DNA from: Escherichia coli
GTDB taxonomy: Bacteria; Pseudomonadota; Gammaproteobacteria; Enterobacterales; Enterobacteriaceae
Length of the DNA stretch: 64,000 nucleotides
Assembly (NCBI RefSeq): GCF_036507355.1
Contig: NZ_AP027877.1
Reading direction: 5' to 3' (one strand)
The notes beneath the pieces are model-generated. The model saw nothing but the letters and a program-made list of their open reading frames with translations, had not been told where the DNA came from and did no database searches. A program made the position numbers and the translations under genes. How positions within the stretch are numbered: the first letter of the stretch is position 1; each line of letters starts with the position of its first letter. Positions 1 through 64,000 of the stretch are shown here, piece by piece.

Positions 1-87
1 CCAGATATCGGAATATTCGCTCTCACAGGGATGGTTTACAAAATGCGTTATCGGTCTCAGCACCCCTATAGCATCAAGGAAAAGCAG

Positions 88-1470
88 ATGAAGAGTGAAG
101 TGTTGTCCGTTAAAGAGAAAATTGGTTATGGCATGGGAGACGCCGCCAGCCACATTATTTTCGATAACGTAATGTTATATATGATGTTCTTTTATACCGA
201 TATTTTTGGCATTCCTGCCGGATTTGTCGGAACTATGTTTTTGGTCGCTCGTGCACTGGATGCGATTTCCGATCCTTGCATGGGGTTGTTGGCCGATCGA
301 ACGCGCTCTCGCTGGGGTAAATTTCGTCCGTGGGTACTGTTTGGCGCACTGCCATTCGGGATCGTCTGTGTACTGGCCTATAGCACGCCAGATCTCAGTA
401 TGAACGGTAAAATGATCTATGCAGCAATTACTTACACCCTACTTACCTTACTTTATACCGTCGTCAATATCCCTTACTGCGCATTGGGTGGTGTAATCAC
501 CAATGACCCGACTCAGCGTATCTCGCTGCAATCCTGGCGTTTTGTGCTGGCGACCGCGGGAGGCATGCTTTCTACGGTTCTGATGATGCCACTGGTTAAT
601 TTAATTGGTGGTGATAATAAACCACTCGGTTTCCAGGGCGGTATCGCGGTCCTTTCCGTGGTGGCATTCATGATGCTGGCATTCTGTTTCTTCACCACTA
701 AAGAACGCGTTGAAGCACCACCTACAACGACGTCTATGCGGGAAGATTTACGTGATATCTGGCAAAACGACCAGTGGCGGATTGTCGGTTTACTAACCAT
801 TTTCAATATCCTGGCGGTGTGCGTACGCGGTGGAGCGATGATGTATTACGTCACATGGATTTTGGGTACGCCGGAAGTGTTTGTCGCTTTTCTCACCACT
901 TATTGCGTGGGTAACCTGATTGGTTCCGCACTGGCAAAACCGCTGACCGACTGGAAATGTAAAGTCACTATCTTCTGGTGGACGAACGCCCTGCTCGCAG
1001 TGATTAGCATCGCGATGTTCTTTGTTCCCATGCAGGCCAGCATCACTATGTTTGTCTTCATCTTCGTGATTGGTGTGTTGCATCAACTGGTGACACCTAT
1101 CCAGTGGGTAATGATGTCCGATACCGTCGACTACGGCGAGTGGTGCAATGGTAAACGCCTGACCGGAATCAGTTTTGCTGGCACGCTGTTTGTTCTCAAA
1201 CTGGGGTTGGCCTTCGGCGGCGCTCTTATCGGCTGGATGCTGGCTTATGGCGGATATGATGCGGCAGAAAAAGCGCAGAACAGCGCCACGATTAGCATCA
1301 TTATCGCGCTATTCACGATTGTTCCGGCGATCTGTTATTTGCTGAGCGCGATTATCGCTAAACGCTACTACTCACTCACGACGCACAATCTGAAAACCGT
1401 TATGGAACAGCTGGCTCAGGGCAAACGCCGTTGCCAGCAACAATTCACCTCTCAAGAAGTGCAGAACTAA
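88..1470 (+). CDS. yicJ: putative glycoside/cation symporter (GPH/MFS family)
   Basis: ORF 31..1470 with ATG at 88 giving MKSEVLSVKEKIGYGMGD..., 12-TM-like hydropathy; recalled similarity to YicJ/MelB family; precedes yicI. Confidence 0.85.
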   Translation: MKSEVLSVKEKIGYGMGDAASHIIFDNVMLYMMFFYTDIFGIPAGFVGTMFLVARALDAISDPCMGLLADRTRSRWGKFRPWVLFGALPFGIVCVLAYSTPDLSMNGKMIYAAITYTLLTLLYTVVNIPYCALGGVITNDPTQRISLQSWRFVLATAGGMLSTVLMMPLVNLIGGDNKPLGFQGGIAVLSVVAFMMLAFCFFTTKERVEAPPTTTSMREDLRDIWQNDQWRIVGLLTIFNILAVCVRGGAMMYYVTWILGTPEVFVAFLTTYCVGNLIGSALAKPLTDWKCKVTIFWWTNALLAVISIAMFFVPMQASITMFVFIFVIGVLHQLVTPIQWVMMSDTVDYGEWCNGKRLTGISFAGTLFVLKLGLAFGGALIGWMLAYGGYDAAEKAQNSATISIIIALFTIVPAICYLLSAIIAKRYYSLTTHNLKTVMEQLAQGKRRCQQQFTSQEVQN

Positions 1471-1479
1471 GGAACGGCA

Positions 1480-3798
1480 ATGAAAATTAGCGATGGAAAC
1501 TGGTTGATTCAACCTGGCCTCAATTTGATTCACCCGCTTCAGGTGTTCGAGGTTGAACAGCAGGGTAATGAAATGGTGGTCTATGCTGCCCCCCGTGATG
1601 TACGTGAACGTACCTGGCAGCTTGACACGCCTTTATTTACGCTGCGCTTTTTCTCCCCACAGGAAGGTATTGTCGGGGTGCGGATTGAGCATTTTCAGGG
1701 GGCGCTGAATAACGGCCCTCATTATCCGCTCAATATTTTGCAGGACGTGAAGGTCACAATCGAAAACACAGAACGTTATGCTGAGTTTAAAAGTGGCAAC
1801 TTAAGCGCGCGTGTCAGCAAAGGTGAGTTCTGGTCACTCGATTTTCTGCGCAACGGTGAACGTATTACCGGTAGTCAGGTGAAAAATAATGGCTACGTGC
1901 AGGATACGAATAATCAACGAAATTATATGTTTGAGCGGCTTGATCTTGGCGTTGGCGAAACAGTTTATGGTCTGGGAGAGCGCTTTACTGCCCTGGTGCG
2001 CAATGGTCAGACGGTAGAAACCTGGAACCGGGACGGCGGCACAAGTACTGAACAGGCGTATAAAAATATCCCGTTCTACATGACTAACCGTGGTTATGGG
2101 GTACTGGTCAATCACCCCCAGTGTGTCTCTTTTGAAGTGGGATCGGAGAAAGTCTCCAAAGTGCAGTTCAGCGTTGAGAGCGAATATCTCGAATACTTTG
2201 TTATCGACGGTCCGACGCCGAAAGCGGTACTTGATCGTTATACCCGTTTTACTGGTCGTCCGGCGCTGCCGCCCGCATGGTCCTTCGGCCTGTGGCTAAC
2301 CACTTCATTTACCACCAACTACGACGAAGCGACGGTAAACAGCTTTATCGATGGTATGGCGGAACGCAATCTGCCGCTGCATGTTTTCCACTTTGACTGT
2401 TTCTGGATGAAAGCCTTCCAGTGGTGCGATTTTGAGTGGGACCCGCTGACTTTCCCGGACCCGGAAGGGATGATCCGCCGCCTGAAAGCGAAAGGGCTGA
2501 AAATCTGCGTCTGGATTAACCCCTATATTGGGCAAAAATCCCCCGTCTTTAAAGAGTTACAAGAGAAAGGTTATTTACTCAAACGCCCGGACGGTTCGCT
2601 GTGGCAGTGGGATAAATGGCAGCCAGGTCTGGCGATTTATGACTTTACCAATCCGGATGCCTGCACATGGTACGCCGACAAACTGAAAGTTCTGGTCGCG
2701 ATGGGCGTTGATTGCTTTAAGACCGACTTTGGCGAACGTATCCCAACCGATGTTCAGTGGTTTGACGGTTCCGATCCGCAGAAAATGCATAACCATTATG
2801 CGTACATCTACAACGAACTGGTGTGGAACGTGCTCAAGGACACCGTTGGTGAGGAAGAAGCCGTCTTGTTTGCCCGCTCGGCCTCCGTTGGTGCGCAGAA
2901 ATTCCCGGTACACTGGGGTGGCGACTGTTACGCCAACTACGAATCAATGGCGGAAAGCCTGCGCGGTGGTTTGTCTATTGGCCTTTCAGGTTTTGGCTTC
3001 TGGAGCCACGATATCGGCGGCTTTGAAAATACCGCTCCGGCGCACGTTTACAAACGCTGGTGCGCGTTTGGTTTGCTCTCCAGCCATAGTCGTTTACATG
3101 GCAGCAAATCTTATCGTGTGCCGTGGGCCTACGATGATGAGTCCTGTGATGTGGTGCGCTTCTTCACGCAACTGAAATGCCGCATGATGCCGTATCTGTA
3201 TCGTGAAGCTGCGCGTGCGAATGCGCGGGGTACGCCGATGATGCGGGCCATGATGATGGAGTTCCCGGACGAGCCGGCTTGTGATTATCTTGACCGTCAA
3301 TACATGTTAGGCGACAACGTGATGGTTGCTCCGGTGTTCACTGAAGCGGGCGATGTGCAGTTCTACTTGCCGGAAGGTCGCTGGACACACCTGTGGCACA
3401 ACGATGAACTCGACGGTAGTCGCTGGCATAAACAGCAGCACGGCTTCCTGAGTCTGCCCGTTTATGTGCGTGATAACACCCTACTGGCGCTGGGCAACAA
3501 CGATCAACGTCCCGATTACGCGTGGCACGAAGGCACGGCATTCCACCTCTTTAATCTGCAAGACGGGCATGAAACCGTCTGTGAAGTGCCCGCTGCTGAC
3601 GGTTCGGTGATCTTTACTTTAAAAGCAGCACGTACTGGCAACACGATTACTGTGACTGGTGCAGGCGAGGCGAAGAACTGGACACTGTGCTTGCGCAATG
3701 TTGTGAAAGTAAATGGTCTGCAAGGCGGTTCGCAGGTTGAAAGTGAGCAGGGGGTGGTGGTGACGCCTCAAGGGAATGCGCTGACAATTACGTTGTAA
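1480..3798 (+). CDS. yicI: alpha-xylosidase (GH31)
   Basis: 772-aa ORF; GH31-like motifs (WIDMNE-like region, catalytic Asp context) recalled; conserved position after yicJ. Confidence 0.9.
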
Positions 3799-3811
3799 TC
3801 TATTGAAGAAT

Positions 3812-3838
3812 GCCGGGTACGTCTGAGCCGTACCCGGC
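3812..3838. terminator. intergenic stem-loop between convergent yicI and yicH
   Basis: ccgggtacg-tctgagc-cgtacccgg inverted repeat directly seen; no clear U-tract, so may be a bidirectional terminator or REP-like hairpin. Confidence 0.4.
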
Positions 3839-3849
3839 GAGATTGATGT

Positions 3850-5559
3850 TTATTGCACTGGCTCCGTCGATGTAACTTCACCGCTGGAAACGATGCCAGC
3901 ATTCATGGTTTGAGTCACTTGCTGCTTTGCGGCGTTCACGGCATGCAATTGCCCGCTAACCGTAGGTTTCAACGGGACATTGGCCTGAATATCGCCACTG
4001 GCGGTAAGCTGAATATTGCCGTCGCCAGTCAACGGTAATTCAGGCCATCCCCACTGTTGCAAAATATTCACCGGCACACCGCGTCCATTCAGGCTGATAT
4101 GGGTCTGACGTTGTGGCGTTTGTGAAACACTGGCGGTGGCTTCCAGAATGCCTTTTTCAGTAAATGCACTCAGTTCGCTGATATTCACCGTGCTGCTGTT
4201 GGCGGTTAGCGCCAGCGATGGACGGCGGACATCAACACGATTAAACGTCGCGGCGGCGGCATTCAGATTCGCCGAGCCACTCCAGACGCCCCATTTATGA
4301 TCGGTAACCAGCGTCAGGTTGGCACCGTAACCATCGAGCGCGGTGAGCTGCCACGGGAAGTCAGGGTCGATATCAATGATCAGATTGCGGCTGGCGCTAA
4401 ATCTCTTCAGTTGCAGGCTGTTTAACCAACCGGGTGTCGTTTCCATCCACAACTGTTGCCAGTTTTTCGGCAAGGTATATTCCAGCCCGGCAATTGCCGC
4501 ATCATCAAGGATCAACGTTTTCCCGTCACGCAGCCAGTTCCCTGACGTTCTGACCATACCCCCTTCCCAGCGGCTGGTGAACTGGCGCAGCGCTACGCCC
4601 TGCGGGGAAAATTCCGCGTTTATAATCGGGTCAAATAAATGCAGCGAACCATAAATGAACTCGCTGGCGTTCATCGACAGTTTGCCTTCTTGTGTCTGCC
4701 AGTCATCTTTACTGAAGGTCATGTTGCGCAAGCTGAGATCGAGGTCGGTCACCGCCCAGTCCGGACCTTGCAGACGAGCATCGATCACTTCCAGGCGACC
4801 AATCTGCAACGACGGGACAGAGCGTAATGGCGCAAAGAAGTCGGTTAGCGATTTTTCGCTTTGTAGACGGATATCCGCCATGCGCAGATTTTCCACTTGC
4901 CAGCTGCCGTCGGCGTTACGCTGCGCGTTTCCGGTTAATGTCCCGCGCGCGATGTCGGCACCCAGGTTAGTCAGCGTAACGCGATCGTTATCAATACTGC
5001 CTTCAATCAGTACATTGGTGGCAGGAATATCATTGAGCGAAAGCGATCCGGCACTAAACTGAATCTGCGCCTTCGTACCCAGCACTTTACCGGCTTCTGG
5101 TGACCACGGAACCACGCCGCCATTTACCCGCTGCGCGCTCAGTTTCCATTCGCTATTCGGGCTATTAAACGCCATATCACGCAGTTGCAGACGATCGGCT
5201 TTGAACGGTAGCGGCGCGGTCTGGTCGGTGAGATTCAGCGTTCCGTTTTCCAGCAGGATGGTATCGACATGGCGTGGTTCGGTCAGTTGCCGACTGCTTA
5301 GCGCAATGTCGACACTTTTTGCCACCAGGGTCGCGGGCTGGCCATCACGGCCAAACGTGACGTTCTCCAGCACGATATGAGATGGCGCGGAAAAACGGTG
5401 ATCCATCGCCCCGAAGGCCAGATGATAGTCGCTATTCTCGGAAACCCATGCGCTGATATGTTCTGCTCCCCAGCGGGTTTGCAGAAGAAAATAGAGGCCA
5501 GCGATCACCACTAACAGAGCGATGAGAATGTAGAGAAGCAGCTTCCCAATAAATTTCAT
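3850..5559 (-). CDS. yicH: AsmA-family outer membrane assembly protein
   Basis: ORF with ATG at 5559 (MKFIGKLLLYILIALLVV... N-terminal TM anchor); length ~569 aa. Confidence 0.85.
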   Translation of the reverse strand: MKFIGKLLLYILIALLVVIAGLYFLLQTRWGAEHISAWVSENSDYHLAFGAMDHRFSAPSHIVLENVTFGRDGQPATLVAKSVDIALSSRQLTEPRHVDTILLENGTLNLTDQTAPLPFKADRLQLRDMAFNSPNSEWKLSAQRVNGGVVPWSPEAGKVLGTKAQIQFSAGSLSLNDIPATNVLIEGSIDNDRVTLTNLGADIARGTLTGNAQRNADGSWQVENLRMADIRLQSEKSLTDFFAPLRSVPSLQIGRLEVIDARLQGPDWAVTDLDLSLRNMTFSKDDWQTQEGKLSMNASEFIYGSLHLFDPIINAEFSPQGVALRQFTSRWEGGMVRTSGNWLRDGKTLILDDAAIAGLEYTLPKNWQQLWMETTPGWLNSLQLKRFSASRNLIIDIDPDFPWQLTALDGYGANLTLVTDHKWGVWSGSANLNAAAATFNRVDVRRPSLALTANSSTVNISELSAFTEKGILEATASVSQTPQRQTHISLNGRGVPVNILQQWGWPELPLTGDGNIQLTASGDIQANVPLKPTVSGQLHAVNAAKQQVTQTMNAGIVSSGEVTSTEPVQ

Positions 5560-5679
5560 GGTCTTCCATCCCGTGAAATGCACATAAGGGAGTTATGCAC
5601 GATTTACGCGCAATCCTCAAGGCGGGAATGGTGAAAGAGGTGAGACTGCGGCGGTAATTATCTTACCGCCGCCAGTGAA

Positions 5680-7071
5680 TTACTGTTTTTCTGGTGGGAA
5701 AATCAGATTCAGCACGATGGCAGTAATACCGCCCGCGGCGATCCCGGAGGAGAGCAGGTTTTTCAGCCATTCAGGGGCAAACTGCAAAATCAGCGGCTGC
5801 TGAGACACGCCCAGACCAACCGCCAGCGACAGGGCGATAATCAGAATCGCCCGACGGTTCAGCGGCTCACGAGAAACGATACGCACACCGGAGGCGGCGA
5901 TGGTGCCAAACATTACAAGCGTTGCGCCGCCCAGAACCGGTTCTGGAATGTGTTGTACAAAACCGCTCACTGCCGGGAACAGACCCAGCACGATCAACAT
6001 CAGCGCGACGACAAAACCGACATAGCGGCTGGCAACACCGGTCAACTGGATCACTCCGTTGTTCTGCCCGAAGCAGGAGTTCGGGAAGGTGTTAAACACC
6101 GCCGAAACAAACGAGTTCAGGCCGTTTGCCAGCACGCCGCCTTTCAGGCGTTTCATGTACAGCGGACCGGACACTGGCTGTTCGGAAACGTCAGAGGTCG
6201 CCGTGATATCGCCAATGGTTTCCAGCGAAGTGATCATAAAGACCAGCATCAGCGGCAGCAGCAGACTCCATTCAATGCCAAGACCGTAATAGAGCGGCGT
6301 TGGCACCATAATCAGTTCTTGCGTCATCGGTTCGTTGCTTTCTGGCAACATGCCCATAAACCACGCCAGCGCATATCCGGCCGCCATCGCAATCACCAGT
6401 GAGGCCACGCGTAAGTAAGGGTTACGTTGACGGTTAAGCAGGATAATTAAGGCTAAGACCACGCCTGCCAGCAGCAGATTTTTCGGTGCGCCGAAGGTGT
6501 TATCGCTCATGGCTGCGTAACCGCCGCCAATTGAGGTCAGCCCCACCTGAATTAGCGACAGGCCGATAATCATCACCACAACGCCAGAAACCAGCGGCGT
6601 AATAATGCGGCGCGCCAGATGCAGAACGCGGGAGATCACCATCTCGGTGCAACTTGCCAGCATCAACGTGCCGAACAAAGCCGCCATCATGGTAGGAACA
6701 TCAGCACCACCGGTTTTCAGCGCGGTACCGCCCATAATCAGCGGGGCAACAAAGTTGAAGCTGGTGCCCTGAATAGACAACAGCCCGGAGCCAACCGGAC
6801 CCCAGGCCTTAATTTGAATAATCGATGCCACACCGGAGGCAAACAGCGACATACTAATAATGTGTTGCGTGTCTTGTGCCGGTAAACCCAGCGCCTGGCA
6901 GATTAATAGCGCTGGCGTGATCACCGCAACGAACATCGCCAGCAAATGCTGACAGGCGGCAAACAGGGTTTGAGGAAGCGGCGGACGATCTTCAAGACGG
7001 TAAATCAGTTCGCTGTTTTGAGTCTGCGCAACCGGTTGCGCATTTTCTGACTCGAGGGTGGAAACAGACAT
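5680..7071 (-). CDS. xanP: xanthine permease (NCS2 family)
   Basis: ATG at 7071 ([10 protein letters not shown]...); polytopic membrane protein with NCS2-like motifs; between yicH and gltS. Confidence 0.85.
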
Positions 7072-7349
7072 CGAAAACAATCCCGTGGTAGCAAAGCGGG
7101 CATTTTAGCTGACCGAAAGAGAAAAGCAAACGTTTGCCACATCCTCATCTAAATATTTAAATGAGATAAATGCACTTTTTTATATAACTTTTGGTATTTT
7201 TCTGCTTAAAATCCATGCCATTTGTTCATTAACAGCTGAGAATTTGACCCAGGAAAGCATAACTCGATACCCGTCATAGTTCATAAGTTGCCACTGCGCG
7301 ATGAAGTATGACGAGTATGAAAGAGTGATGCGGATACAAAGGAGTAACT

Positions 7350-8555
7350 ATGTTTCATCTCGATACTTTAGCAACGCTTGTTGCCGCAACGCTGACGTTG
7401 CTGCTCGGGCGTAAGTTGGTCCATTCCGTCTCCTTTTTGAAGAAATACACCATACCGGAACCTGTTGCGGGTGGTTTGTTGGTGGCGCTGGCGCTACTGG
7501 TACTTAAAAAAAGCATGGGCTGGGAAGTCAACTTTGATATGTCCCTGCGCGATCCGTTAATGCTGGCATTCTTCGCCACCATTGGCCTGAACGCCAACAT
7601 TGCCAGTTTGCGTGCCGGTGGGCGTGTGGTTGGCATCTTCCTGATTGTGGTTGTTGGTCTGTTGGTGATGCAAAATGCCATTGGCATTGGTATGGCTAGC
7701 CTGTTAGGGCTTGATCCGCTGATGGGGCTGTTGGCCGGTTCTATTACGCTTTCCGGCGGTCACGGTACGGGAGCTGCATGGAGTAAATTGTTCATTGAAC
7801 GTTATGGCTTCACCAATGCGACAGAAGTGGCGATGGCCTGTGCAACGTTCGGTCTGGTGCTGGGCGGCTTGATTGGCGGTCCGGTGGCGCGCTATCTGGT
7901 GAAACACTCCACCACGCCGAACGGTATTCCGGATGACCAGGAAGTCCCGACGGCGTTTGAAAAGCCGGATGTGGGCCGCATGATCACCTCGCTGGTGCTG
8001 ATTGAAACTATCGCGCTGATTGCTATCTGCCTGACGGTGGGGAAAATTGTTGCGCAACTTTTGGCTGGCACTGCTTTTGAACTGCCGACCTTCGTCTGTG
8101 TACTGTTTGTTGGCGTGATTCTGAGCAACGGTCTGTCAATGATGGGCTTTTACCGCGTCTTTGAGCGTGCGGTATCCGTGCTGGGTAACGTAAGCCTGTC
8201 GTTGTTCCTGGCGATGGCGCTGATGGGGCTGAAACTGTGGGAGCTGGCTTCGCTGGCGCTGCCGATGCTGGCGATTCTGGTGGTACAGACCATCTTCATG
8301 GCGTTGTATGCCATCTTCGTTACCTGGCGCATGATGGGCAAAAACTACGATGCGGCAGTGCTGGCTGCGGGTCACTGTGGTTTTGGTCTCGGTGCAACGC
8401 CAACGGCAATCGCCAACATGCAGGCGATCACTGAACGCTTTGGCCCGTCGCACATGGCGTTTTTGGTGGTGCCGATGGTCGGTGCGTTCTTTATCGATAT
8501 CGTCAATGCGCTGGTGATTAAGCTGTATTTGATGTTGCCGATTTTTGCCGGTTAA
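7350..8555 (+). CDS. gltS: sodium/glutamate symporter
   Basis: 401-aa hydrophobic ORF, recalled GltS sequence context. Confidence 0.9.
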   Translation: MFHLDTLATLVAATLTLLLGRKLVHSVSFLKKYTIPEPVAGGLLVALALLVLKKSMGWEVNFDMSLRDPLMLAFFATIGLNANIASLRAGGRVVGIFLIVVVGLLVMQNAIGIGMASLLGLDPLMGLLAGSITLSGGHGTGAAWSKLFIERYGFTNATEVAMACATFGLVLGGLIGGPVARYLVKHSTTPNGIPDDQEVPTAFEKPDVGRMITSLVLIETIALIAICLTVGKIVAQLLAGTAFELPTFVCVLFVGVILSNGLSMMGFYRVFERAVSVLGNVSLSLFLAMALMGLKLWELASLALPMLAILVVQTIFMALYAIFVTWRMMGKNYDAAVLAAGHCGFGLGATPTAIANMQAITERFGPSHMAFLVVPMVGAFFIDIVNALVIKLYLMLPIFAG

Positions 8556-8730
8556 CCGATGAAGCGGCGGTAGAAGTGCCGCCGCAACAAAGACAAATGC
8601 CTGATACGCTTCGCTTATCAAGGCTGCGCATTGATTCACAATTTATTGAATTTATAAGTTTTTGTAGGACGAAGCACATCCGGCAGGAAGGTAGGGTAAC
8701 CTGAAATGGCGGTCTTCTCACCGCCGCCTT

Positions 8731-10812
8731 TTACGCATTCGAGTAACGTTCCGTCTCCGGCATCCAGCGTTCTATCAGGGCTTTTGCCTGTTGTGGGTAA
8801 CGTTCGTGAATATGGCGTGCCAGGCGCTGAACTTCCGGGATCATCGCCTGATCGCGCAGTAAATCCGCCACTTTAAATTCAGCATTACCCGTCTGACGAG
8901 TGCCTAACAATTCGCCAGGGCCGCGAATCTCCAGATCTTTTTGTGCAATCACAAACCCGTCGTTGCTGTCGCGCAGCACTTGCAGGCGAATTTGCGCCGT
9001 TTTAGAAAGCGGCGTTTTATAGAGCAGCACGCAGTGAGAAGCCACCGCGCCACGACCTACACGCCCACGTAGCTGGTGCAACTGCGCCAGACCCAGACGC
9101 TCCGGGTTTTCGATAATCATCAGACTGGCGTTAGGCACATCAACGCCGACTTCAATAACGGTTGTGGCAACCAGCAGGTGTAGCTCACCTTGTTTAAACG
9201 ACGCCATCACCGCCTGTTTCTCGGCAGGTTTCATCCGCCCGTGTACCAGGCCAACATTCAACTCTGGTAGCGCCAGTTTCAACTCTTCCCAGATAGCTTC
9301 CGCCGCCTGCGCTTCCAGTAACTCTGACTCTTCAATCAACGTACAAACCCAGTACGCCTGACGACCTTCAGTCATGCAGGCGTGGCGCACGCGGTCAATG
9401 ATGTCGGTACGGCGAGTATCAGGAATAGCGACCGTAGTCACTGGCGTGCGGCCTGGCGGCAGTTCATCAATGACCGAGGTGTCGAGATCAGCATACGCAG
9501 TCATCGCCAGCGTGCGGGGGATCGGCGTGGCGGTCATGATCAACTGATGCGGATGGAAGCCTTGCTGCTGGCCTTTCTCCCACAATGCCAGACGCTGATG
9601 CACGCCAAAGCGATGCTGTTCGTCGATAATCACCAGCGCCAGGCCGTTAAACTGCACCTGTTCCTGGAAGATGGCGTGTGTTCCGACAATCATCTGCACC
9701 TGACCGCTGGCGATGGCTTCCTGCTGAGACAGTCGCGCTTTACCTTTCTGCTTACCGGCGAGCCAGCCCACTTCGATACCGAGCGGTGCAAACCAGTTGC
9801 GGAAGTTATTAGCGTGCTGTTCGGCGAGTAATTCGGTTGGTGCCATCAATGCCACCTGTTTGCCGTGGGCAATCGCACGCAGCGCGGCGAGGGCAGCGAC
9901 CAGCGTTTTACCGGAACCTACATCGCCCTGTACCAGGCGCATCATCGGCACATTCAGCGCCATATCGCGCTCGATCTCCGCCACCACGCGAGCCTGAGCG
10001 CCCGTTGGCTTGAACGGTAAGGCGGCAAGAAGTTTATTTTTCAGCGTGTCATTGGCGCTCAGCGGCTGGGCATGGAAACGTTGCGCTCCGGCGCGTAAGG
10101 CTAACATGCTGAGGTTATGCGCCAGCAGTTCTTCCAGAATCAGACGACGTTGCGCCGGATGCTGCCCGGTTTCCAGATCGCTAAGTTGCAGCGTCGGCGG
10201 CGGGCGGTGCAAAGTGCGCAACGCTTCCGGTAGCGTCATCATTCCTTGTGACAGTTCCGGCGGCAGGAGTTCTTCAATGGCGCAGGTGTCGAGCAGATCC
10301 AGCGCCTGGTCGGTTAATTTACGCAGCGTGGCCTGCTTTACGCCTTCGGTTGTTGGATAAACCGGCGTGAGCGTTTCCTGCAACTCTGGCGTACTGAGAT
10401 CGCCCTGCACGCGGTATTCCGGGTGGATCATCTCCGCACCATATTTACCGCGCTTTGCTTCTCCATAGGCCAGCACGCGGCGGCCCGTCGCCAGGCTATT
10501 TTTCATTGCCGCGTTGAAGTTGAAAAAGCGCATGGTGAGAATGCCGGAACCGTCGCTGATCTGGCAGGTCATCATCCGCCGACCGCCGAAGGAGATATTG
10601 CAGTTCAGCACTTCGCCTTCCACCGTGGCATAAACGCCCGGTAGTAGTTCTCCGATGGGGTAGAGATGGGTGCGATCTTCGTAGCGCAGGGGAAGGTGTA
10701 AGAGTAGATCCTGCACAGTCTGCAGGTTGATTTTCGCCAGCTTGTTACTAAGCGCTGCGCCAACGCCCGTTAGGGAACTGAGCGGGACAGCATCTAACAG
10801 GCGACCTTTCAT
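8731..10812 (-). CDS. recG: ATP-dependent DNA helicase RecG
   Basis: ATG at 10812 (MKGRLLDAVPLSSL...); Walker A GDVGSGKT, DEQH box, helicase motifs visible. Confidence 0.95.
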   Translation of the reverse strand: MKGRLLDAVPLSSLTGVGAALSNKLAKINLQTVQDLLLHLPLRYEDRTHLYPIGELLPGVYATVEGEVLNCNISFGGRRMMTCQISDGSGILTMRFFNFNAAMKNSLATGRRVLAYGEAKRGKYGAEMIHPEYRVQGDLSTPELQETLTPVYPTTEGVKQATLRKLTDQALDLLDTCAIEELLPPELSQGMMTLPEALRTLHRPPPTLQLSDLETGQHPAQRRLILEELLAHNLSMLALRAGAQRFHAQPLSANDTLKNKLLAALPFKPTGAQARVVAEIERDMALNVPMMRLVQGDVGSGKTLVAALAALRAIAHGKQVALMAPTELLAEQHANNFRNWFAPLGIEVGWLAGKQKGKARLSQQEAIASGQVQMIVGTHAIFQEQVQFNGLALVIIDEQHRFGVHQRLALWEKGQQQGFHPHQLIMTATPIPRTLAMTAYADLDTSVIDELPPGRTPVTTVAIPDTRRTDIIDRVRHACMTEGRQAYWVCTLIEESELLEAQAAEAIWEELKLALPELNVGLVHGRMKPAEKQAVMASFKQGELHLLVATTVIEVGVDVPNASLMIIENPERLGLAQLHQLRGRVGRGAVASHCVLLYKTPLSKTAQIRLQVLRDSNDGFVIAQKDLEIRGPGELLGTRQTGNAEFKVADLLRDQAMIPEVQRLARHIHERYPQQAKALIERWMPETERYSNA

Positions 10813-10817
10813 GGCAC

Positions 10818-11507
10818 TTACCCTGCAGCCTGCATGGTAGCCCACCAGTCGGCATCAGCTTCGATCTCGCCTTGCTGATTGACGTGGGGATAAGGCAGGC
10901 CTTTGCGTTTTGCGACTTTCGCCAGCACCGGATAGCCGCCTTCAAACAACAGGCGTTGTTGCTCTGCTTCCGGCAACATGCTGTTTTCACGCAGGTACAT
11001 GCCTGCATTTTGCCGCTGACGCTGGGCTTCGTAAAGAATGAGGGCTGAGGCAACGGAAACATTCAGCGACTGCACCATGCCGATCATCGGAATGATGATG
11101 TCCTGATCCGCCAGGGCCAACGCTTCCTCAGTGATGCCCGTTTTCTCCTGACCCATCAAAATGCAGGTCGGGCGAGTGTAATCAATTTCGCGAAAATCGA
11201 CAGCGTTATCAGAAAGATGGGTTGCCAGAATTTGCATGCCCTGGCCTTTCAGATGGGTGACGGCATCGCCAATGGTGCGGTGCGTTTTCACCTGCACCCA
11301 ACTGTTGCTACCCGCCGCCGCAGAGGCCATGGTACGCATGCGGCTACCAGGCCAGACGGCGTGAACTTCATGTACGCCAACGGCATCTGCGGTACGAATA
11401 ATCGCAGAAACGTTATGAGGTTTGTGGACCTGCTCCATGCAGACGGTCAGATCAGGCTGCCGCCTGGCGAGCATTTCGCAGATGCGTGCATAACGTGTTG
11501 GGTTCAT
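10818..11507 (-). CDS. trmH: tRNA (Gm18) 2'-O-methyltransferase
   Basis: 229-aa SpoU-family ORF immediately upstream of recG in spoT operon. Confidence 0.9.
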   Translation of the reverse strand: MNPTRYARICEMLARRQPDLTVCMEQVHKPHNVSAIIRTADAVGVHEVHAVWPGSRMRTMASAAAGSNSWVQVKTHRTIGDAVTHLKGQGMQILATHLSDNAVDFREIDYTRPTCILMGQEKTGITEEALALADQDIIIPMIGMVQSLNVSVASALILYEAQRQRQNAGMYLRENSMLPEAEQQRLLFEGGYPVLAKVAKRKGLPYPHVNQQGEIEADADWWATMQAAG

Positions 11508-11513
11508 AAAACA

Positions 11514-23398: not shown

Positions 23399-23860
23399 TT
23401 ACTCAGTATGATCAGCGGCATCCTTTGGGGTGCCGTTTTGCTTTATCCGGTCATTAATTTCCTCCAGCAAGTCTTCAGCCTTAACCAATTCTCTGATTGC
23501 CTTTGCTGTCCGCGCTGCCTCTGCTTCAGCTTTGTCGGCTGATTTTTTGGCTAACTGTTCGCGCCTTTCGGCTCTGGCTTGAGCATCCAACTCCCAATCG
23601 CATGAAAGGTGGCGGCCATCTAGATACCTGCTTACGATAACGCCTCTTTCATCCGTATCCTCATGAATGAACCACCAGCCATGCTTCTCGTTCATTAATT
23701 GCTGCAATGGTGAGCGATAGTGTTTACCTGCTATTTGAAGTAATTCGTCTTCACAAACAGGGCCATCAACCAGCGCGCGCCAGATTCGATATGCCTTTGT
23801 GCCTGGCTTAGGGATAGTGTGCAACGGCGCAGTAATCAGGATTTTCTCCCAGTTCTTCAT
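23399..23860 (-). CDS. hypothetical protein (153 aa) between alpA and primase
   Basis: ORF MKNWEKILITAPLHTIPKPGTKAYRIWRALVDG...; ATG overlaps alpA stop (ATGA); charged coiled-coil-like C-terminus. Confidence 0.55.
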   Translation of the reverse strand: MKNWEKILITAPLHTIPKPGTKAYRIWRALVDGPVCEDELLQIAGKHYRSPLQQLMNEKHGWWFIHEDTDERGVIVSRYLDGRHLSCDWELDAQARAERREQLAKKSADKAEAEAARTAKAIRELVKAEDLLEEINDRIKQNGTPKDAADHTE

Positions 23861-24030
23861 TTTTTGGCCTCCAGCCATGAGTTGATTTCTGTTGAAGACC
23901 ATGCTGTAACGCGTTCAGAAAGTTTTATGGGTTTTGGTATCTTCCCGGTTCTTGCCCAGCGCCAAAGAGAAGAAACGCTAATTCCCAGTTGGTTAGCCAG
24001 GTCTTTAGGGCGTAAATATTGCGTTTTCAT
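23857..24030 (-). CDS. alpA: AlpA-family transcriptional regulator
   Basis: 57-aa ORF MKTQYLRPKDLANQLGISVSSLWRWARTGKIPKPIKL... (HTH, AlpA/Xis-like); GAGG SD. Confidence 0.75.
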   Translation of the reverse strand: MKTQYLRPKDLANQLGISVSSLWRWARTGKIPKPIKLSERVTAWSSTEINSWLEAKK

Positions 24031-24112
24031 TTGGTATACCTCGCTCAACGCACTGCCACTCAGTGCTACGACAGCAAAGATAAAGGCATCCAGTGGCAGA
24101 TATAATGCGCAG

Positions 24113-24150
24113 CAAAGTAGGTCTTCACTTTCAAAGTAGGTCTTCACTTT
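24113..24150. promoter_or_regulatory. tandem 19-bp direct repeat upstream of alpA (candidate operator)
   Basis: caaagtaggtcttcacttt repeated twice back-to-back, directly seen; overlaps stop of upstream 283-aa gene. Confidence 0.5.
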
Positions 24151-24995
24151 TGTGAGAATGTTTCAGGGAACCATTCTTGTAGTTGCTGCCTAAGTTTTTG
24201 GCATCTAGAATCATCTTTAATATTGATATCTATACCTTCCTTTGCGGCATACCTTTTTATCGCTTCAATTGTTGCGTCCAGAGTGATGGAGCCGCGTACC
24301 CCCTTACATTCTTCAATCTCATGCTTCAGAACGTATTCAGCTACCTTGCGGCGATTGGCGTGTATCTGAGCGTATCGGATAGTTCGCCCGTCGGTATTGT
24401 CACCAATCGTTTTTAGTGCCTGTTTTGCCTGTGCCGCTTCATAAACTCGCTCAATGTCTTCGGCAGACAGGAACGTTTCATTCATAGAAATAACAAGCGA
24501 GTTATCACCAGTAAAAGTGATGTCCAAACTCCCAACCCCATCAGGACGTTCGTCTATAGCCTCCAGATAATTATTAATGGTGTCCTTGTTTAACCTTATC
24601 GGCTCATTTGGCCTTATAGGAAAAGATGACGGTATGGCCCAGTAACCAGAAGCAATGCCAGTACACCAGAAACAATCTTCCTCAGTGGAAATATGGAAAT
24701 CGGTGCTGACTTTTGAAAGCTCAAGCCCTAACGGGTGAGGTCGATTTTTCGTGGCGCATCCCATATATAGCGCCTCGGCAATTTCTTTCGCATTGTTTTG
24801 GATTAACTCCCGGGAAAGAAAGCCTCCAAATGAACAAGGCTCGCCATTGAGGAGAGCATACAGATGGATCCGGCGCTCTTGATGGTAAGCAACCAACGTA
24901 GTAGGACTTACACCCAACAGCTCGCTTGCCTCAGCTATAGATACTGGCCCATCAGGTCTAACCCTTTTCTTTTTTTCCCAGATTGAAGCGCGCAT
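24144..24995 (-). CDS. hypothetical HTH-domain protein (283 aa)
   Basis: N-terminal helix-turn-helix-like segment SIAEASELLGVSPTTLVAYHQ; remainder unrecognised; sits between int and alpA. Confidence 0.55.
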   Translation of the reverse strand: MRASIWEKKKRVRPDGPVSIAEASELLGVSPTTLVAYHQERRIHLYALLNGEPCSFGGFLSRELIQNNAKEIAEALYMGCATKNRPHPLGLELSKVSTDFHISTEEDCFWCTGIASGYWAIPSSFPIRPNEPIRLNKDTINNYLEAIDERPDGVGSLDITFTGDNSLVISMNETFLSAEDIERVYEAAQAKQALKTIGDNTDGRTIRYAQIHANRRKVAEYVLKHEIEECKGVRGSITLDATIEAIKRYAAKEGIDINIKDDSRCQKLRQQLQEWFPETFSQK

Positions 24996-25049
24996 TTTTC
25001 ACCCTGCCTGTCTTTTATTTGTTCGATTGATGTTCGGGCCAGAAATTTT

Positions 25050-25158
25050 TGTCCCGTCCTGTCCCGTCTTTTGTCCCGGTTTTGTCCCATAACCATTCTT
25101 GTAACCAGCTGTATTTATTGAGTCTTTACAAAACGGGACAAACGGGACAGATGGGACA
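25050..25158. repeat. second iteron cluster (4x TGTCCC, ~45-bp spacer, 3x GGGACA); crr-like site or operator
   Basis: Hexamers at 25050, 25060, 25072, 25083, 25135, 25144, 25153; same hexamer and architecture as 20556..20665, ~4.5 kb away. Confidence 0.55.
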
Positions 25159-25181
25159 AGCAAAAAAACAATATTGAAAAT

Positions 25182-26441
25182 CTATCTGGCTTGCCTCAGT
25201 GGTGTAACGTTGTACTCTTCGCCCCGTTCAAGCGCTTCCATCAGGTTGCCCAGCATGGCCAGCGCTTCCCGCCGTTCGTTTAAATATTGGTGACGGTTGT
25301 AGATGCCTTCGACGCCTTTAATGCGGTGATTAAGGCAACGTTCGGCAACGATAGGATCAACGCCCAGCGCTCCTAAGTGGGTTCGGGCGGTGCGCCTAAG
25401 GTCGTGAATAGTGAAGTTAGGTACGCCCGGCATTGCCTGCTTAACCTTCGCCAGCGCAACGGGCAGGGTGCTTTCCTGAATGTGGGGGATCATGCGGTGC
25501 TGTTGTTTTCGCGCAGGTAGTACCCATTTGCTGTTACAGGAAAGAAGGCGCAATTCTTCAAGCCATTCGATAGCCTGCTTTGGCAGCGGAATATCAATCC
25601 CGTCGCCCGTCTTTGTACGCTCGCCCGGCAAGTACCAAATGCCATTGGCTAAATCGAACTCGCTCCAGCGTGCGGCGCATAGCTCCATCTTTCTCACGCA
25701 AGTGACCAGCAGCAGCTTTATCGTCAATTCGTTCTCGCGGCTAAAGCCTTTCGCCATTCGCATGGCTTCAAAGAGTTGAACCAGTTCCGGCCTGGTTAAC
25801 CATCGTTCTCGAGATGTTTCCTTACCGCCCGCGTCACTTATATCAAAGGCGGCTGCGGGGTTAACCTCAATCATTCCCAGCTTGATCGCATGGTCAAAGA
25901 TGCGGCGTACCCATCGCAGGACGTCATTAGCAACGGATGGCGCACCACGTTTTAAGATGGCCTGAAGCAAGGCATCAATATCTCGGGGTTTGACGTCCTT
26001 AACCTTTTTCTGACCTATGCGAGGATTAATGTCTTTCGCCAGACGACGGCGGAGGATGTCGGGGTGTTTCCATGTACCCAGTACTTTCTTCTTAAAATAG
26101 TCTTCAGCTACTTCGGACACTGTTTTGTCATGCTGGTCGGCTTCCAACTGGGCTTTTAATGCGGCTTTTCGCTCCTGCTTCTCACCGGCAACGTCATACC
26201 CCAGGGAAACACGAGCAGCCAGCTCTCGGGTGATCTCCCGGGCTTTAGCCAGTGAGATAACGCCATACGCGCCAATTGTCATAACACGAGGCTTGCCAGC
26301 GAAGCGGTAGCGGAAACGCCATGATGGGGACGTGTCAGTAGTGCGATAGCGCAAATATAAACCGTTACCGTCCGATTTACCCTCGAACCTTGTTCCGGCC
26401 TTTATCCAGGCCTTGATCTGAATGTCTGTTAGCTTGCCCAT
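25182..26441 (-). CDS. int: tyrosine site-specific integrase (P4-type)
   Basis: 419-aa ORF; N-terminal arm-binding-like domain (GLYLRYR), C-terminal catalytic residues (HDLRRTARTHL ... GIYNRHQY); adjacent to attR. Confidence 0.85.
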   Translation of the reverse strand: MGKLTDIQIKAWIKAGTRFEGKSDGNGLYLRYRTTDTSPSWRFRYRFAGKPRVMTIGAYGVISLAKAREITRELAARVSLGYDVAGEKQERKAALKAQLEADQHDKTVSEVAEDYFKKKVLGTWKHPDILRRRLAKDINPRIGQKKVKDVKPRDIDALLQAILKRGAPSVANDVLRWVRRIFDHAIKLGMIEVNPAAAFDISDAGGKETSRERWLTRPELVQLFEAMRMAKGFSRENELTIKLLLVTCVRKMELCAARWSEFDLANGIWYLPGERTKTGDGIDIPLPKQAIEWLEELRLLSCNSKWVLPARKQQHRMIPHIQESTLPVALAKVKQAMPGVPNFTIHDLRRTARTHLGALGVDPIVAERCLNHRIKGVEGIYNRHQYLNERREALAMLGNLMEALERGEEYNVTPLRQAR

Positions 26442-26553
26442 ATCACCTCATTGGTTGCGTACCCTATCTACTTAATGCCTCTGCCTCATAGGGACACTAT
26501 TGGGTACACGAGAAATATGCGCTTTTATGATGCTAACTGCAACTTTGTGATAT

Positions 26554-26579
26554 GAAAAAAGCCCGTGATTAGCGGGCTT
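26554..26579 (-). terminator. rho-independent terminator supplied by the island for yicC
   Basis: minus-strand agcccg-ctaatca-cgggct hairpin followed by TTTTTT, ~40 nt downstream of the yicC stop, inside the island. Confidence 0.6.
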
Positions 26580-26617
26580 TGTAGGTGGTGTGATTCTGTA
26601 TGATATGGGGTGATACG

Positions 26618-27481
26618 CTACTCAATATTCTGAATCTGCTCGCGCATCTGCTCAATCAACACTTTCAGCTCGATGGCGGAGTTTGTCACTTCGGCGTTGA
26701 TAGATTTCGACGCAAGAGTGTTCGACTCGCGGTTGAACTCCTGCATCATAAAGTCCAGACGACGACCAACGGCTTCTTTTTTCTTCAGAATGTTGTAGGT
26801 CTCTTTGACATGCGCTTCGAGGCGGTCCAGTTCTTCGGCAACGTCAATTCGTTGTGCCAGCAGAACCAACTCCTGCTCCAGACGGTTGTTTTCCAACTGC
26901 ACCTGAGCATCTTCCAGCTTCGCGACCAAGCGTTCACGCTGCCATTGCAGGATTTCCGGCATATGGGAGCGGACTTTGACCACTTCGGCGGTGACGCCTT
27001 CCAGACGCTGCTCAATCAACGCTTTCAGCGCCTGACCTTCGGTTTCGCGAGCGATGATAAAGTCATCCAGGGTGCCATCCAACGCTGCGAGAATTTCAGC
27101 GGCAATCGCGTCGAGATCTTGCTCCTGGGCCGCCATCACGCCCGGCCAGCGTAGAATATCAACCGGGTTGATTTCCCCTTCGTCACTCTGCATTTTTACC
27201 CAGTTCGCGGCAGTTACCAGCTGTTTAGCCAGTTTTTCGTTGAGGATCAGCTCACCTTGCGCGCTAACATCTGGCTCATAGCGCAGAGTACATTCCACTT
27301 TACCGCGCGTCAGGCGAGAACGAATACGCTCACGAACGACAGGTTCAAGGCTACGGAACTGCTCCGGCAGACGAAAGTAAGTTTCCAGATAACGCTGGTT
27401 TACCGAGCGCATTTCCCAGGTTGCGCTCCCCCATTCACCCTTGATTTCACGCCGGGCGTAGGCGGTCATACTGCGGATCAT
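26618..27481 (-). CDS. yicC: YicC-family stress-induced protein
   Basis: 287-aa ORF MIRSMTAYARREIKGEWGSATWEMRSVNQRYLE... ending ...EQIQNIE. Confidence 0.9.
   Translation of the reverse strand: MIRSMTAYARREIKGEWGSATWEMRSVNQRYLETYFRLPEQFRSLEPVVRERIRSRLTRGKVECTLRYEPDVSAQGELILNEKLAKQLVTAANWVKMQSDEGEINPVDILRWPGVMAAQEQDLDAIAAEILAALDGTLDDFIIARETEGQALKALIEQRLEGVTAEVVKVRSHMPEILQWQRERLVAKLEDAQVQLENNRLEQELVLLAQRIDVAEELDRLEAHVKETYNILKKKEAVGRRLDFMMQEFNRESNTLASKSINAEVTNSAIELKVLIEQMREQIQNIE
26622..26638. other. attR core (tcaatAttctgaatctg) within the last codons of yicC
   Basis: 17-bp direct repeat of 18487..18503 with one mismatch. Confidence 0.7.
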
Positions 27482-27607
27482 AGACGTTCCTGTTTATAAA
27501 AGGAGAGGTGGAAGGATTATAGCCATCGATGCCTTGTCAGGATAGGAATAACCGCCGGAAGTCCGTATAATGCGCAGCCACATTTGTTTCAAGCCGGAGA
27601 TTTCAAT

Positions 27608-28324
27608 ATGCGTCCAGCAGGCCGTAGCAATAATCAGGTGCGTCCCGTTACCCTGACTCGTAACTATACAAAACATGCAGAAGGCTCGGTGCTGGTCGAA
27701 TTTGGCGATACCAAAGTGTTGTGTACCGCCTCTATTGAAGAAGGCGTGCCGCGCTTCCTGAAAGGTCAGGGCCAGGGCTGGATCACCGCAGAGTACGGCA
27801 TGCTGCCACGTTCTACCCACACCCGTAACGCTCGTGAAGCGGCGAAAGGTAAGCAGGGTGGACGCACAATGGAAATCCAGCGTCTGATCGCCCGTGCTCT
27901 TCGCGCGGCAGTAGATTTGAAAGCGCTGGGTGAGTTCACCATTACGCTGGACTGCGACGTGCTTCAGGCTGATGGTGGCACGCGTACCGCGTCGATTACG
28001 GGTGCCTGCGTGGCGCTGGCAGATGCGCTACAGAAGCTGGTGGAAAACGGCAAGCTGAAAACCAACCCGATGAAAGGGATGGTAGCCGCAGTTTCTGTCG
28101 GAATTGTGAACGGCGAAGCGGTTTGCGATCTGGAATACGTTGAAGACTCAGCCGCAGAGACCGACATGAACGTAGTGATGACCGAAGACGGGCGCATCAT
28201 TGAAGTGCAGGGGACGGCAGAAGGCGAGCCGTTCACCCATGAAGAGTTACTCACCTTGTTGGCGCTGGCCCGAGGGGGAATCGAATCCATTGTAGCGATG
28301 CAGAAGGCGGCGCTGGCAAACTGA
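27608..28324 (+). CDS. rph: ribonuclease PH
   Basis: ATG at 27608 ([20 protein letters not shown]...), full-length 238-aa frame. Confidence 0.95.
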
Positions 28325-28331
28325 TTTTTAA

Positions 28332-28358
28332 GGCGACTGATGAGTCGCCTTTTTTTTG
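28332..28358 (+). terminator. rph terminator / pyrE attenuator hairpin
   Basis: ggcgactga-tgagtcgcc hairpin followed by TTTTTTTT between rph and pyrE. Confidence 0.7.
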
Positions 28359-28389
28359 TCTGTAGAAAAGTAAGATGAGGAGCGAAGGC

Positions 28390-29031
28390 ATGAAACCATA
28401 TCAGCGCCAGTTTATTGAATTTGCGCTTAGCAAGCAGGTGTTAAAGTTTGGTGAGTTTACGCTGAAATCCGGGCGCAAAAGCCCCTATTTCTTCAACGCC
28501 GGGCTGTTTAATACCGGGCGCGATCTGGCACTGTTAGGCCGTTTTTACGCTGAAGCATTGGTGGATTCCGGCATTGAGTTCGATCTGCTGTTTGGCCCTG
28601 CTTACAAAGGGATCCCGATTGCTACCACAACCGCCGTGGCGCTGGCGGAGCATCATGACCTGGACCTGCCGTACTGCTTTAACCGCAAAGAGGCAAAAGA
28701 CCACGGTGAAGGCGGCAATCTGGTCGGTAGCGCGTTACAAGGACGCGTAATGCTGGTGGATGATGTGATCACCGCCGGAACGGCGATTCGCGAGTCGATG
28801 GAAATTATTCAGGCCAATGGCGCGACGCTTGCTGGCGTATTGATTTCGCTTGATCGTCAGGAACGCGGGCGCGGCGAGATTTCGGCGATTCAGGAAGTTG
28901 AGCGTGATTACAACTGCAAAGTGATCTCTATCATCACCCTGAAAGATCTGATTGCCTACCTGGAAGAGAAGCCGGAAATGGCGGAACATCTGGCGGCGGT
29001 TAAGGCCTATCGCGAAGAGTTCGGCGTTTAA
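28390..29031 (+). CDS. pyrE: orotate phosphoribosyltransferase
   Basis: ATG at 28390 ([29 protein letters not shown]...), PRPP-binding motif [12 protein letters not shown]. Confidence 0.95.
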
Positions 29032-29067
29032 AGAAACTCGCCGGATGAAAAGTCATCCGGCGTCATA

Positions 29068-29664
29068 TTACTGCAACTGCGCGGCAATTAGCGGCCAGCG
29101 GGCGTCAAAATCATCCGTCGGGCGGTATTTAAACTCGCTGCGGACAAAGCGTGACAGCATACCTTCACAGAAGGCCAGGATCTGGCTTGCCAGCAGGGTT
29201 TCATCGGTGGTGTAACCTTCACCCTCACGCATTCTCTTTTCACGCAATACCTGGCGCAACTGCGCTTCAATACGCTCGCACAGCTGGTTGATGCGCCCTT
29301 GCAGGCGATCCTGTTCAAACATCAGCGCATGACCAGTGAGGATGCGGGTCAGGCCAGGATTACGCTCACCAAAACCGAGAAGCAGCAACACTATCAGACG
29401 CAGGCGCGCTGTGGTGTCTTTCTCATCTTTCAGAATCAGATTGATGCGAGTAATCAGGCTATCTTCGATAAACTCAATCAGGCTATCGAACATGCGGGTC
29501 TTACTGGGGAAGTGGCGATACAGTGCCGCTTCGGAAACGCCGACAGAGGCGGCCAGTTTTGCCGTCGTGATACGTTGGCTTCCATCGCTGGATTCCAGCA
29601 TCAGCGCCAGAGACTGAAGTATTTCCTCGCGACGGTTCCTTTTCGCAGTTTGTTTTTCTGCCAT
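29068..29664 (-). CDS. slmA: nucleoid occlusion factor SlmA (TetR family)
   Basis: ATG at 29664 ([24 protein letters not shown]...), TetR-type HTH. Confidence 0.9.
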
Positions 29665-29770
29665 GTTACAAAATACCCCTGAAAATAAGCACTTGCCAGG
29701 CGGCACCCACGCTATGACCGCAAACGAAATGTTTGCGGCTATGTTATGACGTTATTCGGATGCGTATGTG

Positions 29771-30229
29771 TTACTGACGACCAGAGTGACCAAAGCCGCC
29801 TTCACCGCGGTCGGTGGCGTCGAAATCTTCCACCAGATTAAATTCAGCCTGTACTACTGGAACAAAAATCATCTGGGCGATGCGTTCGCCAGGTTGAATG
29901 GTGAAGCTGTCCTGACCACGGTTCCACACGGAAATCATCAACTGGCCCTGATAGTCGGAATCGATCAATCCTACCAGGTTACCAAGCACGATACCGTGCT
30001 TATGTCCCAATCCGGAGCGCGGCAGCATCATTGCCGCCAGTGAAGGATCGGCAATATGAATCGCCAGCCCGGTCGGAACCAGCGTAGTGTCACCCGGAGC
30101 CAGTTCTACGGCGTCGTCGAGACAGGCACGCAGGTCAAGTCCGGCAGAGCCAGAGGTGGCATAAGTCGGGAGCGGAAATTCCTTCCCAACGCGCGGGTCC
30201 AGAATCTTAACGTCGATTTTTTTCATCAT
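29771..30229 (-). CDS. dut: dUTP diphosphatase
   Basis: 152-aa [18 protein letters not shown]..., dUTPase motifs. Confidence 0.95.
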
Positions 30230-31427
30230 AACGGGTCACGATCTCGTCGAGTAATAATTGGCCAAGGAGCTCTTTGCGCTCAAGCGGTAAGACTTTATCT
30301 CCGTCCTGCCAGAAAAGGTGTAATGCGTTGTTGTCGCTGTTAAATCCTTGAGTTGGCTGGGAAACATCGTTCGCGCAGATCAGATCAAGGTTTTTACGGA
30401 TACGTTTTTGCCGGGCGTATTCTTCCACATTATTTGTTTCGGCGGCAAATCCAACGACGTAGGGTCGATGGTCTTTTAGTGCGGCAACGCCTGCGACGAT
30501 ATCGGGGTTTTTAACCATTTTTATTGTTAATTCATCACTCTGCGTGGCCTGCTTTTTGATTTTTTCTGGGGCCACGGTAGCTGCGCGATAATCCGCCACG
30601 GCGGCGCAACCGATAAAAATATTTTGCTGCTGTACAGAAGCATTCACGGCGGCTTCCATTTCCAGCGCGGTCATCACATCAACACGTTTAACAAACGGTG
30701 GCGTCGGTAGTGAAACCGGACCTGATACCAGCGTGACGTTCGCGCCACGACGGGCAGCGGCGGCAGCGATAGCAAAACCCATCTTGCCGGAGCTGTGATT
30801 AGAGATATAACGCACCGGATCGAGCGGTTCACGCGTCGGACCGGCGGTAATCATAATGTTCAGATGTTTCAGGTCGTTGACGGGCGAAAAATGCGCTACC
30901 GCCATATCCACAATGGTTAACGGATCGAGCATTCGCCCTGGGCCGATATCACCACAAGCCTGACTGCCACTGTCTGGCCCCCAGATGAGCAAACCACGGG
31001 AGGCAAGCACCTCTAAATTATGCTGCGTGGCAGCGGCACGGTACATCTGCTGGTTCATGGCGGGGAGCACGGCTACAGGCGCAGGTGTAGCCAGACAAAT
31101 CGTCGATACCAGGTCATTCGCCATTCCGGCAGCAACACGGGCAATCAAATCTGCCGTGGCAGGGGCGAGAATCACTAAATCAGCCCATTTACCCAGCTCA
31201 ATATGGCCCATAGCGGCTTCGGCTGCCGGGTCCAGCAGACTGTCGGAAACGGGATAACCAGAAACCGCCTGCAAGCTAAGTGGGGTGATAAAGGCTTTTG
31301 CCGCTTCGGTCATGGCTACGCGGACGTCGGCCCCGCGATCGCGCAAACGACGCACCAGTTCAGGGGTTTTATAGGCAGCAATACCGCCGCTAACGCCGAG
31401 AACGATTTTTTTACCGGCCAGGCTCAT
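30207..31427 (-). CDS. coaBC: bifunctional phosphopantothenoylcysteine decarboxylase / synthetase
   Basis: ATG at 31427 ([20 protein letters not shown]...), flavoprotein N-domain and CoaB C-domain. Confidence 0.9.
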
Positions 31428-31592
31428 GATGATTTTTCCTGTAGGGTGACACCAGAAGTTGGCGATTTTATCACAATACTTTTGTTGTCGTGCCTTCACC
31501 TGAGATTCACTTTGCGAGGCGCTTTCCAGGATTGAAAACTGACCGTCGATTTAACGGAACGGCTATGACAGGATGCGAGCACCACAAAGGAG

Positions 31593-32267
31593 GTGAAGGT
31601 GAAAAACAATGCACAGCTGTTGATGCCGCGCGAAAAAATGCTGAAGTTTGGTATTAGCGCCTTAACGGATGTCGAGCTGCTGGCGCTATTTCTGCGTACC
31701 GGAACGCGCGGTAAAGATGTATTAACCCTGGCAAAAGAGATGCTGGAGAATTTCGGCTCTCTTTATGGGTTGTTAACCTCTGAATATGAACAATTTAGTG
31801 GTGTTCATGGAATTGGCGTGGCGAAATTTGCCCAGTTAAAGGGGATTGCTGAACTGGCGCGGCGTTACTACAACGTGCGGATGCGTGAAGAAAGCCCTTT
31901 ACTCAGCCCGGAGATGACGCGGGAATTTTTACAAAGCCAGCTCACGGGTGAGGAGCGGGAGATCTTTATGGTGATCTTTCTCGACTCACAACACCGGGTT
32001 ATAACGCATAGCCGTCTTTTTTCCGGCACGCTAAACCATGTTGAAGTCCATCCTCGGGAAATTATCCGCGAAGCGATAAAAATAAACGCCTCGGCGCTGA
32101 TCCTTGCACATAATCACCCTTCGGGTTGTGCTGAACCCAGTAAAGCGGATAAACTCATTACTGAACGGATAATAAAGAGTTGTCAGTTCATGGATTTACG
32201 CGTGCTCGACCATATCGTGATTGGGCGTGGAGAGTATGTTTCTTTTGCCGAACGCGGCTGGATTTAA
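31593..32267 (+). CDS. radC: RadC-like JAB-domain protein (UPF0758)
   Basis: ORF ...[32 protein letters not shown]..., JAMM motif HNHPSG; exact start (GTG 31593 or 31599) uncertain. Confidence 0.85.
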
Positions 32268-32462
32268 CCCGCTATGCGCGATCCTTCGGGATCTTTGTCT
32301 GTTCGGGACTTGAGCACATCGCTGAGTCAGCGTATACTACGCCACCTTTGAGAATCTCGGGTTTGGCATTTGGGCCTGGCAATCGAGAGTTCACATAGAA
32401 CTGCGATGACCGGGCTGTAAAGCCTGACGAGGCGCCAATACCCCATACGAAGCTCGAGCTAA

Positions 32463-32720
<258 letters not shown>

Positions 32721-32737
32721 GTACTTAGAGGAAATAA

Positions 32738-32908
<171 letters not shown>

Positions 32909-32926
32909 TTCTCGCTTTGATGTAAC

Positions 32927-32957
32927 AAAAAACCTCGCTCCGGCGGGGTTTTTTGTT
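32927..32957 (+). terminator. rho-independent terminator after rpmBG
   Basis: cctcgc-tccg-gcgggg hairpin followed by TTTTTTG. Confidence 0.65.
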
Positions 32958-33005
32958 ATCTGCTTGCCCCCATATTGACTGCATCTGTTCATTCCTGGAG
33001 ATGCT

Positions 33006-33815
33006 ATGCCTGAATTACCCGAAGTTGAAACCAGCCGTCGCGGCATAGAACCGCATCTCGTTGGTGCAACCATTCTTCATGCGGTGGTGCGCAACGGACG
33101 CTTGCGCTGGCCGGTTTCAGAAGAGATCTACCGTTTAAGCGACCAACCAGTGCTTAGCGTGCAGCGGCGGGCTAAATATCTGCTGCTGGAGCTGCCTGAG
33201 GGCTGGATTATCATTCATTTGGGGATGTCTGGCAGCCTGCGCATCCTTCCAGAAGAACTTCCCCCTGAAAAGCATGACCATGTGGATTTGGTGATGAGCA
33301 ACGGTAAAGTGCTGCGCTACACCGATCCGCGCCGCTTTGGTGCCTGGCTGTGGACCAAAGAGCTGGAAGGGCACAACGTGCTGGCTCATCTTGGACCGGA
33401 GCCGCTTAGCGACGATTTCAATGGTGAGTATCTGCATCAGAAGTGCGCGAAGAAAAAAACGGCGATTAAACCGTGGCTGATGGATAACAAGCTGGTGGTT
33501 GGCGTAGGGAATATCTATGCCAGCGAATCACTGTTTGCGGCGGGGATCCATCCGGATCGGCTGGCGTCATCACTGTCGCTGGCGGAGTGCAAATTGTTAG
33601 CCCAAGTGATTAAAGCGGTGTTGCTGCGTTCGATTGAGCAGGGCGGTACAACACTGAAAGATTTTCTGCAAAGTGATGGTAAACCGGGCTATTTCGCTCA
33701 GGAATTGCAGGTTTATGGGCGAAAAGGCGAGCCGTGTCGGGTGTGCGGTACACCGATTGTGGCGACTAAACATGCGCAACGGGCGACGTTTTATTGTCGG
33801 CAGTGTCAGAAGTAA
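33006..33815 (+). CDS. mutM: formamidopyrimidine-DNA glycosylase
   Basis: 269-aa [23 protein letters not shown]..., C-terminal zinc finger CxxC...CxxC. Confidence 0.95.
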
Positions 33816-33853
33816 TTCATACGCGCCGGATGGCCTACCATCCGGCATAAACG

Positions 33854-35618
<1,765 letters not shown>

Positions 35619-35948
35619 AGTAAATAGCTGACTTATGGATGTGCTGGGGATTCTATGTATTTAGCTGTGGCTTTACCATTACTTTTCCCGTTTTTGACTT
35701 AAATAGCAATTTACCCGCCAATTCTTGCTGAACATCTATACTTTTTTTGTATTTTTATGCGATTCATTGATTTCTGCTGTACGTGCAGGAAGGAATCGCA
35801 GAGCAACAGTGAAAGAATATGGTTGCTAATGATTATATTTGATTGATTTCTTTATTGAAAATCAACAATGTGCTTAAAAATCATTCGGGTCGGATTGCCG
35901 CGAAAGAAGTGATACACTAGCGCGTCAATATCAGTGCGGTATCAGTAT

Positions 35949-35981
35949 TCAGGTAGCTGTTGAGCCTGGGGCGGTAGCGTG
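35949..35981 (+). promoter_or_regulatory. JUMPstart element with ops (GGCGGTAGCGTG), RfaH-dependent antitermination site
   Basis: ops 12-mer directly seen at 35970..35981 in the waaQ leader. Confidence 0.8.
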
Positions 35982-36030
35982 CTTTTTCTGCTTCACCTTA
36001 ATCGGATAATCTCAACAAAAAGAGTTACTT

Positions 36031-37089
36031 GTGGATAAGCCATTTCGAAGAATTTTGCTCATTAAGATGCGTTTTCATGGGGATATGTTATTAACTACTC
36101 CCGTCATTAGTTCGCTGAAAAAAAATTACCCTGACGCAAAAATCGATGTGCTGCTTTATCAGGACACCATCCCGATCCTGTCTGAAAATCCAGAGATTAA
36201 CGCGCTCTACGGCATAAAAAATAAAAAAGCAAAAGCCTCAGAAAAAATTACCAACTTTTTTCATCTCATCAAGGTATTACGTGCCAATAAGTATGACCTT
36301 ATCGTCAATCTTACCGATCAATGGATGGTTGCTATACTGGTTCGCTTATTAAATGCCCGTGTGAAAATTTCCCAGGATTATCATCATCGGCAGTCTGCTT
36401 TTTGGCGTAAAAGTTTCACCCATTTGGTGCCGTTGCAGGGTGGAAATGTGGTGGAAAGTAACTTATCCGTGCTGACACCATTGGGACTTGATTCGTTGGT
36501 GAAGCAGACAACCATGAGTTACCCGCCTGCAAGCTGGAAACGTATGCGTCGCGAACTTGATCACGCTGGTGTTGGTCAAAATTATGTGGTTATCCAACCT
36601 ACGGCGCGGCAAATCTTCAAATGCTGGGACAACGCCAAGTTTTCCGCTGTGATTGATGCCTTACATGCTCGTGGTTATGAAGTCGTTCTGACGTCCGGCC
36701 CAGATAAAGACGATCTGGCCTGCGTCAATGAAATTGCGCAGGGATGCCAGACGCCACCAGTAACGGCGCTGGCTGGAAAGGTGACCTTCCCGGAACTTGG
36801 TGCGTTAATCGATCATGCGCAGCTGTTTATTGGCGTTGATTCCGCACCGGCGCATATTGCCGCTGCAGTTAATACGCCGCTGATATCGCTGTTTGGTGCG
36901 ACAGACCATATTTTCTGGCGTCCCTGGTCAAATAACATGATTCAATTCTGGGCGGGAGATTACCGGGAAATGCCAACGCGCGATCAGCGTGACCGAAATG
37001 AGATGTATCTTTCGGTTATTCCGGCGGCAGATGTCATTGCTGCTGTCGATAAATTACTGCCCTCCTCCACGACAGGTACGTCGTTATGA
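36031..37089 (+). CDS. waaQ: LPS heptosyltransferase III
   Basis: GT9-family ORF (...ILLIKMRFHGDMLLTTPVISSLKKNYPDAKIDVLLYQDT...); exact start uncertain (GTG 36031 or ATG 36067). Confidence 0.85.
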   Translation: MDKPFRRILLIKMRFHGDMLLTTPVISSLKKNYPDAKIDVLLYQDTIPILSENPEINALYGIKNKKAKASEKITNFFHLIKVLRANKYDLIVNLTDQWMVAILVRLLNARVKISQDYHHRQSAFWRKSFTHLVPLQGGNVVESNLSVLTPLGLDSLVKQTTMSYPPASWKRMRRELDHAGVGQNYVVIQPTARQIFKCWDNAKFSAVIDALHARGYEVVLTSGPDKDDLACVNEIAQGCQTPPVTALAGKVTFPELGALIDHAQLFIGVDSAPAHIAAAVNTPLISLFGATDHIFWRPWSNNMIQFWAGDYREMPTRDQRDRNEMYLSVIPAADVIAAVDKLLPSSTTGTSL

Positions 37090-38210
37090 TCGTTGCTTTT
37101 TGTTTATATAAATATTTTCCCTTTGGCGGTTTGCAGCGCGATTTTATGCGTATTGCTCAGACAGTCGCCGCCCGAGGTCATCATGTTCGGGTTTATACCC
37201 AGTCGTGGGAAGGCGAATGCCCTGATGTATTTGAACTGATCAAAGTGCCGGTTAAATCGCATACCAATCACGGGCGCAATGCGGAGTATTTTGCCTGGGT
37301 GCAAAAACATTTACGCGAACATCCCGTCGATAAAGTCGTTGGATTCAACAAAATGCCGGGGCTGGACGTTTATTATGCCGCTGATGTTTGTTATGCCGAG
37401 AAAGTAGCGCAGGAAAAAGGCTTTTTCTATCGCCTGACGTCACGTTATCGCCATTATGCCGCCTTTGAGCGGGCAACCTTCGAACAGGGCAAGCCGACAC
37501 AGCTGCTGATGCTGACAGATAAGCAAATCGCCGATTTCCAGAAACATTATCAGACTGAAGCGGAGCGTTTTCATATTCTGCCACCGGGGATTTATCCTGA
37601 TCGTAAATATAGCCAGCAGCCAGCCAATAGCCGTGAAATCTTCCGTAAGAAGAATGGAATAACCGAACAACAATATTTATTGTTGCAGGTCGGTTCAGAC
37701 TTCACGCGTAAAGGTGTCGATCGTTCCATTGAAGCACTTGCTTCGTTACCGGATTCGCTGCGCCACAACACATTGCTATATGTTGTTGGGCAGGATAAAC
37801 CGCGAAAATTTGAGGCGCTGGCAGAAAAACGCGGCGTGCGCAGTAATGTTCACTTCTTCTCGGGGCGCAACGATGTCTCGGAATTAATGGCGGCGGCGGA
37901 TTTATTACTGCATCCTGCCTACCAGGAAGCGGCGGGAATTGTGCTGCTGGAAGCGATTACTGCAGGATTACCGGTACTAACAACAGCCGTTTGTGGCTAT
38001 GCGCATTATATTGTCGAGGCCAATTGCGGCGAGGCTATTGTTGAGCCATTCCGCCAGGAAACATTGAATGAGATTTTACGCAAAGCGTTAACGCAATCTT
38101 CATTGCGCCAGGCCTGGGCGGAAAATGCGCGACATTATGCTGATACACAAGATTTATACAGTCTGCCAGAGAAAGCGGCGGATATCATAACGGGTGGTCT
38201 GGATGGTTGA
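37086..38210 (+). CDS. waaG: LPS core glucosyltransferase I (GT4)
   Basis: 374-aa [23 protein letters not shown]... Confidence 0.9.
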
Positions 38211-39000
38211 ACTTAAAGAGCCGTTTGCCACGTTATGGCGCGGTAAAGATCCTTTTGAGGAAGTTAAAACCTTGCAGGGTGAGGTATTTCGTGAACTGGA
38301 AACTCGCCGTACTCTGCGCTTTGAAATGGCGGGCAAAAGCTATTTTCTCAAATGGCATCGCGGCACGACCCTGAAAGAGATAATCAAAAATTTACTCTCA
38401 TTGCGGATGCCAGTATTAGGCGCAGACCGCGAATGGAATGCGATTCATCGACTGCGGGATGTCGGCGTTGATACTATGTATGGGGTGGCATTTGGCGAAA
38501 AAGGCATGAATCCGCTGACCAGAACTTCATTTATTATTACCGAAGATCTGACACCAACCATAAGTCTGGAAGATTACTGTGCTGACTGGGCGACTAACCC
38601 TTCAGATGTTCGCGTAAAGCGTATGCTTATTAAGCGTGTCGCGACGATGGTGCGCAATATGCATGCTGCGGGCATTAACCACCGTGACTGTTATATCTGT
38701 CATTTCCTGCTGCACTTGCCTTTTTCCGGTAAGGAAGAGGAGTTAAAAATTTCGGTAATTGACCTGCACCGGGCGCAGCTTCGCACGCGCGTTCCACGTC
38801 GTTGGCGCGATAAAGATCTTATTGGGCTTTATTTTTCATCGATGAATATCGGCCTGACTCAGCGGGATATCTGGCGGTTTATGAAAGTGTATTTTGCCGC
38901 CCCGCTTAAAGACATTCTCAAGCAGGAACAAGGACTGCTGTCGCAAGCAGAAGCAAAAGCCACAAAAATCAGGGAAAGAACGATTCGAAAATCGTTGTAA
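38203..39000 (+). CDS. waaP: LPS core heptose(I) kinase
   Basis: ATG at 38203 ([22 protein letters not shown]...). Confidence 0.9.
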
Positions 39001-39042
39001 CCCGTAACTTATTTTTGCCAAAATTTTGGATACAGAATAAAT

Positions 39043-40050
39043 ATGTCTCAACTCAATGATAGTGACATCATCCTTTTTGAGTATAATTTTCATTATCAAA
39101 ATATAAGATCTAAAAATACTCTTGATATAGCATTTGGTATTGACAGAAATTTTCTTTTTGGATGTGGTGTAGCCATCGCATCTATTCTATTAAACAATAG
39201 AGAAATCTCTTGTGAATTTCATGTTTTCACAGATTATATCAGTGATAAAGACAAGTTATATTTTTCCGATTTAGCAAAACAATATAATTCAAGAATTAAT
39301 ATTTATGTTATCAATTGTGATAAGCTGAAGTCATTACCAAGCACGAAAAACTGGACTTACGCTACATATTTTCGATTTATAATTGCAGATTATTTCTATA
39401 ATAAACATGAAAAAATACTATACCTTGATGCAGATATTGCTTGCAAGGGTAGTATTAAAGAACTCTTAGATTATCAATTCTCTACTAATGAAATTGCCGC
39501 AGTTGTAGCTGAAAGAGATGTTGAATGGTGGCAGAATCGAGCCTCGGTATTAACTACACCACAATTAGCTTCTGGATATTTCAATGCTGGTTTTTTACTG
39601 ATAAATATTGATGAGTGGAATCTTAATAACATTTCGTCAAAAGCTATTGAAATGTTGCGTGACCCAGATTGGGTAAGTAAAATCACCCACCTTGATCAAG
39701 ATGTACTGAATGTATTATTGAATGGTAAAGTGAAGTTTATTTCGGGGAAATATAATACCCGATATAGTATTAACTATGAATTAAAAGACAAAGTTGATAA
39801 TCCAGTCAATGATGACACCGTGTTTATACACTATGTGGGACCTACAAAACCCTGGCATGAATGGGCTGATTATCCGGTGTCACGTAGTTTTTTGATCGCC
39901 AAAGCAGCCTCTCCGTGGTGTAAAGAAGATTTACTTAAACCTGTAAATAGCAATCAGTACCGGTATTGTGCAAAACATAAATTTAAACAAAAGCATTATA
40001 TGGCAGGCATTTTTAATTATTTAAAGTATTATAAAGAAAAATGCTTCTAA
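39043..40050 (+). CDS. waaI: LPS outer-core alpha-1,3 glycosyltransferase (GT8), WaaI/WaaO-like
   Basis: 335-aa GT8 ORF with DxD (YLDADI); AT-rich; symbol assigned from R3-type gene order GT8-kinase-GT8-GT4. Confidence 0.65.
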   Translation: MSQLNDSDIILFEYNFHYQNIRSKNTLDIAFGIDRNFLFGCGVAIASILLNNREISCEFHVFTDYISDKDKLYFSDLAKQYNSRINIYVINCDKLKSLPSTKNWTYATYFRFIIADYFYNKHEKILYLDADIACKGSIKELLDYQFSTNEIAAVVAERDVEWWQNRASVLTTPQLASGYFNAGFLLINIDEWNLNNISSKAIEMLRDPDWVSKITHLDQDVLNVLLNGKVKFISGKYNTRYSINYELKDKVDNPVNDDTVFIHYVGPTKPWHEWADYPVSRSFLIAKAASPWCKEDLLKPVNSNQYRYCAKHKFKQKHYMAGIFNYLKYYKEKCF

Positions 40051-40075
40051 AGATTTAAGGTTAAAATAATTCATT

Positions 40076-40783
40076 ATGATATATAATAAAACGATAAATG
40101 GGTTAAACGTTTTCATAAAAGATAATGATCCCTTTTATGAGCAAGTTCTGAATGACTTTTTAACTTGCAGGGTTAAAACATTAAAAGTTTTTCGTTCTAT
40201 TGATGATACTAAAGTCATTCTTATTGACACTGCTCGTGGACCTCTTGTACTTAAAGTTTATGCGCCAAAGCATAAAATGATCGAACGTTTCTTAAAATCT
40301 TGCGTAAAAAAAGATTATTATGAAAATTTAATTTATCAAACCGATCGGGTACGTGGTGAAGGCATTCAATCAATTAATGACTATTTTTTGCTTGCTGAAC
40401 GTAAAACATTAAATTTCGCGCATTATTATATTATGCTCATTGAGTATATTGAAGGTATCGGGTTAAATGAGTATTTGGAAATTTCTGAAGAACTGAAGGA
40501 TCAATTATCAGAATCGATAAAAGAGTTGCATCAGCATGGAATGGTGTCTGGCGATCCTCATAAAGGAAATTTTATAGTATCCGAAAAAGGTTTAAGACTA
40601 ATTGACCTTTCAGGTAAAAAAACAACCGCAGTTTTAAAAGCAAAAGATCGCATTGATCTTGAACGGCACTATAATATAAAAAATGAATTGAAAGACTTTG
40701 GCTATACATATCTTATATTCAAAAAGAAAATTAAAAAAGCAATCAGGGATGTAAAAGTCAAACTAGGCTTGAAGAGCAAATAA
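40076..40783 (+). CDS. waaY: LPS core heptose(II) kinase
   Basis: 235-aa kinase-like ORF MIYNKTINGLNVFIKDNDPFYEQ... Confidence 0.75.
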   Translation: MIYNKTINGLNVFIKDNDPFYEQVLNDFLTCRVKTLKVFRSIDDTKVILIDTARGPLVLKVYAPKHKMIERFLKSCVKKDYYENLIYQTDRVRGEGIQSINDYFLLAERKTLNFAHYYIMLIEYIEGIGLNEYLEISEELKDQLSESIKELHQHGMVSGDPHKGNFIVSEKGLRLIDLSGKKTTAVLKAKDRIDLERHYNIKNELKDFGYTYLIFKKKIKKAIRDVKVKLGLKSK

Positions 40784-40807
40784 TGATTATGATGAAGGGT
40801 AATTAAA

Positions 40808-41821
40808 TTGGATTTTAAACATCTTACTCAATTTAAAGATATAATTGAACTGGACAAGCGCCCCGTTAAACTTGATGAACGGGAAACGTTTAATGTCTCA
40901 TGGGGTATTGATGAGAACTACCAGGTTGGGACTGCGATTTCAATTGCTTCAATTCTTGAAAATAATAAACAAAACAAATTTACCTTTCACATAATCGCTG
41001 ATTACTTAGACAAAGAGTATATTGAATTATTATCACAATTAGCAACGAAGTATCAAACAGTAATTAAATTATATCATATTGATTCTGAGCCATTGAAGGC
41101 GTTACCTCAATCAAATATCTGGCCAGTATCTATTTATTATCGTTTGCTTTCATTTGATTATTTTTCTGCGCGATTGGATTCATTATTATATCTTGATGCT
41201 GATATCGTTTGCAAGGGTTCATTGAACGAGTTAATAGCATTAGAGTTTAAAGATGAATATGGGGCTGTGGTAATTGATGTAGATACTATGCAAAGTAAAA
41301 GCGCTGAGCGTTTATGTAATGAGGATTTTAACGGTAGCTATTTTAACTCTGGTGTAATGTATATTAATTTACGGGAATGGTTAAAACAAAGACTAACGGA
41401 GAAATTCTTTGAACTATTATCAGATGAGTCAATTATCAAAAAATTAAAATATCCGGATCAAGATATTTTAAACTTAATGTTTCTACATCATGCTAAAATA
41501 TTACCGAGAAAATATAACTGTATTTATACTATAAAGTCAGAATTTGAAGAAAAAAATAGTGAATATTACACCCGGTTTATTAATGATGAAACTGTCTTCA
41601 TACATTATACTGGTGTAACAAAGCCATGGCATGATTGGGCGAACTACGCATCTGCAGATTATTTTCGTAATATTTATAATATATCACCATGGAGAAATAT
41701 ACCTTATAAAAAAGCTGTTAAAAAACATGAGTACAAAGAAAAATATAAACACTTGCTTTACCAGAAAAAATTTCTCGATGGTTTTTTTACAGCAATTAAA
41801 TATAATTTTATGAAAGGTTAA
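40808..41821 (+). CDS. waaJ: LPS outer-core alpha-1,2 glycosyltransferase (GT8), WaaJ-like
   Basis: 337-aa GT8 ORF with DxD (YLDADIVCKG); non-ATG (TTG) start in ORF track. Confidence 0.65.
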   Translation: MDFKHLTQFKDIIELDKRPVKLDERETFNVSWGIDENYQVGTAISIASILENNKQNKFTFHIIADYLDKEYIELLSQLATKYQTVIKLYHIDSEPLKALPQSNIWPVSIYYRLLSFDYFSARLDSLLYLDADIVCKGSLNELIALEFKDEYGAVVIDVDTMQSKSAERLCNEDFNGSYFNSGVMYINLREWLKQRLTEKFFELLSDESIIKKLKYPDQDILNLMFLHHAKILPRKYNCIYTIKSEFEEKNSEYYTRFINDETVFIHYTGVTKPWHDWANYASADYFRNIYNISPWRNIPYKKAVKKHEYKEKYKHLLYQKKFLDGFFTAIKYNFMKG

Positions 41822-41829
41822 CATTCGAG

Positions 41830-42972
41830 ATGGTTGATAAAATAATATTTACAGTTACTCCTATTTTTTCAATTCCTCCTCGCGGAGCGGCCGCTGTTGA
41901 AACGTGGATGTATCAGGTTGCTCAGCGTACCAATTTCCCAAATCGTATTGTTTGTATCAAGAATCCAGGATACTCAAATTACACCTTTGTTAATGATAAT
42001 TGTAGTATTCATAGGGTTGGATTCAGTCGCATATATAAGCGGTTATTTCAAAAATGGACAAGACTTGATCCTCTTCCATATTCACAGAGAATATTGAATA
42101 TTGCACATGATTTTTCTATAACGAAAGAAAGTGTTATTGTAGTTCATAATAGCATGAAGCTATACACTCAAATTCGTAAGCGAGCTCCTCAGGCAAGAGT
42201 GGTTATACATATGCATAATGCATTTGAACCAAAATTGCTTGAGCAAAATGTTAAAATGATAGTGCCTAGTTTATACTTGAAAAAGTATTACCAATCTTAT
42301 TTAGCAAATGCAGATATTGAGATTGTACCAAATGGAATTGATTTAGAAACCTATCAATCTACTTTTCAGCCGATCACTAGAAGCGAACTTAATATCTCCC
42401 CTGAAGAGAAAATTATTTTTTATGCTGGGCGTATCGTCCCTGACAAAGGCATATTGCTGTTGATGCAATCATTCGAAAAATTGGCCGCTGCTCACAAAAA
42501 TTTAAAATTAGTTGTGATTGGTGATTATACAGAAATGAGTAAAAGTGACAAAGGTGCATATCAACGCAATGTCAGGGACATTGCAAAACGTTTGAAGGAT
42601 CGTTGCATTATGTTAGGAAGCATACCGCCTGAAAAGATGCATTGTTATTACCCACTGGCAGATTTAGTCGTCATTCCTTCCCAGTTCCAGGAACCATTTT
42701 GCATGGTGGCAATTGAAGCTATGGGTGCTGGTAAGCCTGTTTTAGTGAGTACGCGTGGGGGGATGACGGAATTTGTCAAAGAAAATACTACGGGATTCCA
42801 TTTAAAAGAACCTATGACTGCAGACTCCATAAGCAGCGATATTTTAAAAACGTTAGCGAATCCTGAATTAACAGCAGTTGCAAAGCAAGGTCAGGATTTT
42901 GTGTTTGAACACTACAGTTGGGATGGCGTAACTCAAAGATTCGAAGAGGTTATTCATAATTGGTTTGAATAA
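41830..42972 (+). CDS. waaD: LPS outer-core glycosyltransferase (GT4), WaaD-like
   Basis: 380-aa GT4 ORF (E-x7-E region FQEPFCMVAIEAMGAGKPVL); last gene of central operon as in R3 cores. Confidence 0.55.
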   Translation: MVDKIIFTVTPIFSIPPRGAAAVETWMYQVAQRTNFPNRIVCIKNPGYSNYTFVNDNCSIHRVGFSRIYKRLFQKWTRLDPLPYSQRILNIAHDFSITKESVIVVHNSMKLYTQIRKRAPQARVVIHMHNAFEPKLLEQNVKMIVPSLYLKKYYQSYLANADIEIVPNGIDLETYQSTFQPITRSELNISPEEKIIFYAGRIVPDKGILLLMQSFEKLAAAHKNLKLVVIGDYTEMSKSDKGAYQRNVRDIAKRLKDRCIMLGSIPPEKMHCYYPLADLVVIPSQFQEPFCMVAIEAMGAGKPVLVSTRGGMTEFVKENTTGFHLKEPMTADSISSDILKTLANPELTAVAKQGQDFVFEHYSWDGVTQRFEEVIHNWFE

Positions 42973-43006
42973 ATAAAAAGGCTGCATTATGCAGCCTTTT
43001 TATTTT

Positions 43007-44215
43007 TTACTTGTTTTTCATCGCTAATAATAAGCCGGCGTAAACGCCTAATAAATTTGGTTCAATTTGTTCTACGTTTCCACGGATAACAAAATAACCT
43101 ATAAAAGATAGTAAGATTATATAATATGCATTATATGGTGAGCGGTATTTATTCTGGACGCCATTTTTTATACACTCTTTCAATATTGCACAGTATAGCA
43201 TCATAAGACTTACCAGCCCTAATAAACCAGTGCCAAACCAGATGAATAGCGCGAAATTATGTGGCCCTATTGATTGTCTAAAGGTCCATTCTGGATAATC
43301 AACGACACGTTTATTATAGACATCTTTATATGCAACGTTACCGTAACCATAACCAATAACAGGATTTTCTAATATTAGATCGAGTGCGCTGCCTTGAGTA
43401 CCATTTGCATAGCGATAAGAACTATTAGTTTGTTGAAGTTTATACGTTAGATTTGCGGTCATCTCCTTATGTGTGAAAATAACCGACAATGCAATGATGG
43501 AAACCATTACTCCTACTAATAGTAACTTCCATTGTTTAAACATCAGAATCCATATTAATCCAATGACTAACACGGAAAGCCAGGCCCCTCTGGATAAAGT
43601 TCCTAATATCAGAAAAATAAAAATAACGCTTAGAACCACAAAAGAAATGCGGTATTTTGCTGATTTGATAAGCCAGAGATTTAACAATGCAGGGAATAAA
43701 AAGACCATCGAGTCAGAAATGCTACGGTGTCTATAATCTGCGAATGGCATTATCCCTTGTTGATAGTCCTTATAATAGGCAATCAATTCAGAAAAACAGC
43801 GTAAGCCCAACGCACTAATAAATGAGAAGAAAACGATTTTTTCGACATCTTCTCTTTTCTCGTCTCTCAATATGACCGGTATTGCTATTGTGCATAGTAA
43901 AGTATTCTCAATAATAGCTTTGAAAATTTCCTTCATGCTAGCACCTGCATCAGGGGATTGAAGAAGTGACAGCAATGCAGCAATAGTTAATATGGCAACA
44001 CTACCAAAAAGAAATGTTTTAAATAGTGAGAGATAGTGTTTTGGCCGTTTGCAGAGATAGACGATTGTCGTTATTGTCATAAGAATAACAATAAGATGTT
44101 TATACCTTGTAATCCCACCCAAAAAATAGGTGGTAATGAATAAGAATACGAGAGCTCTGTTCCAGTACGCTATCCAGTTTTTTTTCTCGAGAGAGAAAAG
44201 TAATGTTGAGGTCAT
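43007..44215 (-). CDS. waaL: O-antigen ligase
   Basis: 402-aa polytopic membrane ORF, AT-rich, convergent with central waa operon. Confidence 0.8.
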   Translation of the reverse strand: MTSTLLFSLEKKNWIAYWNRALVFLFITTYFLGGITRYKHLIVILMTITTIVYLCKRPKHYLSLFKTFLFGSVAILTIAALLSLLQSPDAGASMKEIFKAIIENTLLCTIAIPVILRDEKREDVEKIVFFSFISALGLRCFSELIAYYKDYQQGIMPFADYRHRSISDSMVFLFPALLNLWLIKSAKYRISFVVLSVIFIFLILGTLSRGAWLSVLVIGLIWILMFKQWKLLLVGVMVSIIALSVIFTHKEMTANLTYKLQQTNSSYRYANGTQGSALDLILENPVIGYGYGNVAYKDVYNKRVVDYPEWTFRQSIGPHNFALFIWFGTGLLGLVSLMMLYCAILKECIKNGVQNKYRSPYNAYYIILLSFIGYFVIRGNVEQIEPNLLGVYAGLLLAMKNK

Positions 44216-45204
44216 CTTATCTCCGATGTCAACTTATTGGTTATTATTTCAAGATTTAAATTTTGAAAAACGGTTTGAGCTGGCAAATCTACAAGAGACA
44301 TACTTGTAGAACGACACTCTACTTGATTCTTTCCATACCCGCCAATTAATCCCGGATCGGTAGGTCCATAAAACGTGATATTGGGTCTATCCAGTGCCGC
44401 CGTTAAATGGCTTAACCCTGTATCCACTGACACTACAAATTTAGCCCCGGCCAGCACGCGGGCAACGCCTTCCAGACTCATCTTAGGCAATACTTCAACA
44501 TAAGCAAATCCTTCCGCCAGTCGTTTCGCCCGTTCTTCCTCATGCGGCGCGCCCCACGGAAGTTTAATCCGTATTCCTGAATCAGCCAGTAAACCAATCA
44601 ATTCTCGCCAGTGTTCTTCCGGCCAGTGTTTATCATCACGGGTCGTCGCATGAAGAAATACGGCATATTCGCCAGCATCTGTAGGCAGGTTCGTCAGAAA
44701 ATGCTGTGCGATAGCATAATCGCCCTGGGTTTGCGGTTTGCTATAGCCCAAACTTTTGGCAAACAGTTCGCGGGTGCGTTCTACGGCGTGCTGCTGTTTT
44801 GCAATATGATGCTTACAATTGTAAAACAGGCTGGCTAAAGGTTCGCGAGCGGTTTGCCAGTCCATGCCATGCTTTACGCCATGCGCCAGACGCGTCACCA
44901 GCGCCGCGCTTTTTACCAGCCCCTGAGCGTCGATAACTGCGTCATAGTTCTCTGCTTGTAGCGCTTCACGAAACGCTTTGCGTTCCGCTTTTATGGGGGC
45001 CGAGAACCAGGCTTTACGCCAGCGACGTATTGCCACAGGAATAACTCGCTCAACGGCAGCGTGCCAGGAAGGAATCTGTGCGAACCCTTCTTCCACCACC
45101 CAGTCAAACTTAATCCCTGGGATTGCCTGCTGGGCATCAGTGAGTGCGGGCAACGTATGGAGAACATCGCCCATCGACGATGTTTTAACGATCAAAACCA
45201 GCAT
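44212..45204 (-). CDS. waaC: LPS heptosyltransferase I
   Basis: GT9 ORF MLVLIVKTSSMGDVLHTLPALTDAQQAIPGIKF... Confidence 0.9.
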   Translation of the reverse strand: MLVLIVKTSSMGDVLHTLPALTDAQQAIPGIKFDWVVEEGFAQIPSWHAAVERVIPVAIRRWRKAWFSAPIKAERKAFREALQAENYDAVIDAQGLVKSAALVTRLAHGVKHGMDWQTAREPLASLFYNCKHHIAKQQHAVERTRELFAKSLGYSKPQTQGDYAIAQHFLTNLPTDAGEYAVFLHATTRDDKHWPEEHWRELIGLLADSGIRIKLPWGAPHEEERAKRLAEGFAYVEVLPKMSLEGVARVLAGAKFVVSVDTGLSHLTAALDRPNITFYGPTDPGLIGGYGKNQVECRSTSMSLVDLPAQTVFQNLNLEIITNKLTSEIR

Positions 45205-45207
45205 CCG

Positions 45208-46254
45208 TCAGGCTTCCTCTTGTAACAATAGCGCGTTGAGTTCTTCCAGTACGCGCTGGGGAGTAATGTCGATTAAGCTCTGGTGATAACCCTCCGCAGC
45301 GTCACCTTTACGCACTTTGTGATAGCCGGTAATCAAACGGATCACGCGCGCTTTATGGGATAGCGGCGGTGTGAAGTCCGGGCTACTCGGACCATACAGG
45401 GCAACCAGCGGACGATTGAGCGCCGCCGCAACATGCATCAGGCCAGAATCGTTAGTGACAATGGCTTTACAGGCTGCAATCAGGATAACCGCTTGATCAA
45501 GCTGTGTTTCCCCCGCCAGGTTCCGACACCATGCCTGCTGCTCGGTATTCAAAGCGGCAAGAATCTCATTGCCCGCTTCATGATCTTTCGCCGAGCCAAA
45601 CAGAACCACCTGATAACCTTCATCAATCAGCTGCTTTGCCAGCTCCGCATAGTGGTAGTGTGGCCAGCGTTTTGCCGGACCAAACTCCGCACCCGGGCAA
45701 AAACCAATCATCGGACGTTCTGATGAAAGCGAAAATTGATTACAGGTATATGATTTTTCACCTTCGCTCACCTGCAATTGCGGCCATAACAACGGTTTTG
45801 GTAGATCTTGTGCGGTACGCATCACGCCTTTGTCATAGGCCAGCGCGACATAGCGTTCCACCATTAGCGGCCAGGCTTCTTTATCGAGCACGCGTACATC
45901 GTTGAGTAAACCGTAGCGCATCTCGCCGCGCCAGCCGGTGCGATGAGGAATACCCGCGAAGAAAGGCACTAATGCAGATTTGAAGGAGTTGGGTAAGACG
46001 TAGGCGCGGTCGTAGCGCTTTTCACGCAGGCTATGACCCAGTTTGCGGCGTTCGCCGATTTCCAGCGCTCCGTGACCGAGAGGCATAGGGATAGCTTCGT
46101 TAACTTCCGGCATCCGCGATAATAATGGACGGCACCATGCCGGTGCCATCACATCGATTATCGCCTGGGGATAGCGCGCCTGGAGCGTGCGATAGAGACT
46201 TTGCGACATCATCATGTCGCCAACCCAAGACGGGCCGATCACCAGTATTTTCAT
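45208..46254 (-). CDS. waaF: LPS heptosyltransferase II
   Basis: 348-aa GT9 ORF MKILVIGPSWVGDMMMSQSLYRTL... Confidence 0.9.
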   Translation of the reverse strand: MKILVIGPSWVGDMMMSQSLYRTLQARYPQAIIDVMAPAWCRPLLSRMPEVNEAIPMPLGHGALEIGERRKLGHSLREKRYDRAYVLPNSFKSALVPFFAGIPHRTGWRGEMRYGLLNDVRVLDKEAWPLMVERYVALAYDKGVMRTAQDLPKPLLWPQLQVSEGEKSYTCNQFSLSSERPMIGFCPGAEFGPAKRWPHYHYAELAKQLIDEGYQVVLFGSAKDHEAGNEILAALNTEQQAWCRNLAGETQLDQAVILIAACKAIVTNDSGLMHVAAALNRPLVALYGPSSPDFTPPLSHKARVIRLITGYHKVRKGDAAEGYHQSLIDITPQRVLEELNALLLQEEA

Positions 46255-46263
46255 GCAGAGCTC

Positions 46264-47196
46264 TTATGCGTCGCGATTCAGCCAGGCCATGTATTCCGTT
46301 ACACCTTCAGCAACGGTTTTGAACGGTTTGTCGTAACCCGCCGCGCGCAGATTTGTCAGATCTGCCTGAGTGAACGCCTGATAGCGGCCTTTCAGTTTAT
46401 CCGGGAACGGAATGTATTCGATCTGGCCTTTCTTGTGATAAGCCAGCGTAGCATCAGCTACAGCCTGGAAGGATTCCGCACGACCAGTACCGAGATTGAA
46501 GATGCCGGAAACGCCATTTTCCAGGAACCACAGATTCACATCAGCCACGTCGCCCACATAGACGAAGTCGCGTTTGAAGTTCTCGCTACCTTCAAACAGC
46601 TTCGGTGATTCACCGTTGTTAAGCTGGGTGTTGAGATGGAAAGCGACGCTCGCCATGCTGCCTTTATGGCCTTCACGCGGTCCATAAACGTTGAAATAAC
46701 GGAAGCCAACAATCTGCGAGTTCGCTTCAGGCAGGATTTGACGAACATATTCATCAAACAGGAATTTTGAGTAACCGTAGACGTTCAACGGTTTTTCGTA
46801 CTCGCGGGATTCAATAAAGTCGGAGGTGCGTCCGCCGTAGGTGGCCGCGGAAGATGCATACAGGAACGGGATTTCGCGCTCCAGACAGTAGTGCAGCAGC
46901 TCTTTGGAGTATTGATAGTTGTTATCCATCATATACTTGCCATCCCACTCGGTGGTGGAAGAGCATGCGCCTTCGTGGAAAATCGCTTCGACATCGCCGA
47001 ACTCTTCGCCAGCCATAATCTGGATCAGGAAGTCTTCCTTATCCATATAGTCTGCGATATTCAGATCCACCAGGTTCACAAACTTGGTGCCGTCTTTCAG
47101 GTTGTCCACCACCAGAATATCGGTGATGCCTTTATCATTCAGGGCCTTAACGATGTTGCTGCCGATAAAGCCCGCGCCGCCGGTAACGATGATCAT
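46264..47196 (-). CDS. hldD: ADP-L-glycero-D-manno-heptose 6-epimerase
   Basis: 310-aa [26 protein letters not shown]... (Rossmann GxxGxxG). Confidence 0.95.
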
Positions 47197-47499
47197 AACT
47201 GTAACCTTCGAATTATGGAGTCAGAGACAATCTCAGACACGAATGTCTGTAATCATACCATCACATCCGAATCCCTTCAGCCCTTTACATAGAGATGCAA
47301 GGATGCTAATTGCAACAAACTAGTTTGGGTTTTAGCTAGTCCTTCATGGCGGATGTTGGTTTTGCACGTGAATAGTGCTTTAGTATCAATATTCCGATGT
47401 ATGGTAAATAACGGAAGCATTTGAATGGATAATATACAGTATACATTCTGTTAATATTTATGATATAATTCTTTTTTTATATTAATGGTCTTATTAGTA

Positions 47500-48357
47500 A
47501 TGAAATCATCCACCACAATTATCACTGCATATTTTGACATTGGTAGAGGGGATTGGACTGCTAATAAAGGGTTCCGTGAAAAACTAGCTCGTTCAGTTGA
47601 TGTTTATTTTAGTTACTTTGAGCGTCTGGCCGTACTTGAAAATGAGATGATTATTTTCACTTCTCCCGATTTGAAACCAAGGGTTGAAGCGATTCGCAAC
47701 GGAAAACCAACAACGGTTATCGCTATCGATATAAAAAAGAAATTTAGACATATCAGAAGTCGTATCGAAAAAATTCAAAAAGATGAGTCGTTTACAAATA
47801 GACTTGAGCCTCGACAATTAAAAAACCCAGAGTACTGGTCACCAGAGTATGTTTTGGTATGTAACCTTAAGGCCTATTTTGTAAATAAAGCTATCAACAT
47901 GGGCTTAGTGAAAACGCCTCTTGTTGCGTGGATAGATTTTGGCTATTGCCGTAAGCCAAATGTGACTCGAGGATTGAAAATTTGGGATTTCCCATTTGAT
48001 GAAAATAAGATGCATCTTTTCACTATAAAAAAAGGGCTTACTGTTACATCTCAACAACAGGCTTTTGATTTCATGATTGGCAATCATGTATATATTATTG
48101 GGGGCGCAATTGTTGGTTCACAGCATAAATGGAAAGAATTCTATAAATTAGTTCTGGAAAGTCAAAAAATAACACTAAACAATAACATTGTGGACGATGA
48201 CCAGGGCATTTTTGTCATGTGCTATTACAAACGTTCCGATCTCTTCAACCTAAACTATCTGGGGAGAGGAAAATGGTTCGATTTGTTTCGCTGCTTCAGG
48301 AGTAACACTTTAGGGGCAAAAATGCAGGCGCTGAGAATTTTCCTTTCAAGAAAATAG
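47500..48357 (+). CDS. htrL: HtrL/YibB-family protein
   Basis: ATG at 47500 (MKSSTTIITAYFDIGRGDW...), AT-rich; conserved position next to hldD. Confidence 0.7.
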   Translation: MKSSTTIITAYFDIGRGDWTANKGFREKLARSVDVYFSYFERLAVLENEMIIFTSPDLKPRVEAIRNGKPTTVIAIDIKKKFRHIRSRIEKIQKDESFTNRLEPRQLKNPEYWSPEYVLVCNLKAYFVNKAINMGLVKTPLVAWIDFGYCRKPNVTRGLKIWDFPFDENKMHLFTIKKGLTVTSQQQAFDFMIGNHVYIIGGAIVGSQHKWKEFYKLVLESQKITLNNNIVDDDQGIFVMCYYKRSDLFNLNYLGRGKWFDLFRCFRSNTLGAKMQALRIFLSRK

Positions 48358-48631
48358 GTTTCCCGCCATTAGTGGGTAGCGTTTTGATGCCAACTGAGAT
48401 AGGAAAAATGATGTTTTGGCATCATTTTTTCTTTTTATATCAATGCAGTAAAATCACTCATCATTATGCTCAGCCAAAACTGTACAGTTTTTCTACTATC
48501 TGTAGGTGTTGAGAGACATCAAGATACACGTTATTTATCCTGAATTTTGCAGAAGTGTTAACGCGTCATCTCGTCGCGACCTATAAGTTTGGGTAATATG
48601 TGCTGGAATTTGCCCTGTCTGGAGAATCGCA

Positions 48632-49828
48632 ATGCGTGGAGAATTTTATCAGCAGTTAACCAACGATCTGGAAACCGCACGGGCGGAAGGGTTGTTTAAA
48701 GAAGAGCGCATTATTACGTCTGCGCAGCAAGCAGATATCACTGTGGCTGATGGAAGCCACGTCATTAACTTTTGTGCCAATAACTATCTCGGGCTGGCGA
48801 ATCATCCGGATCTGATTGCGGCGGCAAAGGCGGGAATGGATTCTCACGGTTTCGGCATGGCTTCGGTGCGTTTTATTTGCGGCACTCAGGACAGCCATAA
48901 AGAGCTTGAACAAAAACTGGCGGCATTCCTGGGGATGGAAGATGCGATTCTCTACTCTTCCTGCTTTGATGCTAACGGTGGCCTGTTTGAAACGCTGCTG
49001 GGCGCGGAAGACGCCATTATCTCCGACGCACTGAACCACGCGTCTATTATTGATGGTGTGCGTCTGTGTAAAGCTAAACGCTATCGCTATGCCAACAACG
49101 ATATGCAGGAGCTGGAAGCACGTCTGAAAGAAGCGCGTGAAGCCGGTGCGCGTCATGTGCTGATTGCCACCGATGGTGTGTTCTCGATGGACGGCGTGAT
49201 TGCCAACCTGAAAGGCGTTTGCGATCTGGCAGATAAATACGATGCCCTGGTGATGGTAGACGACTCCCACGCGGTCGGTTTTGTCGGTGAAAATGGTCGT
49301 GGTTCCCATGAATACTGCGATGTGATGGGCCGGGTCGATATTATCACCGGTACGCTTGGTAAAGCGCTGGGCGGGGCTTCTGGTGGTTATACCGCGGCGC
49401 GCAAAGAAGTGGTTGAGTGGCTGCGCCAGCGTTCTCGTTCGTATCTGTTCTCCAACTCGCTGGCACCGGCCATTGTTGCCGCATCCATCAAAGTGCTGGA
49501 GATGGTCGAAGCGGGTAGCGAGCTGCGTGACCGTCTGTGGGCGAACGCGCGTCAGTTCCGTGAGCAAATGTCGGCAGCGGGCTTTACCCTGGCGGGAGCC
49601 GATCACGCCATTATTCCGGTCATGCTTGGTGATGCGGTAGTGGCGCAGAAATTTGCCCGTGAGCTGCAAAAAGAGGGCATTTACGTCACCGGTTTCTTCT
49701 ATCCGGTCGTTCCGAAAGGTCAGGCGCGTATTCGTACCCAGATGTCTGCGGCGCATACCCCTGAGCAAATTACGCGTGCAGTAGAAGCATTCACGCGTAT
49801 TGGTAAACAACTGGGCGTTATTGCCTGA
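48632..49828 (+). CDS. kbl: 2-amino-3-ketobutyrate CoA ligase (glycine C-acetyltransferase)
   Basis: 398-aa PLP-dependent [35 protein letters not shown]... Confidence 0.95.
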
Positions 49829-49837
49829 GGATGTGAG

Positions 49838-50863
49838 ATGAAAGCGTTATCCAAACTGAAAGCGGAAGAGGGCATCTGGATGACCGACGTTCCTGTACCG
49901 GAACTCGGGCATAACGATCTGCTGATTAAAATCCGTAAAACAGCCATCTGCGGGACTGACGTTCACATCTATAACTGGGATGAGTGGTCGCAAAAAACCA
50001 TCCCGGTGCCGATGGTCGTAGGCCATGAATATGTCGGTGAAGTGGTAGGTATTGGTCAGGAAGTGAAAGGCTTCAAGATTGGCGATCGCGTTTCTGGCGA
50101 AGGCCATATCACTTGCGGTCACTGTCGCAACTGTCGTGGCGGTCGTACCCATCTGTGCCGCAACACGATCGGCGTCGGCGTTAACCGTCCGGGCTGCTTC
50201 GCCGAATATCTGGTGATCCCGGCGTTCAACGCCTTCAAAATCCCAGACAATATCTCCGACGACCTGGCTTCCATTTTTGATCCCTTCGGTAACGCCGTGC
50301 ATACCGCGCTGTCGTTCGATCTGGTTGGCGAGGATGTGCTGGTCTCTGGTGCAGGGCCGATAGGTATCATGGCTGCGGCGGTGGCGAAACACGTTGGTGC
50401 ACGCAACGTGGTGATCACGGATGTTAATGAATACCGCCTTGAGCTGGCGCGTAAAATGGGTATCACCCGTGCGGTTAACGTCGCTAAAGAAAACCTTAAT
50501 GATGTGATGGCAGAACTGGGCATGACCGAAGGCTTTGATGTCGGTCTGGAAATGTCCGGTGCGCCGCCAGCGTTTCGTACCATGCTCGACACCATGAACC
50601 ACGGCGGTCGTATTGCGATGCTGGGTATTCCACCTTCTGACATGTCGATAGACTGGACAAAAGTGATCTTTAAGGGCTTGTTCATTAAAGGCATTTACGG
50701 TCGTGAGATGTTTGAAACCTGGTACAAGATGGCGGCGCTGATTCAGTCTGGCCTCGATCTCTCGCCGATCATTACCCATCGTTTCTCTATCGATGATTTC
50801 CAGAAGGGCTTTGACGCTATGCGTTCGGGCCAGTCCGGGAAAGTTATTCTGAGCTGGGATTAA
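49838..50863 (+). CDS. tdh: L-threonine 3-dehydrogenase
   Basis: 341-aa Zn-dependent alcohol-dehydrogenase-family [48 protein letters not shown]... Confidence 0.95.
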
Positions 50864-51101
50864 CACGAACAAGGGCTGGTATTCCAGCCCTTTTGCCTGA
50901 GGATAATCCGTTAAATATGTAAAATCCTGTCAGTGTAATAAAGAGTTCGTAATTGTGCTGATCTCTTATATAGCTGCTCTCATTATCTCTCTACCCTGAA
51001 GTGACTCTCTCACCTGTAAAAATAATATCTCACAGGCTTAATAGTTTCTTAATACAAAGCCTGTAAAACGTCAGGATAACTTCAGAGGTCGTCGGTAATT
51101 T

Positions 51102-52136
51102 ATGATGAACAGCACCAATAAACTTAGTGTTATTATTCCGTTATATAATGCGGGCGATGATTTCCGCACTTGTATGGAATCTTTAATTACGCAAACCTGG
51201 ACTGCTCTGGAAATCATTATTATTAACGATGGTTCAACGGATAATTCTGTTGAAATAGCAAAGCATTACGCAGAAAACTATCCGCACGTTCGTTTGTTGC
51301 ATCAGGCGAATGCTGGCGCATCGGTGGCGCGTAATCGTGGGATTGAAGTGGCAACGGGCAAATATGTCGCTTTTGTCGATGCTGACGATGAAGTCTATCC
51401 CACCATGTACGAAACGCTGATGACCATGGCGTTAGAGGACGACCTCGACGTGGCGCAGTGCAACGCTGACTGGTGTTTTCGTGAAACGGGAGAAACCTGG
51501 CAATCCATCCCCAGCGATCGCCTTCGCTCAACCGGTGTATTAACCGGCCCGGACTGGCTGCGGATGGGGCTTTCTTCGCGCCGTTGGACTCACGTTGTCT
51601 GGATGGGGGTTTATCGCCGCGATGTTATTGTTAAAAATAACATTAAATTTATTGCCGGATTACATCATCAGGATATTGTCTGGACAACAGAATTCATGTT
51701 TAATGCGCTGCGTGCGCGATATACCGAGCAATCATTATATAAATATTATCTGCATAATACGTCAGTGAGTCGGTTGCATAGACAAGGGAATAAAAACCTT
51801 AATTATCAACGTCACTATATTAAGATTACCCGCCTGCTGGAGAAATTAAATCGAAATTATGCCGACAAAATTACGATTTATCCGGAATTTCATCAGCAAA
51901 TAACTTACGAAGCATTGCGTGTTTGCCATGCGGTGCGCAAAGAGCCGGATATTCTTACCCGCCAACGGATGATTGCCGAGATATTTACTTCCGGTATGTA
52001 TAAGCGCCTGATTACCAATGTGCGCAGCGTGAAGGTGGGTTACCAGGCGTTACTGTGGTCTTTCCGCTTATGGCAATGGCGCGACAAAACGCGGTCGCAC
52101 CATCGCATTACGCGTAGCGCCTTTAATTTGCGCTAG
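51102..52136 (+). CDS. waaH: GT2 glycosyltransferase (WaaH/YibD)
   Basis: 344-aa ORF with GT2 motifs (LSVIIPLYNAG, DADDE). Confidence 0.8.
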   Translation: MMNSTNKLSVIIPLYNAGDDFRTCMESLITQTWTALEIIIINDGSTDNSVEIAKHYAENYPHVRLLHQANAGASVARNRGIEVATGKYVAFVDADDEVYPTMYETLMTMALEDDLDVAQCNADWCFRETGETWQSIPSDRLRSTGVLTGPDWLRMGLSSRRWTHVVWMGVYRRDVIVKNNIKFIAGLHHQDIVWTTEFMFNALRARYTEQSLYKYYLHNTSVSRLHRQGNKNLNYQRHYIKITRLLEKLNRNYADKITIYPEFHQQITYEALRVCHAVRKEPDILTRQRMIAEIFTSGMYKRLITNVRSVKVGYQALLWSFRLWQWRDKTRSHHRITRSAFNLR

Positions 52137-53082
52137 CGTTAAGTTTCGCCGCTTCGGGCTGTTTGCCCCAGCCTTGCCACTGATGCTGGAAGTAAACGAT
52201 CAGCGTGCTCTGGCTGATGCTTTCGCTTAATACTTCAAAGAAGCGATTAGCATAAACAGGTTCTATCGGTTTCTTCGGTTTGCACAGCTTCACGCCACGG
52301 AACGGATTACGCGGTGTGTCGGGCACAGTGTTTTTCGGCGGTGTAGACGTATCAACCTGCGGTTCATTCAGCAAGCTGCTGGCTTTTACCAGCGTAATGT
52401 CTGGCGGCAGGTTATAAACCATCTGTTGTAGCACGCGTACCGTTGAAGGGTGAGGATGCCCAATGGCAATGGTTGAACCGTTGCGACGCGCCAGGTCAAT
52501 TGCACGATTAAACTGCACACGGATGTCCGCTTCGTTCTGTGAATCGTCGAGGAACACCTTCCGTTTAATAACCTTCACGCCAGTGCCTTGCGCGGCGCGC
52601 ATCGCCTGGGTATTACCAATGGTTACGCTGTCGAGGAAGTAAAGATTGTAACGCTCCAGCGCCTGCATCACTTTCTGCATACCAAACAGGTTAGAGGTCA
52701 TCTTGCTACCCATGTGGTTGTTGATCCCCACGGCATAGGGCACGTTATTGACCGCACTACGAATAATGCGCTCAATTTCGTCGCTGCTCATCTCCGGGCG
52801 CAGCGTATTTTTCTCCAGCGGCTGTTTACTCAACGGTGCCATTGGCAGATGAATCAACACTTCGTGACCGCTGTTATGCGCTTTGGTCGCCATCTCTCTG
52901 GCGTGCGGTGAATCGGGTAATACAGCGACGGAGATAGCGGAAGGCATCGCCAGCACCTGGTTTTCGTTGTGCGGGCGATACCCAAAATCATCAATGACGA
53001 TGGCAAGTTTGCCAGCAAGTACGGGGGAGGAGAGCGCCAACAGAGCGGCAAATGCAAGAACGTTACGACGAAATGGAAACAA
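52123..53082 (-). CDS. yibQ: divergent polysaccharide deacetylase family protein
   Basis: 319-aa ORF with N-terminal signal-like segment; upstream of envC in same orientation. Confidence 0.8.
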   Translation of the reverse strand: MFPFRRNVLAFAALLALSSPVLAGKLAIVIDDFGYRPHNENQVLAMPSAISVAVLPDSPHAREMATKAHNSGHEVLIHLPMAPLSKQPLEKNTLRPEMSSDEIERIIRSAVNNVPYAVGINNHMGSKMTSNLFGMQKVMQALERYNLYFLDSVTIGNTQAMRAAQGTGVKVIKRKVFLDDSQNEADIRVQFNRAIDLARRNGSTIAIGHPHPSTVRVLQQMVYNLPPDITLVKASSLLNEPQVDTSTPPKNTVPDTPRNPFRGVKLCKPKKPIEPVYANRFFEVLSESISQSTLIVYFQHQWQGWGKQPEAAKLNASAN

Positions 53083-53085
53083 AAC

Positions 53086-54345
53086 TTATCTTCCCAACCA
53101 CGGCTGTGGATTGACCGCCTGACCCTGGCGGCGAATTTCGAAATAGAGTGAAGGCCGACCCTGACCGCCACTGCTGCCCACCAGTGCAATTGGCTGGCCC
53201 GCGCGAACCTGCGAACCAACGCTCACCAGTGCGCTCTGATTATAGCCGTAAAGACTCATGTCGCCTTTACCATGCTCAACCACCACCACCAGACCGTAGC
53301 CTTGCAGCCAGTCAGCCAGAATCACCCGACCGTCGGCAATCGCTTTAACTTCAGTACCTTCAGAGGCACCAATCACCATCCCTTTCCAGCGTAATTCACC
53401 CTGTAGCTGTTCGCCATAGCGATGCAGCGTCGGCCCGCGAACCGGCCAGAATGCCTGACCACGCGGCGCGCCCAGACCACCGGTACGGGACATCAGCGAT
53501 TTTTCGCTTTCAGTCGGTTTGTAGGTGGTGCCTTTACGCGTCGCTTCTTTCTGGCGGTCGCGAACCGCCTGGGCCTCACGTGCTTCTCGTTCTGCACGCG
53601 CTTTCGCCGCGGCTTCCGCACGGGCAATGCTGTTACGCAGACGGGATTCGTTGGCGCGCAGCTCGCTCAACTGTTGCTGACCTTGCTGGATGGAAGACTC
53701 CAGCCCTGCCAGCGTCTTTTTACGCTCGTTCAGCGCCTGAGTCAGTTTCGCCTGTTGGGCGCGCTGCTCATATAACAGCGTTTGTTGCTCGCTCTGTTTC
53801 TCTTCCAGTTCAGCACGCTGCATGGCGACTTCTTCACGCGTTTGCTTCAACTGGGCAATGGTTTCTTGTCGCGCCTGGTTGAGATAGCCGAAATAAGCCT
53901 GTAAACGCTGTCCACGCTGGCTTTCTTCACCGCTGAGAATCAGCTGAATACCGGTATGCTCGCCCTGACGGAATGCGGCATCCAGTTGTGCGGCGAGGCT
54001 GCGCTCCTGGGCGGCTTTTTGCTGCTCCAGTTTGGCAATCGACGCGTTCATCTCATCAATCTGTTTATTGAGTTGATTGAGCGTATTTTGCGTTTCGCGC
54101 AGCTTACGGGTGGCTTCAGAGATCGCTTCTTCCTGCTTTTTCAATTGTGCGAGCAGGCTTGCGCGTTGTTGTTGCTTTTGGCGTACCGCGCGCTCTTTCG
54201 CGGCGATATCGGCCTGAATAGATTTGAGTTGGTCACGCTCATCCGCGTGGGCGGAAAAGGCGCACAACAATACGCCAGCGCTAAGAACGCTGGCGTAGAT
54301 GATGGGCCTGATTGCAAACCTGCGCGGTTTCACGGCCCGTGTCAT
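53086..54345 (-). CDS. envC: murein hydrolase activator EnvC
   Basis: ATG at 54345 (MTRAVKPRRFAIRPIIYASVLSAGVLLCAFSAHA...), coiled coil and LytM-like C-terminus. Confidence 0.9.
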   Translation of the reverse strand: MTRAVKPRRFAIRPIIYASVLSAGVLLCAFSAHADERDQLKSIQADIAAKERAVRQKQQQRASLLAQLKKQEEAISEATRKLRETQNTLNQLNKQIDEMNASIAKLEQQKAAQERSLAAQLDAAFRQGEHTGIQLILSGEESQRGQRLQAYFGYLNQARQETIAQLKQTREEVAMQRAELEEKQSEQQTLLYEQRAQQAKLTQALNERKKTLAGLESSIQQGQQQLSELRANESRLRNSIARAEAAAKARAEREAREAQAVRDRQKEATRKGTTYKPTESEKSLMSRTGGLGAPRGQAFWPVRGPTLHRYGEQLQGELRWKGMVIGASEGTEVKAIADGRVILADWLQGYGLVVVVEHGKGDMSLYGYNQSALVSVGSQVRAGQPIALVGSSGGQGRPSLYFEIRRQGQAVNPQPWLGR

Positions 54346-54378
54346 GGTATTAATCGCCTTTCCCCTCATGGGGAGGGA

Positions 54379-55923
54379 TTATTCCACGATGAACAGCGGC
54401 TTACCAGTCATCTCTTGCGGGATTTCCATACCCATCAGCGACAACATGGTCGGCGCGATGTCAGAAAGTTTGCCGCCTTCAACCGCTTTCACGTTCTTAT
54501 CACCAACGTAAATCAGCGGAACTGGCAGGTTGGTGTGTGCCGTGTGTGCCTGACCCGTTGCCGGATCGCGCATCTGTTCAGCGTTACCGTGGTCAGCGGT
54601 GATCAGCAGTTGTCCACCCACGGACTCAACCGCTTTCGCGACTTCTTCCACGCAGTGATCCAGTGCTTCAACCGCTTTAACCGCCGCTTCCATCACCCCG
54701 GTGTGACCTACCATGTCGCCGTTCGGATAGTTACAGATAATGGTGTCGTATTTGCCGCTCTTGATGGCCGCAACCAGTTTTTCGGTCAGCTCTGCGGAGC
54801 TCATTTCCGGTTGCAGATCGTAGGTAGCCACTTTCGGTGAGTTGATCAGAATGCGATCTTCGCCTTTGAACGACTCTTCTACGCCACCGTTGAAGAAGAA
54901 AGTAACGTGGGCATATTTTTCGGTTTCGGAAATACGCAACTGAGTTTTGTCGTTTTTCGCCATCCACTCGCCGAAGGTGTTAACCAGGGAAGCGGGTGGG
55001 TAAGCAACCGCAGTTTTGATGTCAGCGGCGTATTCGGTCAGCATCACGAAATCGACGTTAACCACTTTCTTACGCGCGAAGCCATCGAAATCAGCGTTCA
55101 CGAAAGCACGAGTGATTTCACGCGCGCGGTCAGCACGGAAGTTCATGAAAATCAGCGCATCGCCGTCTTCCATTGCCGCATCTGACTGACCTTCTGCACG
55201 AATAACGGTCGCTTTCACGAACTCGTCGTTTTCGTCGCGAGCATAAGCAGCCTGCAAACCAGCAACGGCGGTATCGGCCTGGAACTCACCCTGCGCCAGA
55301 GTCAGCAGGTCATAAGCTTTTTCAACGCGATCCCAACGGTTATCGCGGTCCATCGCGTAGTAACGACCAATGATGGACGCTACGCGGCCTTTACCCAGCG
55401 CGGCAAATTTCTCTTCGAATTTTTTCAGCGAGGATTCAGCACTGCGCGGCGGAGTGTCGCGACCGTCAAGGAATGCGTGCAGGTAGATTTTTTCTGCGCC
55501 GCGTTCAGCTGCCAGTTCTACCATCGCCATGATGTGATCTTCGTGGCTGTGTACGCCGCCTGCGGAGAGCAGACCCATAATGTGTACCGCTTTGCCCGCA
55601 TTTTTCGCTTTATCTACCGCGCCAGTCAGCACTGGATTAGCAAAGAAAGCGCGATCTTTGATTTCAACGTCCAGACGAGTCAGGTCCTGATACACGATGC
55701 GGCCGGCACCCAGGTTAACGTGGCCTACTTCGGAGTTACCCATCTGACGGTCAGGCAGACCCACTTCCAGACCGGAAGCGTCGATCAGGGTATGCGGACG
55801 ATTGGCCCACAGTGCATCCATTACCGGGGTTTTAGCACTAAAAATGGCGTTATCCTGCTGTTCTTCGCGATAGCCATAGCCATCCAGAATCACCAGTACC
55901 ATAGGTTTTTTAGAAACCGACAT
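54379..55923 (-). CDS. gpmM: 2,3-bisphosphoglycerate-independent phosphoglycerate mutase
   Basis: ATG at 55923 ([19 protein letters not shown]...). Confidence 0.95.
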
Positions 55924-56167
55924 TGCGACAACCTCATACTCAAGAGTCAAAATTTGCGTAATTTTACTACAGCTGAATCGATAAAATAGCCTCTGAAGAT
56001 CAAAATATACGACCGCTCGCGGCAAGCCAGTGCCAGATTTACGCTTTTTTTTCGTCGCGCCCCGCAAAATTGCATTCCAGTTAACGCGCTGGCTGTATTT
56101 GCCGCACCGCGCAGGTATACTCCTTTCCTGGTTTTTTTAATCACTACGTCGGGAGTTGTTACCCCCC

Positions 56168-56599
56168 ATGCAAGAAATTATGCAATTTGTTGGCCGTCAT
56201 CCCATACTGAGTATCGCCTGGATCGCGTTACTGGTGGCGGTTCTTGTGACTACGTTTAAGAGCCTGACCTCGAAAGTGAAGGTGATTACTCGTGGTGAAG
56301 CTACGCGTCTGATCAACAAAGAAGACGCTGTGGTTGTGGATTTACGTCAGCGTGATGACTTCCGTAAAGGCCATATCGCAGGTTCTATTAATCTGTTGCC
56401 GAGCGAAATCAAAGCCAACAATGTTGGTGAGCTTGAGAAGCACAAAGACAAACCGGTTATCGTGGTAGACGGTTCTGGCATGCAGTGCCAGGAGCCTGCA
56501 AACGCACTGACGAAAGCTGGTTTTGCGCAAGTATTCGTGCTGAAAGAAGGCGTCGCTGGCTGGGCTGGCGAAAACTTGCCTTTGGTGCGCGGCAAATAA
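56168..56599 (+). CDS. yibN: rhodanese-domain protein
   Basis: ATG at 56168 ([25 protein letters not shown]...). Confidence 0.85.
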
Positions 56600-56740
56600 T
56601 TTACCTGTCGTCTTTCATGATGCAGGCCGTTAGCTGCAATTAGGCCCCCAGCGACTTATTGTTATAAGCTTCTGGGGACACTCCATTTTGCTGCCGCCCT
56701 GCAACATGAAATTTCAGGGTAAAAAAACAGGAGCTAATTT

Positions 56741-56992
56741 ATGGCCAATGTTGAAATTTATACCAAAGAAACCTGCCCGTATTGCCATCGTGCAAAAGCA
56801 CTGCTGAGCAGCAAGGGCGTGAGTTTCCAGGAGCTGCCGATCGATGGCAACGCCGCCAAGCGTGAAGAGATGATCAAACGCAGCGGTCGCACCACGGTTC
56901 CCCAGATTTTTATTGACGCACAGCACATTGGCGGCTGTGATGACTTGTATGCATTGGATGCACGTGGTGGACTGGATCCCCTGCTGAAATAA
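56741..56992 (+). CDS. grxC: glutaredoxin 3
   Basis: 83-aa ORF with CPYC active site ([22 protein letters not shown]...). Confidence 0.95.
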
Positions 56993-57054
56993 CGTGTGAA
57001 CGTTGGCATTACATTGCGCAGTATTTAAGGACAACACTTAAGGGTTTTCTACAC

Positions 57055-57522
57055 ATGTCAGAACAAAACAACACCGAAATGACTTTCCAGATCCAACGTA
57101 TTTATACCAAGGATATTTCTTTCGAAGCGCCGAACGCGCCGCACGTTTTCCAGAAAGATTGGCAGCCAGAAGTTAAACTTGATCTGGATACGGCATCTAC
57201 TCAACTGGCAGATGACGTTTACGAAGTGGTACTGCGTGTTACCGTAACGGCCTCCCTGGGCGAAGAAACCGCGTTCCTGTGTGAAGTTCAGCAGGGCGGT
57301 ATTTTCTCCATCGCGGGTATCGAAGGCACCCAGATGGCACATTGCCTGGGCGCATACTGCCCGAACATTCTGTTCCCGTATGCTCGTGAGTGCATCACCA
57401 GCATGGTATCCCGCGGTACATTCCCGCAACTGAACCTTGCGCCGGTTAACTTCGATGCGCTGTTCATGAACTATTTGCAGCAGCAGGCTGGCGAAGGTAC
57501 TGAAGAACATCAGGATGCCTGA
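57055..57522 (+). CDS. secB: protein-export chaperone SecB
   Basis: 155-aa [36 protein letters not shown]... Confidence 0.95.
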
Positions 57523-58541
57523 TGAACCAACGTAATGCTTCAATGACTGTGATCGGTGCCGGCTCGTACGGCACCGCTCTTGCCATCACCCTGGCAAGAA
57601 ATGGCCACGAGGTTGTCCTCTGGGGCCATGACCCTGAACATATCGCAACGCTTGAACGCGACCGCTGTAACGCCGCGTTTCTCCCCGATGTGCCTTTTCC
57701 CGATACGCTCCATCTTGAAAGCGATCTCGCCACTGCGCTGGCAGCCAGCCGTAATATTCTCGTCGTCGTACCCAGCCATGTCTTTGGTGAAGTGCTGCGC
57801 CAGATTAAACCGCTGATGCGTCCTGATGCGCGTCTGGTGTGGGCGACCAAAGGGCTGGAAGCGGAAACCGGGCGTCTGTTACAGGACGTGGCCCGCGAGG
57901 CGTTAGGCGATCAAATTCCGCTGGCGGTTATCTCTGGCCCAACGTTTGCGAAAGAACTGGCGGCAGGTTTACCGACAGCTATTTCGCTGGCCTCGACCGA
58001 TCAGACCTTTGCCGATGATCTCCAGCAGCTGCTGCACTGCGGCAAAAGTTTCCGCGTTTACAGTAACCCGGATTTCATTGGCGTGCAGCTTGGCGGCGCG
58101 GTGAAAAACGTCATCGCCATTGGCGCGGGGATGTCCGACGGTATCGGTTTTGGTGCGAATGCGCGTACGGCGCTGATCACCCGTGGGCTGGCTGAAATGT
58201 CGCGTCTTGGCGCGGCGCTGGGTGCCGATCCTGCCACCTTTATGGGCATGGCGGGGCTGGGGGATCTGGTGCTTACCTGTACCGACAACCAGTCGCGTAA
58301 CCGCCGTTTTGGCATGATGCTCGGTCAGGGCATGGATGTACAAAGCGCGCAGGAGAAGATTGGTCAGGTGGTGGAAGGCTACCGCAATACGAAAGAAGTC
58401 CGCGAACTGGCGCATCGCTTCGGCGTTGAAATGCCAATAACCGAGGAAATTTATCAAGTATTATATTGCGGAAAAAACGCGCGCGAGGCAGCATTGACGT
58501 TATTAGGTCGTGCACGCAAGGACGAGCGCAGCAGCCACTAA
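57522..58541 (+). CDS. gpsA: NAD(P)H-dependent glycerol-3-phosphate dehydrogenase
   Basis: 339-aa [32 protein letters not shown]...; start overlaps secB stop (TGATG). Confidence 0.95.
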
Positions 58542-58620
58542 CCCCAGGGAACCTTTGTTACCGCTATGACCCGGCCCGCGCAGAACGGGCCGGTCATTAT
58601 CTCATCGTGTGGAGTAAGCA

Positions 58621-59442
58621 ATGTCGTGTGAAGAACTGGAAATTGTCTGGAACAATATTAAAGCCGAAGCCAGAACGCTGGCGGACTGTGAGCCAATGCT
58701 GGCCAGTTTTTACCACGCGACGCTACTCAAGCACGAAAACCTTGGCAGTGCACTGAGCTACATGCTGGCGAACAAGCTGTCATCGCCAATTATGCCTGCT
58801 ATTGCTATCCGTGAAGTGGTTGAAGAAGCCTACGCCGCTGACCCGGAAATGATCGCCTCTGCGGCCTGTGATATTCAGGCGGTGCGTACCCGCGACCCGG
58901 CAGTCGATAAATACTCAACGCCGTTGTTATACCTGAAAGGTTTTCATGCCTTGCAGGCGTATCGCATCGGCCATTGGTTGTGGAATCAGGGCCGTCGCGC
59001 ACTGGCTATTTTTCTGCAAAACCAGGTTTCTGTGACTTTCCAGGTCGATATTCACCCGGCAGCAAAAATTGGTCGCGGTATCATGCTCGACCACGCGACG
59101 GGCATCGTTGTGGGTGAAACGGCGGTGATTGAAAACGACGTATCGATTCTGCAATCTGTGACGCTTGGCGGTACGGGTAAATCTGGTGGTGACCGTCACC
59201 CGAAAATTCGTGAAGGCGTGATGATTGGCGCGGGCGCGAAAATTCTCGGCAATATTGAAGTTGGGCGTGGCGCGAAGATTGGCGCAGGTTCCGTGGTGCT
59301 GCAACCGGTGCCGCCGCATACCACCGCCGCTGGCGTCCCGGCACGCATTGTCGGTAAACCAGACAGCGATAAGCCATCAATGGATATGGACCAGCATTTT
59401 AACGGCATTAACCATACGTTTGAGTATGGTGATGGGATCTGA
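58621..59442 (+). CDS. cysE: serine O-acetyltransferase
   Basis: 273-aa ORF MSCEELEIVWNNIKAEARTLADCEPMLASFYHATLLKHENL..., hexapeptide repeats. Confidence 0.95.
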   Translation: MSCEELEIVWNNIKAEARTLADCEPMLASFYHATLLKHENLGSALSYMLANKLSSPIMPAIAIREVVEEAYAADPEMIASAACDIQAVRTRDPAVDKYSTPLLYLKGFHALQAYRIGHWLWNQGRRALAIFLQNQVSVTFQVDIHPAAKIGRGIMLDHATGIVVGETAVIENDVSILQSVTLGGTGKSGGDRHPKIREGVMIGAGAKILGNIEVGRGAKIGAGSVVLQPVPPHTTAAGVPARIVGKPDSDKPSMDMDQHFNGINHTFEYGDGI

Positions 59443-59467
59443 CGTCCTGTGATCGTGCCGGATGCGA

Positions 59468-59500
59468 TGTAATCATCTATCCGGCCTACAGTAACTAATC
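59468..59500. repeat. REP-like palindromic element
   Basis: gccggatgcgatg...catctatccggcctaca, REP-type imperfect palindrome between cysE and trmL. Confidence 0.55.
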
Positions 59501-59968
59501 TCTCAACACCGCTCCCGGATACCCCAGCTGCCGCCAGGCTTCATACACCACTACCGACACTGCATTAGACAGATTCATACTGCGGCTGTCCGGCACCATT
59601 GGAATACGAATTTTTTGTTCAGCGGGCAGGACATCAAGAATGCTCGCTGGCAGGCCGCGCGTTTCCGGGCCGAACATCAGATAATCACCATCCTGATAAC
59701 TTACGGCGCTATGTGCGGGCGTACCTTTAGTGGTGAGGGCAAACAGGCGCTGGGGATTTTCTGCTTCGAGGAACGCGCTGTAGTCATGATGACGCGTAAC
59801 GGCGGTAAACTCGTGATAGTCCAGCCCCGCGCGGCGCAGGCGCTTATCGTCCCAGGCAAATCCCATCGGTTCGATGATATGCAGACGAAAACCGGTATTA
59901 GCGCAAAGACGGATGATGTTGCCAGTATTTGGCGGAATTTCTGGTTCGTAAAGTACGATGTTTAGCAT
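59495..59968 (-). CDS. trmL: tRNA (cytidine/uridine-2'-O)-methyltransferase TrmL
   Basis: 157-aa SpoU-family [30 protein letters not shown]... Confidence 0.9.
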
Positions 59969-59974
59969 ACTGCC

Positions 59975-60150
59975 CCCTTAGTGCGGGGGCAGGATAGCAG
60001 AAAATTGGTGAGCAGTGCGGCCTTTTCCCCTCACCCCGTAGGGGCGAGGGAGAAAAAAAGAGTGCGGTGTCGTTTCAGAGTGAGGGAGTACATACAGCGC
60101 CGAACGGTCCCCTCTCCCTGAGGGAGAGGGTTAGGGTGAGGGGGCGCAAA
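59975..60150. repeat. cluster of GC-rich palindromic intergenic repeats
   Basis: Several hairpins (ccccc-ttagtg-cggggg; cccctcacc...ggggcgaggg; ccctctccc-tgag-gggagaggg; ttagggtgaggggg) between trmL and lldD. Confidence 0.5.
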
Positions 60151-60153
60151 CAA

Positions 60154-61344
60154 CTATGCCGCATTCCCTTTCGCCATGGGAGCCAGTGCCACAGGCAACT
60201 CTTTACCCAGCCCCTGCACCAGCGAATCTTGCGTAATTTCGCTGATCGATTTCGCGCCAGTCAGCGTCATCGCCACTTTCATCTCTTTTTCGATCAGATT
60301 TAGCAGGTTAGCTACACCCGCCTGGCCCGCTGTTGCCAGCGCATACAGGAAAGCACGACCCAGCAGTACGGTGTCGGCACCGAGCGCAATCATACGCACG
60401 ACATCAAGCCCGTTACGAATTCCGCTATCCGCCAGAATGGCGATATCACCTTTCACCGCATCTGCAATAGCAGGCAGTGCACGGGCGGAAGAGAGTACAC
60501 CGTCCAGCTGGCGGCCACCGTGGTTAGAAACCACAATTCCATCAGCACCAAAACGTACTGCATCGCGCGCATCTTCCGGATCGAGGACCCCTTTGATCAC
60601 CATCGGGCCATCCCAGAAATCGCGGATCCACTCAAGGTCTTTCCATGAGATGGACGGATCGAAGTTATTCCCCAGCCAGCCGATGTAATCTTCCAGTCCG
60701 GTCGGTTTGCCGAGATAAGCTGAGATATTACCTAAATCATGTGGACGACCGTTCAGGCCCACATCCCACGCCCATTGCGGATGCGTCACCGCCTGCAAAT
60801 AGCGGCGCATTGCCGCGTTCGGGCCGCTCATTCCAGAATGCGCATCACGGTAGCGTGCGCCCGGTGTCGGCATATCCACGGTGAAAACCAGCGTCGAACA
60901 ACCCGCTGCTTTTGCTCGCTCCAGCGCGTTACGCATAAAGCCGCGATCGCGCAGTACATAAAGCTGGAACCACATTGGGCGCTTGATGGCTGGCGCGACT
61001 TCTTCAATCGGGCAAACGGAAACCGTCGAGAGAGTAAACGGAATGCCATGCGCGTCCGCCGCTTTGGCTGCCTGAACTTCGCCACGACGCGCATACATGC
61101 CACACAAACCCACCGGAGCCAGTGCCACCGGCATCGACAATTTCTCATTAAACAGCGTCGTTTCCAGGCTTAAGTCGGACATGTTTTTCAGAATACGCTG
61201 GCGCAGCGCCACTTCTGACAAATCTTCCACGTTGCGGCGCAGCGTGTATTCAGAATATGCACCCCCATCCATATAGTGGAACAGGAACGGCGGCAGAATG
61301 CGTTGCGCTGCGGCGCGATAATCGCTGGCTGCGGAAATAATCAT
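60154..61344 (-). CDS. lldD: L-lactate dehydrogenase (FMN-dependent)
   Basis: 396-aa [35 protein letters not shown]... Confidence 0.95.
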
Positions 61345-62117
61345 GCGTTTTTCTCCCTCGAATGCTCATTATGCTCACCGGGCAGGCGGGTAATCCGTGC
61401 GTGGCGAGCCTGATCTTCATCGAATCGTTTCATGGTGGTGTGAACAAAACTAAGGTGCGCCATCATTGCTTTACGCGCCCCGTCGGCATCACCAGCAAAA
61501 ATGGCGTCAATGACAGCCTGATGTTGTTCGGTCAGTTGTGAAAAAACCGGTGGCACCAGATACATCCGCTGACGGCTATGCTTCACTGAGGATTGCAGGA
61601 CATCGAAGAAACCGCGCATGGTTTGCAGCAGCACGATGTTATGTGAGGCTTCGGCAATCGCCAGATGAAAACGAACGTCCGCTTGTGAGGCGATATCCGG
61701 GTCTTCGCTGAGCGTTGCTTCAAAGCAAAGCTGAATCTTTTCTTTGTCGCCTGGTGTGGCGCGCATTGCCGCATGCCATGCGGTGCTGGCTTCAATGGCG
61801 TAGCGGGCTTCCAGAATATCGAAACTGTAATCCGGATCATCGGCCATCAGCGTTTTTAGCGGCTGGACGATGTTTTGCTCCGACCATGTGTCATGACGCC
61901 AGCGAATAAACGTCCCGCCGCCGCGTCGACTGAGCAGCACGCCTTCGCTCACCAGTTTTGCCAGCGCCTCGCGCAGTGAATTACGTGATACGCCGAGTTG
62001 CATCGCCAGTTGGCGCTCAGCGGGCAACTTCATGCCCGCTTCCAGGTTTTTTTCATCAATCAGCGCCCGCACACGATCGGCAACCTCGTCTGACAGGCGT
62101 CTGGGTAAAACAATCAT
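61341..62117 (-). CDS. lldR: GntR/FadR-family regulator of lld operon
   Basis: ATG at 62117 ([38 protein letters not shown]...). Confidence 0.9.
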
Positions 62118-63772
62118 TAAGGAATCATCCACGTTAAGACATAAGCCTGAAGCGTGGTGATCACGCCCACCATACAGGTGAAGATCAGGCTGTGTTTGAC
62201 AGTAAAGCGGAACAAATCAGACTCTTTGCCCACCAGGCCTACCGCCGCACAGGCGATAGCGATAGATTGCGGGGAGATCATCTTACCGGTGACGCCACCG
62301 GTGGTATTGGCGGCAACCAGCAACAGATCAGAGACGCCAATTTGTTGTGCTGCGGTGGCTTGCAGCGCGGCGAACAGGGCGTTAGATGAGGTATCCGACC
62401 CGGTCAGGAATACCCCCAGCCAGCCGAGGAACGGCGAGAAGAAGGTGAATGCATGACCGGTGTGCGCCAGTGCCAGCGCCAGTGTTGATGACAGTCCGGA
62501 ATAGTTCGAAATAAAGGCGAATGCCAGCACCATACCGATGGAGTAGATGGGCAGAGCCAGTTCTTTCAGCGTGCTGCCGAAGGTGCTGATAGCGTCAGAC
62601 GGTTTCATCTTCAGCCAGACAACCGAGAGCAGCGCAGCAAACAGAATGGCGGTACCGGTGGCAGAGAACCAGTCGAACTTAAACACGGCGGCATAGGCTG
62701 TAGCCTCGCTGACCACTGGCGGCATACGGGCAACCAGTTTATCGAGGTACGGCATCGGAATATTGATCACCCACTCATACAGCGCGCCACCCGATGCGAA
62801 CAGGGCTTTAAACGGCGGGATACTCCACAGTGTTACGGTAGCGGTCAGGAACAGGAACGGTGTCCAGGCACGTAACACCTGGCCCGCGGTGTAACCGGTG
62901 TGGGCCAGCGTCATATCAACCTGTGACGCTCCCAAATCACCAAAACGGAATACGCGCACTGGCTGCCAGCGTTTGAGGAACAGCGTCAGGCAGAGCAGTG
63001 ATACCAGCGAAGAGATAATGTCCGGCAGCTCCGGCCCAATGAAGTTAGAGCTAAGGTACTGAGCGATGGCAAACGAGCCGCCCGCAACCACGACCGCAGG
63101 CCACGTCTCTTTGATACCGCGCCAGCCGTCCATAATCGCCATGATCCAGAACAGCACGATAATGGTCATAAACGGTAGCTGCCGCCCCACCATCTGGCCA
63201 ATCTCAAAGCTGTCGATACCTGTTACCTGTCCGGCAACCAGGATTGGAATGCCCATCGCGCCAAATGCCACTGGCGCGGTGTTAACAATCAGGCACAGCC
63301 CGGCGGCGTACAGTGGTTTAAAGCCCAGACCGACCAGCAATGCGGCGGTAATTGCTACCGGTGCGCCAAAGCCTGCAGCTCCTTCGAGGAACGCGCCGAA
63401 ACAGAAACCGACGATCAGCATTTGCAGGCGCTGGTCTGGGGTTATCGAAAGAATAGACGAGCGAATGATGTCAAACTGCCCGGTTTTCACCGAGATCTTA
63501 TAGACGAACACTGCTGCAATAATGATCCACGCGATGGGCCACAACCCGTAGAAGAAGCCATAAACCACCGAGGCCAGTGCGTTAGCGACCGGCATTTTAT
63601 AGAACAGCAAAGCCACGGCAAGGGCGATTGCCACTGTCCATGAGGCGGCGATGTATCCTTTCAGTTTGAGCTTAATCAGCGCAAAGAAGAAAAACAGGAT
63701 GGGAAGCGATGCTATCAGGCTGGAAAGCCAGATATTCCCGGCGGGATCGTAGTTTTGTTGCCAGAGATTCAT
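62117..63772 (-). CDS. lldP: L-lactate permease
   Basis: ATG at 63772 ([30 protein letters not shown]...), AGGAGA SD. Confidence 0.9.
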
Positions 63773-63844
63773 TGCAGGTCTCCTGGAGTCCACGCACATC
63801 GTGTAATGAGTCTGTTGCTCATCTCCTTGTCACACGTTGTGTAA

Positions 63845-63861
63845 AAGTGGCACTGCCAATT
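63845..63861. promoter_or_regulatory. candidate LldR operator (aagtgg-cactg-ccaatt)
   Basis: Near-palindrome of AATTGG-type half-sites upstream of lldP. Confidence 0.4.
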
Positions 63862-63970
63862 GTGTTGTGTAGGGATAATGACAATGAATGGTTAACTAAA
63901 TGTTATGTATTGGCAACATTGATGTGAGTTTTAATTGGGGAATTGTGAACCAGAGGTCAGATAAGCGAAG

Positions 63971-63987
63971 AATTGGTAGGGCCAATT
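63971..63987. promoter_or_regulatory. candidate LldR operator (aattgg-taggg-ccaatt)
   Basis: Perfect 6-bp inverted repeat AATTGG/CCAATT with 5-bp spacer upstream of lldP. Confidence 0.5.
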
Positions 63988-64000
63988 CTTGTGGGGGAGA

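Follow-up and report, generated by a model that had tools for sequence, protein, structure and literature searches.

PICMIs and other minimal satellites make do with only about six genes. In the satellite P4, the Cnr protein is encoded just upstream of alpha and modulates the binding of alpha to ori/crr-type repeats, and epsilon derepresses P2. PICMIs have the layout int-iolg-alpA-up1-prim, where alpA, the gene in the slot behind it and prim belong to a single early unit (Barcia-Cruz et al. 2024, PMC10803314). Nine unrelated families have been described in the slot between alpA and prim, and up1 could be deleted from PICMI115 without loss of transfer (PMC10803314). In PICMI115, AlpA functions as an excisionase and not as a transcription factor, and a further factor is required for excision, iolg, whose gene lies beside int (PMC10803314). 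The PICMI model further includes a DUF3987/DUF5906 primase, and integration immediately downstream of fis is considered a hallmark (PMC10803314).

Here we analyse a gene for a 153-aa protein in a 64,000-nt stretch of an Escherichia coli genome (contig NZ_AP027877.1), referred to below as the window. As in PICMIs, int, alpA and a primase gene are co-localised in one small element of the window, with one small slot gene. We are highly confident that this slot gene is real and that it belongs to a family of winged-helix proteins linked to the alpA-rep slot. Our best explanation as a whole, to which we assign a probability of roughly 40%, is that it encodes a dimeric winged-helix protein which is co-produced with AlpA and tunes the expression of the replicase.

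The gene, its operon and its island

The preliminary description of this locus had given the coordinates of the open reading frame exactly, with no mention of the strand, which is minus (Table 1). It had also proposed translational coupling to alpA, and here our analysis agrees. The ATG of the 153-aa gene (23860-23858) overlaps the TGA of alpA (23859-23857) in an ATGA junction, which reads 'tcat' on the plus strand (23857-23860); a GGAGG motif lies 7 nt upstream of the start, and a short overlap or gap is kept in distant genera. The product of the upstream frame matches Pfam Phage_AlpA with E=1.3e-10. The cautious suggestion of co-expression with the replication module holds as well; the gene forms one co-oriented string with the primase and helicase genes. 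PGAP places the start of the gene 18 nt further upstream, at an ATG at position 23878, which yields a 159-aa form. The 153-aa start is better supported, since the extension has no Shine-Dalgarno sequence and is unconserved among homologues. The gene is carried by 17 of 5,426 complete E. coli genomes and is annotated by PGAP in every one of these 17. Strains PI24, ET490 and J6 are examples of carriers of the island.

The island that carries the gene spans about 8.1 kb between dinD and yicC, within the 3' end of yicC, and is bounded by an 11-nt exact repeat, TTCTGAATCTG. All of its genes lie on the minus strand, in the order integrase, 283-aa gene, alpA, 153-aa gene, Toprim primase, DUF927 helicase and four small cargo ORFs, the last of which returned no family matches. 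The regulatory and replication genes are flanked by two iteron clusters at a distance of 4.5 kb from each other; in both, the iterons form an inverted array on either side of an AT-rich spacer of about 45 nt. No ORF of the island matched a capsid, terminase or packaging family in Pfam, PHROGs or PADLOC, with small unannotated ORFs remaining. An Rfam scan of the island returned only a spurious miRNA match on the iterons, a scan for promoters and terminators gave no enrichment over shuffles, and no k-mer shared upstream of alpA among 12 loci rose above shuffled controls.

Table 1. Features of the yicC island in the window, with copies of the hairpin at other loci
Feature	Position	Strand	Remarks
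153-aa gene	23399-23860	minus (23860→23399)	462 nt = 153 codons + stop
Shine-Dalgarno GGAGG of the 153-aa gene	23868-23872	minus	7 nt 5' of the ATG; within the alpA 3' end
AlpA-type HTH gene	23857-24030	minus	57 aa; likely extent, following the PGAP annotation in E. coli J6
Toprim_3 primase gene	22462-23331	minus	289 aa; next gene downstream of the 153-aa gene
DUF927 (Cch/SaPI-Rep-like) helicase gene	20759-22465	minus	after the primase gene
Gene of 283-aa protein	24144-24995	minus	weak N-terminal MerR/HTH_17-like HTH; position of the PICMI 'iolg/icg' gene
Tyrosine integrase gene	25182-26441	minus	with arm-binding domain
Left att core copy	18493-18503		TTCTGAATCTG; in a decayed 41-nt duplicate of the yicC 3' end (18463-18503)
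Right att core copy	26628-26638		in the last codons of yicC
Iteron cluster, crr-like	20557-20666		7 GGGACA/TGTCCC; after the helicase gene
Iteron cluster, ori-like	25050-25158		7 GGGACA/TGTCCC; between int and the 283-aa gene
Inverted repeat/hairpin	23353-23386	minus	GCUGGCGG - 18-nt loop with AAGUUUGGCGA - CCGCCAGC
Hairpin copy, L002	8476-8509		
Hairpin copy, L006	8480-8512		
Hairpin copy, L013	7444-7479		
Hairpin copy, L014	919-951		
Hairpin copy, L019	2929-2961		
Hairpin copies, other loci			L020, L021, L267, L271-L273

Some further observations concern the surroundings of these genes. A perfect 19-nt tandem duplication at 24113-24150 (two copies of AAAGTGAAGACCTACTTTG, minus strand) spans the stop of the 283-aa gene and lies about 85-120 nt 5' of the alpA start. 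It recurs, slightly diverged, in ET745 and L015, which have the same alpA type, and it could serve the alpA promoter as an operator. Next to the island, dinD (17439-18273) looks fragmented into at least two ORFs (17439-17672 and 17989-18273), and the intact dinD of E. coli J6 gives no alignment to a stretch of 212 nt within it (18017-18228). A comparison with L001 shows a mosaic cargo end of the island (19589-20348): the window, like MARGA_3, has a signal-peptide-like 151-aa protein at 20042-20497, and at that position J6 and Atlantibacter have a TM2-domain protein together with a hypothetical protein.

A rare protein family and its predicted fold

Comparative evidence shows that the ORF is a true gene and that purifying selection acts on it. 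Atlantibacter hermannii has an orthologue with 77% identity and a dN/dS of 0.22, and a further dN/dS value is 0.20. An exhaustive HMMER search, with a 5-sequence profile against 1.84 billion cluster representatives, found 107 related clusters at E<=1e-3 and 67 at E<=1e-10, nearly all of them 130-165 aa long and aligned across most of their length. A word-indexed protein search had returned only 4 and then 12 relatives, missing the bulk of the family that the exhaustive search recovered. In the resulting alignment of 96 sequences (A2), 15 positions are at least 90% conserved, namely P17, R49, Q53, L55, W63, I65, L80, D81, R83, H84, D92, A95, R96, S107 and R117, and the family can be recognised by the signature motifs IPKxGT, RSPLQxL and LDxRHLSGDxxxDxxARxER. 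That the ORF could be a chance frame or a mis-annotated overlap without a functional product, for which the absence of database annotation is the sole support, has practically no probability left. It is already refuted by the conservation data, that is the dN/dS of about 0.2 and the 107 homologous clusters with conserved motifs, and it is further opposed by the Shine-Dalgarno sequence, the PGAP annotation in all 17 carrier genomes and the confident AlphaFold2 model described below.

The protein had been called unknown, and this is how it stands after searches of Pfam, NCBIfam, PHROGs, PADLOC and PDB sequences, in which it found no match. More specifically, the query matched neither NCBIfam nor Pfam DUF5375, none of the 96 members had a match in Pfam, PHROGs or PADLOC (with Pfam HTH families at 0 of 96), and PDB sequence searches with two profiles gave only noise. 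Homologues were likewise missing from 50,697 phage records and 72,556 plasmids searched with tblastn, and a profile from a 24-sequence subset found 4 genome loci and none in IMG/VR. We are dealing with a rare but widespread, undescribed gammaproteobacterial family of proteins of about 140 aa, which is set beside the PICMI slot families by position only. Its members have a median pI of 8.9; the E. coli protein has a near-neutral pI of 6.1 and an acidic wing, EDTDERG.

The C-termini of the family fall into recognisable subfamilies. Ends of the form ...(Y/F)xxLGxAAND(E/S).. are found in 23 of 109 members (e.g., P0014, P0040 and P0043), and enterobacterial members carry KQNGTPKDAA. The ssrA tag has the sequence AANDENYALAA, of which the first residues are the SspB-binding part. 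The LGxAAND subfamily end resembles the start of this tag, possibly by coincidence.

AlphaFold2, run on the 96-sequence alignment, gave a model with a pLDDT of 95.1 and a pTM of 0.77. It consists of helices at residues 22-32, 37-44 and 49-55, strands at 65-69 and 75-80, and then a single helix of about 53 residues (89-141), in keeping with the helical C-terminal half that had been read from the sequence beforehand. The modelled head (residues ~20-80) has the make-up of a winged helix-turn-helix, with three helices and a beta-hairpin wing. The best Foldseek matches in PDB and BFVD were almost only winged-helix proteins (MarR, ArsR, HxlR, TFE and phage proteins labelled 'HTH domain'), none of them significant, with best E-values of 0.035 in PDB (TM ~0.3) and 0.0055 in BFVD. 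In the winged helix-turn-helix fold, the third helix is the usual recognition helix. It is this third helix of the model that carries the nearly invariant RSPLQxL motif, and, judging from the model, we are probably looking at a small DNA-binding protein. The long helix shows heptad periodicity, with conserved small or hydrophobic residues at a spacing of 3-4 between positions 103 and 135, and we read it as a putative dimerising coiled coil.

The slot, its occupants and the hairpin

An important aspect of the family is its genomic position, which we examined in 13 independent contexts: E. coli, two Atlantibacter variants, an enterobacterial metagenome contig, two Marinomonas, Alteromonas, Pseudoalteromonas, a Shewanella MAG and four further metagenome contigs. 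In all 13 the family gene directly follows a gene for an HTH protein of 56-82 aa and precedes the replication gene of the element. The junction with the upstream gene ranges from -4 to +9 nt: it is an ATGA overlap in 7 of the 13, and in the others it lies between an overlap of 1 nt and a gap of no more than 9 nt. The upstream product matched Pfam Phage_AlpA or HTH_17 in five contexts and gave a sub-threshold match in L017; that of L014 was recognised through a tblastn match to the AlpA of the window and that of L015 by eye, L011, L018 and L021 yielded no AlpA-type domain, and L012 was left out of domain typing. Further upstream, where the locus reaches that far, lie an integrase gene and a gene for a protein of about 165-290 aa. 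The replicases downstream belong to four or five types (Toprim+DUF927, a Toprim-AAA_25 fusion, AAA_25, VapE-type and YagK/YfjJ-type Rep). The family thus holds a fixed position in integrase islands of 4-8 kb with the PICMI/P4-satellite layout int - (iolg-like) - alpA - X - rep. L017 offers an element of only 4.1 kb (4596-8753) at the 3' end of fis, with the att core published for PICMIs, TACGGCATGAAC, on both sides. It contains only int, an int-overlapping gene, alpA, a member of the 153-aa family and a YagK/YfjJ-type Rep gene.

The position is fixed and its occupant is exchangeable. The sister islands of E. coli MARGA_3 and ET745 (L009 and L010) encode Toprim and DUF927 proteins that are 99-100% identical to those of the window, and the slot of both is filled by an unrelated 107-aa gene (6014-6337 in either locus), which overlaps alpA by 11 nt. 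The 153-aa family has no significant homology to this 107-aa protein, and homology of the latter to Cnr was rejected as well. Judged by eye, the 107-aa protein resembles a winged helix. The islands with the 107-aa gene retain the last 15 codons of the 153-aa gene, which places the breakpoint of the swap inside the 3' end of the 153-aa gene. Furthermore, alpA type A is paired with either the 153-aa or the 107-aa gene and so is type B. Reassortment of the slot gene is independent of the type of alpA and of the region upstream of alpA, and also of replicase type. Such free reassortment fits a self-contained cassette; equally, it can point to a target outside the island.

These exchanges bear directly on the question of whether the protein works in excision or integration, as a cofactor of AlpA and integrase in the excisive intasome or another accessory of recombination directionality. 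The ATGA coupling, kept across genera, implies co-production with alpA, the PICMI115 AlpA is an excisionase and excision there needs an extra protein (PMC10803314). However, that extra factor is iolg and not the slot gene, and the deletion of up1 left transfer unchanged (PMC10803314). In the islands compared here, moreover, the slot gene was swapped without a change in the att site or in the integrase, which is 97% identical between the window and L009, and either slot gene pairs with both alpA types. We therefore regard a role in excision as distinctly unlikely.

The same comparison can be made for the iterons. An origin-binding or initiator accessory, which would bind the GGGACA iterons and recruit primase and helicase, might be expected from a winged-helix protein encoded directly upstream of a primase, from the two iteron clusters with their AT-rich spacers, whose distance of about 4.5 kb recalls ori and crr of P4, and from the analogy with P4 Cnr, which modulates the binding of alpha to its repeats. 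Yet the same iterons are present in L009 and L010, which have no 153-aa gene, and they are absent from family-bearing islands with other replicases. The iterons do not track the gene, and an iteron-binding initiator role is ruled out by this comparison of islands; an accessory function at the origin is accordingly given a very low probability. The iterons are probably binding sites of the helicase or initiator, because they are kept in all yicC-site islands whatever the slot gene. A specific replicase partner is also argued against, as the family pairs with Toprim+DUF927, Toprim-AAA_25, AAA_25, VapE-type and YagK/YfjJ-type genes.

A candidate target for the protein can be found on the other side of the gene. 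Between its stop codon and the ribosome-binding site of the primase lies an inverted repeat, or hairpin, with the conserved loop motif A(A/C)(G/T)TTTGGCGA, which also stands behind family members in E. coli, Atlantibacter, Alteromonas, Pseudoalteromonas and several metagenome elements (Table 1). Among 11 distinct sequences, 3 of which were retrieved with a pattern that requires pairing, 8 stem positions are paired in 100% of cases and 5 of the 8 pairs have changed on both sides. None of 500 shuffles was as good as the observed pairing, and no shifted register was either. In L021 the stem sequence is entirely different and the loop motif is retained. This covariation is compatible with an RNA hairpin and with a palindromic DNA operator alike. 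The hairpin matched no Rfam family, and its strict pattern is absent from IMG/VR. That pattern occurs at 19 metagenome loci, about 6 of them genuine, and loose patterns found only chance matches in IMG/VR. The pairing of protein and hairpin is not exclusive, given that the hairpin also follows the 107-aa gene (L009 and L010) and an HTH_39 winged-helix gene (L271 and L273) and is missing behind family members in L011, L012, L017 and L018. Elements with a YagK/YfjJ-type Rep can have a repeated motif, CACCGGTTTGTGACCCTTC, between slot gene and rep in place of the hairpin, with three copies in L018 (~1950-2070) and one related copy in L017 (~7500-7530).

How, then, might the protein act? In the explanation that we favour, it would be co-produced with AlpA when the island is switched on, form a dimer through its long helix and bind nucleic acid through the RSPLQxL recognition helix. 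The likeliest target would be a conserved cis element of the operon, for which the hairpin is the candidate, and binding would set the amount or timing of replicase expression. This would amount to control of copy number or of the early operon, with a function like that of P4 Cnr or of the Cop proteins of plasmids. Regulation of the replicase through the hairpin in particular is a tentative inference, which we consider possible though doubtful. Against it stand the exchangeable slot, the non-exclusive hairpin, the dispensability of up1 in PICMI115 and the near-neutral pI of the E. coli protein.

The main rival is a somewhat unlikely one in our estimate: an early factor directed at a helper phage or the host, acting like P4 epsilon or in interference or hijack, with no role in replication or excision of the island. 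It would account well for a slot that behaves as an exchangeable cassette, with an unrelated 107-aa gene in sister islands and free reassortment between slot gene and alpA type, and for the nine unrelated slot families of PICMIs together with an up1 that is dispensable for transfer (PMC10803314). The near-invariant recognition helix and the subfamily motifs at the C-terminus (LGxAAND and KQNGTPKDAA) can be counted in its favour too, as such conservation suggests one conserved target across different islands and hosts. On the other hand, none of the 96 members matches a PADLOC model, and no homologue is found in the 50,697 phage records, the 72,556 plasmids or IMG/VR. The strict gene order beside the replicase, the conserved cis element adjoining the gene and the classical DNA-binding fold also speak against a target of this kind.

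Returning to control of the replicase, one could go further and propose that the slot proteins (153-aa, 107-aa and HTH_39) and the hairpin together constitute a portable module for the control of replicase expression. Such a module would be common to a superfamily of minimal integrase-AlpA islands across Gammaproteobacteria, independent of the replicase downstream. In it the hairpin, in the form of RNA or of a DNA cruciform or operator, would be bound by the winged-helix protein, which would gate replication after AlpA-driven excision. We think this proposal unlikely. If control of the replicase or of copy number were true, it would explain the timing of replication in such tiny elements once they are induced; at present, the gene adds one more conserved hypothetical protein to a known kind of element. 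With the hairpin there is a concrete hypothesis open to testing in E. coli, and the same holds for the function of the slot as such, given that this host is genetically tractable and that 17 complete genomes carry the gene.

Comparison with known regulators and satellites

At the level of fold, the closest known proteins are regulators of the MarR/ArsR/HxlR type, which have the same class of head, and the architecture of a head plus a long dimerisation helix is also MerR-like. The resemblance to the MarR/ArsR type stays at the fold level, with no significant match by profile or structure, and to our knowledge the junction motif LDxRHLSGD...ARxER is not a feature of MarR/ArsR/HxlR-type families. 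A second comparison is offered by Pfam HTH_39 (PF14090), a winged-helix protein of 95-99 aa that occupies the same slot in the metagenome elements L271 and L273. These have the order int - X - AlpA-like - HTH_39 - hairpin - YagK/YfjJ Rep, in which the same hairpin follows the slot gene. Unlike HTH_39, which it does not match, the 153-aa family has an additional long C-terminal helix.

With regard to P4, the preliminary description would have been refuted had the protein turned out to be a known conserved accessory protein of P4-like satellites, which it did not: hhalign probabilities against ORF151 and ORF106/Cnr were below 1%. Homology to these two proteins was rejected at 0.3% and 0.1%, respectively (0.08-0.33%), and with a BLASTP E-value of 13. 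No ORF of the window island matches psu, delta, sid, epsilon or an alpha-type primase, which sets it apart from P4. What the two have in common is arrangement. P4 also encodes small proteins directly upstream of the satellite primase in its early operon, between vis/epsilon and alpha, and their sizes (151 and 106 aa, ORF151 and ORF106) can be compared with the 153 and 107 aa of the two slot proteins. The ori and crr of P4 are likewise about 4.5 kb apart and flank the early operon, like the two GGGACA clusters of the island.

With PICMIs the island shares the operon layout, in spite of several differences. The window island is integrated at yicC rather than fis, carries Toprim_3 and DUF927 genes instead of a DUF3987/DUF5906 primase and has no known helper phage. 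Like PICMIs, it is of minimal size (8.1 kb) and without a match to genes for capsid remodelling or packaging. Integration at fis is a feature only of the related element L017, which is PICMI-like with a different replicase and is smaller than both the PICMI115 prototype (6.1 kb) and the Vibrionaceae average (6.7 kb). Overall, the 153-aa gene occupies a slot that is known from PICMIs, in an element of a known kind, and one such occupant now has a predicted fold, a family profile, a range beyond Vibrionaceae and a candidate cis target.

Follow-up and report, generated by a model that had tools for sequence, protein, structure and literature searches.

The island and its genes

The window, by which we mean the whole stretch of 64,000 nucleotides that was analysed, contains an island of ~8.1 kb (about 18463-26638), located within the yicC 3' end. 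The island is bounded by a direct repeat of 41 nt that is imperfect (73%; 18463-18503 and 26598-26638, ending ...TTCTGAATCTG); its two copies are likely the att sites. Related islands occupy the yicC site in E. coli, Enterobacter and Aeromonas as well. The genes of the region are all co-directional, on the minus strand:

26618-27481, minus strand: yicC, first in the order listed here
25182..26441, minus strand: tyrosine integrase of the island (Pfam match), upstream of the regulator gene and co-directional with it
24144..24995, minus strand: gene of the 283-aa regulator ('HTH-X' family), candidate binder of the two sites described below
23857..24030, minus strand: alpA, 57 aa (PF05930, E = 1.3e-10), first gene of the downstream operon
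20759..23860, minus strand: remainder of the operon after alpA, comprising the next three genes
23399-23860, minus strand: 153-aa ORF, the start of which overlaps the alpA stop (ATGA)
22462-23388, minus strand: Toprim primase (Pfam match)
20759-22480, minus strand: DUF927 helicase-like protein (Pfam match)

The gene content is that of a Gram-negative PICI-type element: Pfam matches for int, Phage_AlpA, Toprim and DUF927, co-directional genes and att repeats. From alpA through the 153-aa ORF and the Toprim primase to DUF927, the genes run in one direction with small gaps or none. At 23857-23860, alpA ends and the following ORF begins within the same ATGA, an overlap that implies translational coupling, as is described for P4 vis-eta. 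Among the small distal ORFs of the island, none has a PHROG match with an assigned function.

The switch that governs excision and replication in Gram-negative phage satellites is alpA. The alpA gene of Gram-negative PICIs has been described as their induction switch, with a regulated promoter, and AlpA as the activator that is required for induction and activates its own promoter (PMC6092414). The AlpA of P. aeruginosa, a Q-like antiterminator, was considered and set aside; it is far larger than the 57 aa found here, its DNA contacts are at 128-142 and its HTH is C-terminal.

The island is rare. Only 18 of 5,426 complete E. coli genomes match, over only 33-40 nt at the 3' end of alpA, and 5 of those 18 carry this particular region. 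Three of the matches were fetched (L006-L008) and are sister islands at yicC.

Clusters of GGGACA/TGTCCC in inverted orientation are present at 25050-25165 and 20550-20650, with at least seven copies in the intergenic region between int and the regulator gene and several more immediately beyond the end of the DUF927 gene. Among them, 20550-20574 and 25141-25165 form a perfect inverted pair of 25 nt, at a distance of 4566 nt. The clusters stand in the places expected for an origin, and, as their layout recalls P4 ori/crr, they are likely to be replication iterons. The segment that holds the left cluster is 93% identical in sister island L006, and the cluster is thus outside the cassette that is swapped between the two islands (see below). 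The repeats resemble GGGACG, the binding element of the P. aeruginosa AlpA antiterminator (PMC9371919), probably by coincidence, the proteins being of different families.

The tandem repeat

Two sites and a conserved block can be placed between the regulator gene and the alpA leader:

24132..24150, minus strand: site 1 (O1), AAAGTGAAGACCTACTTTG, which holds the TGA stop (24146-24144) of the 283-aa gene
24113..24131, minus strand: site 2 (O2), identical to site 1, ending 82 nt before the alpA ATG
24093..24112, minus strand: conserved block CTGCGCATTATATCTGCCAC, directly after site 2 in the alignments

Reading of the sequence and Tandem Repeats Finder both bear out the initial annotation of a perfect 19-bp tandem repeat at 24113-24150. 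The plus-strand unit, caaagtaggtcttcacttt, occurs twice in abutting head-to-tail copies (24113-24131 and 24132-24150) with no spacer, and on the minus (coding) strand the same unit reads AAAGTGAAGACCTACTTTG twice. Neither flank extends the repeat. Tandem Repeats Finder reports period 19, 2.0 copies, 100% matches and a score of 76, which makes this the top-scoring array of the 64-kb window. The placement given in the initial annotation is also right: the stop codon of the upstream gene is inside the copy at 24132-24150, and the distance of ~80 bp to alpA is a gap of 82 nt to the ATG at 24030-24028. Site 1 has an internal dyad, AAAGT-N8-ACTTT.

When up to three mismatches are allowed, these two copies are the only ones in 64 kb, and 100 dinucleotide-preserving shuffles contain none. 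The island has no further copy of the 19-bp unit with up to five mismatches, and additional motif copies in the island and window do not exceed chance. A partial inverted copy at 19457-19471 (14/15) was dismissed as chance because it is absent from relatives. An assembly artefact is excluded, as the repeat recurs in five complete genomes of E. coli that are independent of each other.

Conservation of the two sites among relatives

Both copies are kept in 16 of 16 related loci. The five E. coli relatives have two copies each, although their upstream genes differ at the 3' end. In relatives from Enterobacter and metagenomes, where identity of the upstream protein is 81-91%, two copies are present with 1-3 point differences and a 1-nt insertion. 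In L009 and L010, the most distant of the close relatives (upstream protein 55% identical), the units are GGAAAGAAGAGCTAGTTT / GGAAAGAAGAGCTAATTTT, and both L010 copies share the same substitutions relative to the unit in the window. Within E. coli, two different unit sequences exist. That the copies stay alike while diverging from their orthologues indicates a need for two equivalent sites, and is not what a neutral slippage product would be expected to do; judged from these alignments, the repeat is a selected element rather than a chance or neutral duplication.

The position is fixed as well, with two units of period 19 before alpA, as expected of a tandem operator. The distance from the sites to the alpA ATG is 82-83 nt in the E. 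coli-type relatives and 62-69 nt in other cassette types.

The regulator family and the layout of the sites

The 283-aa protein has a predicted MerR-like winged helix at the N-terminus, followed by a middle that is beta-rich and varies, and by a C-terminal domain of helices. A word-indexed search returned 4 clusters, so that the protein seemed to be an orphan; an exhaustive profile search returned 357 clusters at E<=1e-3, of which 114 reach E<=1e-10. Proteins of this family are 260-340 aa long; their N-terminus is conserved (PLEYCxxxRAARLLGCEVEDIFHW...), their middle varies and includes an SG(L/F)W motif, and their C-terminal domain, again conserved, closes with ...KTLxxWLxxAGVR. No model in Pfam, PHROG or NCBIfam covers the family, a Foldseek search of the PDB gave nothing significant, and a tblastn search of 50,697 phage records with the regulator gave no match; the family is undescribed. 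Scans with the family alignment found one locus in viral contigs and six in metagenome contigs. A first AF2 model, made from 6 sequences, was unusable (pLDDT 46).

Within the 283-aa gene there is also an imperfect 20-bp tandem repeat, at 24639-24676 (2.0 copies, 89%, consensus CCAGTACACCAGAAACAATG).

Loci of the family share one layout. In each of 14 cassette types (from E. coli, Enterobacter, Aeromonas and metagenomes), two sites with a period of 18-22 bp are found upstream of alpA, and the best direct repeat starts between -15 and +10 nt from the regulator stop codon. Repeats with at least 11 of 14 positions matching are present in 11 of these cassette types, compared with 0.9% of 560 control windows; with at least 10 of 14 matching, the figures are all 14 types and 8.6% of control windows. 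Examples of site pairs in the family are GAGTTATTCATAACTC / GAGTTTTCCATAACTC, GCCGGTAACGGCTACCG / GCCGGTAACAGCTACCG and GTTTGAAAACTCCAC / GATTTTAAAATCTCCAC. At every family locus fetched (from Aeromonas and metagenomes), the sites directly follow or overlap the regulator gene and an AlpA-family gene comes 62-83 nt further on; wherever the fetched contig extends far enough, an integrase is directly upstream.

The N-terminal recognition helix is acidic and near-invariant across cassettes with different sites, and the type of site tracks the type of C-terminal domain better than it tracks this helix. Either domain may therefore be the one that reads the DNA.

Which protein the sites follow

Comparison with the sister islands narrows the choice of binding partner. 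Identity between the window and L006 is 93% through int and 98.7% across the replication genes; the difference between them is confined to a cassette made up of the 283-aa gene, the repeats, the leader and alpA codons 1 to ~47, where there is no similarity. Relative to L006-L008, the swapped cassette corresponds to window positions ~23889-24989, with its right-hand breakpoint inside alpA. In L006-L008, the slot of the 283-aa gene is filled by proteins of 201-204 aa without an HTH; no tandem sites are found upstream of alpA there, and the best direct repeat, with 9 of 14 positions matching, is at background. The integrase, the primase, DUF927 and the 153-aa protein can be excluded as binders, as near-identical islands lack the repeats. 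The cassette swap leaves the 283-aa protein and the N-terminal half of AlpA as the remaining candidate partners.

Within the E. coli group, AlpA is inseparable from the regulator, since the closest AlpA relative in 100,044 species genomes is only 51% identical. More distant cassettes do separate the two. Those from Aeromonas and those at L103, L104 and L109 have the site consensus TGAGTTwTCaATAACTC in common, and their upstream proteins share the N-terminal and the C-terminal domain as well, whereas their AlpA proteins belong to different subtypes, are 24% identical and differ in the recognition helix (...VVTVWRWSAKG in Aeromonas, ...SKSSIYDLMAQG in L103/L104/L109). At 75 alpA loci without the upstream family, a count that set aside five Aeromonas loci of which four scored 12/14, repeats with at least 12 of 14 matches occur in 3 of 75, compared with 6 of 240 controls; a weaker excess over controls persists in these loci at 11 of 14 or more. 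The shared consensus of cassettes with unrelated AlpA helices, together with the lack of sites in non-HTH cassettes, indicates that the sites follow the upstream protein, not AlpA.

Promoter and leader

The elements proposed for the alpA leader are as follows:

24077..24082, minus strand: candidate -10 hexamer TATCTT, weak, with TAnnnT kept in all variants (TATCTT, TATCCT, TAAATT)
24050..24066, minus strand: 6-bp stem in the alpA leader, GCACTG-N5-CAGTGC, the 5-nt loop of which varies; the SD follows after 8-9 nt
24039-24042, minus strand: alpA SD, GAGG

A scan of 23300-26700 for sigma-70 promoters and terminators found neither between the regulator gene and alpA at the threshold used. The candidate -10 hexamer would imply a start near 24069-24071, and hence sites at about -80 to -43; the assignment is weak, and the -35 is poor. 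In a weighted promoter scan, positions were inconsistent between cassettes, and in the other cassettes the best promoter-like elements fall inside the sites. The poor -35 of the candidate promoter would fall within the conserved block directly after site 2, and this block may be the site of a second factor. A MerR-type promoter, in which a single dyad occupies a -35/-10 spacer of 19-20 bp, was sought and not found in the window; TTGAAA-N21-CATTAT comes nearest to it, and the sites number two where such a promoter has one.

The stem at 24050-24066 is the only robust RNA structure. It is invariant in 7 of 7 sequences and so carries no covariation signal. The candidate start falls just before it, and the stem may be a hairpin at the 5' end of the mRNA or a further dyad binding site. 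One nucleotide is deleted from the window in the stretch between SD and ATG (24031-24038), which reads GGTATACC where near-identical E. coli relatives read GGTATTACC; the SD-ATG spacer is shorter as a result.

The alpA leaders in Aeromonas (L020:2920-2975, L021, L022, L099 and L100) contain a long conserved hairpin in which CAUGGUUUG pairs with CAAACCAUG, the latter including the alpA start codon, and CUCC pairs with the SD GGAG; changes between loci are mostly wobble-compatible. This suggests that the hairpin masks alpA translation in the full-length leader. Because the hairpin begins only ~20 nt after site 2, a local promoter in Aeromonas would sit on top of the sites.

A proposed tandem operator and the alternatives

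With moderate confidence, we interpret the two 19-bp units as a tandem operator for the 283-aa regulator, gating the alpA-primase-helicase operon. The two adjacent, weakly dyad-symmetric DNA sites would be bound by the product of the gene that ends inside them, as two protein units (probably two dimers) with a centre-to-centre distance of 19 bp, placed between the regulator's own stop codon and the alpA leader. The bound regulator would set the expression of alpA and, through translational and transcriptional linkage, that of the primase-helicase operon. Its target could be the alpA promoter or read-through from the int/regulator transcript. The initial annotation had suggested that the repeats control a replication operon, and the co-directional order alpA-ORF-primase-helicase, with small gaps or none, fits. 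It had also put forward an operator for AlpA or the 283-aa HTH protein; the comparative evidence supports a selected element for protein binding, favours the 283-aa protein as its binder and disfavours AlpA.

If the tandem-operator model holds, repression or a roadblock relieved by the helper phage is slightly favoured relative to activation: the former takes the largest share of the probability while falling short of half, the latter takes a somewhat smaller share, and other modes account for the rest. A wider proposal is more speculative, and we regard it as possible but doubtful: the 283-aa family would be the helper-sensing master regulator of a subclass of Gram-negative phage satellites, with a double operator at its own stop codon that insulates alpA from read-through and gates the promoter, with one end or both ends conserved for DNA binding, with a fast-evolving middle that recognises proteins of the helper phage in the manner of Stl in SaPIs, and with exchange between otherwise identical islands as a unit of regulator, operator and DNA-binding half of AlpA.

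Autoregulation, in which the repeats would be AlpA's own sites and AlpA would activate or limit its own promoter, appears unlikely. AlpA is an excisionase-type winged helix, and proteins of this type often bind direct repeats ~20 bp apart (lambda Xis at X1/X2). The DNA-binding half of AlpA swaps together with the repeats in the cassette comparison, and the AlpA of EcCICFT073 activates its own promoter (PMC6092414; PMC11773190). Against these points, the same site consensus accompanies two unrelated AlpA recognition helices, cassettes that have alpA and lack the upstream HTH gene also lack tandem sites, and strong repeats are no commoner at the 75 other alpA loci than in controls. We assign a similarly low probability to a helper-phage or host protein that binds the repeats and turns alpA on during helper infection. 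P2 Cox and Ogr do act on the P4 late promoter upstream of vis, and the lack of a good -35 is typical of activator-dependent promoters. In PICIs, moreover, helper phages induce alpA transcription through an unidentified phage factor (PMC6092414). The sites, however, strictly accompany the upstream gene of the island itself, both in its presence and in its type, and sister islands with the same locus and replication module lack them. A search of 2.9 million viral contigs found no tandem copies and 45 chance-like single matches, and the two unit sequences within E. coli disfavour a conserved host factor.

Less probable still is an element that acts as RNA, with hairpins at the 3' end of the regulator mRNA or within the alpA leader that would cause termination, make transcripts more stable or hide the ribosome-binding site of alpA. 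Many of the sites are dyads and could fold, the second site of L105 forms a GC-rich hairpin with TTTTT directly after it, the SD region is paired to the end of site 2 in the minimum-energy fold (z = -2.2), and the Aeromonas leaders have their conserved hairpin over the SD and AUG. In the window, however, the hairpin of the unit is weak (~6 A/U-rich pairs), and the L010 unit is essentially without a dyad, although both are exact direct repeats; RNAalifold gives no covariation for pairings that involve the repeats (covariation term +1.23), and conservation concerns the direct repeat and its period. That the repeat is a neutral product of recent slippage, without function, is very improbable: 100% identity between the copies in the window is what would be expected soon after duplication, yet two copies persist down to 55% protein identity with the same changes in both, and the layout recurs with unrelated sequences across the protein family. 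We consider it least likely of all that the repeats are replication iterons or arm-type sites of the integrase. They are direct repeats in an element that replicates and integrates, but there are just two of them, 2.4 kb from the att core; multi-copy GGGACA clusters stand separately where the origin is expected; and islands with near-identical integrase and replication genes do not have the repeats.

Taken by itself, the repeat is an ordinary cis-element, and its worth is as a pointer to the regulator and its cassette-like exchange. The locus provides a compact, testable module, in which an unannotated regulator family is combined with a conserved double site before alpA, and natural specificity variants are available in the window type (GTGAAGACCTAC) and the L010 type (AAGAAGAGCTAG).

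Comparison with known systems

Functionally, the putative tandem operator resembles lambda OR1-OR2 and the adjacent GlnR/TnrA boxes of B. subtilis glnRA. The arrangement differs from these in that the regulator is unannotated and co-directional with its target rather than divergent, and putative site 1 overlaps the regulator stop codon. In this last respect the island is closer to lacI-O3, an operator at the 3' end of the repressor gene: here too, the putative operator overlaps the coding end of the regulator just upstream of the regulated promoter, so that its occupancy can affect the regulator transcript. The protein family differs from that of LacI, and a search of the island gave no partner site for looping.

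Among satellites, the PICIs EcCICFT073 and EcCIMP1 are elements of the same kind (int, alpA and primase/replication genes, mostly unidirectional) with alpA as the switch, and their alpA upstream region receives both AlpA autoactivation and the helper signal. The island described here has an additional regulator gene inserted, together with a double site of its own. SaPI Stl is likewise a satellite regulator, one whose DNA-binding end is conserved and whose middle varies strongly, located before the switch for excision and replication; stl and str, however, are divergent and experimentally tested, whereas the module described here is co-directional, would repress only putatively and has no known anti-repressor. 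A divergent repressor module of the Stl type was accordingly set aside, as the 283-aa gene runs in the same direction as alpA. With P4 PLL/vis, the island shares an operon whose first gene is of the AlpA family and is coupled to the next ORF, an upstream region that serves, here putatively, as a hub for regulator binding, and two iteron clusters, here ~4.5 kb apart, that resemble ori/crr. It differs from P4 in having no TGT-N12-ACA Ogr/delta box in the window sequence, in its proteins, and in the split between primase and helicase.

Two further kinds of repeat array were considered and rejected. An Xis-type site array does not fit repeats that are ~2.4 kb from the att repeat at 26598-26638, and replication iterons usually number at least 3-4 copies; only two are present here, and they are absent where the replication genes are 98.7% identical.

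Other features of the region

The distal, poorly annotated part of the island contains additional short tandem or direct repeats at 19914-19955 and 19645-19704, namely GGGTAATGTCA in 3.4 copies and a 30-nt unit in two copies with 77% identity. Beside the left end of the island, apparently single genes are divided between ORFs that overlap or adjoin, at 14846-16533 on the plus strand (455 aa + 152 aa) and at 17439-18273 on the minus strand (94 aa + 77 aa); these may be frameshifts or pseudogenes.

Follow-up and report, generated by a model that had tools for sequence, protein, structure and literature searches.

A predicted DNA-binding protein in the integrase-alpA slot of a small Escherichia coli phage satellite, and its possible role in control of alpA

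In the PICMI satellites of Vibrio, the gene that follows the integrase gene int is called iolg, or icg where the two genes do not overlap, and comprises 13 families whose functions are undescribed (PMC10803314). In the one case tested, excision, packaging and transduction all depended on iolg (Barcia-Cruz et al. 2024, PMC10803314). Both int and iolg are apparently constitutive, and alpA lies within the phage-induced early regulon (PMC10803314). That the int-alpA slot holds a gene, and that this gene is important, has already been published for PICMIs (PMC10803314). In Gram-negative PICIs, AlpA expression is sufficient for excision and replication; induction depends on a helper phage and is driven by an activator, with no repressor reported (PMC6092414). 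In SaPIs, the variable part of Stl that does not bind DNA acts as the receptor for a helper-phage protein (PMC6092414). Fillol-Salom et al. 2018 described the inducer of alpA as under study and a global repressor as 'unclear' (PMC6092414), and the way in which the helper activates the early regulon is a question raised by Barcia-Cruz et al. 2024 (PMC10803314).

Here we analysed a 64-kb stretch of E. coli DNA (the window) that contains an island of 8.1 kb, integrated at the 3' end of yicC. A first-pass annotation of the window had pointed to a 283-aa gene between integrase and alpA; this open reading frame was confirmed, and we refer to its product as X. The features of the island are as follows.

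18463-18503, plus strand: left att-like repeat, a direct repeat that marks the island end
20550-20665, minus strand: origin-like iteron cluster downstream of the replicase, with GGGACA/TGTCCC sets and an AT-rich 45-nt spacer between them
20759-23388, minus strand: replication module, with a toprim primase (22462-23388) and a DUF927 helicase-type replicase (20759-22480)
23399-23902, minus strand: 167-aa protein, no family
23857-24030, minus strand: alpA, 57 aa per RefSeq (Pfam Phage_AlpA, E 4e-10)
24031-24112, minus strand: alpA leader, with mutually exclusive inverted repeats and a GAGG Shine-Dalgarno sequence before the ATG at 24030
24113-24150, minus strand: perfect tandem repeat of 2 x 19 nt, AAAGTGAAGACCTACTTTG, the proposed operator of X
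24144-24995, minus strand: X, the 283-aa slot protein, ATG start
24996-25181, minus strand: region upstream of the slot gene, with three TGTCCC, a 45-nt spacer and four GGGACA (25048-25165), and the ribosome-binding site (RBS)
25182-26441, minus strand: P4-type tyrosine integrase (Arm-DNA-bind_3, Phage_int_M, Phage_integrase)
26598-26638, plus strand: right att-like repeat, overlapping the 3' end of yicC

The two att-like copies form an imperfect 41-nt direct repeat that sets the limits of the island. Its flanks are those of E. coli, with yicC, rph, pyrE, slmA and dut on one side and dinD, yicG and ligB on the other, and in about 5,300 complete E. coli genomes the site is uninterrupted, the two flanks meeting within approximately 165 bp. 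All island genes, X and alpA included, lie on the minus strand in the order int, X, alpA, the 167-aa gene, toprim, DUF927, the iteron cluster, a variable gene and three small conserved genes. The 167-aa gene represents a second swappable slot, in which Enterobacter islands have genes of 107-114 aa. The small open reading frames at the left end received no Pfam or PHROG assignment, and no recognisable capsid, terS, rpp or ppi gene was found in the 8.1 kb. Both iteron clusters that had been noted earlier are real, each consisting of inverted GGGACA/TGTCCC sets around a spacer of about 45 nt.

The island resembles the Gram-negative PICIs EcCICFT073 and EcCIMP1 in its co-oriented int, alpA and pri-rep genes and its site-specific insertion, and it resembles E. 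coli PICI origins in having two iteron sets that flank an AT-rich spacer after rep (criteria of PMC6092414). EcCIMP1 also has a locus (002) between int (001) and alpA (003). Unlike Gram-negative PICIs, which span about 10-15 kb and carry packaging genes, this island is 8.1 kb long and lacks them. On gene orientation, origin and att sequences, it would thus be classed with the Gram-negative PICIs, while being minimalist like a PICMI. By position in the slot, the closest described analogue of X appears to be PICMI iolg/icg. In both cases a co-oriented gene follows int and precedes alpA, within the order int, slot gene, alpA, small gene and primase, and in both the slot is filled by many unrelated or hyperdivergent families; the comparison of X with iolg/icg made here is one of position. 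There are also differences: PICMIs lie next to fis and have DUF3987/DUF5906 primases, whereas the X island lies at yicC and has toprim and DUF927; iolg overlaps int by 1-13 nt, whereas X is separated from it by a 186-nt gap; and published descriptions of iolg/icg include no HTH, operator or mechanism, in contrast to the predicted winged helix-turn-helix (wHTH) and candidate operator of X.

A conceptual likeness extends to Stl/Rpr of SaPIs and Gram-positive PICIs, which are int-adjacent HTH proteins, as X is predicted to be, with a remainder that is highly variable from island to island. However, X has no sequence or structural relation to Stl/Rpr, and Stl is divergent from the operon it controls, whereas X is co-directional with alpA. 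The same genomic neighbourhood is shared by the int-alpA RNA motif (Rfam RF02996), which in six related islands lies behind int, in the same orientation, and ends about 20 nt before the slot gene starts. RF02996 is absent from this window, where the inverted GGGACA arrays take that position.

Database searches with X (Pfam, PHROG, NCBIfam, PADLOC and PDB sequences, the last queried with X alone and with a profile) returned only sub-threshold HTH matches. These included Pfam MerR (21.0 bits against a gathering cut-off of 28.2; E 3e-4) and HTH_17 (19.0 bits against a cut-off of 27; E 1.7e-3), both over residues 19-43, and, as the sole match in PADLOC-DB, the HTH of mad1 (E 0.011, residues 17-41), with no assignment to a defence protein. 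No match to a terminase small subunit was found in Pfam, PHROG or NCBIfam. A word-indexed search of 5.8 billion proteins recovered four close clusters, comprising E. coli and Enterobacter proteins at 82-96% identity and an E. coli variant at 55%. When 1.84 billion representatives were searched exhaustively with a profile, the only credible addition was a more distant relative, a 380-aa protein of Brenneria (P0006); a match to a TPR protein in the same search was spurious. P0006 aligns with X over residues 154-279 (hhalign E 1e-6), and is collinear at the N terminus too. Its gene lies in the gap between those for an integrase and an AlpA-like protein, in a toprim-DUF927 island that occupies another site in the chromosome. 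Almost no further relatives came from searches that started from P0006 or from an 18-sequence profile; in all, five close clusters and the one Brenneria relative were counted among billions of proteins.

An alignment of 18 sequences shows a common architecture at 11-21% identity, with an N-terminal motif (xxAAxxLGCxxxDLLxxAxxGxIxL), a G-[LFY]-W motif in the middle, an 'nDLxItxxEve'-type motif further on, and a C-terminal helical domain that opens with a basic segment. None of the 18 members belongs to a Pfam family, and 4 of the 18 have weak MerR matches. X thus belongs to a previously unnamed, hyperdivergent family of predicted DNA-binding proteins, by sequence comparison a member of no curated family. 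The gene is intact when compared with a homologue at saturated synonymous divergence (dN 0.34), and among close variants the last ~80 codons change fastest (omega ~0.76). The following parts of X can be distinguished.

Residues ~17-60: N-terminal MerR/Xis-type winged HTH
Residues 62-77: helix
Residues ~105-135: beta-rich middle with the conserved motif CFWCxGxASGYW
Residues 168-186: motif ISMNETFLSAEDIERVYE
Residues ~201-280: C-terminal helical domain

The AlphaFold model became usable with the 18-sequence alignment, a run with five sequences (pLDDT 46) being unusable. At the N terminus it has a helix, a turn, a second helix and then a beta-hairpin wing, that is, a MerR/Xis/AlpA-type winged helix, and the N terminus is accordingly predicted to work like an excisionase/MerR-type DNA binder. 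The middle region is poorly modelled (pLDDT 40-70), no structural relative was found for the rest of the protein beyond the N terminus, and a Foldseek comparison of the 18-sequence-based model with viral structures gave no match. In contrast to AlpA/Xis/TorI and MerR types, the 283-aa X carries about 220 residues beyond this domain for which no relative was found, and a separate, canonical alpA adjoins it. In the model the helix behind the wing is only 16 residues long, and neither the long dimerisation coiled coil of the MerR family proper nor a recognisable effector domain is seen.

Sister islands at yicC are present in about 30 E. coli genomes, and the gene in their slot encodes either X or one of two proteins unrelated to it, of 201 and 203 aa; in the latter two cases no HTH and no tandem repeat was detectable. 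Because sister islands carry unrelated slot genes, the role of X must be either dispensable or filled very differently. In an alignment of the E. coli islands, the stretch that separates the int stop codon from the slot ATG, including the GGGACA arrays and the RBS AGGGTGAAAAATG, is conserved whatever gene comes next, and the exchange boundary is the slot-gene start codon. The block that is non-homologous to islands with the 201-aa gene (23890-24989) covers X, the spacer between X and alpA, and almost the whole of alpA, which are therefore exchanged as one module; AlpA of X-type islands has 67-68% identity to AlpA of the other islands. The GGGACA clusters, by comparison, are identical beside unrelated slot genes, which speaks against the link between X and the iterons implied by the first-pass annotation, and X was rejected as an iteron-binding protein. 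The iterons are not specific to X, since the int-adjacent GGGACA cluster also persists at a locus (L005) that has a replicase of another type and lacks the second cluster.

An integrase-anchored scan of one genome per species yielded 43 loci in Enterobacterales, Aeromonas, Neisseriaceae and Methylococcales. Where int and alpA were both found, the gap between them was 730-1220 bp and nearly always contained one co-oriented open reading frame of ~200-350 aa, and the int-slot-alpA layout of X was present in at least 25 related loci. A local jackhmmer search from X against the 4,789 open reading frames of the surveyed loci retrieved only frames located in the slot (P0006 and those of L016, L037, L057, L045, L018, L015, L053, L023, L019 and L027). 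All relatives reached by iterative searching from X are slot genes, and they come from no fewer than 11 further genera or species; genera with the superfamily in this slot include Escherichia, Enterobacter, Brenneria, Tatumella, Pantoea, Rosenbergiella, Erwinia and Aeromonas, among others. Other loci have other slot families, such as a 216-235-aa family that overlaps int by 4 nt (L035, L039). No relationship was detected between X and the 201-aa, 203-aa or 216-235-aa slot proteins. G+C content is lower in slot genes than in int and alpA (0.454 versus 0.531 in the window, and 0.37 versus 0.57-0.67 in Brenneria). As a counterpoint to regulation, the AT-richness of X and its rarity (5 of 5,426 complete E. 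coli genomes) are typical of accessory genes.

The end of the X gene coincides with the tandem repeat, each 19-nt unit of which has the dyad AAAGT-N8-ACTTT. The repeat starts 4 nt ahead of the X stop codon, covering the last two codons and the stop, and ends 83 nt upstream of the alpA ATG. It is unique in the window even when three mismatches are allowed (none expected), and is absent from islands with other slot genes. At locus L008, whose X is 55% identical, the same position has GGAAAGAAGAGCTAGTTT and GGAAAGAAGAGCTAATTT, the two copies having diverged together. In strain ET490 the last 60 residues of X are strongly diverged, and residues 203-222 and the repeats are unchanged. Downstream, in the alpA leader, CTGCCACT (24092-24099) can pair with AGTGGCAG (24053-24060), and a GCACTG/CAGTGC hairpin lies at 24050-24066; the fold of the leader is not significant in the window (z -0.5) and is strong in related loci, as judged from single-sequence folds. 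Scans between X and alpA found no terminator and no consensus sigma-70 promoter. With lax thresholds, a weak TTGAAA-21 nt-CATTAT match appeared, with the second repeat inside its spacer and the dyad off-centre, and long-spacer analogues occur in some relatives; although consistent with promoter remodelling of the MerR type, this match does not count as evidence of it.

Similar arrangements recur across the superfamily, in which the first 80 nt downstream of the slot gene contain paired dyads or direct repeats spaced 18-27 bp. A direct repeat (period 17-27) or palindrome at or below 2.5% of background was found in 11 of 17 islands, where about one would be expected; background came from 3,000 random 80-nt windows of the same loci, with either of the two measures counted. 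Not all islands are independent of one another, and the motifs fall into about seven distinct types. The remaining 6 of 17 islands lacked a significant post-stop motif. Two copies of GGAATATTCC follow the slot genes of L019, L023 and L032, and among 57 loci this motif is confined to these three, always directly behind the slot gene. Other motifs are GAGTTATtcATAACTC and GAGTTttccATAACTC at L045 and AAAACTTTcAAAGTTTT at L015. At L016 and L037, whose slot proteins are 53% identical, the dyads are ATAGTA-N4-TACTAT and ACAGTA-N4-TACTGT, respectively, a symmetric change in both arms. Repeats of this kind were rejected as terminators or RNA hairpins, as the dyads are AT-rich, some have spacers of only 0-2 nt, there is no T tract and the terminator scan was empty.

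Comparison across islands indicates that, at the level of sequence, the post-stop motif tracks the slot protein and not AlpA. The AlpA proteins of L015, L019 and L037 are 87-89% identical and have the same recognition helix, whereas their motifs differ and their slot proteins are 24-30% identical. The repeats were rejected as AlpA sites because near-identical AlpAs accompany different motifs. The three slot proteins that go with GGAATATTCC share a K-T-I-N segment that opens the C-terminal domain. Those of L019 and L032 are similar in their C-terminal 100 residues (41% over 64 aa) but not at the N terminus, and L015 and L019 share the N terminus (63%) but not the motif. In this small sample, the comparison suggests that the segment around residues 200-225 contributes to specificity.

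We tentatively propose that X binds the repeats and controls alpA, a reading that we regard as possible rather than probable and in which the operator is assigned by co-variation across about seven independent motif types. X, with its predicted winged helix, fast-evolving middle and C-terminal helical domain, would be a regulator that recognises specific DNA sequences in a small phage satellite of the PICI/PICMI type, a dimer of dimers probably occupying the two 19-bp dyad repeats. From there it would gate transcription or translation into alpA, the gene of the master activator, expression of which starts excision and replication. It may act as a roadblock or repressor that is freed by a phage product, or as a phage-dependent activator, and X, its candidate operator and alpA are inherited and exchanged together. 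Whereas the gene, its predicted N-terminal fold, the conservation of the slot, the repeats and their co-variation with the slot protein are direct results of the comparison, we infer DNA binding by X, its target, the sign of regulation and the connection to a helper phage. The phenotype of the iolg deletion in PICMIs points to a slot protein that acts positively or as part of an excision complex. A counterpoint comes from the same experiment, in that abolished excision after deletion of PICMI115 iolg is a poor fit to a simple repressor.

That the family has diverged to such an extreme suggests that its variants are each adapted to a partner of their own, which is most plausibly a product of the helper phage. 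A broader version of the proposal, which we consider doubtful, is that slot proteins are the helper-phage sensors of Gram-negative PICI/PICMI-type satellites, acting on private candidate operators before alpA; the hypervariable middle or C-terminal part would meet a specific phage product and alpA would then be switched on or released. If so, the slot protein would decide which phages induce which satellite.

An alternative that we consider unlikely is that X is an excision cofactor, a directionality or architectural protein that joins Int and AlpA in an excisive complex, as proposed for IOLG. The predicted N-terminal fold equals that of Xis/AlpA-type excisionases and the position directly after int is as expected. 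Deletion of iolg in PICMI115 abolished helper-induced excision, packaging and transduction, and a three-protein excision complex was proposed (PMC10803314). However, that deletion was complemented only by int and iolg together (PMC10803314), and an effect through induction of alpA is therefore still possible. The repeats linked to X, moreover, lie about 2.5 kb from the island ends and not in an att arm, and in all family members they are immediately upstream of alpA. Participation in excision is compatible with gating of alpA, and the two are not mutually exclusive. Far less probable is a function in packaging specificity, with X as a small-terminase-like protein and the repeats at the gene end as the pac site of the satellite. 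In pac phages, pac lies in or beside terS, and the layout of a site within its own gene, together with the wHTH, would fit. Yet X matches no terminase family, lies in the early/integration zone upstream of alpA rather than in a late operon, and gave only insignificant tblastn matches to terminase large-subunit genes (E 0.5); the equivalent PICMI gene is also needed as early as excision (PMC10803314).

The first-pass annotation had left open whether the protein was a regulator or sensor controlling the island or additional cargo. Our analysis favours the regulator, given that the same superfamily fills the slot in many genera and a co-varying motif precedes alpA. Accessory hotspot cargo, such as an anti-phage, superinfection-exclusion or helper-interference protein expressed from the conserved promoter, is quite improbable, although the cargo-like traits are real: three unrelated genes alternate in the E. 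coli yicC-island slot, they are exchanged exactly at the start codon below an identical promoter/RBS region, slot-gene G+C is low, X is rare and its C-terminal 80 residues evolve fast (omega about 0.76), and satellites are known to carry defence hotspots (PMC9122126, PMC8628076). There was no PADLOC, Pfam or PHROG defence match, however, and random cargo is hard to reconcile with one superfamily kept in the same slot across many genera, with a predicted DNA-binding fold and a private, co-varying candidate operator beside alpA, or with the exchange of X together with alpA.

What these results add to the published work on PICMIs is a hyperdivergent superfamily that spans many Enterobacterales genera and has a predicted winged-helix N terminus, co-varying operator-like repeats before alpA, and the modular exchange of X, operator and alpA. 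The X family is a concrete candidate for how helper phages switch on alpA, which would not be surprising in principle; if true, it would explain satellite-helper specificity and give the iolg/icg class a function. Confirmation would also define a protein family that is now without a Pfam model. Satellite annotation would improve as well, since at present the gene carries either the label 'hypothetical' or that of 'MerR family regulator'.

Relatives of the DUF927 replicase also occur in satellite-sized 'phage' records, namely vB_Pae_U10, satellite phiAH14b and S. aureus PT1028. No kinship was detected between X and the 247-aa slot protein of the Pseudomonas satellite vB_Pae_U10. The latter is 10.2 kb long and encodes, in turn, int, this 247-aa protein annotated as 'excisionase and transcriptional regulator', an AlpA-like gene, toprim, DUF927 and a GpN capsid.

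Six related islands carry a match to the Rfam 'int-alpA RNA' (RF02996, 38-63 bits) between int and the slot gene, that is, the gene positioned between int and alpA. In these islands, the slot gene belongs to the superfamily of X, the 283-aa slot protein of the window (24144-24995, minus strand).

Matches to int-alpA RNA (RF02996) in six related islands
L015: 10269-10333, same strand as slot gene
L019: 10269-10334, same strand as slot gene
L021: 10302-10368, same strand as slot gene
L027: 8173-8238, same strand as slot gene
L037: 10276-10341, same strand as slot gene
L045: 10268-10335, same strand as slot gene

Because the motif shares the strand of the slot gene and its 3' end falls ~20 nt ahead of the slot-gene start, it looks like a leader of that gene. 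RF02996 has no match anywhere in the window, where inverted GGGACA arrays are found at the equivalent position.

The GGGACA iterons of the window form two clusters 4.5 kb apart, a spacing reminiscent of the ori/crr layout of P4.

GGGACA iteron clusters
Window 25048-25165: int-proximal cluster
Window 20550-20665: second cluster
L005 (related island) 5378-5471: int-proximal cluster

In the L005 island, the int-proximal cluster is retained despite a replicase of a different primase type and the absence of the second cluster. The int-proximal cluster may therefore act in transcription of the slot/alpA operon, or serve as a site for a conserved non-replicase protein.

In related islands, the alpA leader forms a strong hairpin (z -4 to -5) in which the Shine-Dalgarno sequence, and in some cases the start codon as well, is buried.

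Hairpins in the alpA leader of related islands
L015: 11396-11445
L016: 11385-11440
L021: 11332-11386
L037: 11388-11440
L032: 15885-15937

The stem shows compensatory changes between islands (CCCCUAAC/GUUAGGGG, UUCCCGUAAC/GUUACGGGAA and CUGCGAUUAC/GUAAUCGCAU) which, together with the burial of the Shine-Dalgarno sequence, suggest that alpA is under translational control. The fold of the window alpA leader (24031-24105) is not significant (z -0.5), although this leader contains two mutually exclusive inverted repeats.

In every host examined, slot genes have a G+C content far below that of the flanking int and alpA (for example, 0.37 versus 0.57-0.67).

Examples of AT-rich slot genes
L006 (related island): 10001-11143
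L019: 10355-11200
Window: 24144-24995, minus strand, encoding X

A low-G+C pool from which slot genes are often exchanged could account for this AT-richness, as could selection for silencing. The best-conserved motif in the middle region of X, CFWCTG/IASGYW, is encoded by an imperfect 20-nt tandem repeat within the coding sequence (24639-24676). In L008, an island with an X 55% identical, the post-stop tandem repeat (10846-10885) has an 18-nt period, so that its second copy duplicates the last codons and stop in frame (…GKKS* FGKKS*); the post-stop repeat of the window has a 19-nt period, and its second copy is out of frame.

Variable region and left-end genes of the window island
19640-20500: second variable region, directly after the origin
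20042-20497: 151-aa ORF, G+C 0.39, hydrophobic N terminus
18648-19638: three small ORFs (134, 62 and 97 aa) at the left end

At the position of the 151-aa ORF, sister islands encode a TM2-domain protein with a partner, a DUF5681 protein or nothing, and the variable region resembles a cargo hotspot. The left-end genes, for which no family assignment was obtained, are kept in all yicC islands, including one with a different replication module, and are candidates for helper-exploitation functions.

Pseudomonas phage vB_Pae_U10 (L058; PP003922.1; 10,183 bp), deposited as a phage, has the layout of a satellite and is probably a packaged one. It encodes int, a 247-aa slot protein (an 'excisionase and transcriptional regulator'), an AlpA-like gene, toprim and DUF927, together with a capsid gene of the GpN type. 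This slot protein has no detectable relatedness to X.

Between slmA and pyrE, another E. coli assembly that carries a P0004-type island, a sister E. coli island, has a reverse-transcriptase gene (L007: 4708-5667; RVT_1, 319 aa) that is absent from this position in the window and may be a retron-like insertion. In the window, a JUMPstart (ops) element (Rfam RF01707, 55 bits; 35943-35981) precedes the LPS core (waa/rfa) operon, and a low-G+C stretch at 39-44 kb is part of the same waa/rfa region; both are ordinary for E. coli.

Follow-up and report, generated by a model that had tools for sequence, protein, structure and literature searches.

Sequence analysis points to an ordinary wild-type rph-pyrE operon in a non-K-12 Escherichia coli

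Results

We analyzed the rph gene and its surroundings in a stretch of 64,000 nucleotides of Escherichia coli DNA (contig NZ_AP027877.1), referred to below as the window. The DNA almost certainly comes from a non-K-12 strain whose rph-pyrE operon has the ordinary wild-type (rph+) allele, and nothing that we found in the sequence speaks against the wild-type reading. An intact rph is the already known, textbook state of this gene.

The rph gene is full length and belongs to the RNase PH family

The rph gene occupies positions 27608-28324 on the plus strand; its frame opens with ATG at 27608, runs unbroken through 238 sense codons and closes with TGA at 28322-28324. The preliminary description of this DNA had called the gene full length, with a frame reaching a C-terminus of AMQKAALAN, and our translation (238 aa) agrees. 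The mechanical ORF call begins 8 codons further upstream, at a TTG at 27584. The start of rph is the ATG, which has GGAG (27596-27599) before it, and the same start is annotated in all E. coli records examined.

Against the NCBIfam equivalog TIGR01966 (ribonuclease PH), the product scores 381.8 bits (cut-off 141.5; E-value 9.4e-115) and covers profile positions 1-235 of 236, which places the frame far beyond a chance ORF. Two Pfam domains are found, RNase_PH (PF01138; residues 10-140, 107.1 bits) and RNase_PH_C (PF03725; residues 157-222, 58.3 bits). We compared the product with solved RNase PH structures (1r6l and 1r6m from Pseudomonas aeruginosa, 1oyp from Bacillus subtilis, 1udn from Aquifex aeolicus and 3b4t from Mycobacterium tuberculosis). 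Residues 3-238 of the P. aeruginosa structure 1r6l align end to end with residues 2-237 of the window protein (E-value 1.3e-104), and end-to-end alignments are also obtained with RNase PH of B. subtilis, B. anthracis, M. tuberculosis and A. aeolicus; the solved structures matched are orthologues from other species, with no E. coli chain among the matches. The window protein and 1r6l are identical in an 11-residue segment from residue 122 (GGTR from 123) and in the acidic segment EDSAAETD from residue 179. In the RNase PH/PNPase fold, the GGTR segment serves in phosphate binding and the acidic segment in catalysis. The C-terminal helix is intact as well, its residues (223-238) lining up with the C-terminal ends of five RNase PH proteins of solved structure. 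RNase PH (EC 2.7.7.56) is a phosphorolytic 3'-to-5' exoribonuclease that trims the 3' ends of tRNA precursors. By its sequence, the window rph is a gene for a member of this family, and the enzyme activity of its product is predicted from the literature.

Comparison with the rph-1 allele of MG1655

The MG1655 record that we used as reference (NZ_CP097883.1) annotates rph as a pseudogene with a frameshift. Alignment of the two genes, which the preliminary description had proposed as a check, places GGGGG at 28274-28278 of the window (plus strand; rph nucleotides 667-671, codons 223-224) against GGGG in MG1655; the missing G is the rph-1 deletion, a single-base gap. Over window positions 26619-32040 (5,422 bases), the two genomes differ by 82 mismatches and exactly one gap, the one in the G run of rph (98.47% identity). 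The MG1655 frame, when translated, ends in LALARGESNPL after 228 aa, at a TAG equivalent to window positions 28293-28295 on the plus strand; in the window this TAG is out of frame. A premature stop, which would have contradicted the preliminary description, was looked for in the alignment, and the window rph contains none.

In the literature, rph-1 is described as the loss of 1 bp, which cuts RNase PH short and reduces pyrE expression (Jensen 1993, J Bacteriol 175:3401, as cited in PMC2784333 and PMC9997739). The preliminary description had likewise characterized the MG1655 allele as truncated and polar on pyrE, in line with PMC9997739 and PMC2784333. The rph-1 strains (K-12 MG1655, W3110 and EMG2) share the gene, the operon and identical promoter-side and attenuator spacers with the window. 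The rph-1 allele has G4, a product of 228 aa and a stop 34-36 nt before the attenuator stem, whereas the window has G5, 238 aa and a stop 5-7 nt before the stem. Besides the indel, seven nucleotide differences separate the two rph genes, and the window protein differs from the repaired K-12 protein by V138A, I216T and T231M. Much closer is the wild-type E. coli rph of NZ_OZ197100 (WP_001247093.1; 238 aa), which occupies the same position in yicC-rph-pyrE-slmA with the same intergenic sequences and differs from the window by one nucleotide and one amino acid in the whole gene (T231M).

The rph-pyrE operon and its spacers

Gene order in this region is conserved and canonical for E. coli: yicC-rph-pyrE-slmA-dut, then coaBC. 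The neighbor of rph, yicC, lies on the minus strand (26618-27481). Downstream on the plus strand, pyrE (28390-29031) encodes an orotate phosphoribosyltransferase of 213 aa (TIGR00336, 240.6 bits with a cut-off of 106.8), is preceded by AGGAG at 28378-28382 and is annotated at the matching place. Of 5,426 complete E. coli genomes searched with a 1,557-nt query covering rph and pyrE, 5,424 contain it once, on the chromosome.

The yicC-rph intergenic region (27482-27607, 126 nt, read on the plus strand) is 100% identical to its counterparts in MG1655 and in three further loci of E. coli, and the rph-pyrE spacer (28325-28389) is base-for-base identical to that of MG1655. Both operon spacers thus match MG1655 and other E. 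coli loci perfectly, against a divergence of about 1.5% in the coding sequence around them, a pattern consistent with strong constraint on the regulatory sequences. The operon promoter or promoters presumably lie in 27482-27607, where we note a perfect TATAAT at 27566-27571 upstream of the Shine-Dalgarno GGAG; a consensus promoter scan of 27400-29150 returned no canonical, full sigma-70 site upstream of rph. At the other end of the operon, a G+C-rich 10-bp inverted repeat (29039-29062) lies between the convergent pyrE and slmA genes; the scan calls it as a terminator on the minus strand (slmA side), and it probably serves both genes.

The pyrE attenuator

Directly 3' of the rph stop stands TTTTTAAGGCGACTGATGAGTCGCCTTTTTTTTGT. 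The terminator scan places a stem at 28330-28351 (9 pairs, 5 of them G-C, with a 4-nt loop) and a run of eight T at 28350-28357, so that hairpin and T run together span 28330-28357 on the plus strand. The centroid RNA fold consists of this hairpin alone. Compared with shuffled sequence, the hairpin by itself is not exceptional (z of -1.65 for the 66-nt stretch); we base the assignment as attenuator on identity to the characterized K-12 sequence. Searching 26400-29300 against Rfam at a permissive E-value matched no family, and no curated RNA family covers the pyrE attenuator.

In the published model, this hairpin is the pyrE attenuator, and its formation is blocked when RNA polymerase is closely followed by a ribosome that is translating the last part of rph, the coupling resting on a polymerase speed that is sensitive to UTP (Bonekamp et al. 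1984, as summarized in PMC2784333). Shifting the stop upstream, as rph-1 does, breaks the coupling, so that termination becomes constitutive and pyrimidines limiting; MG1655 regains the closeness of stop codon and hairpin through adaptive deletions (PMC2784333, PMC5933015). Set beside the UTP-sensitive attenuation worked out on the K-12 sequence (Bonekamp et al. 1984, as cited in PMC2784333 and PMC5933015), the window has an identical hairpin and U run, and its upstream frame ends beside the hairpin as the mechanism needs; we detected no difference between the two systems in sequence.

In the window, the spacer from the TGA (28322-28324) to the start of the stem (28330-28332) is 5-7 nt, which puts the stop within a ribosome footprint of the hairpin. 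The window therefore has the wild-type geometry of stop and hairpin that is required for normal pyrE regulation. From the literature we infer that the attenuation mechanism would be at work here. With the frame intact, ribosomes would reach the TGA just before the hairpin. When UTP is scarce, RNA polymerase would lag, the close ribosome would occlude the 5' arm of the hairpin, termination would be suppressed and transcription would continue into pyrE; when UTP is plentiful, the polymerase would run ahead, the hairpin would form and transcription would stop. In rph-1 strains, the ribosome would depart 29 nt earlier, short of the hairpin, leaving termination constitutively high and pyrE under-expressed. 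By its sequence, the window is free of this defect.

A variant of the attenuator was seen in another E. coli assembly, GCA_026800335.1, which encodes the identical RNase PH (with T231M). One C is lost from the 3' arm of its pyrE attenuator (GTCGCC to GTCGC; locus 10717-10782, equivalent to window positions 28348-28349), which removes one G-C pair. By its position, this deletion, which here accompanies an rph+ allele, may be the lesion described as the adaptive pyrE[G-41 delta G] of evolved MG1655 lines (PMC5933015). The change may be genuine attenuator variation or may stem from a sequencing error.

Frequency of the rph-1 allele among complete genomes

For counting rph-1 we used an 81-nt MG1655 query centered on the lesion, for which the band of at least 99% identity is reachable only by exact identity; a 101-nt query is unsuitable, as a single gap still falls within that band. 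The exact rph-1 allele was found in 167 of 5,426 complete E. coli genomes, so about 97% of complete genomes do not carry it. The 60 of these 167 genomes that were listed all have K-12 laboratory-strain names or laboratory-type sources (names among them include MG1655, W3110, BW25113, J53, HMS174 and MFDpir, as well as evolved lines). An intact rph is the norm in E. coli.

Strain background and alternative explanations

Sequence comparisons independent of rph identify the window as non-K-12 E. coli. The first 18.5 kb of the window share 97.5% identity with K-12, and its best matches among 5,426 complete genomes, at 99.0% over 25 kb, come from isolates of environmental and animal origin. The preliminary description had held that the intact rph confirms that the window is not of MG1655 type; its conclusion stands, but rph by itself does not carry it as far as 'confirms' implies, since rph+ K-12 strains exist and an intact gene excludes only carriers of rph-1, not K-12 as such. 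K-12 WG1, for example, is free of rph-1 (PMC9997739), and MG1655 has been restored to a true rph+ state by engineering (PMC5933015). We nevertheless give next to no credence to a K-12 strain with a never-mutated or repaired rph (the WG1/NCM3722 lineage or an engineered MG1655 rph+) as the source, because the window differs from MG1655 by 82 substitutions in 5.4 kb, has dinD and yicC separated by an 8.1-kb element with an integrase gene that is missing from K-12, has a central waa core region (38.9-44.3 kb) without a K-12 homologue, and contains dinD as a pseudogene, a gene that is intact in MG1655. On these grounds, together with the identities of 98.47% around rph and 97.5% over the first 18.5 kb, we rejected this candidate. 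An equally negligible probability attaches to the fifth G being an assembly or base-calling error in a strain that is truly frameshifted. Homopolymer runs are error-prone in some sequencing chemistries, and the difference in length, four G or five, is indeed one base; however, five G are the norm in the non-K-12 E. coli loci examined, and we rejected this explanation too. Exact rph-1 matches are confined to the 167 genomes counted above, the sequence around the G run is of a non-K-12 haplotype, and the frame downstream of G5 yields the conserved C-terminus that aligns with the solved structures.

The remaining alternatives concern codon 231 (28298-28300, plus strand), which is ATG (Met) in the window and ACG (Thr) in K-12 and in the closest complete genome, by a C-to-T change at 28299 that turns the common 'ATQ' into 'AMQ'. 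An open frame might still encode an impaired enzyme, if T231M in the C-terminal helix lowered the folding, assembly or activity of RNase PH. The substitution falls within the last 15 residues, the stretch replaced by the rph-1 frameshift, and the allele is rare: searching 5,426 complete RefSeq E. coli genomes with the terminal 102 nt of the window rph gave no 100% match (best 99.0%). Yet the aligned position varies among solved orthologues (Leu in P. aeruginosa, Lys in B. subtilis, Ala in M. tuberculosis, Ile in B. anthracis), the TIGR01966 score is undiminished, and the exact 238-aa protein is recorded as ribonuclease PH of E. coli (BED20310.1 and others) and occurs in a few draft assemblies. 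At least six E. coli loci encode it, in backbone DNA 98.5-98.8% identical to that of the window; an identical protein in differing DNA backgrounds means that the T231M allele exists in several of them and persists in nature. We regard an impaired enzyme as very improbable. Only slightly less improbable is the proposal that the change tunes pyrE through decoding speed or alters RNase PH assembly; position 28299, 23 nt upstream of the rph stop, lies where the progress of the ribosome relative to RNA polymerase sets read-through of the attenuator, and a codon change there could in principle tune pyrE. Given that the position varies in orthologues and that the allele recurs in E. coli of unrelated backgrounds, it is far more likely that T231M is a neutral polymorphism.

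Other regions of the window that differ from K-12

The dinD pseudogene (about 17400-18330, minus strand) shifts reading frame at least twice. Its 5' 212 nt (18017-18228) give no DNA alignment to K-12 dinD, while the encoded N-terminus is recognizably related. The closest complete genome, NZ_OZ197100, likewise has dinD annotated with a frameshift. The center of the waa (LPS core) locus at 38900-44300 has a G+C content of 0.31-0.40 and shows only patches of 64-70% identity to K-12 rfaS-waaU. This center is not homologous to K-12 rfaS-waaU, and the strain therefore has a core type other than that of K-12. When a 25-kb query that includes the waa locus was run against the 5,426 complete E. coli genomes, 1,360 covered at least 80% of it.

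Between dinD and yicC lies an integrative element of 8.1 kb (18504-26618); MG1655 does not have it. The element is flanked by an imperfect direct repeat of about 20 nt (18484-18503 and 26619-26638) with the exact core TTCTGAATCTG. This repeat duplicates the 3' end of yicC, so the C-terminus of YicC is unchanged (it ends in REQIQNIE). The recognized genes of the element, all on the minus strand, encode a tyrosine integrase (25182-26441), an AlpA-like regulator or excisionase (23857-24147), a Toprim primase part (22462-23388) and a DUF927 primase/helicase part (20759-22480). Seven further small ORFs on the same strand gave no match to Pfam, PHROG or PADLOC; the small-ORF search of the element returned only DUF927, Toprim and AlpA. 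Only 17 of the 5,426 complete E. coli genomes cover at least 80% of a query spanning the element and its flanks (16500-27600), and different integrase elements occupy the same yicC site in other genomes. The element looks like a small phage-satellite-type island. The side observations reported here, this element above all, are more unusual than the intact rph.

Discussion

The intact rph of the window has no bearing on any open question. Its use is mainly as a check of provenance and of annotation: the DNA is that of a natural E. coli that is not K-12 and whose rph-pyrE operon is normal. Because the operon is normal, predictions on pyrimidine metabolism or on tRNA 3' processing in this strain should not inherit the MG1655 defect.

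Follow-up and report, generated by a model that had tools for sequence, protein, structure and literature searches.

The waa locus of an Escherichia coli chromosome carries an R3-type outer-core cassette

Genes and signals of the waa locus

The 64-kb stretch of DNA analyzed here, which we call the window, is part of an E. coli chromosome and contains a waa locus. When open reading frames (ORFs) were called and searched against Pfam, the genes following waaQ-waaG-waaP proved to be waaI, waaY, waaJ and waaD, in that order, and these were followed by a convergent waaL. The first-pass annotation had described the same series as a GT8 gene, a WaaY kinase gene, a second GT8 gene and a GT4 gene facing a convergent waaL, and both the ORF coordinates and the Pfam families agree with it. 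The features of the locus, and a neighboring gene, are listed below.

35943–35981, plus strand: JUMPstart element in the waaQ leader (Rfam RF01707, 55.2 bits; gathering score, 35)
36031–37089, plus strand: waaQ, heptosyltransferase III, in the conserved part of the operon (NCBIfam NF007742, 713.8 bits)
37086–38210, plus strand: waaG, GT4 glucosyltransferase I for the first outer-core glucose (RefSeq annotation of a 100%-identical gene)
38203–39000, plus strand: waaP, heptose I kinase, ending with its stop codon at the left edge of the cassette (NCBIfam NF011703, 479 bits)
39001–44323, unstranded: AT-rich variable cassette specific to R3, 33% G+C (homology breakpoints against K-12, R1, R2 and R4 loci; composition)
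39043–40050, plus strand: waaI, GT8 UDP-galactose:(glucosyl)LPS alpha-1,3-galactosyltransferase, adding Gal (HexII) (Pfam Glyco_transf_8; NCBIfam NF011718)
40076–40783, plus strand: waaY, heptose II kinase (Pfam WaaY, 312 bits; NCBIfam NF007684)
40808–41821, plus strand: waaJ, GT8, with a TTG start codon (Pfam Glyco_transf_8; RefSeq product name)
41830–42972, plus strand: waaD, GT4, the R3-diagnostic gene (Pfam Glycos_transf_1)
42971–43005, unstranded: perfect hairpin of 16 bp, flanked on each side by A/T tracts (terminator scan; RNA fold)
43007–44215, minus strand: waaL, O-antigen ligase of R3 type, at the end of the hldD-waaF-waaC-waaL operon (NCBIfam NF012031, 690 bits; Pfam Wzy_C)
44212–45204, minus strand: waaC, heptosyltransferase I (NCBIfam NF008204)
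45208–46254, minus strand: waaF, heptosyltransferase II (NCBIfam NF008162, 751 bits)
46264–47196, minus strand: hldD/rfaD, ADP-heptose 6-epimerase, at the start of the right-hand operon (RefSeq annotation of a near-identical locus)
47485–48357, plus strand: yibB/htrL, a neighbor beside hldD that is associated with the locus and is not a proven part of it (Pfam HtrL_YibB; NCBIfam NF008462)

All five cassette proteins scored above the gathering cut-offs of their Pfam families: WaaI and WaaJ with PF01501 (248 and 215 bits), WaaY with PF06176 (312 bits), WaaD with PF00534 (120 bits) and WaaL with PF04932 (76 bits). WaaI also exceeded the cut-off of NF011718, at 617 bits. The waaQGP genes of the window are of the R1/R3/R4 lineage, with 99% amino acid identity versus 73–90% to K-12 and R2. 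Within this group, WaaQ was 99.4% identical to its counterparts in the O157:H7, R1 and R4 loci and 73% identical to those of K-12 and R2, and WaaG was 99.2% identical to that of O157:H7. HldD was 100% identical to the proteins of both K-12 and O157:H7.

The JUMPstart element includes the ops motif GGCGGTAG at 35970–35977. JUMPstart/ops elements are established signals for antitermination by RfaH, and this one would serve the long waaQ operon. At the other end of this operon, the perfect hairpin fills the gap between the stop codons of the convergent waaD and waaL genes; its predicted fold has an energy of −20.9 kcal/mol (z = −5.8), and from its sequence it is likely a bidirectional intrinsic terminator. 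A scan of the locus for promoter-like sequences returned 35 sites versus 35.3 expected in shuffled sequence; therefore, we assigned no promoter.

Composition, boundaries and age of the cassette

The G+C content of positions 39001–44215 was 33.3%, compared with 51.3% elsewhere in the window. Essentially no other 5.2-kb span in the 64 kb is lower: among spans free of overlap with this one, the minimum was 46.0% G+C. G+C at third codon positions was 25–34% in the five cassette genes and 46–62% in waaA, waaC, waaF and hldD, while waaQGP were intermediate in overall composition (47–48% G+C). Thus, the AT-rich segment remarked upon in the first-pass annotation is real, and its composition lies well outside local variation. 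Its edges are also edges of homology. G+C steps down from about 48–50% to 33% at 39001 and back up at about 44300; homology with the R1 and R4 loci stops exactly at 39000, the waaP stop, and homology with other core types restarts at 44321–44324, which places the last ~110 nucleotides of waaC within the type-specific block.

The same annotation had called the base composition consistent with horizontal origin. Low G+C at this locus is indeed read as a mark of horizontal transfer in the literature (PMC8715443), and this much of the claim stands; the composition is, however, neither specific to R3 nor a sign of recent arrival, as the cassettes of all five core types have 33–35% G+C. AT-richness therefore marks the outer-core region and cannot discriminate R3 from the other types, and it fits an old foreign origin better than a recent acquisition by this strain.

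The sharp drop and rise in G+C, together with the literature reading of low G+C, might be taken to indicate that the cassette is a young genomic island recently acquired by the strain or its lineage. We consider this quite improbable, and rejected it, because neither an integrase, an insertion sequence, a tRNA nor repeats flank the cassette, no mobility gene lies inside it, and the five alternative cassettes that occupy this site are all alike in composition. Divergence from O157:H7 is also similar within the cassette (97.9–99.3% nucleotide identity) and in its flanks (97.3–99.6%). Finally, the locus is widespread in the species, with 1363 carriers among 5426 complete E. coli genomes (25.1%, or one in four), in line with a published R3 share of 25.79%. 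The genomes closest to the window were non-O157 environmental and animal isolates, at 99.3–99.4% identity. The lack of mobility genes, the shared composition, the similar divergence and the prevalence together indicate that the polymorphism is old and that cassettes have been exchanged through homologous recombination in the conserved flanks; this cassette is one of five alternative alleles that the species has long carried at the locus.

Assignment to the R3 core type

We typed the locus by in silico PCR with the LPSTyper primer set (PMC13293308, Table 2), allowing up to 3 mismatches. The R3 pair matched exactly at 40892–40914 and 41893–41912, giving the expected 1,021-bp waaJ-waaD product, and the R1, R2, R4 and K-12 primers had no match in the window at up to 3 mismatches. 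Control loci of types K-12, R1, R2, R3 and R4 were each typed correctly by the same primers. Primers that we take to be the R3 pair of Amor et al. 2000 also matched exactly, 1,785 bp apart, and we use them as supporting evidence only.

Protein comparisons gave the same answer. Amino acid identities to an O157:H7 strain were 99.1% for WaaI, 97.0% for WaaY, 97.6% for WaaJ, 98.9% for WaaD and 98.3% for WaaL. The O157:H7 reference locus itself types as R3, and the O157:H7 core is reported to be R3 by mass spectrometry (10.1101/536201). In contrast, the two GT8 proteins and WaaY were only 40–58% identical to those of the primer-typed K-12, R1, R4 and R2 loci (52–59% for WaaY alone), and the sole counterparts of WaaD and WaaL among the other core types were in R2 (57% and 52%, respectively). 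The waaD gene, described as present in R3 strains only (PMC3899070), is thus present in the window, at 98.9% identity to O157:H7. When proteins of other core types were used as tblastn queries (MG1655 proteins for K-12, including WaaB), WaaS, WaaB, WaaZ, WaaX and the K-12, R1 and R4 WaaL proteins had no match anywhere in the 64-kb window, and the WaaU and WaaV queries matched paralogous regions only, a 44-amino acid stretch of waaC for WaaU and waaH at 32% for WaaV.

Published primers used to make gene deletions in the R3 prototype strain fall at the ends of the waaI, waaJ and waaD ORFs with 94–100% match, and those for R3 waaI end at the ATG and the stop codon of 39043–40050. This mapping onto ORF edges fixes the gene names waaI, waaJ and waaD.

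With a probability of about 0.97, then, the segment is the outer-core cassette specific to the R3 type of E. coli waa locus. It is intact and hardly differs from its O157:H7 counterpart, and no result contradicts this assignment. The reading of the locus as R3 and not K-12, made at first pass from gene order and families, is confirmed by the R3-only amplicon, the 97–99% identity to O157:H7 and the lack of K-12 genes; the comparison with typed loci that it had proposed gave R3 as the best match for the GT8, GT4 and WaaL proteins, with R1/R4, K-12 and R2 far lower.

A cassette that is R3 by sequence could still be functionally defective, as in a rough strain, through a subtle inactivating substitution or through the TTG start of waaJ. 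While the proteins do carry 3–8 amino acid differences each from O157:H7, none of the five cassette ORFs is shortened, each aligns over its whole length with its family profile and with the O157:H7 protein, we found no frameshift or premature stop in them, and the waaJ start is annotated at the identical position by RefSeq in both the O157:H7 locus and strain TB06051. We regard a defect as very improbable. That the locus is a hybrid or undescribed core type resembling R3 in gene order only is almost certainly wrong, and we rejected it at the sequence level: although hybrid waa loci such as R2/K-12 and R1/R4 have been reported in E. coli (PMC13293308), and WaaY and WaaJ show the lowest identity to O157:H7 among the five proteins, the window aligns with O157:H7 as a single ungapped, collinear piece of 11.4 kb at 98.6–98.7% nucleotide identity, each cassette gene lies within the 97.9–99.3% range given above, no gene of another core type occurs in the window, and the full locus is common to 1363 genomes.

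The R3 core gene cluster of E. coli is already well known; this locus holds nothing new, and typing it brings no new biology. Core type does, however, set which O-antigens can be ligated and which phages, antibodies (e.g., cross-reactive anti-core antibodies) and predators recognize the cell, and R3 is the core type linked to EHEC and LEE-positive strains. Thus, the R3 typing of the window is useful strain metadata.

Proposed working and relation to other core loci

The sequence itself establishes the content and order of the genes, the core type, the composition, the leader element and the hairpin. We took the enzyme functions from the literature and infer the activities, RfaH dependence, termination and actual core structure of this strain. 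The waaQ operon would consist of waaQ-G-P-I-Y-J-D, read from the leader with JUMPstart/ops, which would recruit RfaH so that transcription traverses the long AT-rich operon. WaaG would add the first outer-core glucose and WaaQ heptose III, WaaP would phosphorylate heptose I and WaaY heptose II. WaaI would then add the alpha-1,3-galactose, WaaJ an alpha-1,2-glucose and WaaD the terminal alpha-1,2-glucose. WaaL, encoded convergently at the end of hldD-waaF-waaC-waaL, would join O-antigen to the finished core, and the perfect hairpin between waaD and waaL probably ends both operons. WaaD is a glucosyltransferase in the experimental literature (PMC3899070, PMC9927288, 10.64898/2026.07.23.740414), and the RefSeq/NCBIfam name differs, being “lipopolysaccharide N-acetylglucosaminyltransferase” (subfamily model NF012028). 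The R3 core has a Glc-Glc-Gal-Glc backbone whose Gal bears a GlcNAc side branch, and its full synthesis also requires enzymes from outside the locus, the plasmid-borne WabB and a GlcNAc transferase; the gene for the latter is reported as unknown.

The neighboring yibB/htrL gene sits on a 1,283-bp presence/absence segment (47245–48527, 36% G+C). Essentially every one of the 1363 R3 genomes has the gene, as do 44% of the genomes of K-12 type and about 5% of all others. Because the enzyme for the R3 GlcNAc branch is still reported as unknown, this near-perfect co-occurrence with R3 could matter. An AlphaFold model of YibB made from a 40-sequence alignment has a predicted GT-A fold, most similar to that of retaining alpha-1,3-HexNAc/Hex transferases. 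A PDB sequence search with YibB gave nothing meaningful, a literature search found no functional study of htrL, yibB or WlaTC, and an O157:H7 RB-TnSeq preprint makes no mention of yibB. We speculate, as a long shot, that YibB may be the missing R3 side-branch transferase, adding GlcNAc onto the outer-core Gal, or some other enzyme with a functional tie to the R3 core. Two observations on the gene are objections to such a role: it is physically linked to the cassette, 3 kb away, and K-12 has a 98.5%-identical gene.

Among known systems, K-12 shares with the window a convergent waaL, the conserved waaQGP, waaC, waaF and hldD genes, GT8 paralogues, waaY and a cassette of 33.2% G+C. It differs in having waaS, waaB, waaZ, waaU and an unrelated WaaL, none of which has an orthologue in the window; its GT8 proteins and WaaY are just 40–59% identical to those of the window, which also lacks the K-12 primer sites. 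The R1 and R4 loci have nearly identical waaQGP (99%), and their cassettes start at the same nucleotide after the waaP stop. These cassettes, however, contain three GT8 genes plus waaV (GT2, in R1) or waaX (GT25, in R4), and their waaL is unrelated in sequence and co-directional with the waaQ operon, whereas waaL is convergent in the window. Neither waaT, waaW, waaV/waaX nor a co-directional waaL is found in the window, and the R1/R4 GT8 proteins are 36–54% identical to its own.

The R2 locus ends as this one does, with a GT4 gene and then a convergent waaL. Among the other E. coli types, WaaD has a detectable relative only in R2 WaaK (57%), and R3 WaaL only in R2 WaaL (52%). R2 has in addition a GT8 gene at the waaS position, waaB and waaZ; WaaZ and the K-12 WaaB query have no match in the window, R2 primer sites are absent from it, and R2 waaQGP belong to the divergent K-12/R2 lineage (73–88% amino acid identity to the window). 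The reported activities differ as well, with R2 WaaK a GlcNAc transferase and R3 WaaD a glucosyltransferase. We group the Salmonella enterica core locus with R2 as a close system. Closest of all is the R3 locus of O157:H7 and the prototype (F653 lineage), which shares all genes, their order and their orientation and gives the same R3 amplicon; the differences from O157:H7 are allelic only, 9–19 nucleotide substitutions per cassette gene.

Gene layout and core type of the waa locus

The order proposed in the first-pass annotation, GT8, WaaY kinase, GT8 and GT4 followed by a convergent waaL, was recovered from the open reading frames and their Pfam families.

Features of the waa locus and of its neighbour yibB
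35943-35981, +, JUMPstart element (Rfam RF01707, 55 bits)
36031-37089, +, waaQ, open reading frame
37086-38210, +, waaG, open reading frame
38203-39000, +, waaP, open reading frame
39043-40050, +, waaI, Pfam Glyco_transf_8
40076-40783, +, waaY, Pfam WaaY
40808-41821, +, waaJ, Pfam Glyco_transf_8
41830-42972, +, waaD, Pfam Glycos_transf_1 (GT4)
43007-44215, -, waaL, convergent, Pfam Wzy_C (O-antigen ligase)
47485-48357, +, yibB/htrL, HtrL_YibB family

NCBIfam agreed with Pfam on the five central open reading frames and identified the flanking waa genes, of which waaC, waaF and hldD lie beyond waaL on the minus strand. The genes are modelled identically in the RefSeq annotation of a near-identical genome, which also starts waaJ at the same position; in the window this start codon is TTG. 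The JUMPstart element encloses an ops motif (35970-35977), and this combination is what would be expected of a waaQ operon leader that depends on RfaH. At the other end, a 16-bp hairpin with a perfect palindromic stem, bordered by A and T tracts (42971-43005; folding energy -20.9 kcal/mol, z = -5.8), takes up the whole 34-nt gap between the stop codons of waaD and waaL and is likely a bidirectional terminator common to both convergent operons. A promoter scan over the locus performed no better than chance.

We typed the locus in silico with a core-typing primer set published in 2025 (PMC13293308, Table 2). The R3 primer pair matched the window exactly at 40892-40914 (+) and 41893-41912 (-), giving a product of 1,021 bp, the published size, and the R1, R2, R4 and K-12 primers had no match in the window with up to three mismatches allowed. 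As controls, the same primers were applied to loci from genomes sharing only the conserved flanks with the window: MG1655 and locus L007 typed as K-12, L006 as R1, L004 and L005 as R4, L008 as R2, and the locus of an O157:H7 strain (L003) as R3. A second R3 primer pair, that of Amor et al. 2000 in what we take to be its correct sequence, also matched the window exactly, its two primers facing each other 1,785 bp apart. The R3-only primer match at the published size and the 97.0-99.1% amino acid identity to O157:H7 place the locus, at the sequence level, in the R3 core type; this assignment by the first-pass annotation is correct and already known. The R3-F primer sits in the GT4 gene (41893-41912), and its source conflates this R3 glycosyltransferase gene, waaD (41830-42972), with the old synonym waaD = rfaD/hldD (46264-47196) (PMC13293308).

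The individual gene names were examined with primers printed in a 2023 study, in which waaI, waaJ, waaD and waaG mutants were made in the R3 prototype strain (PMC9927288). The homology arms of these primers were 94-100% identical to the window and coincided exactly with open reading frame boundaries: the waaI-up arm had its end on the waaI start codon (ATG, 39043-39045), 40808-41821 lay between the waaJ arms, and the waaD arms bracketed 41830-42972. Because the prototype-strain arms fall on these boundaries, the order is waaI-waaY-waaJ-waaD, the names originally proposed.

Limits, composition and prevalence of the cassette

On the left, homology extended to 39000, where the waaP stop codon ends, in comparisons with R1 and R4 loci and to about 38896 in those with K-12 and R2 loci; since waaQGP exists in two lineages, the left edge of the type-specific sequence depends on the type compared. 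On the right, homology with all types resumed at 44321-44324, within waaC and about 110 nt from its 3' end. G+C content was 33.3% in 39001-44215 versus 51.3% in the rest of the window, making this essentially the lowest-G+C 5.2-kb span of the window (lowest non-overlapping span, 46.0%). Third-position G+C was 25-34% in the five cassette genes versus 46-62% in waaA, waaC, waaF and hldD, in line with the AT-richness claimed relative to these four genes. The cassettes of the K-12, R1, R2, R3 (O157:H7) and R4 loci were all 33-35% G+C. Thus, AT-richness is not specific to R3, and a low cassette G+C across core types is in accord with published work (PMC8715443).

An ancient foreign origin common to all five alternative cassettes would account for the low G+C, and the data fit their present exchange by homologous recombination; the earlier remark had named a horizontal origin for the AT-rich segment. 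A recent island does not fit the data: no integrase, insertion sequence or tRNA was found in or beside the cassette, its nucleotide identity to O157:H7 (97.9-99.3%) is similar to that of the flanks (97.3-99.6%), and it is present in a quarter of the species. The window itself is chromosomal DNA of E. coli. Of 5426 complete E. coli genomes compared with an 11.4-kb query spanning the locus, 5424 matched partially and 1363 matched 80% or more of the query (best identity 99.4%). The R3 locus share is therefore 25.1% of these genomes; the published share is 25.79% (PMC13293308).

Elsewhere in the window, about 8.1 kb of DNA (~18504-26618), beside the 3' end of yicC, is additional when compared with the closest genome (TB06051), and the junctions overlap by 20 bp.

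Features of the extra DNA at ~18504-26618
20759-22480, DUF927 protein
22462-23388, toprim protein
25182-26441, tyrosine integrase

It also encodes a weak MerR-like regulator, and several open reading frames in 18648-20762 had no Pfam match. At least 80% of this DNA was found in only 8 of the 5426 complete genomes, and it resembles a small, satellite-like integrative element. The trmL-lldD gap (60038-60114) also did not align with the closest genome, measuring 77 nt here and about 45 nt there.

Enzyme functions and the neighbouring gene yibB

In published work, WaaI transfers the HexII galactose and WaaJ the HexIII glucose, to which WaaD, a glucosyltransferase in the experimental literature, attaches a further glucose; loss of waaD prevents O-antigen ligation (PMC9927288, PMC3899070, 10.64898/2026.07.23.740414). 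The same activities may be assigned from this literature to the proteins of the window strain. RefSeq/NCBIfam, in contrast, names WaaD 'lipopolysaccharide N-acetylglucosaminyltransferase' via subfamily model NF012028, a name that was probably carried over from WaaK (57% identity). A query of the waaD and waaL genes (41830-44215) matched ten plasmid records. A truncated WaaD-like pseudogene, cut by IS1, is found at 5001-5642 of locus L009, on a 96.5-kb plasmid of another E. coli strain (NZ_JCANKX010000003.1); it is 63% identical to WaaD over 215 residues, and its neighbours are other glycosyltransferase, acyltransferase and epimerase genes.

Two R3 decorations come from enzymes encoded outside the waa locus: plasmid-borne WabB attaches GlcNAc/GlcN to heptose III, and the R3 outer-core galactose has its GlcNAc attached 'by an unknown protein' (10.1101/536201). 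Beside hldD, yibB occupies a 1,283-bp segment (47245-48527, 36% G+C) that only some genomes have; in many others, about 61 bp stand in its place. Altogether, 1952 of the 5426 genomes carry yibB. All 1363 R3 genomes covered at least 80% of a query, a level reached only if the R3 waaL and some of the yibB segment are both present; no more than 6 of these genomes could have just a yibB remnant. The gene was present in 451 of 1032 genomes with a K-12-type waaL (44%) and, by subtraction from the other groups, in ~138 of the ~3031 remaining genomes (~5%).

The only family matched by YibB is HtrL_YibB, which is uncharacterised, and a PDB sequence search found no relative. NCBI names many of its homologues 'WlaTC/HtrL family glycosyltransferase'. 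An AlphaFold model built on 40 homologues was confident (pLDDT 89.9, pTM 0.89) and predicted a GT-A fold whose closest matches are retaining transferases of families GT6 and GT8. A predicted retaining GT-A enzyme that is encoded beside the waa locus and close to fixation in R3 is a reasonable candidate for the GlcNAc side-branch transferase; nevertheless, we consider it very improbable that YibB has this role. The K-12 copy of yibB is 98.5% identical to that of the window, and the K-12 core is not known to carry a GlcNAc side-branch residue on its outer-core galactose, which counts substantially against the assignment, as does the occurrence of homologues in Salmonella and many other genera. 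Physical linkage offers a simpler explanation, since yibB lies only 3 kb from the cassette and linkage alone could give the association with R3.

Comparison with typed core loci

The first-pass annotation had proposed a protein comparison with typed loci and named a best match to R1/R4 or K-12 proteins as evidence against R3. The best match was instead to O157:H7 (R3), with all five proteins full length and amino acid identities of 99.1% (WaaI), 97.0% (WaaY), 97.6% (WaaJ), 98.9% (WaaD) and 98.3% (WaaL). The GT8 proteins and WaaY of the K-12, R1 and R4 loci were only 40-59% identical to those of the window, and these loci contained no orthologue of its WaaD or WaaL. In R2, WaaK was 57% identical to WaaD and the ligase 52% identical to WaaL. 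Among type-specific proteins used as queries, WaaS, WaaB, WaaZ, WaaX and the K-12/R1/R4 ligases had no match in the whole window, and WaaU and WaaV matched only paralogous regions (waaC, waaH).

Gene orientation differs as well: waaL is co-directional with the waaQ operon in R1 and R4, so the convergent waaL of the window discriminates against these two types. Identity to the window's waaQGP proteins was ~99% in R1, R3 and R4 loci, in contrast to 73% (WaaQ), 88-90% (WaaG) and 84% (WaaP) in K-12 and R2 loci. Judged from these identities, the 'conserved' waaQGP comprises two lineages, and the window copies belong to that of R1, R3 and R4.

Follow-up and report, generated by a model that had tools for sequence, protein, structure and literature searches.

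What are the GC-rich palindromes that crowd the short interval between lldD and trmL in Escherichia coli, and do they act on the RNA of these genes? We analyzed a stretch of 64,000 nucleotides from contig NZ_AP027877.1 (RefSeq assembly GCF_036507355.1), hereafter called the window. A dense cluster of GC-rich palindromes had been reported here in the first-pass annotation, and it is confirmed: the lldD-trmL spacer (59969-60153, 185 bp) contains three GC-rich hairpins, and its minus-strand RNA folds at -79 kcal/mol (z = -4.4 against shuffles). The description of the two genes as convergent is incorrect. Both lie on the minus strand, co-directional and with lldD upstream, and the gene order is identical in K-12. 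The features of the region are as follows.

60154-61344, minus strand: lldD (L-lactate dehydrogenase), the upstream gene, with its stop codon at 60154-60156
60110-60143, plus strand: intact BoxC/TMECO unit of type A, identified by consensus match, by correspondence to TMECO #17 and HPG1 #43, and by its folds
60097-60109, plus strand: conserved 5' flank of type A units, GCGCCGAACGGTC, from an alignment of 20 BoxC units
60060-60096, no strand assigned: spacer between the back-to-back units, containing a weak copy at 60077-60096
60023-60059, minus strand: decayed BoxC unit of type B, equivalent to K-12 TMECO #18, identified by K-12 alignment, a two-block match, its fold and its T-run flank
59991-59999, minus strand: extended -10-like motif TGCTATCCT, overlapping the 5' arm of the next hairpin by 2 nt
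59970-59992, minus strand: locus-specific hairpin CTGCCCCC-GCACTAA-GGGGGCAG, which ends 1 nt before the trmL ATG and is not a BoxC unit
59495-59968, minus strand: trmL (tRNA 2'-O-methyltransferase), the downstream gene, with its start codon at 59966-59968

We interpret the cluster as one intact and one decayed BoxC unit placed back to back, together with a conserved hairpin that is unrelated to them and belongs to the trmL promoter/leader, and assign this explanation as a whole a probability of about 0.8. The repeat was named BoxC by Bergler et al. (1992), later PIT by Hoyne et al. (2000), and then TMECO by Holder et al. (2015; PMC4666352); Bachellier et al. (1999) and, for PIT elements, Hoyne & Maher (2002) provide further literature. 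BoxC, the PIT element, the TMECO triplex motif and the HPGQ G-quadruplex motif are thus already known to be the same element, and as the locus has been catalogued, the finding is an ordinary one. The consensus is CCCTCNCCC-N3-6-GGGNGAGGG-N3-GGGNGAGGG, and Table 1 of Holder et al. lists 23 K-12 copies (PMC4666352); 23-32 have been reported for K-12. Two of these, #17 and #18, are both in the lldD-trmL spacer (3781018-3781214), where #18 occupies 3781121-3781156 and is of type B (PMC4666352). Kaplan et al. (2016; PMC5100583) listed the same two sites as HPG1 #43 (3781038) and HPG2 #44 (3781145). BoxC was also recovered as a known E. coli stem-loop family by Petrillo et al. (2008), and it is present in hundreds of proteobacterial genomes.

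The intact unit reads, on the plus strand, block 1 CCCTCTCCC (60110-60118), loop TGA, block 2 GGGAGAGGG (60122-60130), loop TTA and block 3 GGGTGAGGG (60134-60142) plus one G, i.e., TTA-GGGTGAGGGG. The first-pass annotation had found this hairpin and given its loop as TGAG; the hairpin holds, while the loop is TGA and the final G is part of the second block. The stem is 9 bp in both the DNA and RNA folds. In the 64-kb window, the two-block pattern occurs twice and the full three-block consensus only once, at 60110-60142, and neither appears in 100 dinucleotide-preserving shuffles. The unit 60110-60143 is letter-identical to type A TMECO #17 of K-12, CCCTCTCCCTGAGGGAGAGGGTTAGGGTGAGGGG (3781061-3781028), and is separated from the lldD stop codon by 10 nt, a gap listed as 11 nt for K-12 by Kaplan et al. 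(PMC5100583). It also has the 5' flank GC.C...CGGTCC that type A copies share when 20 units, taken from K-12 and other genera, are aligned.

A search of 5,426 complete E. coli genomes with the 45-bp unit 60104-60148 returned 92,243 places, spread over 5,408 of them, with a median of 19 per genome (range 1-35; 21 in a K-12 strain); only 76 places were plasmid-borne. The genome-wide search proposed earlier therefore excludes units unique to this locus, and the supposition that the palindromes belong to a known class of enterobacterial intergenic repeats can now be given a family name, BoxC, and two published catalogues that include the locus. That supposition applies to two of the three hairpins; the third (59970-59992) is not a repeat and is a trmL promoter/leader feature. 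The intact unit has the three-block consensus; its partner counts as a decayed member by alignment to K-12 #18. The family is dispersed and multi-copy, and the two units are intergenic, at a catalogued orthologous position. They also form an inverted A+B pair of the family's two types, which are defined by TTA (type A) or CCG (type B) loops and type-specific 5' flanks. The three blocks are highly conserved across BoxC copies and genera in the 20-unit alignment. In sequence, locus, intergenic placement, a copy number of about 20 per genome and hypervariable surroundings, the units in the window are the same as BoxC/PIT/TMECO. The arrangement of the pair differs from that of other K-12 pairs: the lldD-trmL units stand back to back with their hairpin ends facing, 59 bp apart in K-12, whereas in the other pairs it is the third blocks that face, with 16-27 bp between them (three pairs aligned; Table 1 for all four).

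The second unit is decayed. Blocks 1 and 3 remain, as does the T-run 5' flank, which on the plus strand is A7 at 60053-60059. Such a flank is typical of type B units in the 20-unit alignment, and K-12 #18 has the CCG second loop. K-12 #18 reads CCCCTCACCCCGGCCCTCTCCCCGGAGGGGCGAGGG, while the window reads CCCCTCACCCCG followed, after a deletion of 12 bp, by TAGGGGCGAGGG. The direct repeat CCCCGG borders the deletion in the K-12 alignment, and a deletion bounded in this way is, as judged from the letters, a signature of slippage. With the middle block deleted, block 1 pairs directly with block 3 in a plain hairpin, CCCTCACCCC-GTA-GGGGCGAGGG (60028-60050), which matches only two consensus blocks and has a 10-bp stem with one G.T wobble (-13 kcal/mol, z = -4.2). 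Holder et al. (PMC4666352) termed such an outcome at paired sites the "palindrome effect". The window alone has a G-to-T change in the type B loop; over this stretch, identity to the closest of the 5,426 genomes is 98.5%. Between the two units, 60077-60096 is a direct repeat, a copy of block 3 and the 3' flank of the type A unit with 75% identity. The spacer as a whole is single-copy in E. coli (median of one place per genome by megablast). An Rfam covariance scan at permissive thresholds assigned no family to the spacer, with only chance-level matches (E of at least 0.5), and a promoter/terminator consensus scan of the spacer found nothing.

As a side observation on unit #18, a radiation-evolution study (PMC11344242) lists four low-frequency to-G "variants" at K-12 3781140-3781152, common to all populations. 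These may be mapping or sequencing artefacts, given the approximately 20 near-identical G-rich copies.

The published in vitro structures of BoxC raise the question of whether the G-rich strand is a DNA switch, alternating between duplex, hairpin, triplex and G-quadruplex, that controls transcription of trmL or lldD. Consensus oligonucleotides form an intrastrand triplex in vitro by CD and NMR (PMC4666352), a cation-dependent G4-hairpin switch has been reported for HPGQ motifs (PMC5100583), and the motif is within what has been called the trmL 5' region. In the intact unit, 60122-60142 contains four G3 runs and fits the canonical G-quadruplex pattern G3N3G3N3G3N3G3, so that it qualifies as an HPGQ motif, the other name of BoxC. 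Blocks 2 and 3 are also, on inspection, in a register that permits nine triplets of the types G.G:C, A.A:T and T.A:T. However, the triplex was not detected in vivo by DMS footprinting (PMC4666352), and BoxC sites are unlinked to gene function, distance or orientation. In addition, the -10-like motif of trmL is approximately 30 bp from the nearest unit, and BoxC is missing from its vicinity in 27% of E. coli as well as in many species. The unit proximal to trmL has lost its middle block and can therefore form neither a triplex nor a four-run G-quadruplex, having too few G-runs, and compared with the TMECO pair in K-12 only one unit of the window is left for a three-block fold. We regard such a switch as quite improbable.

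The surroundings of the units are hypervariable. The lldD-trmL spacer has at least five alleles among the 5,426 genomes, and 27% of the genomes lack the repeats. The genome counts below are approximate, being taken from bands of BLAST identity and coverage.

47 bp: empty allele without BoxC, 1,465 genomes (27%)
153 bp: allele in which a putative IS-end palindrome replaces the core, 792 genomes
185 bp: window-type allele with the 12-bp deletion, about 1,480 genomes
197 bp: K-12-type allele with two intact units, about 806 genomes
Various lengths: other alleles, e.g., one of 174 bp, in the remaining genomes

In the 153-bp allele, the core has given way to a 35-bp palindrome, CTGTCTCTTGATCAGGAGATCTGATCAAGAGACAG, with matches to the ends of IS4/Tn5-family transposase genes; on sequence grounds, the palindrome looks like an insertion sequence reduced to its two ends. 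In E. coli B-JRPT-4119 (L002, 786-820) and 791 other genomes, this palindrome has perfect arms, CTGTCTCTTGATCAG-GAGAT-CTGATCAAGAGACAG, and is located inside the BoxC pair.

Holder et al. (PMC4666352) found BoxC loci to be far more variable than control spacers. At the DNA level, direct and inverted 9-mers, which can form hairpin, triplex or G-quadruplex structures in single strands in vitro, would favour slippage and rearrangement. Slippage-prone 9-mers would make the locus an indel hot spot, and the CCCCGG-bounded 12-bp deletion in the window would represent one slippage event. We infer that BoxC causes the local instability, and the allele spectrum agrees with the published link. Since 27% of E. 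coli, and E. albertii, are without the repeats, any BoxC function is dispensable.

Outgroups were taken from genomes, one per species, with lldD-trmL synteny. BoxC directly follows the lldD stop codon, in the same orientation, in Kluyvera, Pseudocitrobacter, Superficieibacter and strain RIT691 (L027, L023, L008 and L021). Short spacers of 36-62 bp without BoxC are found in E. albertii, several Enterobacter species, Pseudescherichia and Kosakonia. Kluyvera and E. coli share the flank GCCGAACGGT and have the same unit type in the same orientation by the lldD stop codon. Two outgroups with short spacers, Kosakonia and an Enterobacter MAG, retain BoxC-like half-stem remnants there, CTCTCCCC...GGGGAGAG. 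The loci contrasted with the BoxC carriers were L007, L013, L015, L026 and L031, from E. albertii and others, in which BoxC is absent. In a separate observation, the spacer of Pseudocitrobacter faecalis (L023, 1004-1139) contains a 43-bp unit with the BoxC hairpin core repeated in tandem 3.2 times (95% matches), and this array sits between two full BoxC units. BoxC fragments can therefore expand as tandem arrays.

The K-12 allele, with two inverted terminal units around a 59-bp core, looks like a small non-autonomous MITE-like mobile element inserted in the spacer. The presence/absence polymorphism with 1,465 empty genomes, the dispersal of the family in intergenic regions and the recurrence of BoxC in the same spacer of Kluyvera, Pseudocitrobacter, Superficieibacter and strain RIT691 would fit such an insertion. 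We nevertheless rejected a MITE, because the spacer, including the core, is single-copy, and comparison of filled and empty E. coli alleles revealed neither a clean junction nor a target duplication. No transposase association has been found either. The unit type, orientation and flank shared by Kluyvera and E. coli, along with the remnants, instead fit old ancestry with repeated loss. An inserted mobile element is therefore unlikely, and the distribution, read from the sequences, suggests old BoxC occupancy followed by repeated decay and loss rather than recent transposition.

Can the hairpins act in RNA? The G-rich strand of the intact unit is the plus strand of the window; therefore, the lldD mRNA carries the C-rich strand. 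The first-pass annotation had suggested that the palindromes may be terminators or mRNA-stability elements and proposed RNA 3'-end mapping as a check. Such mapping exists for K-12: in the Term-seq data of Adams et al. (2021; PMC7815308), a "primary" lldD 3' end is located at 3781065. This position is 4 nt past the BoxC stem, immediately after GGGAGAGGGGACC, and corresponds to window position 60106 on the minus strand; the data come from K-12, a strain other than that of the window, and the number of reads ending there is modest, at about 1,000. The site has an intrinsic-terminator score of 1.32 (threshold 3.0) and a Rho score of 1.49, and it lies inside a significant Rho termination region (PMC7815308).

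The simplest use of such hairpins would be as Rho-independent terminators that end lldD transcription. The likeness to an intrinsic terminator is clear: stable GC-rich stem-loops come right after the lldD stop codon, and the first stem is followed 4 nt later by an RNA 3' end. However, the minus-strand stems are not followed by a T-run; the T7 run precedes the second stem on this strand rather than following it, and no site combining a hairpin and a T-run was found on either strand of 59969-60153. The published intrinsic-terminator scores of 1.32 and 1.92 are below the threshold of 3.0, and the genes are not convergent. Moreover, according to Hoyne & Maher (2002), as far as they are summarized by Holder et al. 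(PMC4666352), PIT elements act neither as promoters nor as terminators in reporter tests and do not affect RNA polymerase. Without a U-tract, the BoxC hairpin would not terminate transcription by itself. The terminator suggestion therefore fails on the lack of a U-tract, the sub-threshold score and the lack of reporter terminator activity, and we consider it very unlikely.

The role in mRNA stability fares better, in part: the K-12 lldD 3' end does lie 4 nt past the stem, while an effect on half-life is a further step, as a 3' end beside a hairpin does not imply that the hairpin prolongs the life of the mRNA. According to Adams et al. (PMC7815308), 3'->5' exonucleases trim RNAs that arise by Rho-dependent termination. 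We propose that lldD transcripts read into the spacer, where the C-rich BoxC strand would fold into a GC hairpin of 9-10 bp. Rho-dependent termination would occur further downstream, and 3'->5' exonucleases would then trim back and stall at the hairpin. The stalled exonuclease would leave the mature lldD mRNA with a 3' end 4 nt beyond the stem, in the manner of REP elements at other loci. By this analogy, an exonuclease stop that sets the lldD 3' end is the most likely role of the BoxC hairpin; we infer both the trimming and the half-life effect.

REP/BIME elements serve here as a working analogy, being dispersed GC-rich intergenic palindromes whose hairpins define and protect the 3' ends of upstream mRNAs. 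Their sequence is unrelated to that of BoxC, which also contains a third block and is not known to have a cognate transposase. Identity with REP/BIME was considered and rejected, as the REP-derived Rfam family naRNA4 matches only 59451-59486, outside the spacer.

Five other BoxC or BoxC-like copies in K-12 have 3' ends 3-5 nt past the stem (164636, 624567, 632098, 847200 and 3959467). The six copies, found in both orientations in supplementary file 1 of Adams et al., are examples rather than a systematic census of the 23 K-12 copies; they suggest that BoxC hairpins may generally define RNA 3' ends. The same observations could also be explained if the repeats were functionless, slowly decaying passengers, with the 3' ends an incidental by-product of any stable hairpin. 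No function has been assigned to BoxC, and 30 years have brought no report of a phenotype or an activity (PMC4666352). E. coli does without the repeats in 27% of genomes, and of the two units in the window only one is still whole. On the other hand, conservation of the blocks is high both between copies and between genera, hundreds of proteobacterial genomes retain the family, and the placement of the 3' ends is consistent at six copies. That the repeats are mere passengers is possible, though doubtful.

The wider proposal is that BoxC elements are general exonuclease-blocking determinants of the 3' ends of Rho-terminated mRNAs, with consequences for lldPRD and trmL, and that the ribosome-binding site of trmL is masked. 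Taken jointly, these claims are tentative, and we put them well short of even odds. If they were true, presence/absence and decay alleles would alter the stability of the lldPRD mRNA and read-through into trmL. The trmL hairpin would then mask the ribosome-binding site only in read-through RNA, insulating a housekeeping tRNA-modification gene from a lactate-induced operon. REP-like shaping of 3' ends by BoxC would have escaped the earlier reporter assays.

The third hairpin (59970-59992), which reads CTGCCCCC-TTAGTGC-GGGGGCAG on the plus strand, is a different kind of feature. It is present in every E. coli allele, including the empty 47-bp allele, and in all 55 Enterobacterales trmL upstream regions compared, whatever the upstream gene. 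Its 3' arm contains a Shine-Dalgarno-like GGGGG, and the adjoining TGCTATCCT is likely the trmL promoter, given its sequence: among the 55 sequences, three positions of the hexamer (the T, the A and the final T) never vary and the TG hardly does, an extended -10 pattern. Each of the 55 leaders folds into a stem of 6 bp or more (median energy -16.1 kcal/mol; median z of -4.2). In an arm-swap test, cognate arms folded better than swapped arms in 5,000 of 5,000 permutations, a result inflated by relatedness; by class, one of the three main arm classes had no advantage, and the arms differ between clades. RNAalifold on a MAFFT alignment of the trmL leaders returned no structure because the stem registers are shifted between clades. 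The hairpin has no Rfam family.

The trmL 5'-UTR clone of Adams et al. (PMC7815308) starts at GCACTAAGG, which is 7 nt after the -10-like hexamer; this cloning primer marks the presumed transcription start. With a start at GCACTAAGG, the promoter's own mRNA would begin inside the loop and lack the 5' arm. Only read-through RNA would then mask the GGGGG ribosome-binding site, and the feature may be a hairpin embedded in the promoter, with translation masked in read-through transcripts alone. A Term-seq 3' end at K-12 3781218 lies 5 nt after the trmL stem (Rho score 3.68).

The repeat family, its copies at this locus, the in vitro structures and the link with local variability have all been published. 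The value of the present analysis is chiefly in annotation: the cluster should be labelled BoxC rather than terminator, the gene orientation corrected, and the third hairpin set apart as a trmL promoter/leader feature.

Two further observations concern the neighbouring sequence. The segment 58821-59780, from cysE to two thirds of the way through trmL, has about 45 differences from K-12 (~4.7%), mostly at third codon positions, while the spacer and lldD differ from K-12 by at most 1%; over 59300-60160, no complete E. coli genome exceeds 96.3% identity. The segment looks like a recombined one from a lineage outside the collection. In the gap between cysE and trmL, 59451-59486 is a REP-type palindrome, GGCCGGAT...ATCCGGC, which matches Rfam naRNA4 partially, at 26 bits, below the gathering threshold.

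Follow-up and report, generated by a model that had tools for sequence, protein, structure and literature searches.

The two palindromes flanking the lldP promoter are almost certainly O1 and O2, the LldR-bound operators of the E. coli lldPRD operon, through which the promoter is proposed to be repressed by looping and switched to activation by lactate. In the window (the whole 64,000-nucleotide stretch of E. coli DNA that was analyzed), both 17-mers put forward by the first-pass annotation were found on the plus strand as claimed, AATTGGTAGGGCCAATT at 63971..63987 and AAGTGGCACTGCCAATT at 63845..63861. On the minus strand, in the sense of lldP, the former reads AATTGGCCCTACCAATT and corresponds to O1, located upstream of the promoter and also reported as a PdhR box, and the latter reads AATTGGCAGTGCCACTT and corresponds to O2, located in the 5′ leader downstream of the putative transcription start. 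In O1, perfectly palindromic 6-bp arms enclose a 5-bp center; O2 is an imperfect palindrome with a single departure, AAGTGG versus AATTGG. Their centers lie 126 bp apart (63979 minus 63853), which amounts to 12.0 helical turns at 10.5 bp per turn, and both sites fall inside one 228-bp noncoding stretch directly upstream of lldP. O1 and O2 are already known, having been published in 2008, and their detection here is a correct rediscovery. It thus carries little discovery value, as the operators mapped at that time are now standard lactate-biosensor parts; it does show that the first reading, made from sequence only, had the coordinates, the regulator family, and the architecture right.

The genes downstream of the pair, all on the minus strand, are those of the lldPRD operon. 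The first gene, lldP (62117..63772), encodes the L-lactate permease (Pfam Lactate_perm PF02652, 784 bits) and is followed by lldR (61341..62117), encoding a GntR/FadR-type regulator with GntR and FCD domains, and by lldD (60154..61344), encoding the FMN-dependent L-lactate dehydrogenase (FMN_dh PF01070, 426 bits). The lldR product is a true LldR, scoring 499.7 bits against the NCBIfam LldR equivalog model NF007741, whose cutoff is 311. No structure of E. coli LldR is present in the PDB, where the nearest solved relatives are PdhR entries. Translation of lldP starts at ATG 63772, with an AGGAG ribosome-binding site at 63784..63780, in agreement with the RefSeq annotation of an identical strain. 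The alternative start in the list of open reading frames, ATG 63799, which adds a minus-strand extension over 63799..63773, was rejected because the annotated start is 63772 and is the one preceded by AGGAG.

The last 401 bases of the window were matched in 5420 of 5426 complete E. coli genomes, with 100% identity to strain 1919D62. O1 ends only 13 bp from the window end, and the DNA beyond it was taken from identical E. coli genomes. Alignment of the promoter with that of K-12 MG1655 revealed differences at 2 of 228 positions: a C-run on the upstream side of O1 is shorter by one C in the window, and a T is replaced by C between O1 and the −35 element. The O1 and O2 17-mers were identical. Since these differences lie outside the boxes, the published K-12 results apply directly. 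Compared with the K-12 lldPRD operators, the window has the same 17-mers, orientation, 126-bp spacing, and downstream lldP-lldR-lldD order, with no difference of substance.

The assignment of the boxes to LldR, a GntR/FadR-family regulator as had been claimed, is carried by published binding data. Table 1 of Anzai et al. 2023 (PMC10272880) prints two LldR boxes at lldP, AAtTGGcCctACCAaTT and AAgTGGcactgCCAaTT; the first is the reverse complement of 63971..63987 (O1) and the second is the plus strand of 63845..63861 (O2). The same study gives a 17-bp LldR box consensus, AAnTGGTCnGACCAnTT, against which O1 scores 12/14 and O2 10/14, and it states that the two lldP boxes are consistent with the sites of Aguilera et al. 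2008. In that work, lldP was the strongest genomic SELEX peak of LldR (intensity of 62.9 versus at most 13.8 elsewhere), the lldP fragment was gel-shifted by LldR at low concentration, and lldP promoter activity depended on lactate and lldR, induction by lactate being lost in the lldR mutant. Furthermore, PMC3582500, citing Aguilera 2008, states that LldR binding requires the O1 sequence in its lldP-sense form. The first-pass annotation had named comparison with published footprints as its check; the printed box strings of PMC10272880 and PMC3582500 agree with the two palindromes and do not place the lldP sites elsewhere. The operator sequences are not printed in two lactate-biosensor papers (PMC8827060 and PMC9775004).

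Four secondary sources state that one site lies before and the other after the transcription start, and that repression depends on both (PMC3424551, PMC5412874, PMC8689689, and PMC7969014). Repression needs LldR at two sites flanking the start, and activation needs the LldR-lactate complex at the upstream site (PMC3424551). Engineering of the promoter required both O1 and O2, with O2 placed after the start site (PMC7969014). A model in which an LldR tetramer forms a DNA loop has been proposed, with the distance between operators described as important (PMC5412874 and PMC8689689). The annotation had suggested that the paired arrangement could support DNA looping, and the LldR-LldR loop proposed in the literature, together with the spacing of 12.0 turns, is compatible with this suggestion.

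We also considered whether the palindromes could be chance matches with no function, a reading that we regard as having practically no chance of being right. Palindromes that are short and AT-rich occur frequently between genes, and a search of the whole window for AATTGG-N5-CCAATT (AATTGGNNNNNCCAATT) with up to one mismatch, which returned exactly two matches in 64 kb, O1 and O2, compares with 0.32 matches expected in the shuffled window and with two or more matches in 3 of 100 whole-window shuffles. From the shuffle rate, however, about 0.001 sites are expected per 228 bp, for a chance pair at about 1e-6, and a chance pair is very unlikely because both sites share one 228-bp noncoding stretch, which moreover adjoins the cognate regulator gene. 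The looser published-type pattern AANTGGNNNNNCCANTT (AANTGG-N5-CCANTT) matched O1 and O2 with no mismatch, and its sole other match in the window, at 18468, carried one mismatch; a scan of this type at up to one mismatch detected no third LldR box in the window promoter. Both sites are also conserved with fixed spacing across genera, among the species in the matches listed. Finally, O1 and O2 are identical to experimentally bound sequences, and chance origin was rejected because these published binding data already refute it (PMC10272880).

The core promoter between the two sites was assigned from sequence, and its exact transcription start and hexamers are putative. The candidate sigma-70 promoter (63888..63916, minus strand) combines a −35 hexamer TTGCCA at 63916..63911, a 17-bp spacer, and a −10 hexamer AACCAT at 63893..63888; both hexamers are conserved in the cross-species alignment, among the species in the matches listed. 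A sigma-70 consensus scan of 63700..64000 found no promoter, and this, with the weak −10 hexamer, fits an activator-dependent promoter. In the original mapping by Aguilera and colleagues, O1 is said to lie at −105..−89 and O2 at +22..+38. From these positions, which reproduce the observed 126-bp spacing, we take the transcription start to be near G 63882.

A candidate ArcA site lies in the same region. The consensus used for the ArcA box was GTTAATTAAATGTTA, and its only match in 64 kb with up to two mismatches allowed was the 15-mer GTTAACTAAATGTTA at 63891..63905 (plus strand), which has one mismatch, against 0.13 matches expected. This ArcA-box-like element extends over parts of the −10 hexamer and the spacer, and most of it is conserved between genera, among the species in the matches listed. 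Its position fits the ArcA operator described between O1 and O2 (PMC8689689) and the known repression of lldPRD by ArcA under anaerobic conditions, the operon being listed as directly repressed by this regulator (PMC3798270).

Since O2 is part of the 5′ leader, we also asked whether its conservation could reflect an RNA structure in the lldP leader (63882..63773, minus strand). RNAalifold, applied to the 10 species among the matches listed, paired GGCAG..CC, in the right half of O2, with GG..CUGC of the Shine-Dalgarno/pre-AUG segment and predicted two small hairpins as well; in the UGAG/CUCA hairpin, one pair changes from GC to AU in two species. The pairs between O2 and the Shine-Dalgarno segment were all invariant and the covariation contribution was only −0.74 kcal/mol, which lends a leader structure no backing other than conservation of the sequence itself. 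Covariation in the predicted leader fold is too weak for claiming a structure.

In the mechanism that we favor, the transcription start would have O1 about 97 bp upstream of it and O2 about 30 bp downstream, and because 126 bp corresponds to 12 helical turns, the two sites would be on the same face of the helix. LldR dimers would occupy both O1 and O2 when lactate is absent, and their interaction would loop out and repress the weak core promoter, both sites being needed. Either L- or D-lactate would then release the repressing complex, with O2 vacated in the published model, after which LldR at O1 would activate transcription. Binding of LldR to the region, the two box sequences, the need for both sites, and the dual role of the regulator are shown in the literature, and the cooperation of the dimers bound at O1 and O2 probably works through a loop. 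The LldR loop is a model derived from genetics and phasing, and we know of no direct physical demonstration of it.

How well the boxes and their spacing are conserved was evaluated within and across species. Among six E. coli alleles (the window, K-12, and four divergent strains, with promoter identity down to 93.9%), O2 was invariant in all six, O1 was constant except for its outermost base in one strain, and no indels were present between the two sites. For the cross-species comparison, one genome per species was scanned for AATTGG-N5-CCAATT followed 95 to 125 nt later by TGG-N5-CCA, which permits center distances of 109 to 139 bp, and matches were sorted by tblastn with the LldP, LldR, and LldD proteins of the window. 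The lldP-linked matches listed were from Escherichia albertii, Citrobacter werkmanii, Citrobacter youngae, Citrobacter sp. FP75, Leclercia adecarboxylata, Enterobacter sp. Bisph1, Enterobacter sp. BIGb0383, Kluyvera genomosp. 1, and a soil MAG. Because the scan required perfect O1 half-sites, the conservation seen in the O1 arms is in part circular, and the set omits species with a diverged O1, such as Salmonella. At the positions left unconstrained by the scan, the central 5 bp of O1 were 94% conserved, with four of five positions invariant (10 species among the matches listed), and those of O2 were 88% conserved, the TGGCAG..CCA core and its flanks being kept across genera among the matches listed. 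One further match, on contig CALXDF010000207.1 of a MAG binned as "uncultured Oscillospiraceae" (L012), carried an lldP 99% identical to that of E. coli together with identical O1 and O2; this contig is most likely a binning contamination.

Among the matches listed, which cover 10 species (E. coli counted once) from at least five named genera, nine species had a distance of 126 bp between O1 and O2, the exception being E. albertii with 125 bp. By comparison, the distance from O2 to the ATG varied from 80 to 86 bp in the 10 species among the matches listed. A spacing of whole helical turns (12.0) that is constrained in nine of 10 species among the matches listed is what looping calls for, and this invariant operator spacing, set against variable neighboring distances, adds small independent support for a geometry-dependent mechanism, either looping or phase-locked. 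As read from these alignments, the fixed spacing supports a geometric constraint, which stops short of proving a loop.

An alternative without any loop would have O2, at about +30, block promoter escape or elongation by itself, with O1 serving only as the activator site of the LldR-lactate complex and the spacing arising from separate anchoring of each site to the promoter. Conservation of the spacing is equally expected if each site is separately anchored to the core promoter. The published deletions can also be read in this way, as induction was abolished when the distance from O2 to the −10 element was cut by 10 bp and sensing was unaffected by removal of 10 bp between O1 and the −35 element, a difference that shows the two sites to be positioned relative to the promoter each in its own way (PMC8689689). 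However, a simple roadblock at O2 does not predict that both sites are needed for repression (PMC3424551 and PMC7969014), and the tolerated 10-bp deletion preserves helical phase, as the loop model expects. Moreover, the 54-bp stretch from O1 to the −35 element is only 66% conserved yet free of indels apart from a single gapped cell in the alignment of the 10 species among the matches listed. We judge the arrangement without a loop unlikely. The deletion results fit an O1 that depends on helical phase and an O2 that must keep its position, the tolerated deletion not being decisive as to phase.

Another possibility is that O1 is mainly a PdhR operator and that the lldP promoter is chiefly controlled by PdhR through this site, with LldR sharing it or playing a secondary part. 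Genomic SELEX of PdhR indeed gives AATTGGccctACCAATT at lldP as a PdhR box (13/14), and the lldPRD mRNA rises 3.3-fold in a pdhR mutant (PMC7660256). PdhR is also the best non-self NCBIfam match of LldR (182 bits), and the box consensus of the two regulators is nearly identical, the PdhR box (AATTGGTnnnACCAATT) sharing the 17-bp 6-5-6 layout and the outer arms of O1 and O2. Against PdhR as the chief regulator, LldR has by far its strongest SELEX peak at lldP, a low concentration of LldR is enough to shift the fragment, and the lldR mutant is no longer induced by lactate (PMC10272880); binding of PdhR comes in addition to that of LldR and is no alternative to it. Primary control by PdhR is thus quite improbable, more so than the absence of a loop, and LldR remains our preferred regulator at both operators. 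The effector of PdhR is pyruvate and that of LldR is lactate, and because O1 is a PdhR box and the operon is derepressed in the pdhR mutant, O1 probably integrates pyruvate and lactate signals.

At the level of the operator core, the FadR subfamily is described as binding a TKGT/ACMA palindrome with 3 nt between GT and AC (PMC4494728), and the core shared by PdhR and the FadR subfamily is TGGT-N3-ACCA. O1 has TGGC on one side of this core (TGGC-CCT-ACCA, one arm being canonical), and O2 has TGGC and GCCA (TGGC-AGT-GCCA, neither arm being GT/AC). Relative to TKGT-N3-ACMA, the inner T/A is therefore replaced by C/G in three of the four arms of O1 and O2, while the TGGN-N3-NCCA geometry is kept.

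Other lactate-responsive regulators of the FadR type offer a further comparison. According to PMC6957213, the LldR proteins of Corynebacterium glutamicum and Pseudomonas aeruginosa (Georgi 2008; Gao 2012) belong to this group and bind a TGGT..ACCA-type inverted repeat at the lactate-utilization operon, as in E. coli, but are described there as plain repressors, unlike E. coli LldR. In two Pseudomonas loci recovered by our scan (L067 and L095), there is one clear box, flanked by lld genes that are divergent or adjacent, and the other match to the pattern looks fortuitous.

Paired boxes were also observed upstream of pdhR. In Vibrio, Aeromonas, and Grimontia, genes for PdhR equivalogs (NCBIfam NF007001, above cutoff) are preceded by two boxes of the AATTGGTnnnACCAATT type, for example at L039 (5446-5596), L028 (7271-7423), and L114 (1177-1316), with at least about 25 further loci. 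Among the matches listed, their centers are 126 to 139 bp apart (139 in all Aeromonas loci and 136 to 138 in Vibrio), 139 bp being the upper distance limit of the scan, so that wider spacings of pdhR boxes fall outside this range. Such pairing of boxes may hold generally for the LldR/PdhR clade. Because the 126-bp spacing is held across genera despite spacer drift and leader indels, and because pdhR has paired boxes as well, one could go further and suggest that paired, loop-forming operators are the ancestral general design of the LldR/PdhR/GlcC clade of FadR-type regulators. We advance this only tentatively, as a possibility that is more likely to fail than to hold; if true, paired operators would not be a peculiarity of E. 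coli lldPRD.

Repression loops with two operators are well known from lac (O1-O3, 92 bp), gal (OE-OI, about 113 bp), and ara (araO2-I1, 210 bp). As in lldPRD, two dimer sites in these systems bracket the promoter at whole helical turns, and both are needed for full repression. AraC, like LldR, is a single protein that acts as repressor and activator depending on its ligand. The regulators involved (LacI/GalR and AraC) belong to protein families that differ from that of LldR.

On the other side of O1, just past the end of the window, strain 1919D62 has a gene for a YadA-like adhesin as the upstream neighbor of lldP (L001, 2040-3401), and K-12 has yibL there (L002, 166-528), indicating that the neighborhood upstream of O1 varies among E. 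coli strains. A terminator-like hairpin followed by a T-run (AAGGGCAATTCTCTGATGAGGATTGCCCTT TTCTTT) was also noticed on the lldP strand about 20 bp upstream of O1 (L002, 627-666), outside the window, and probably shields the lldP promoter from transcription of the gene before it.
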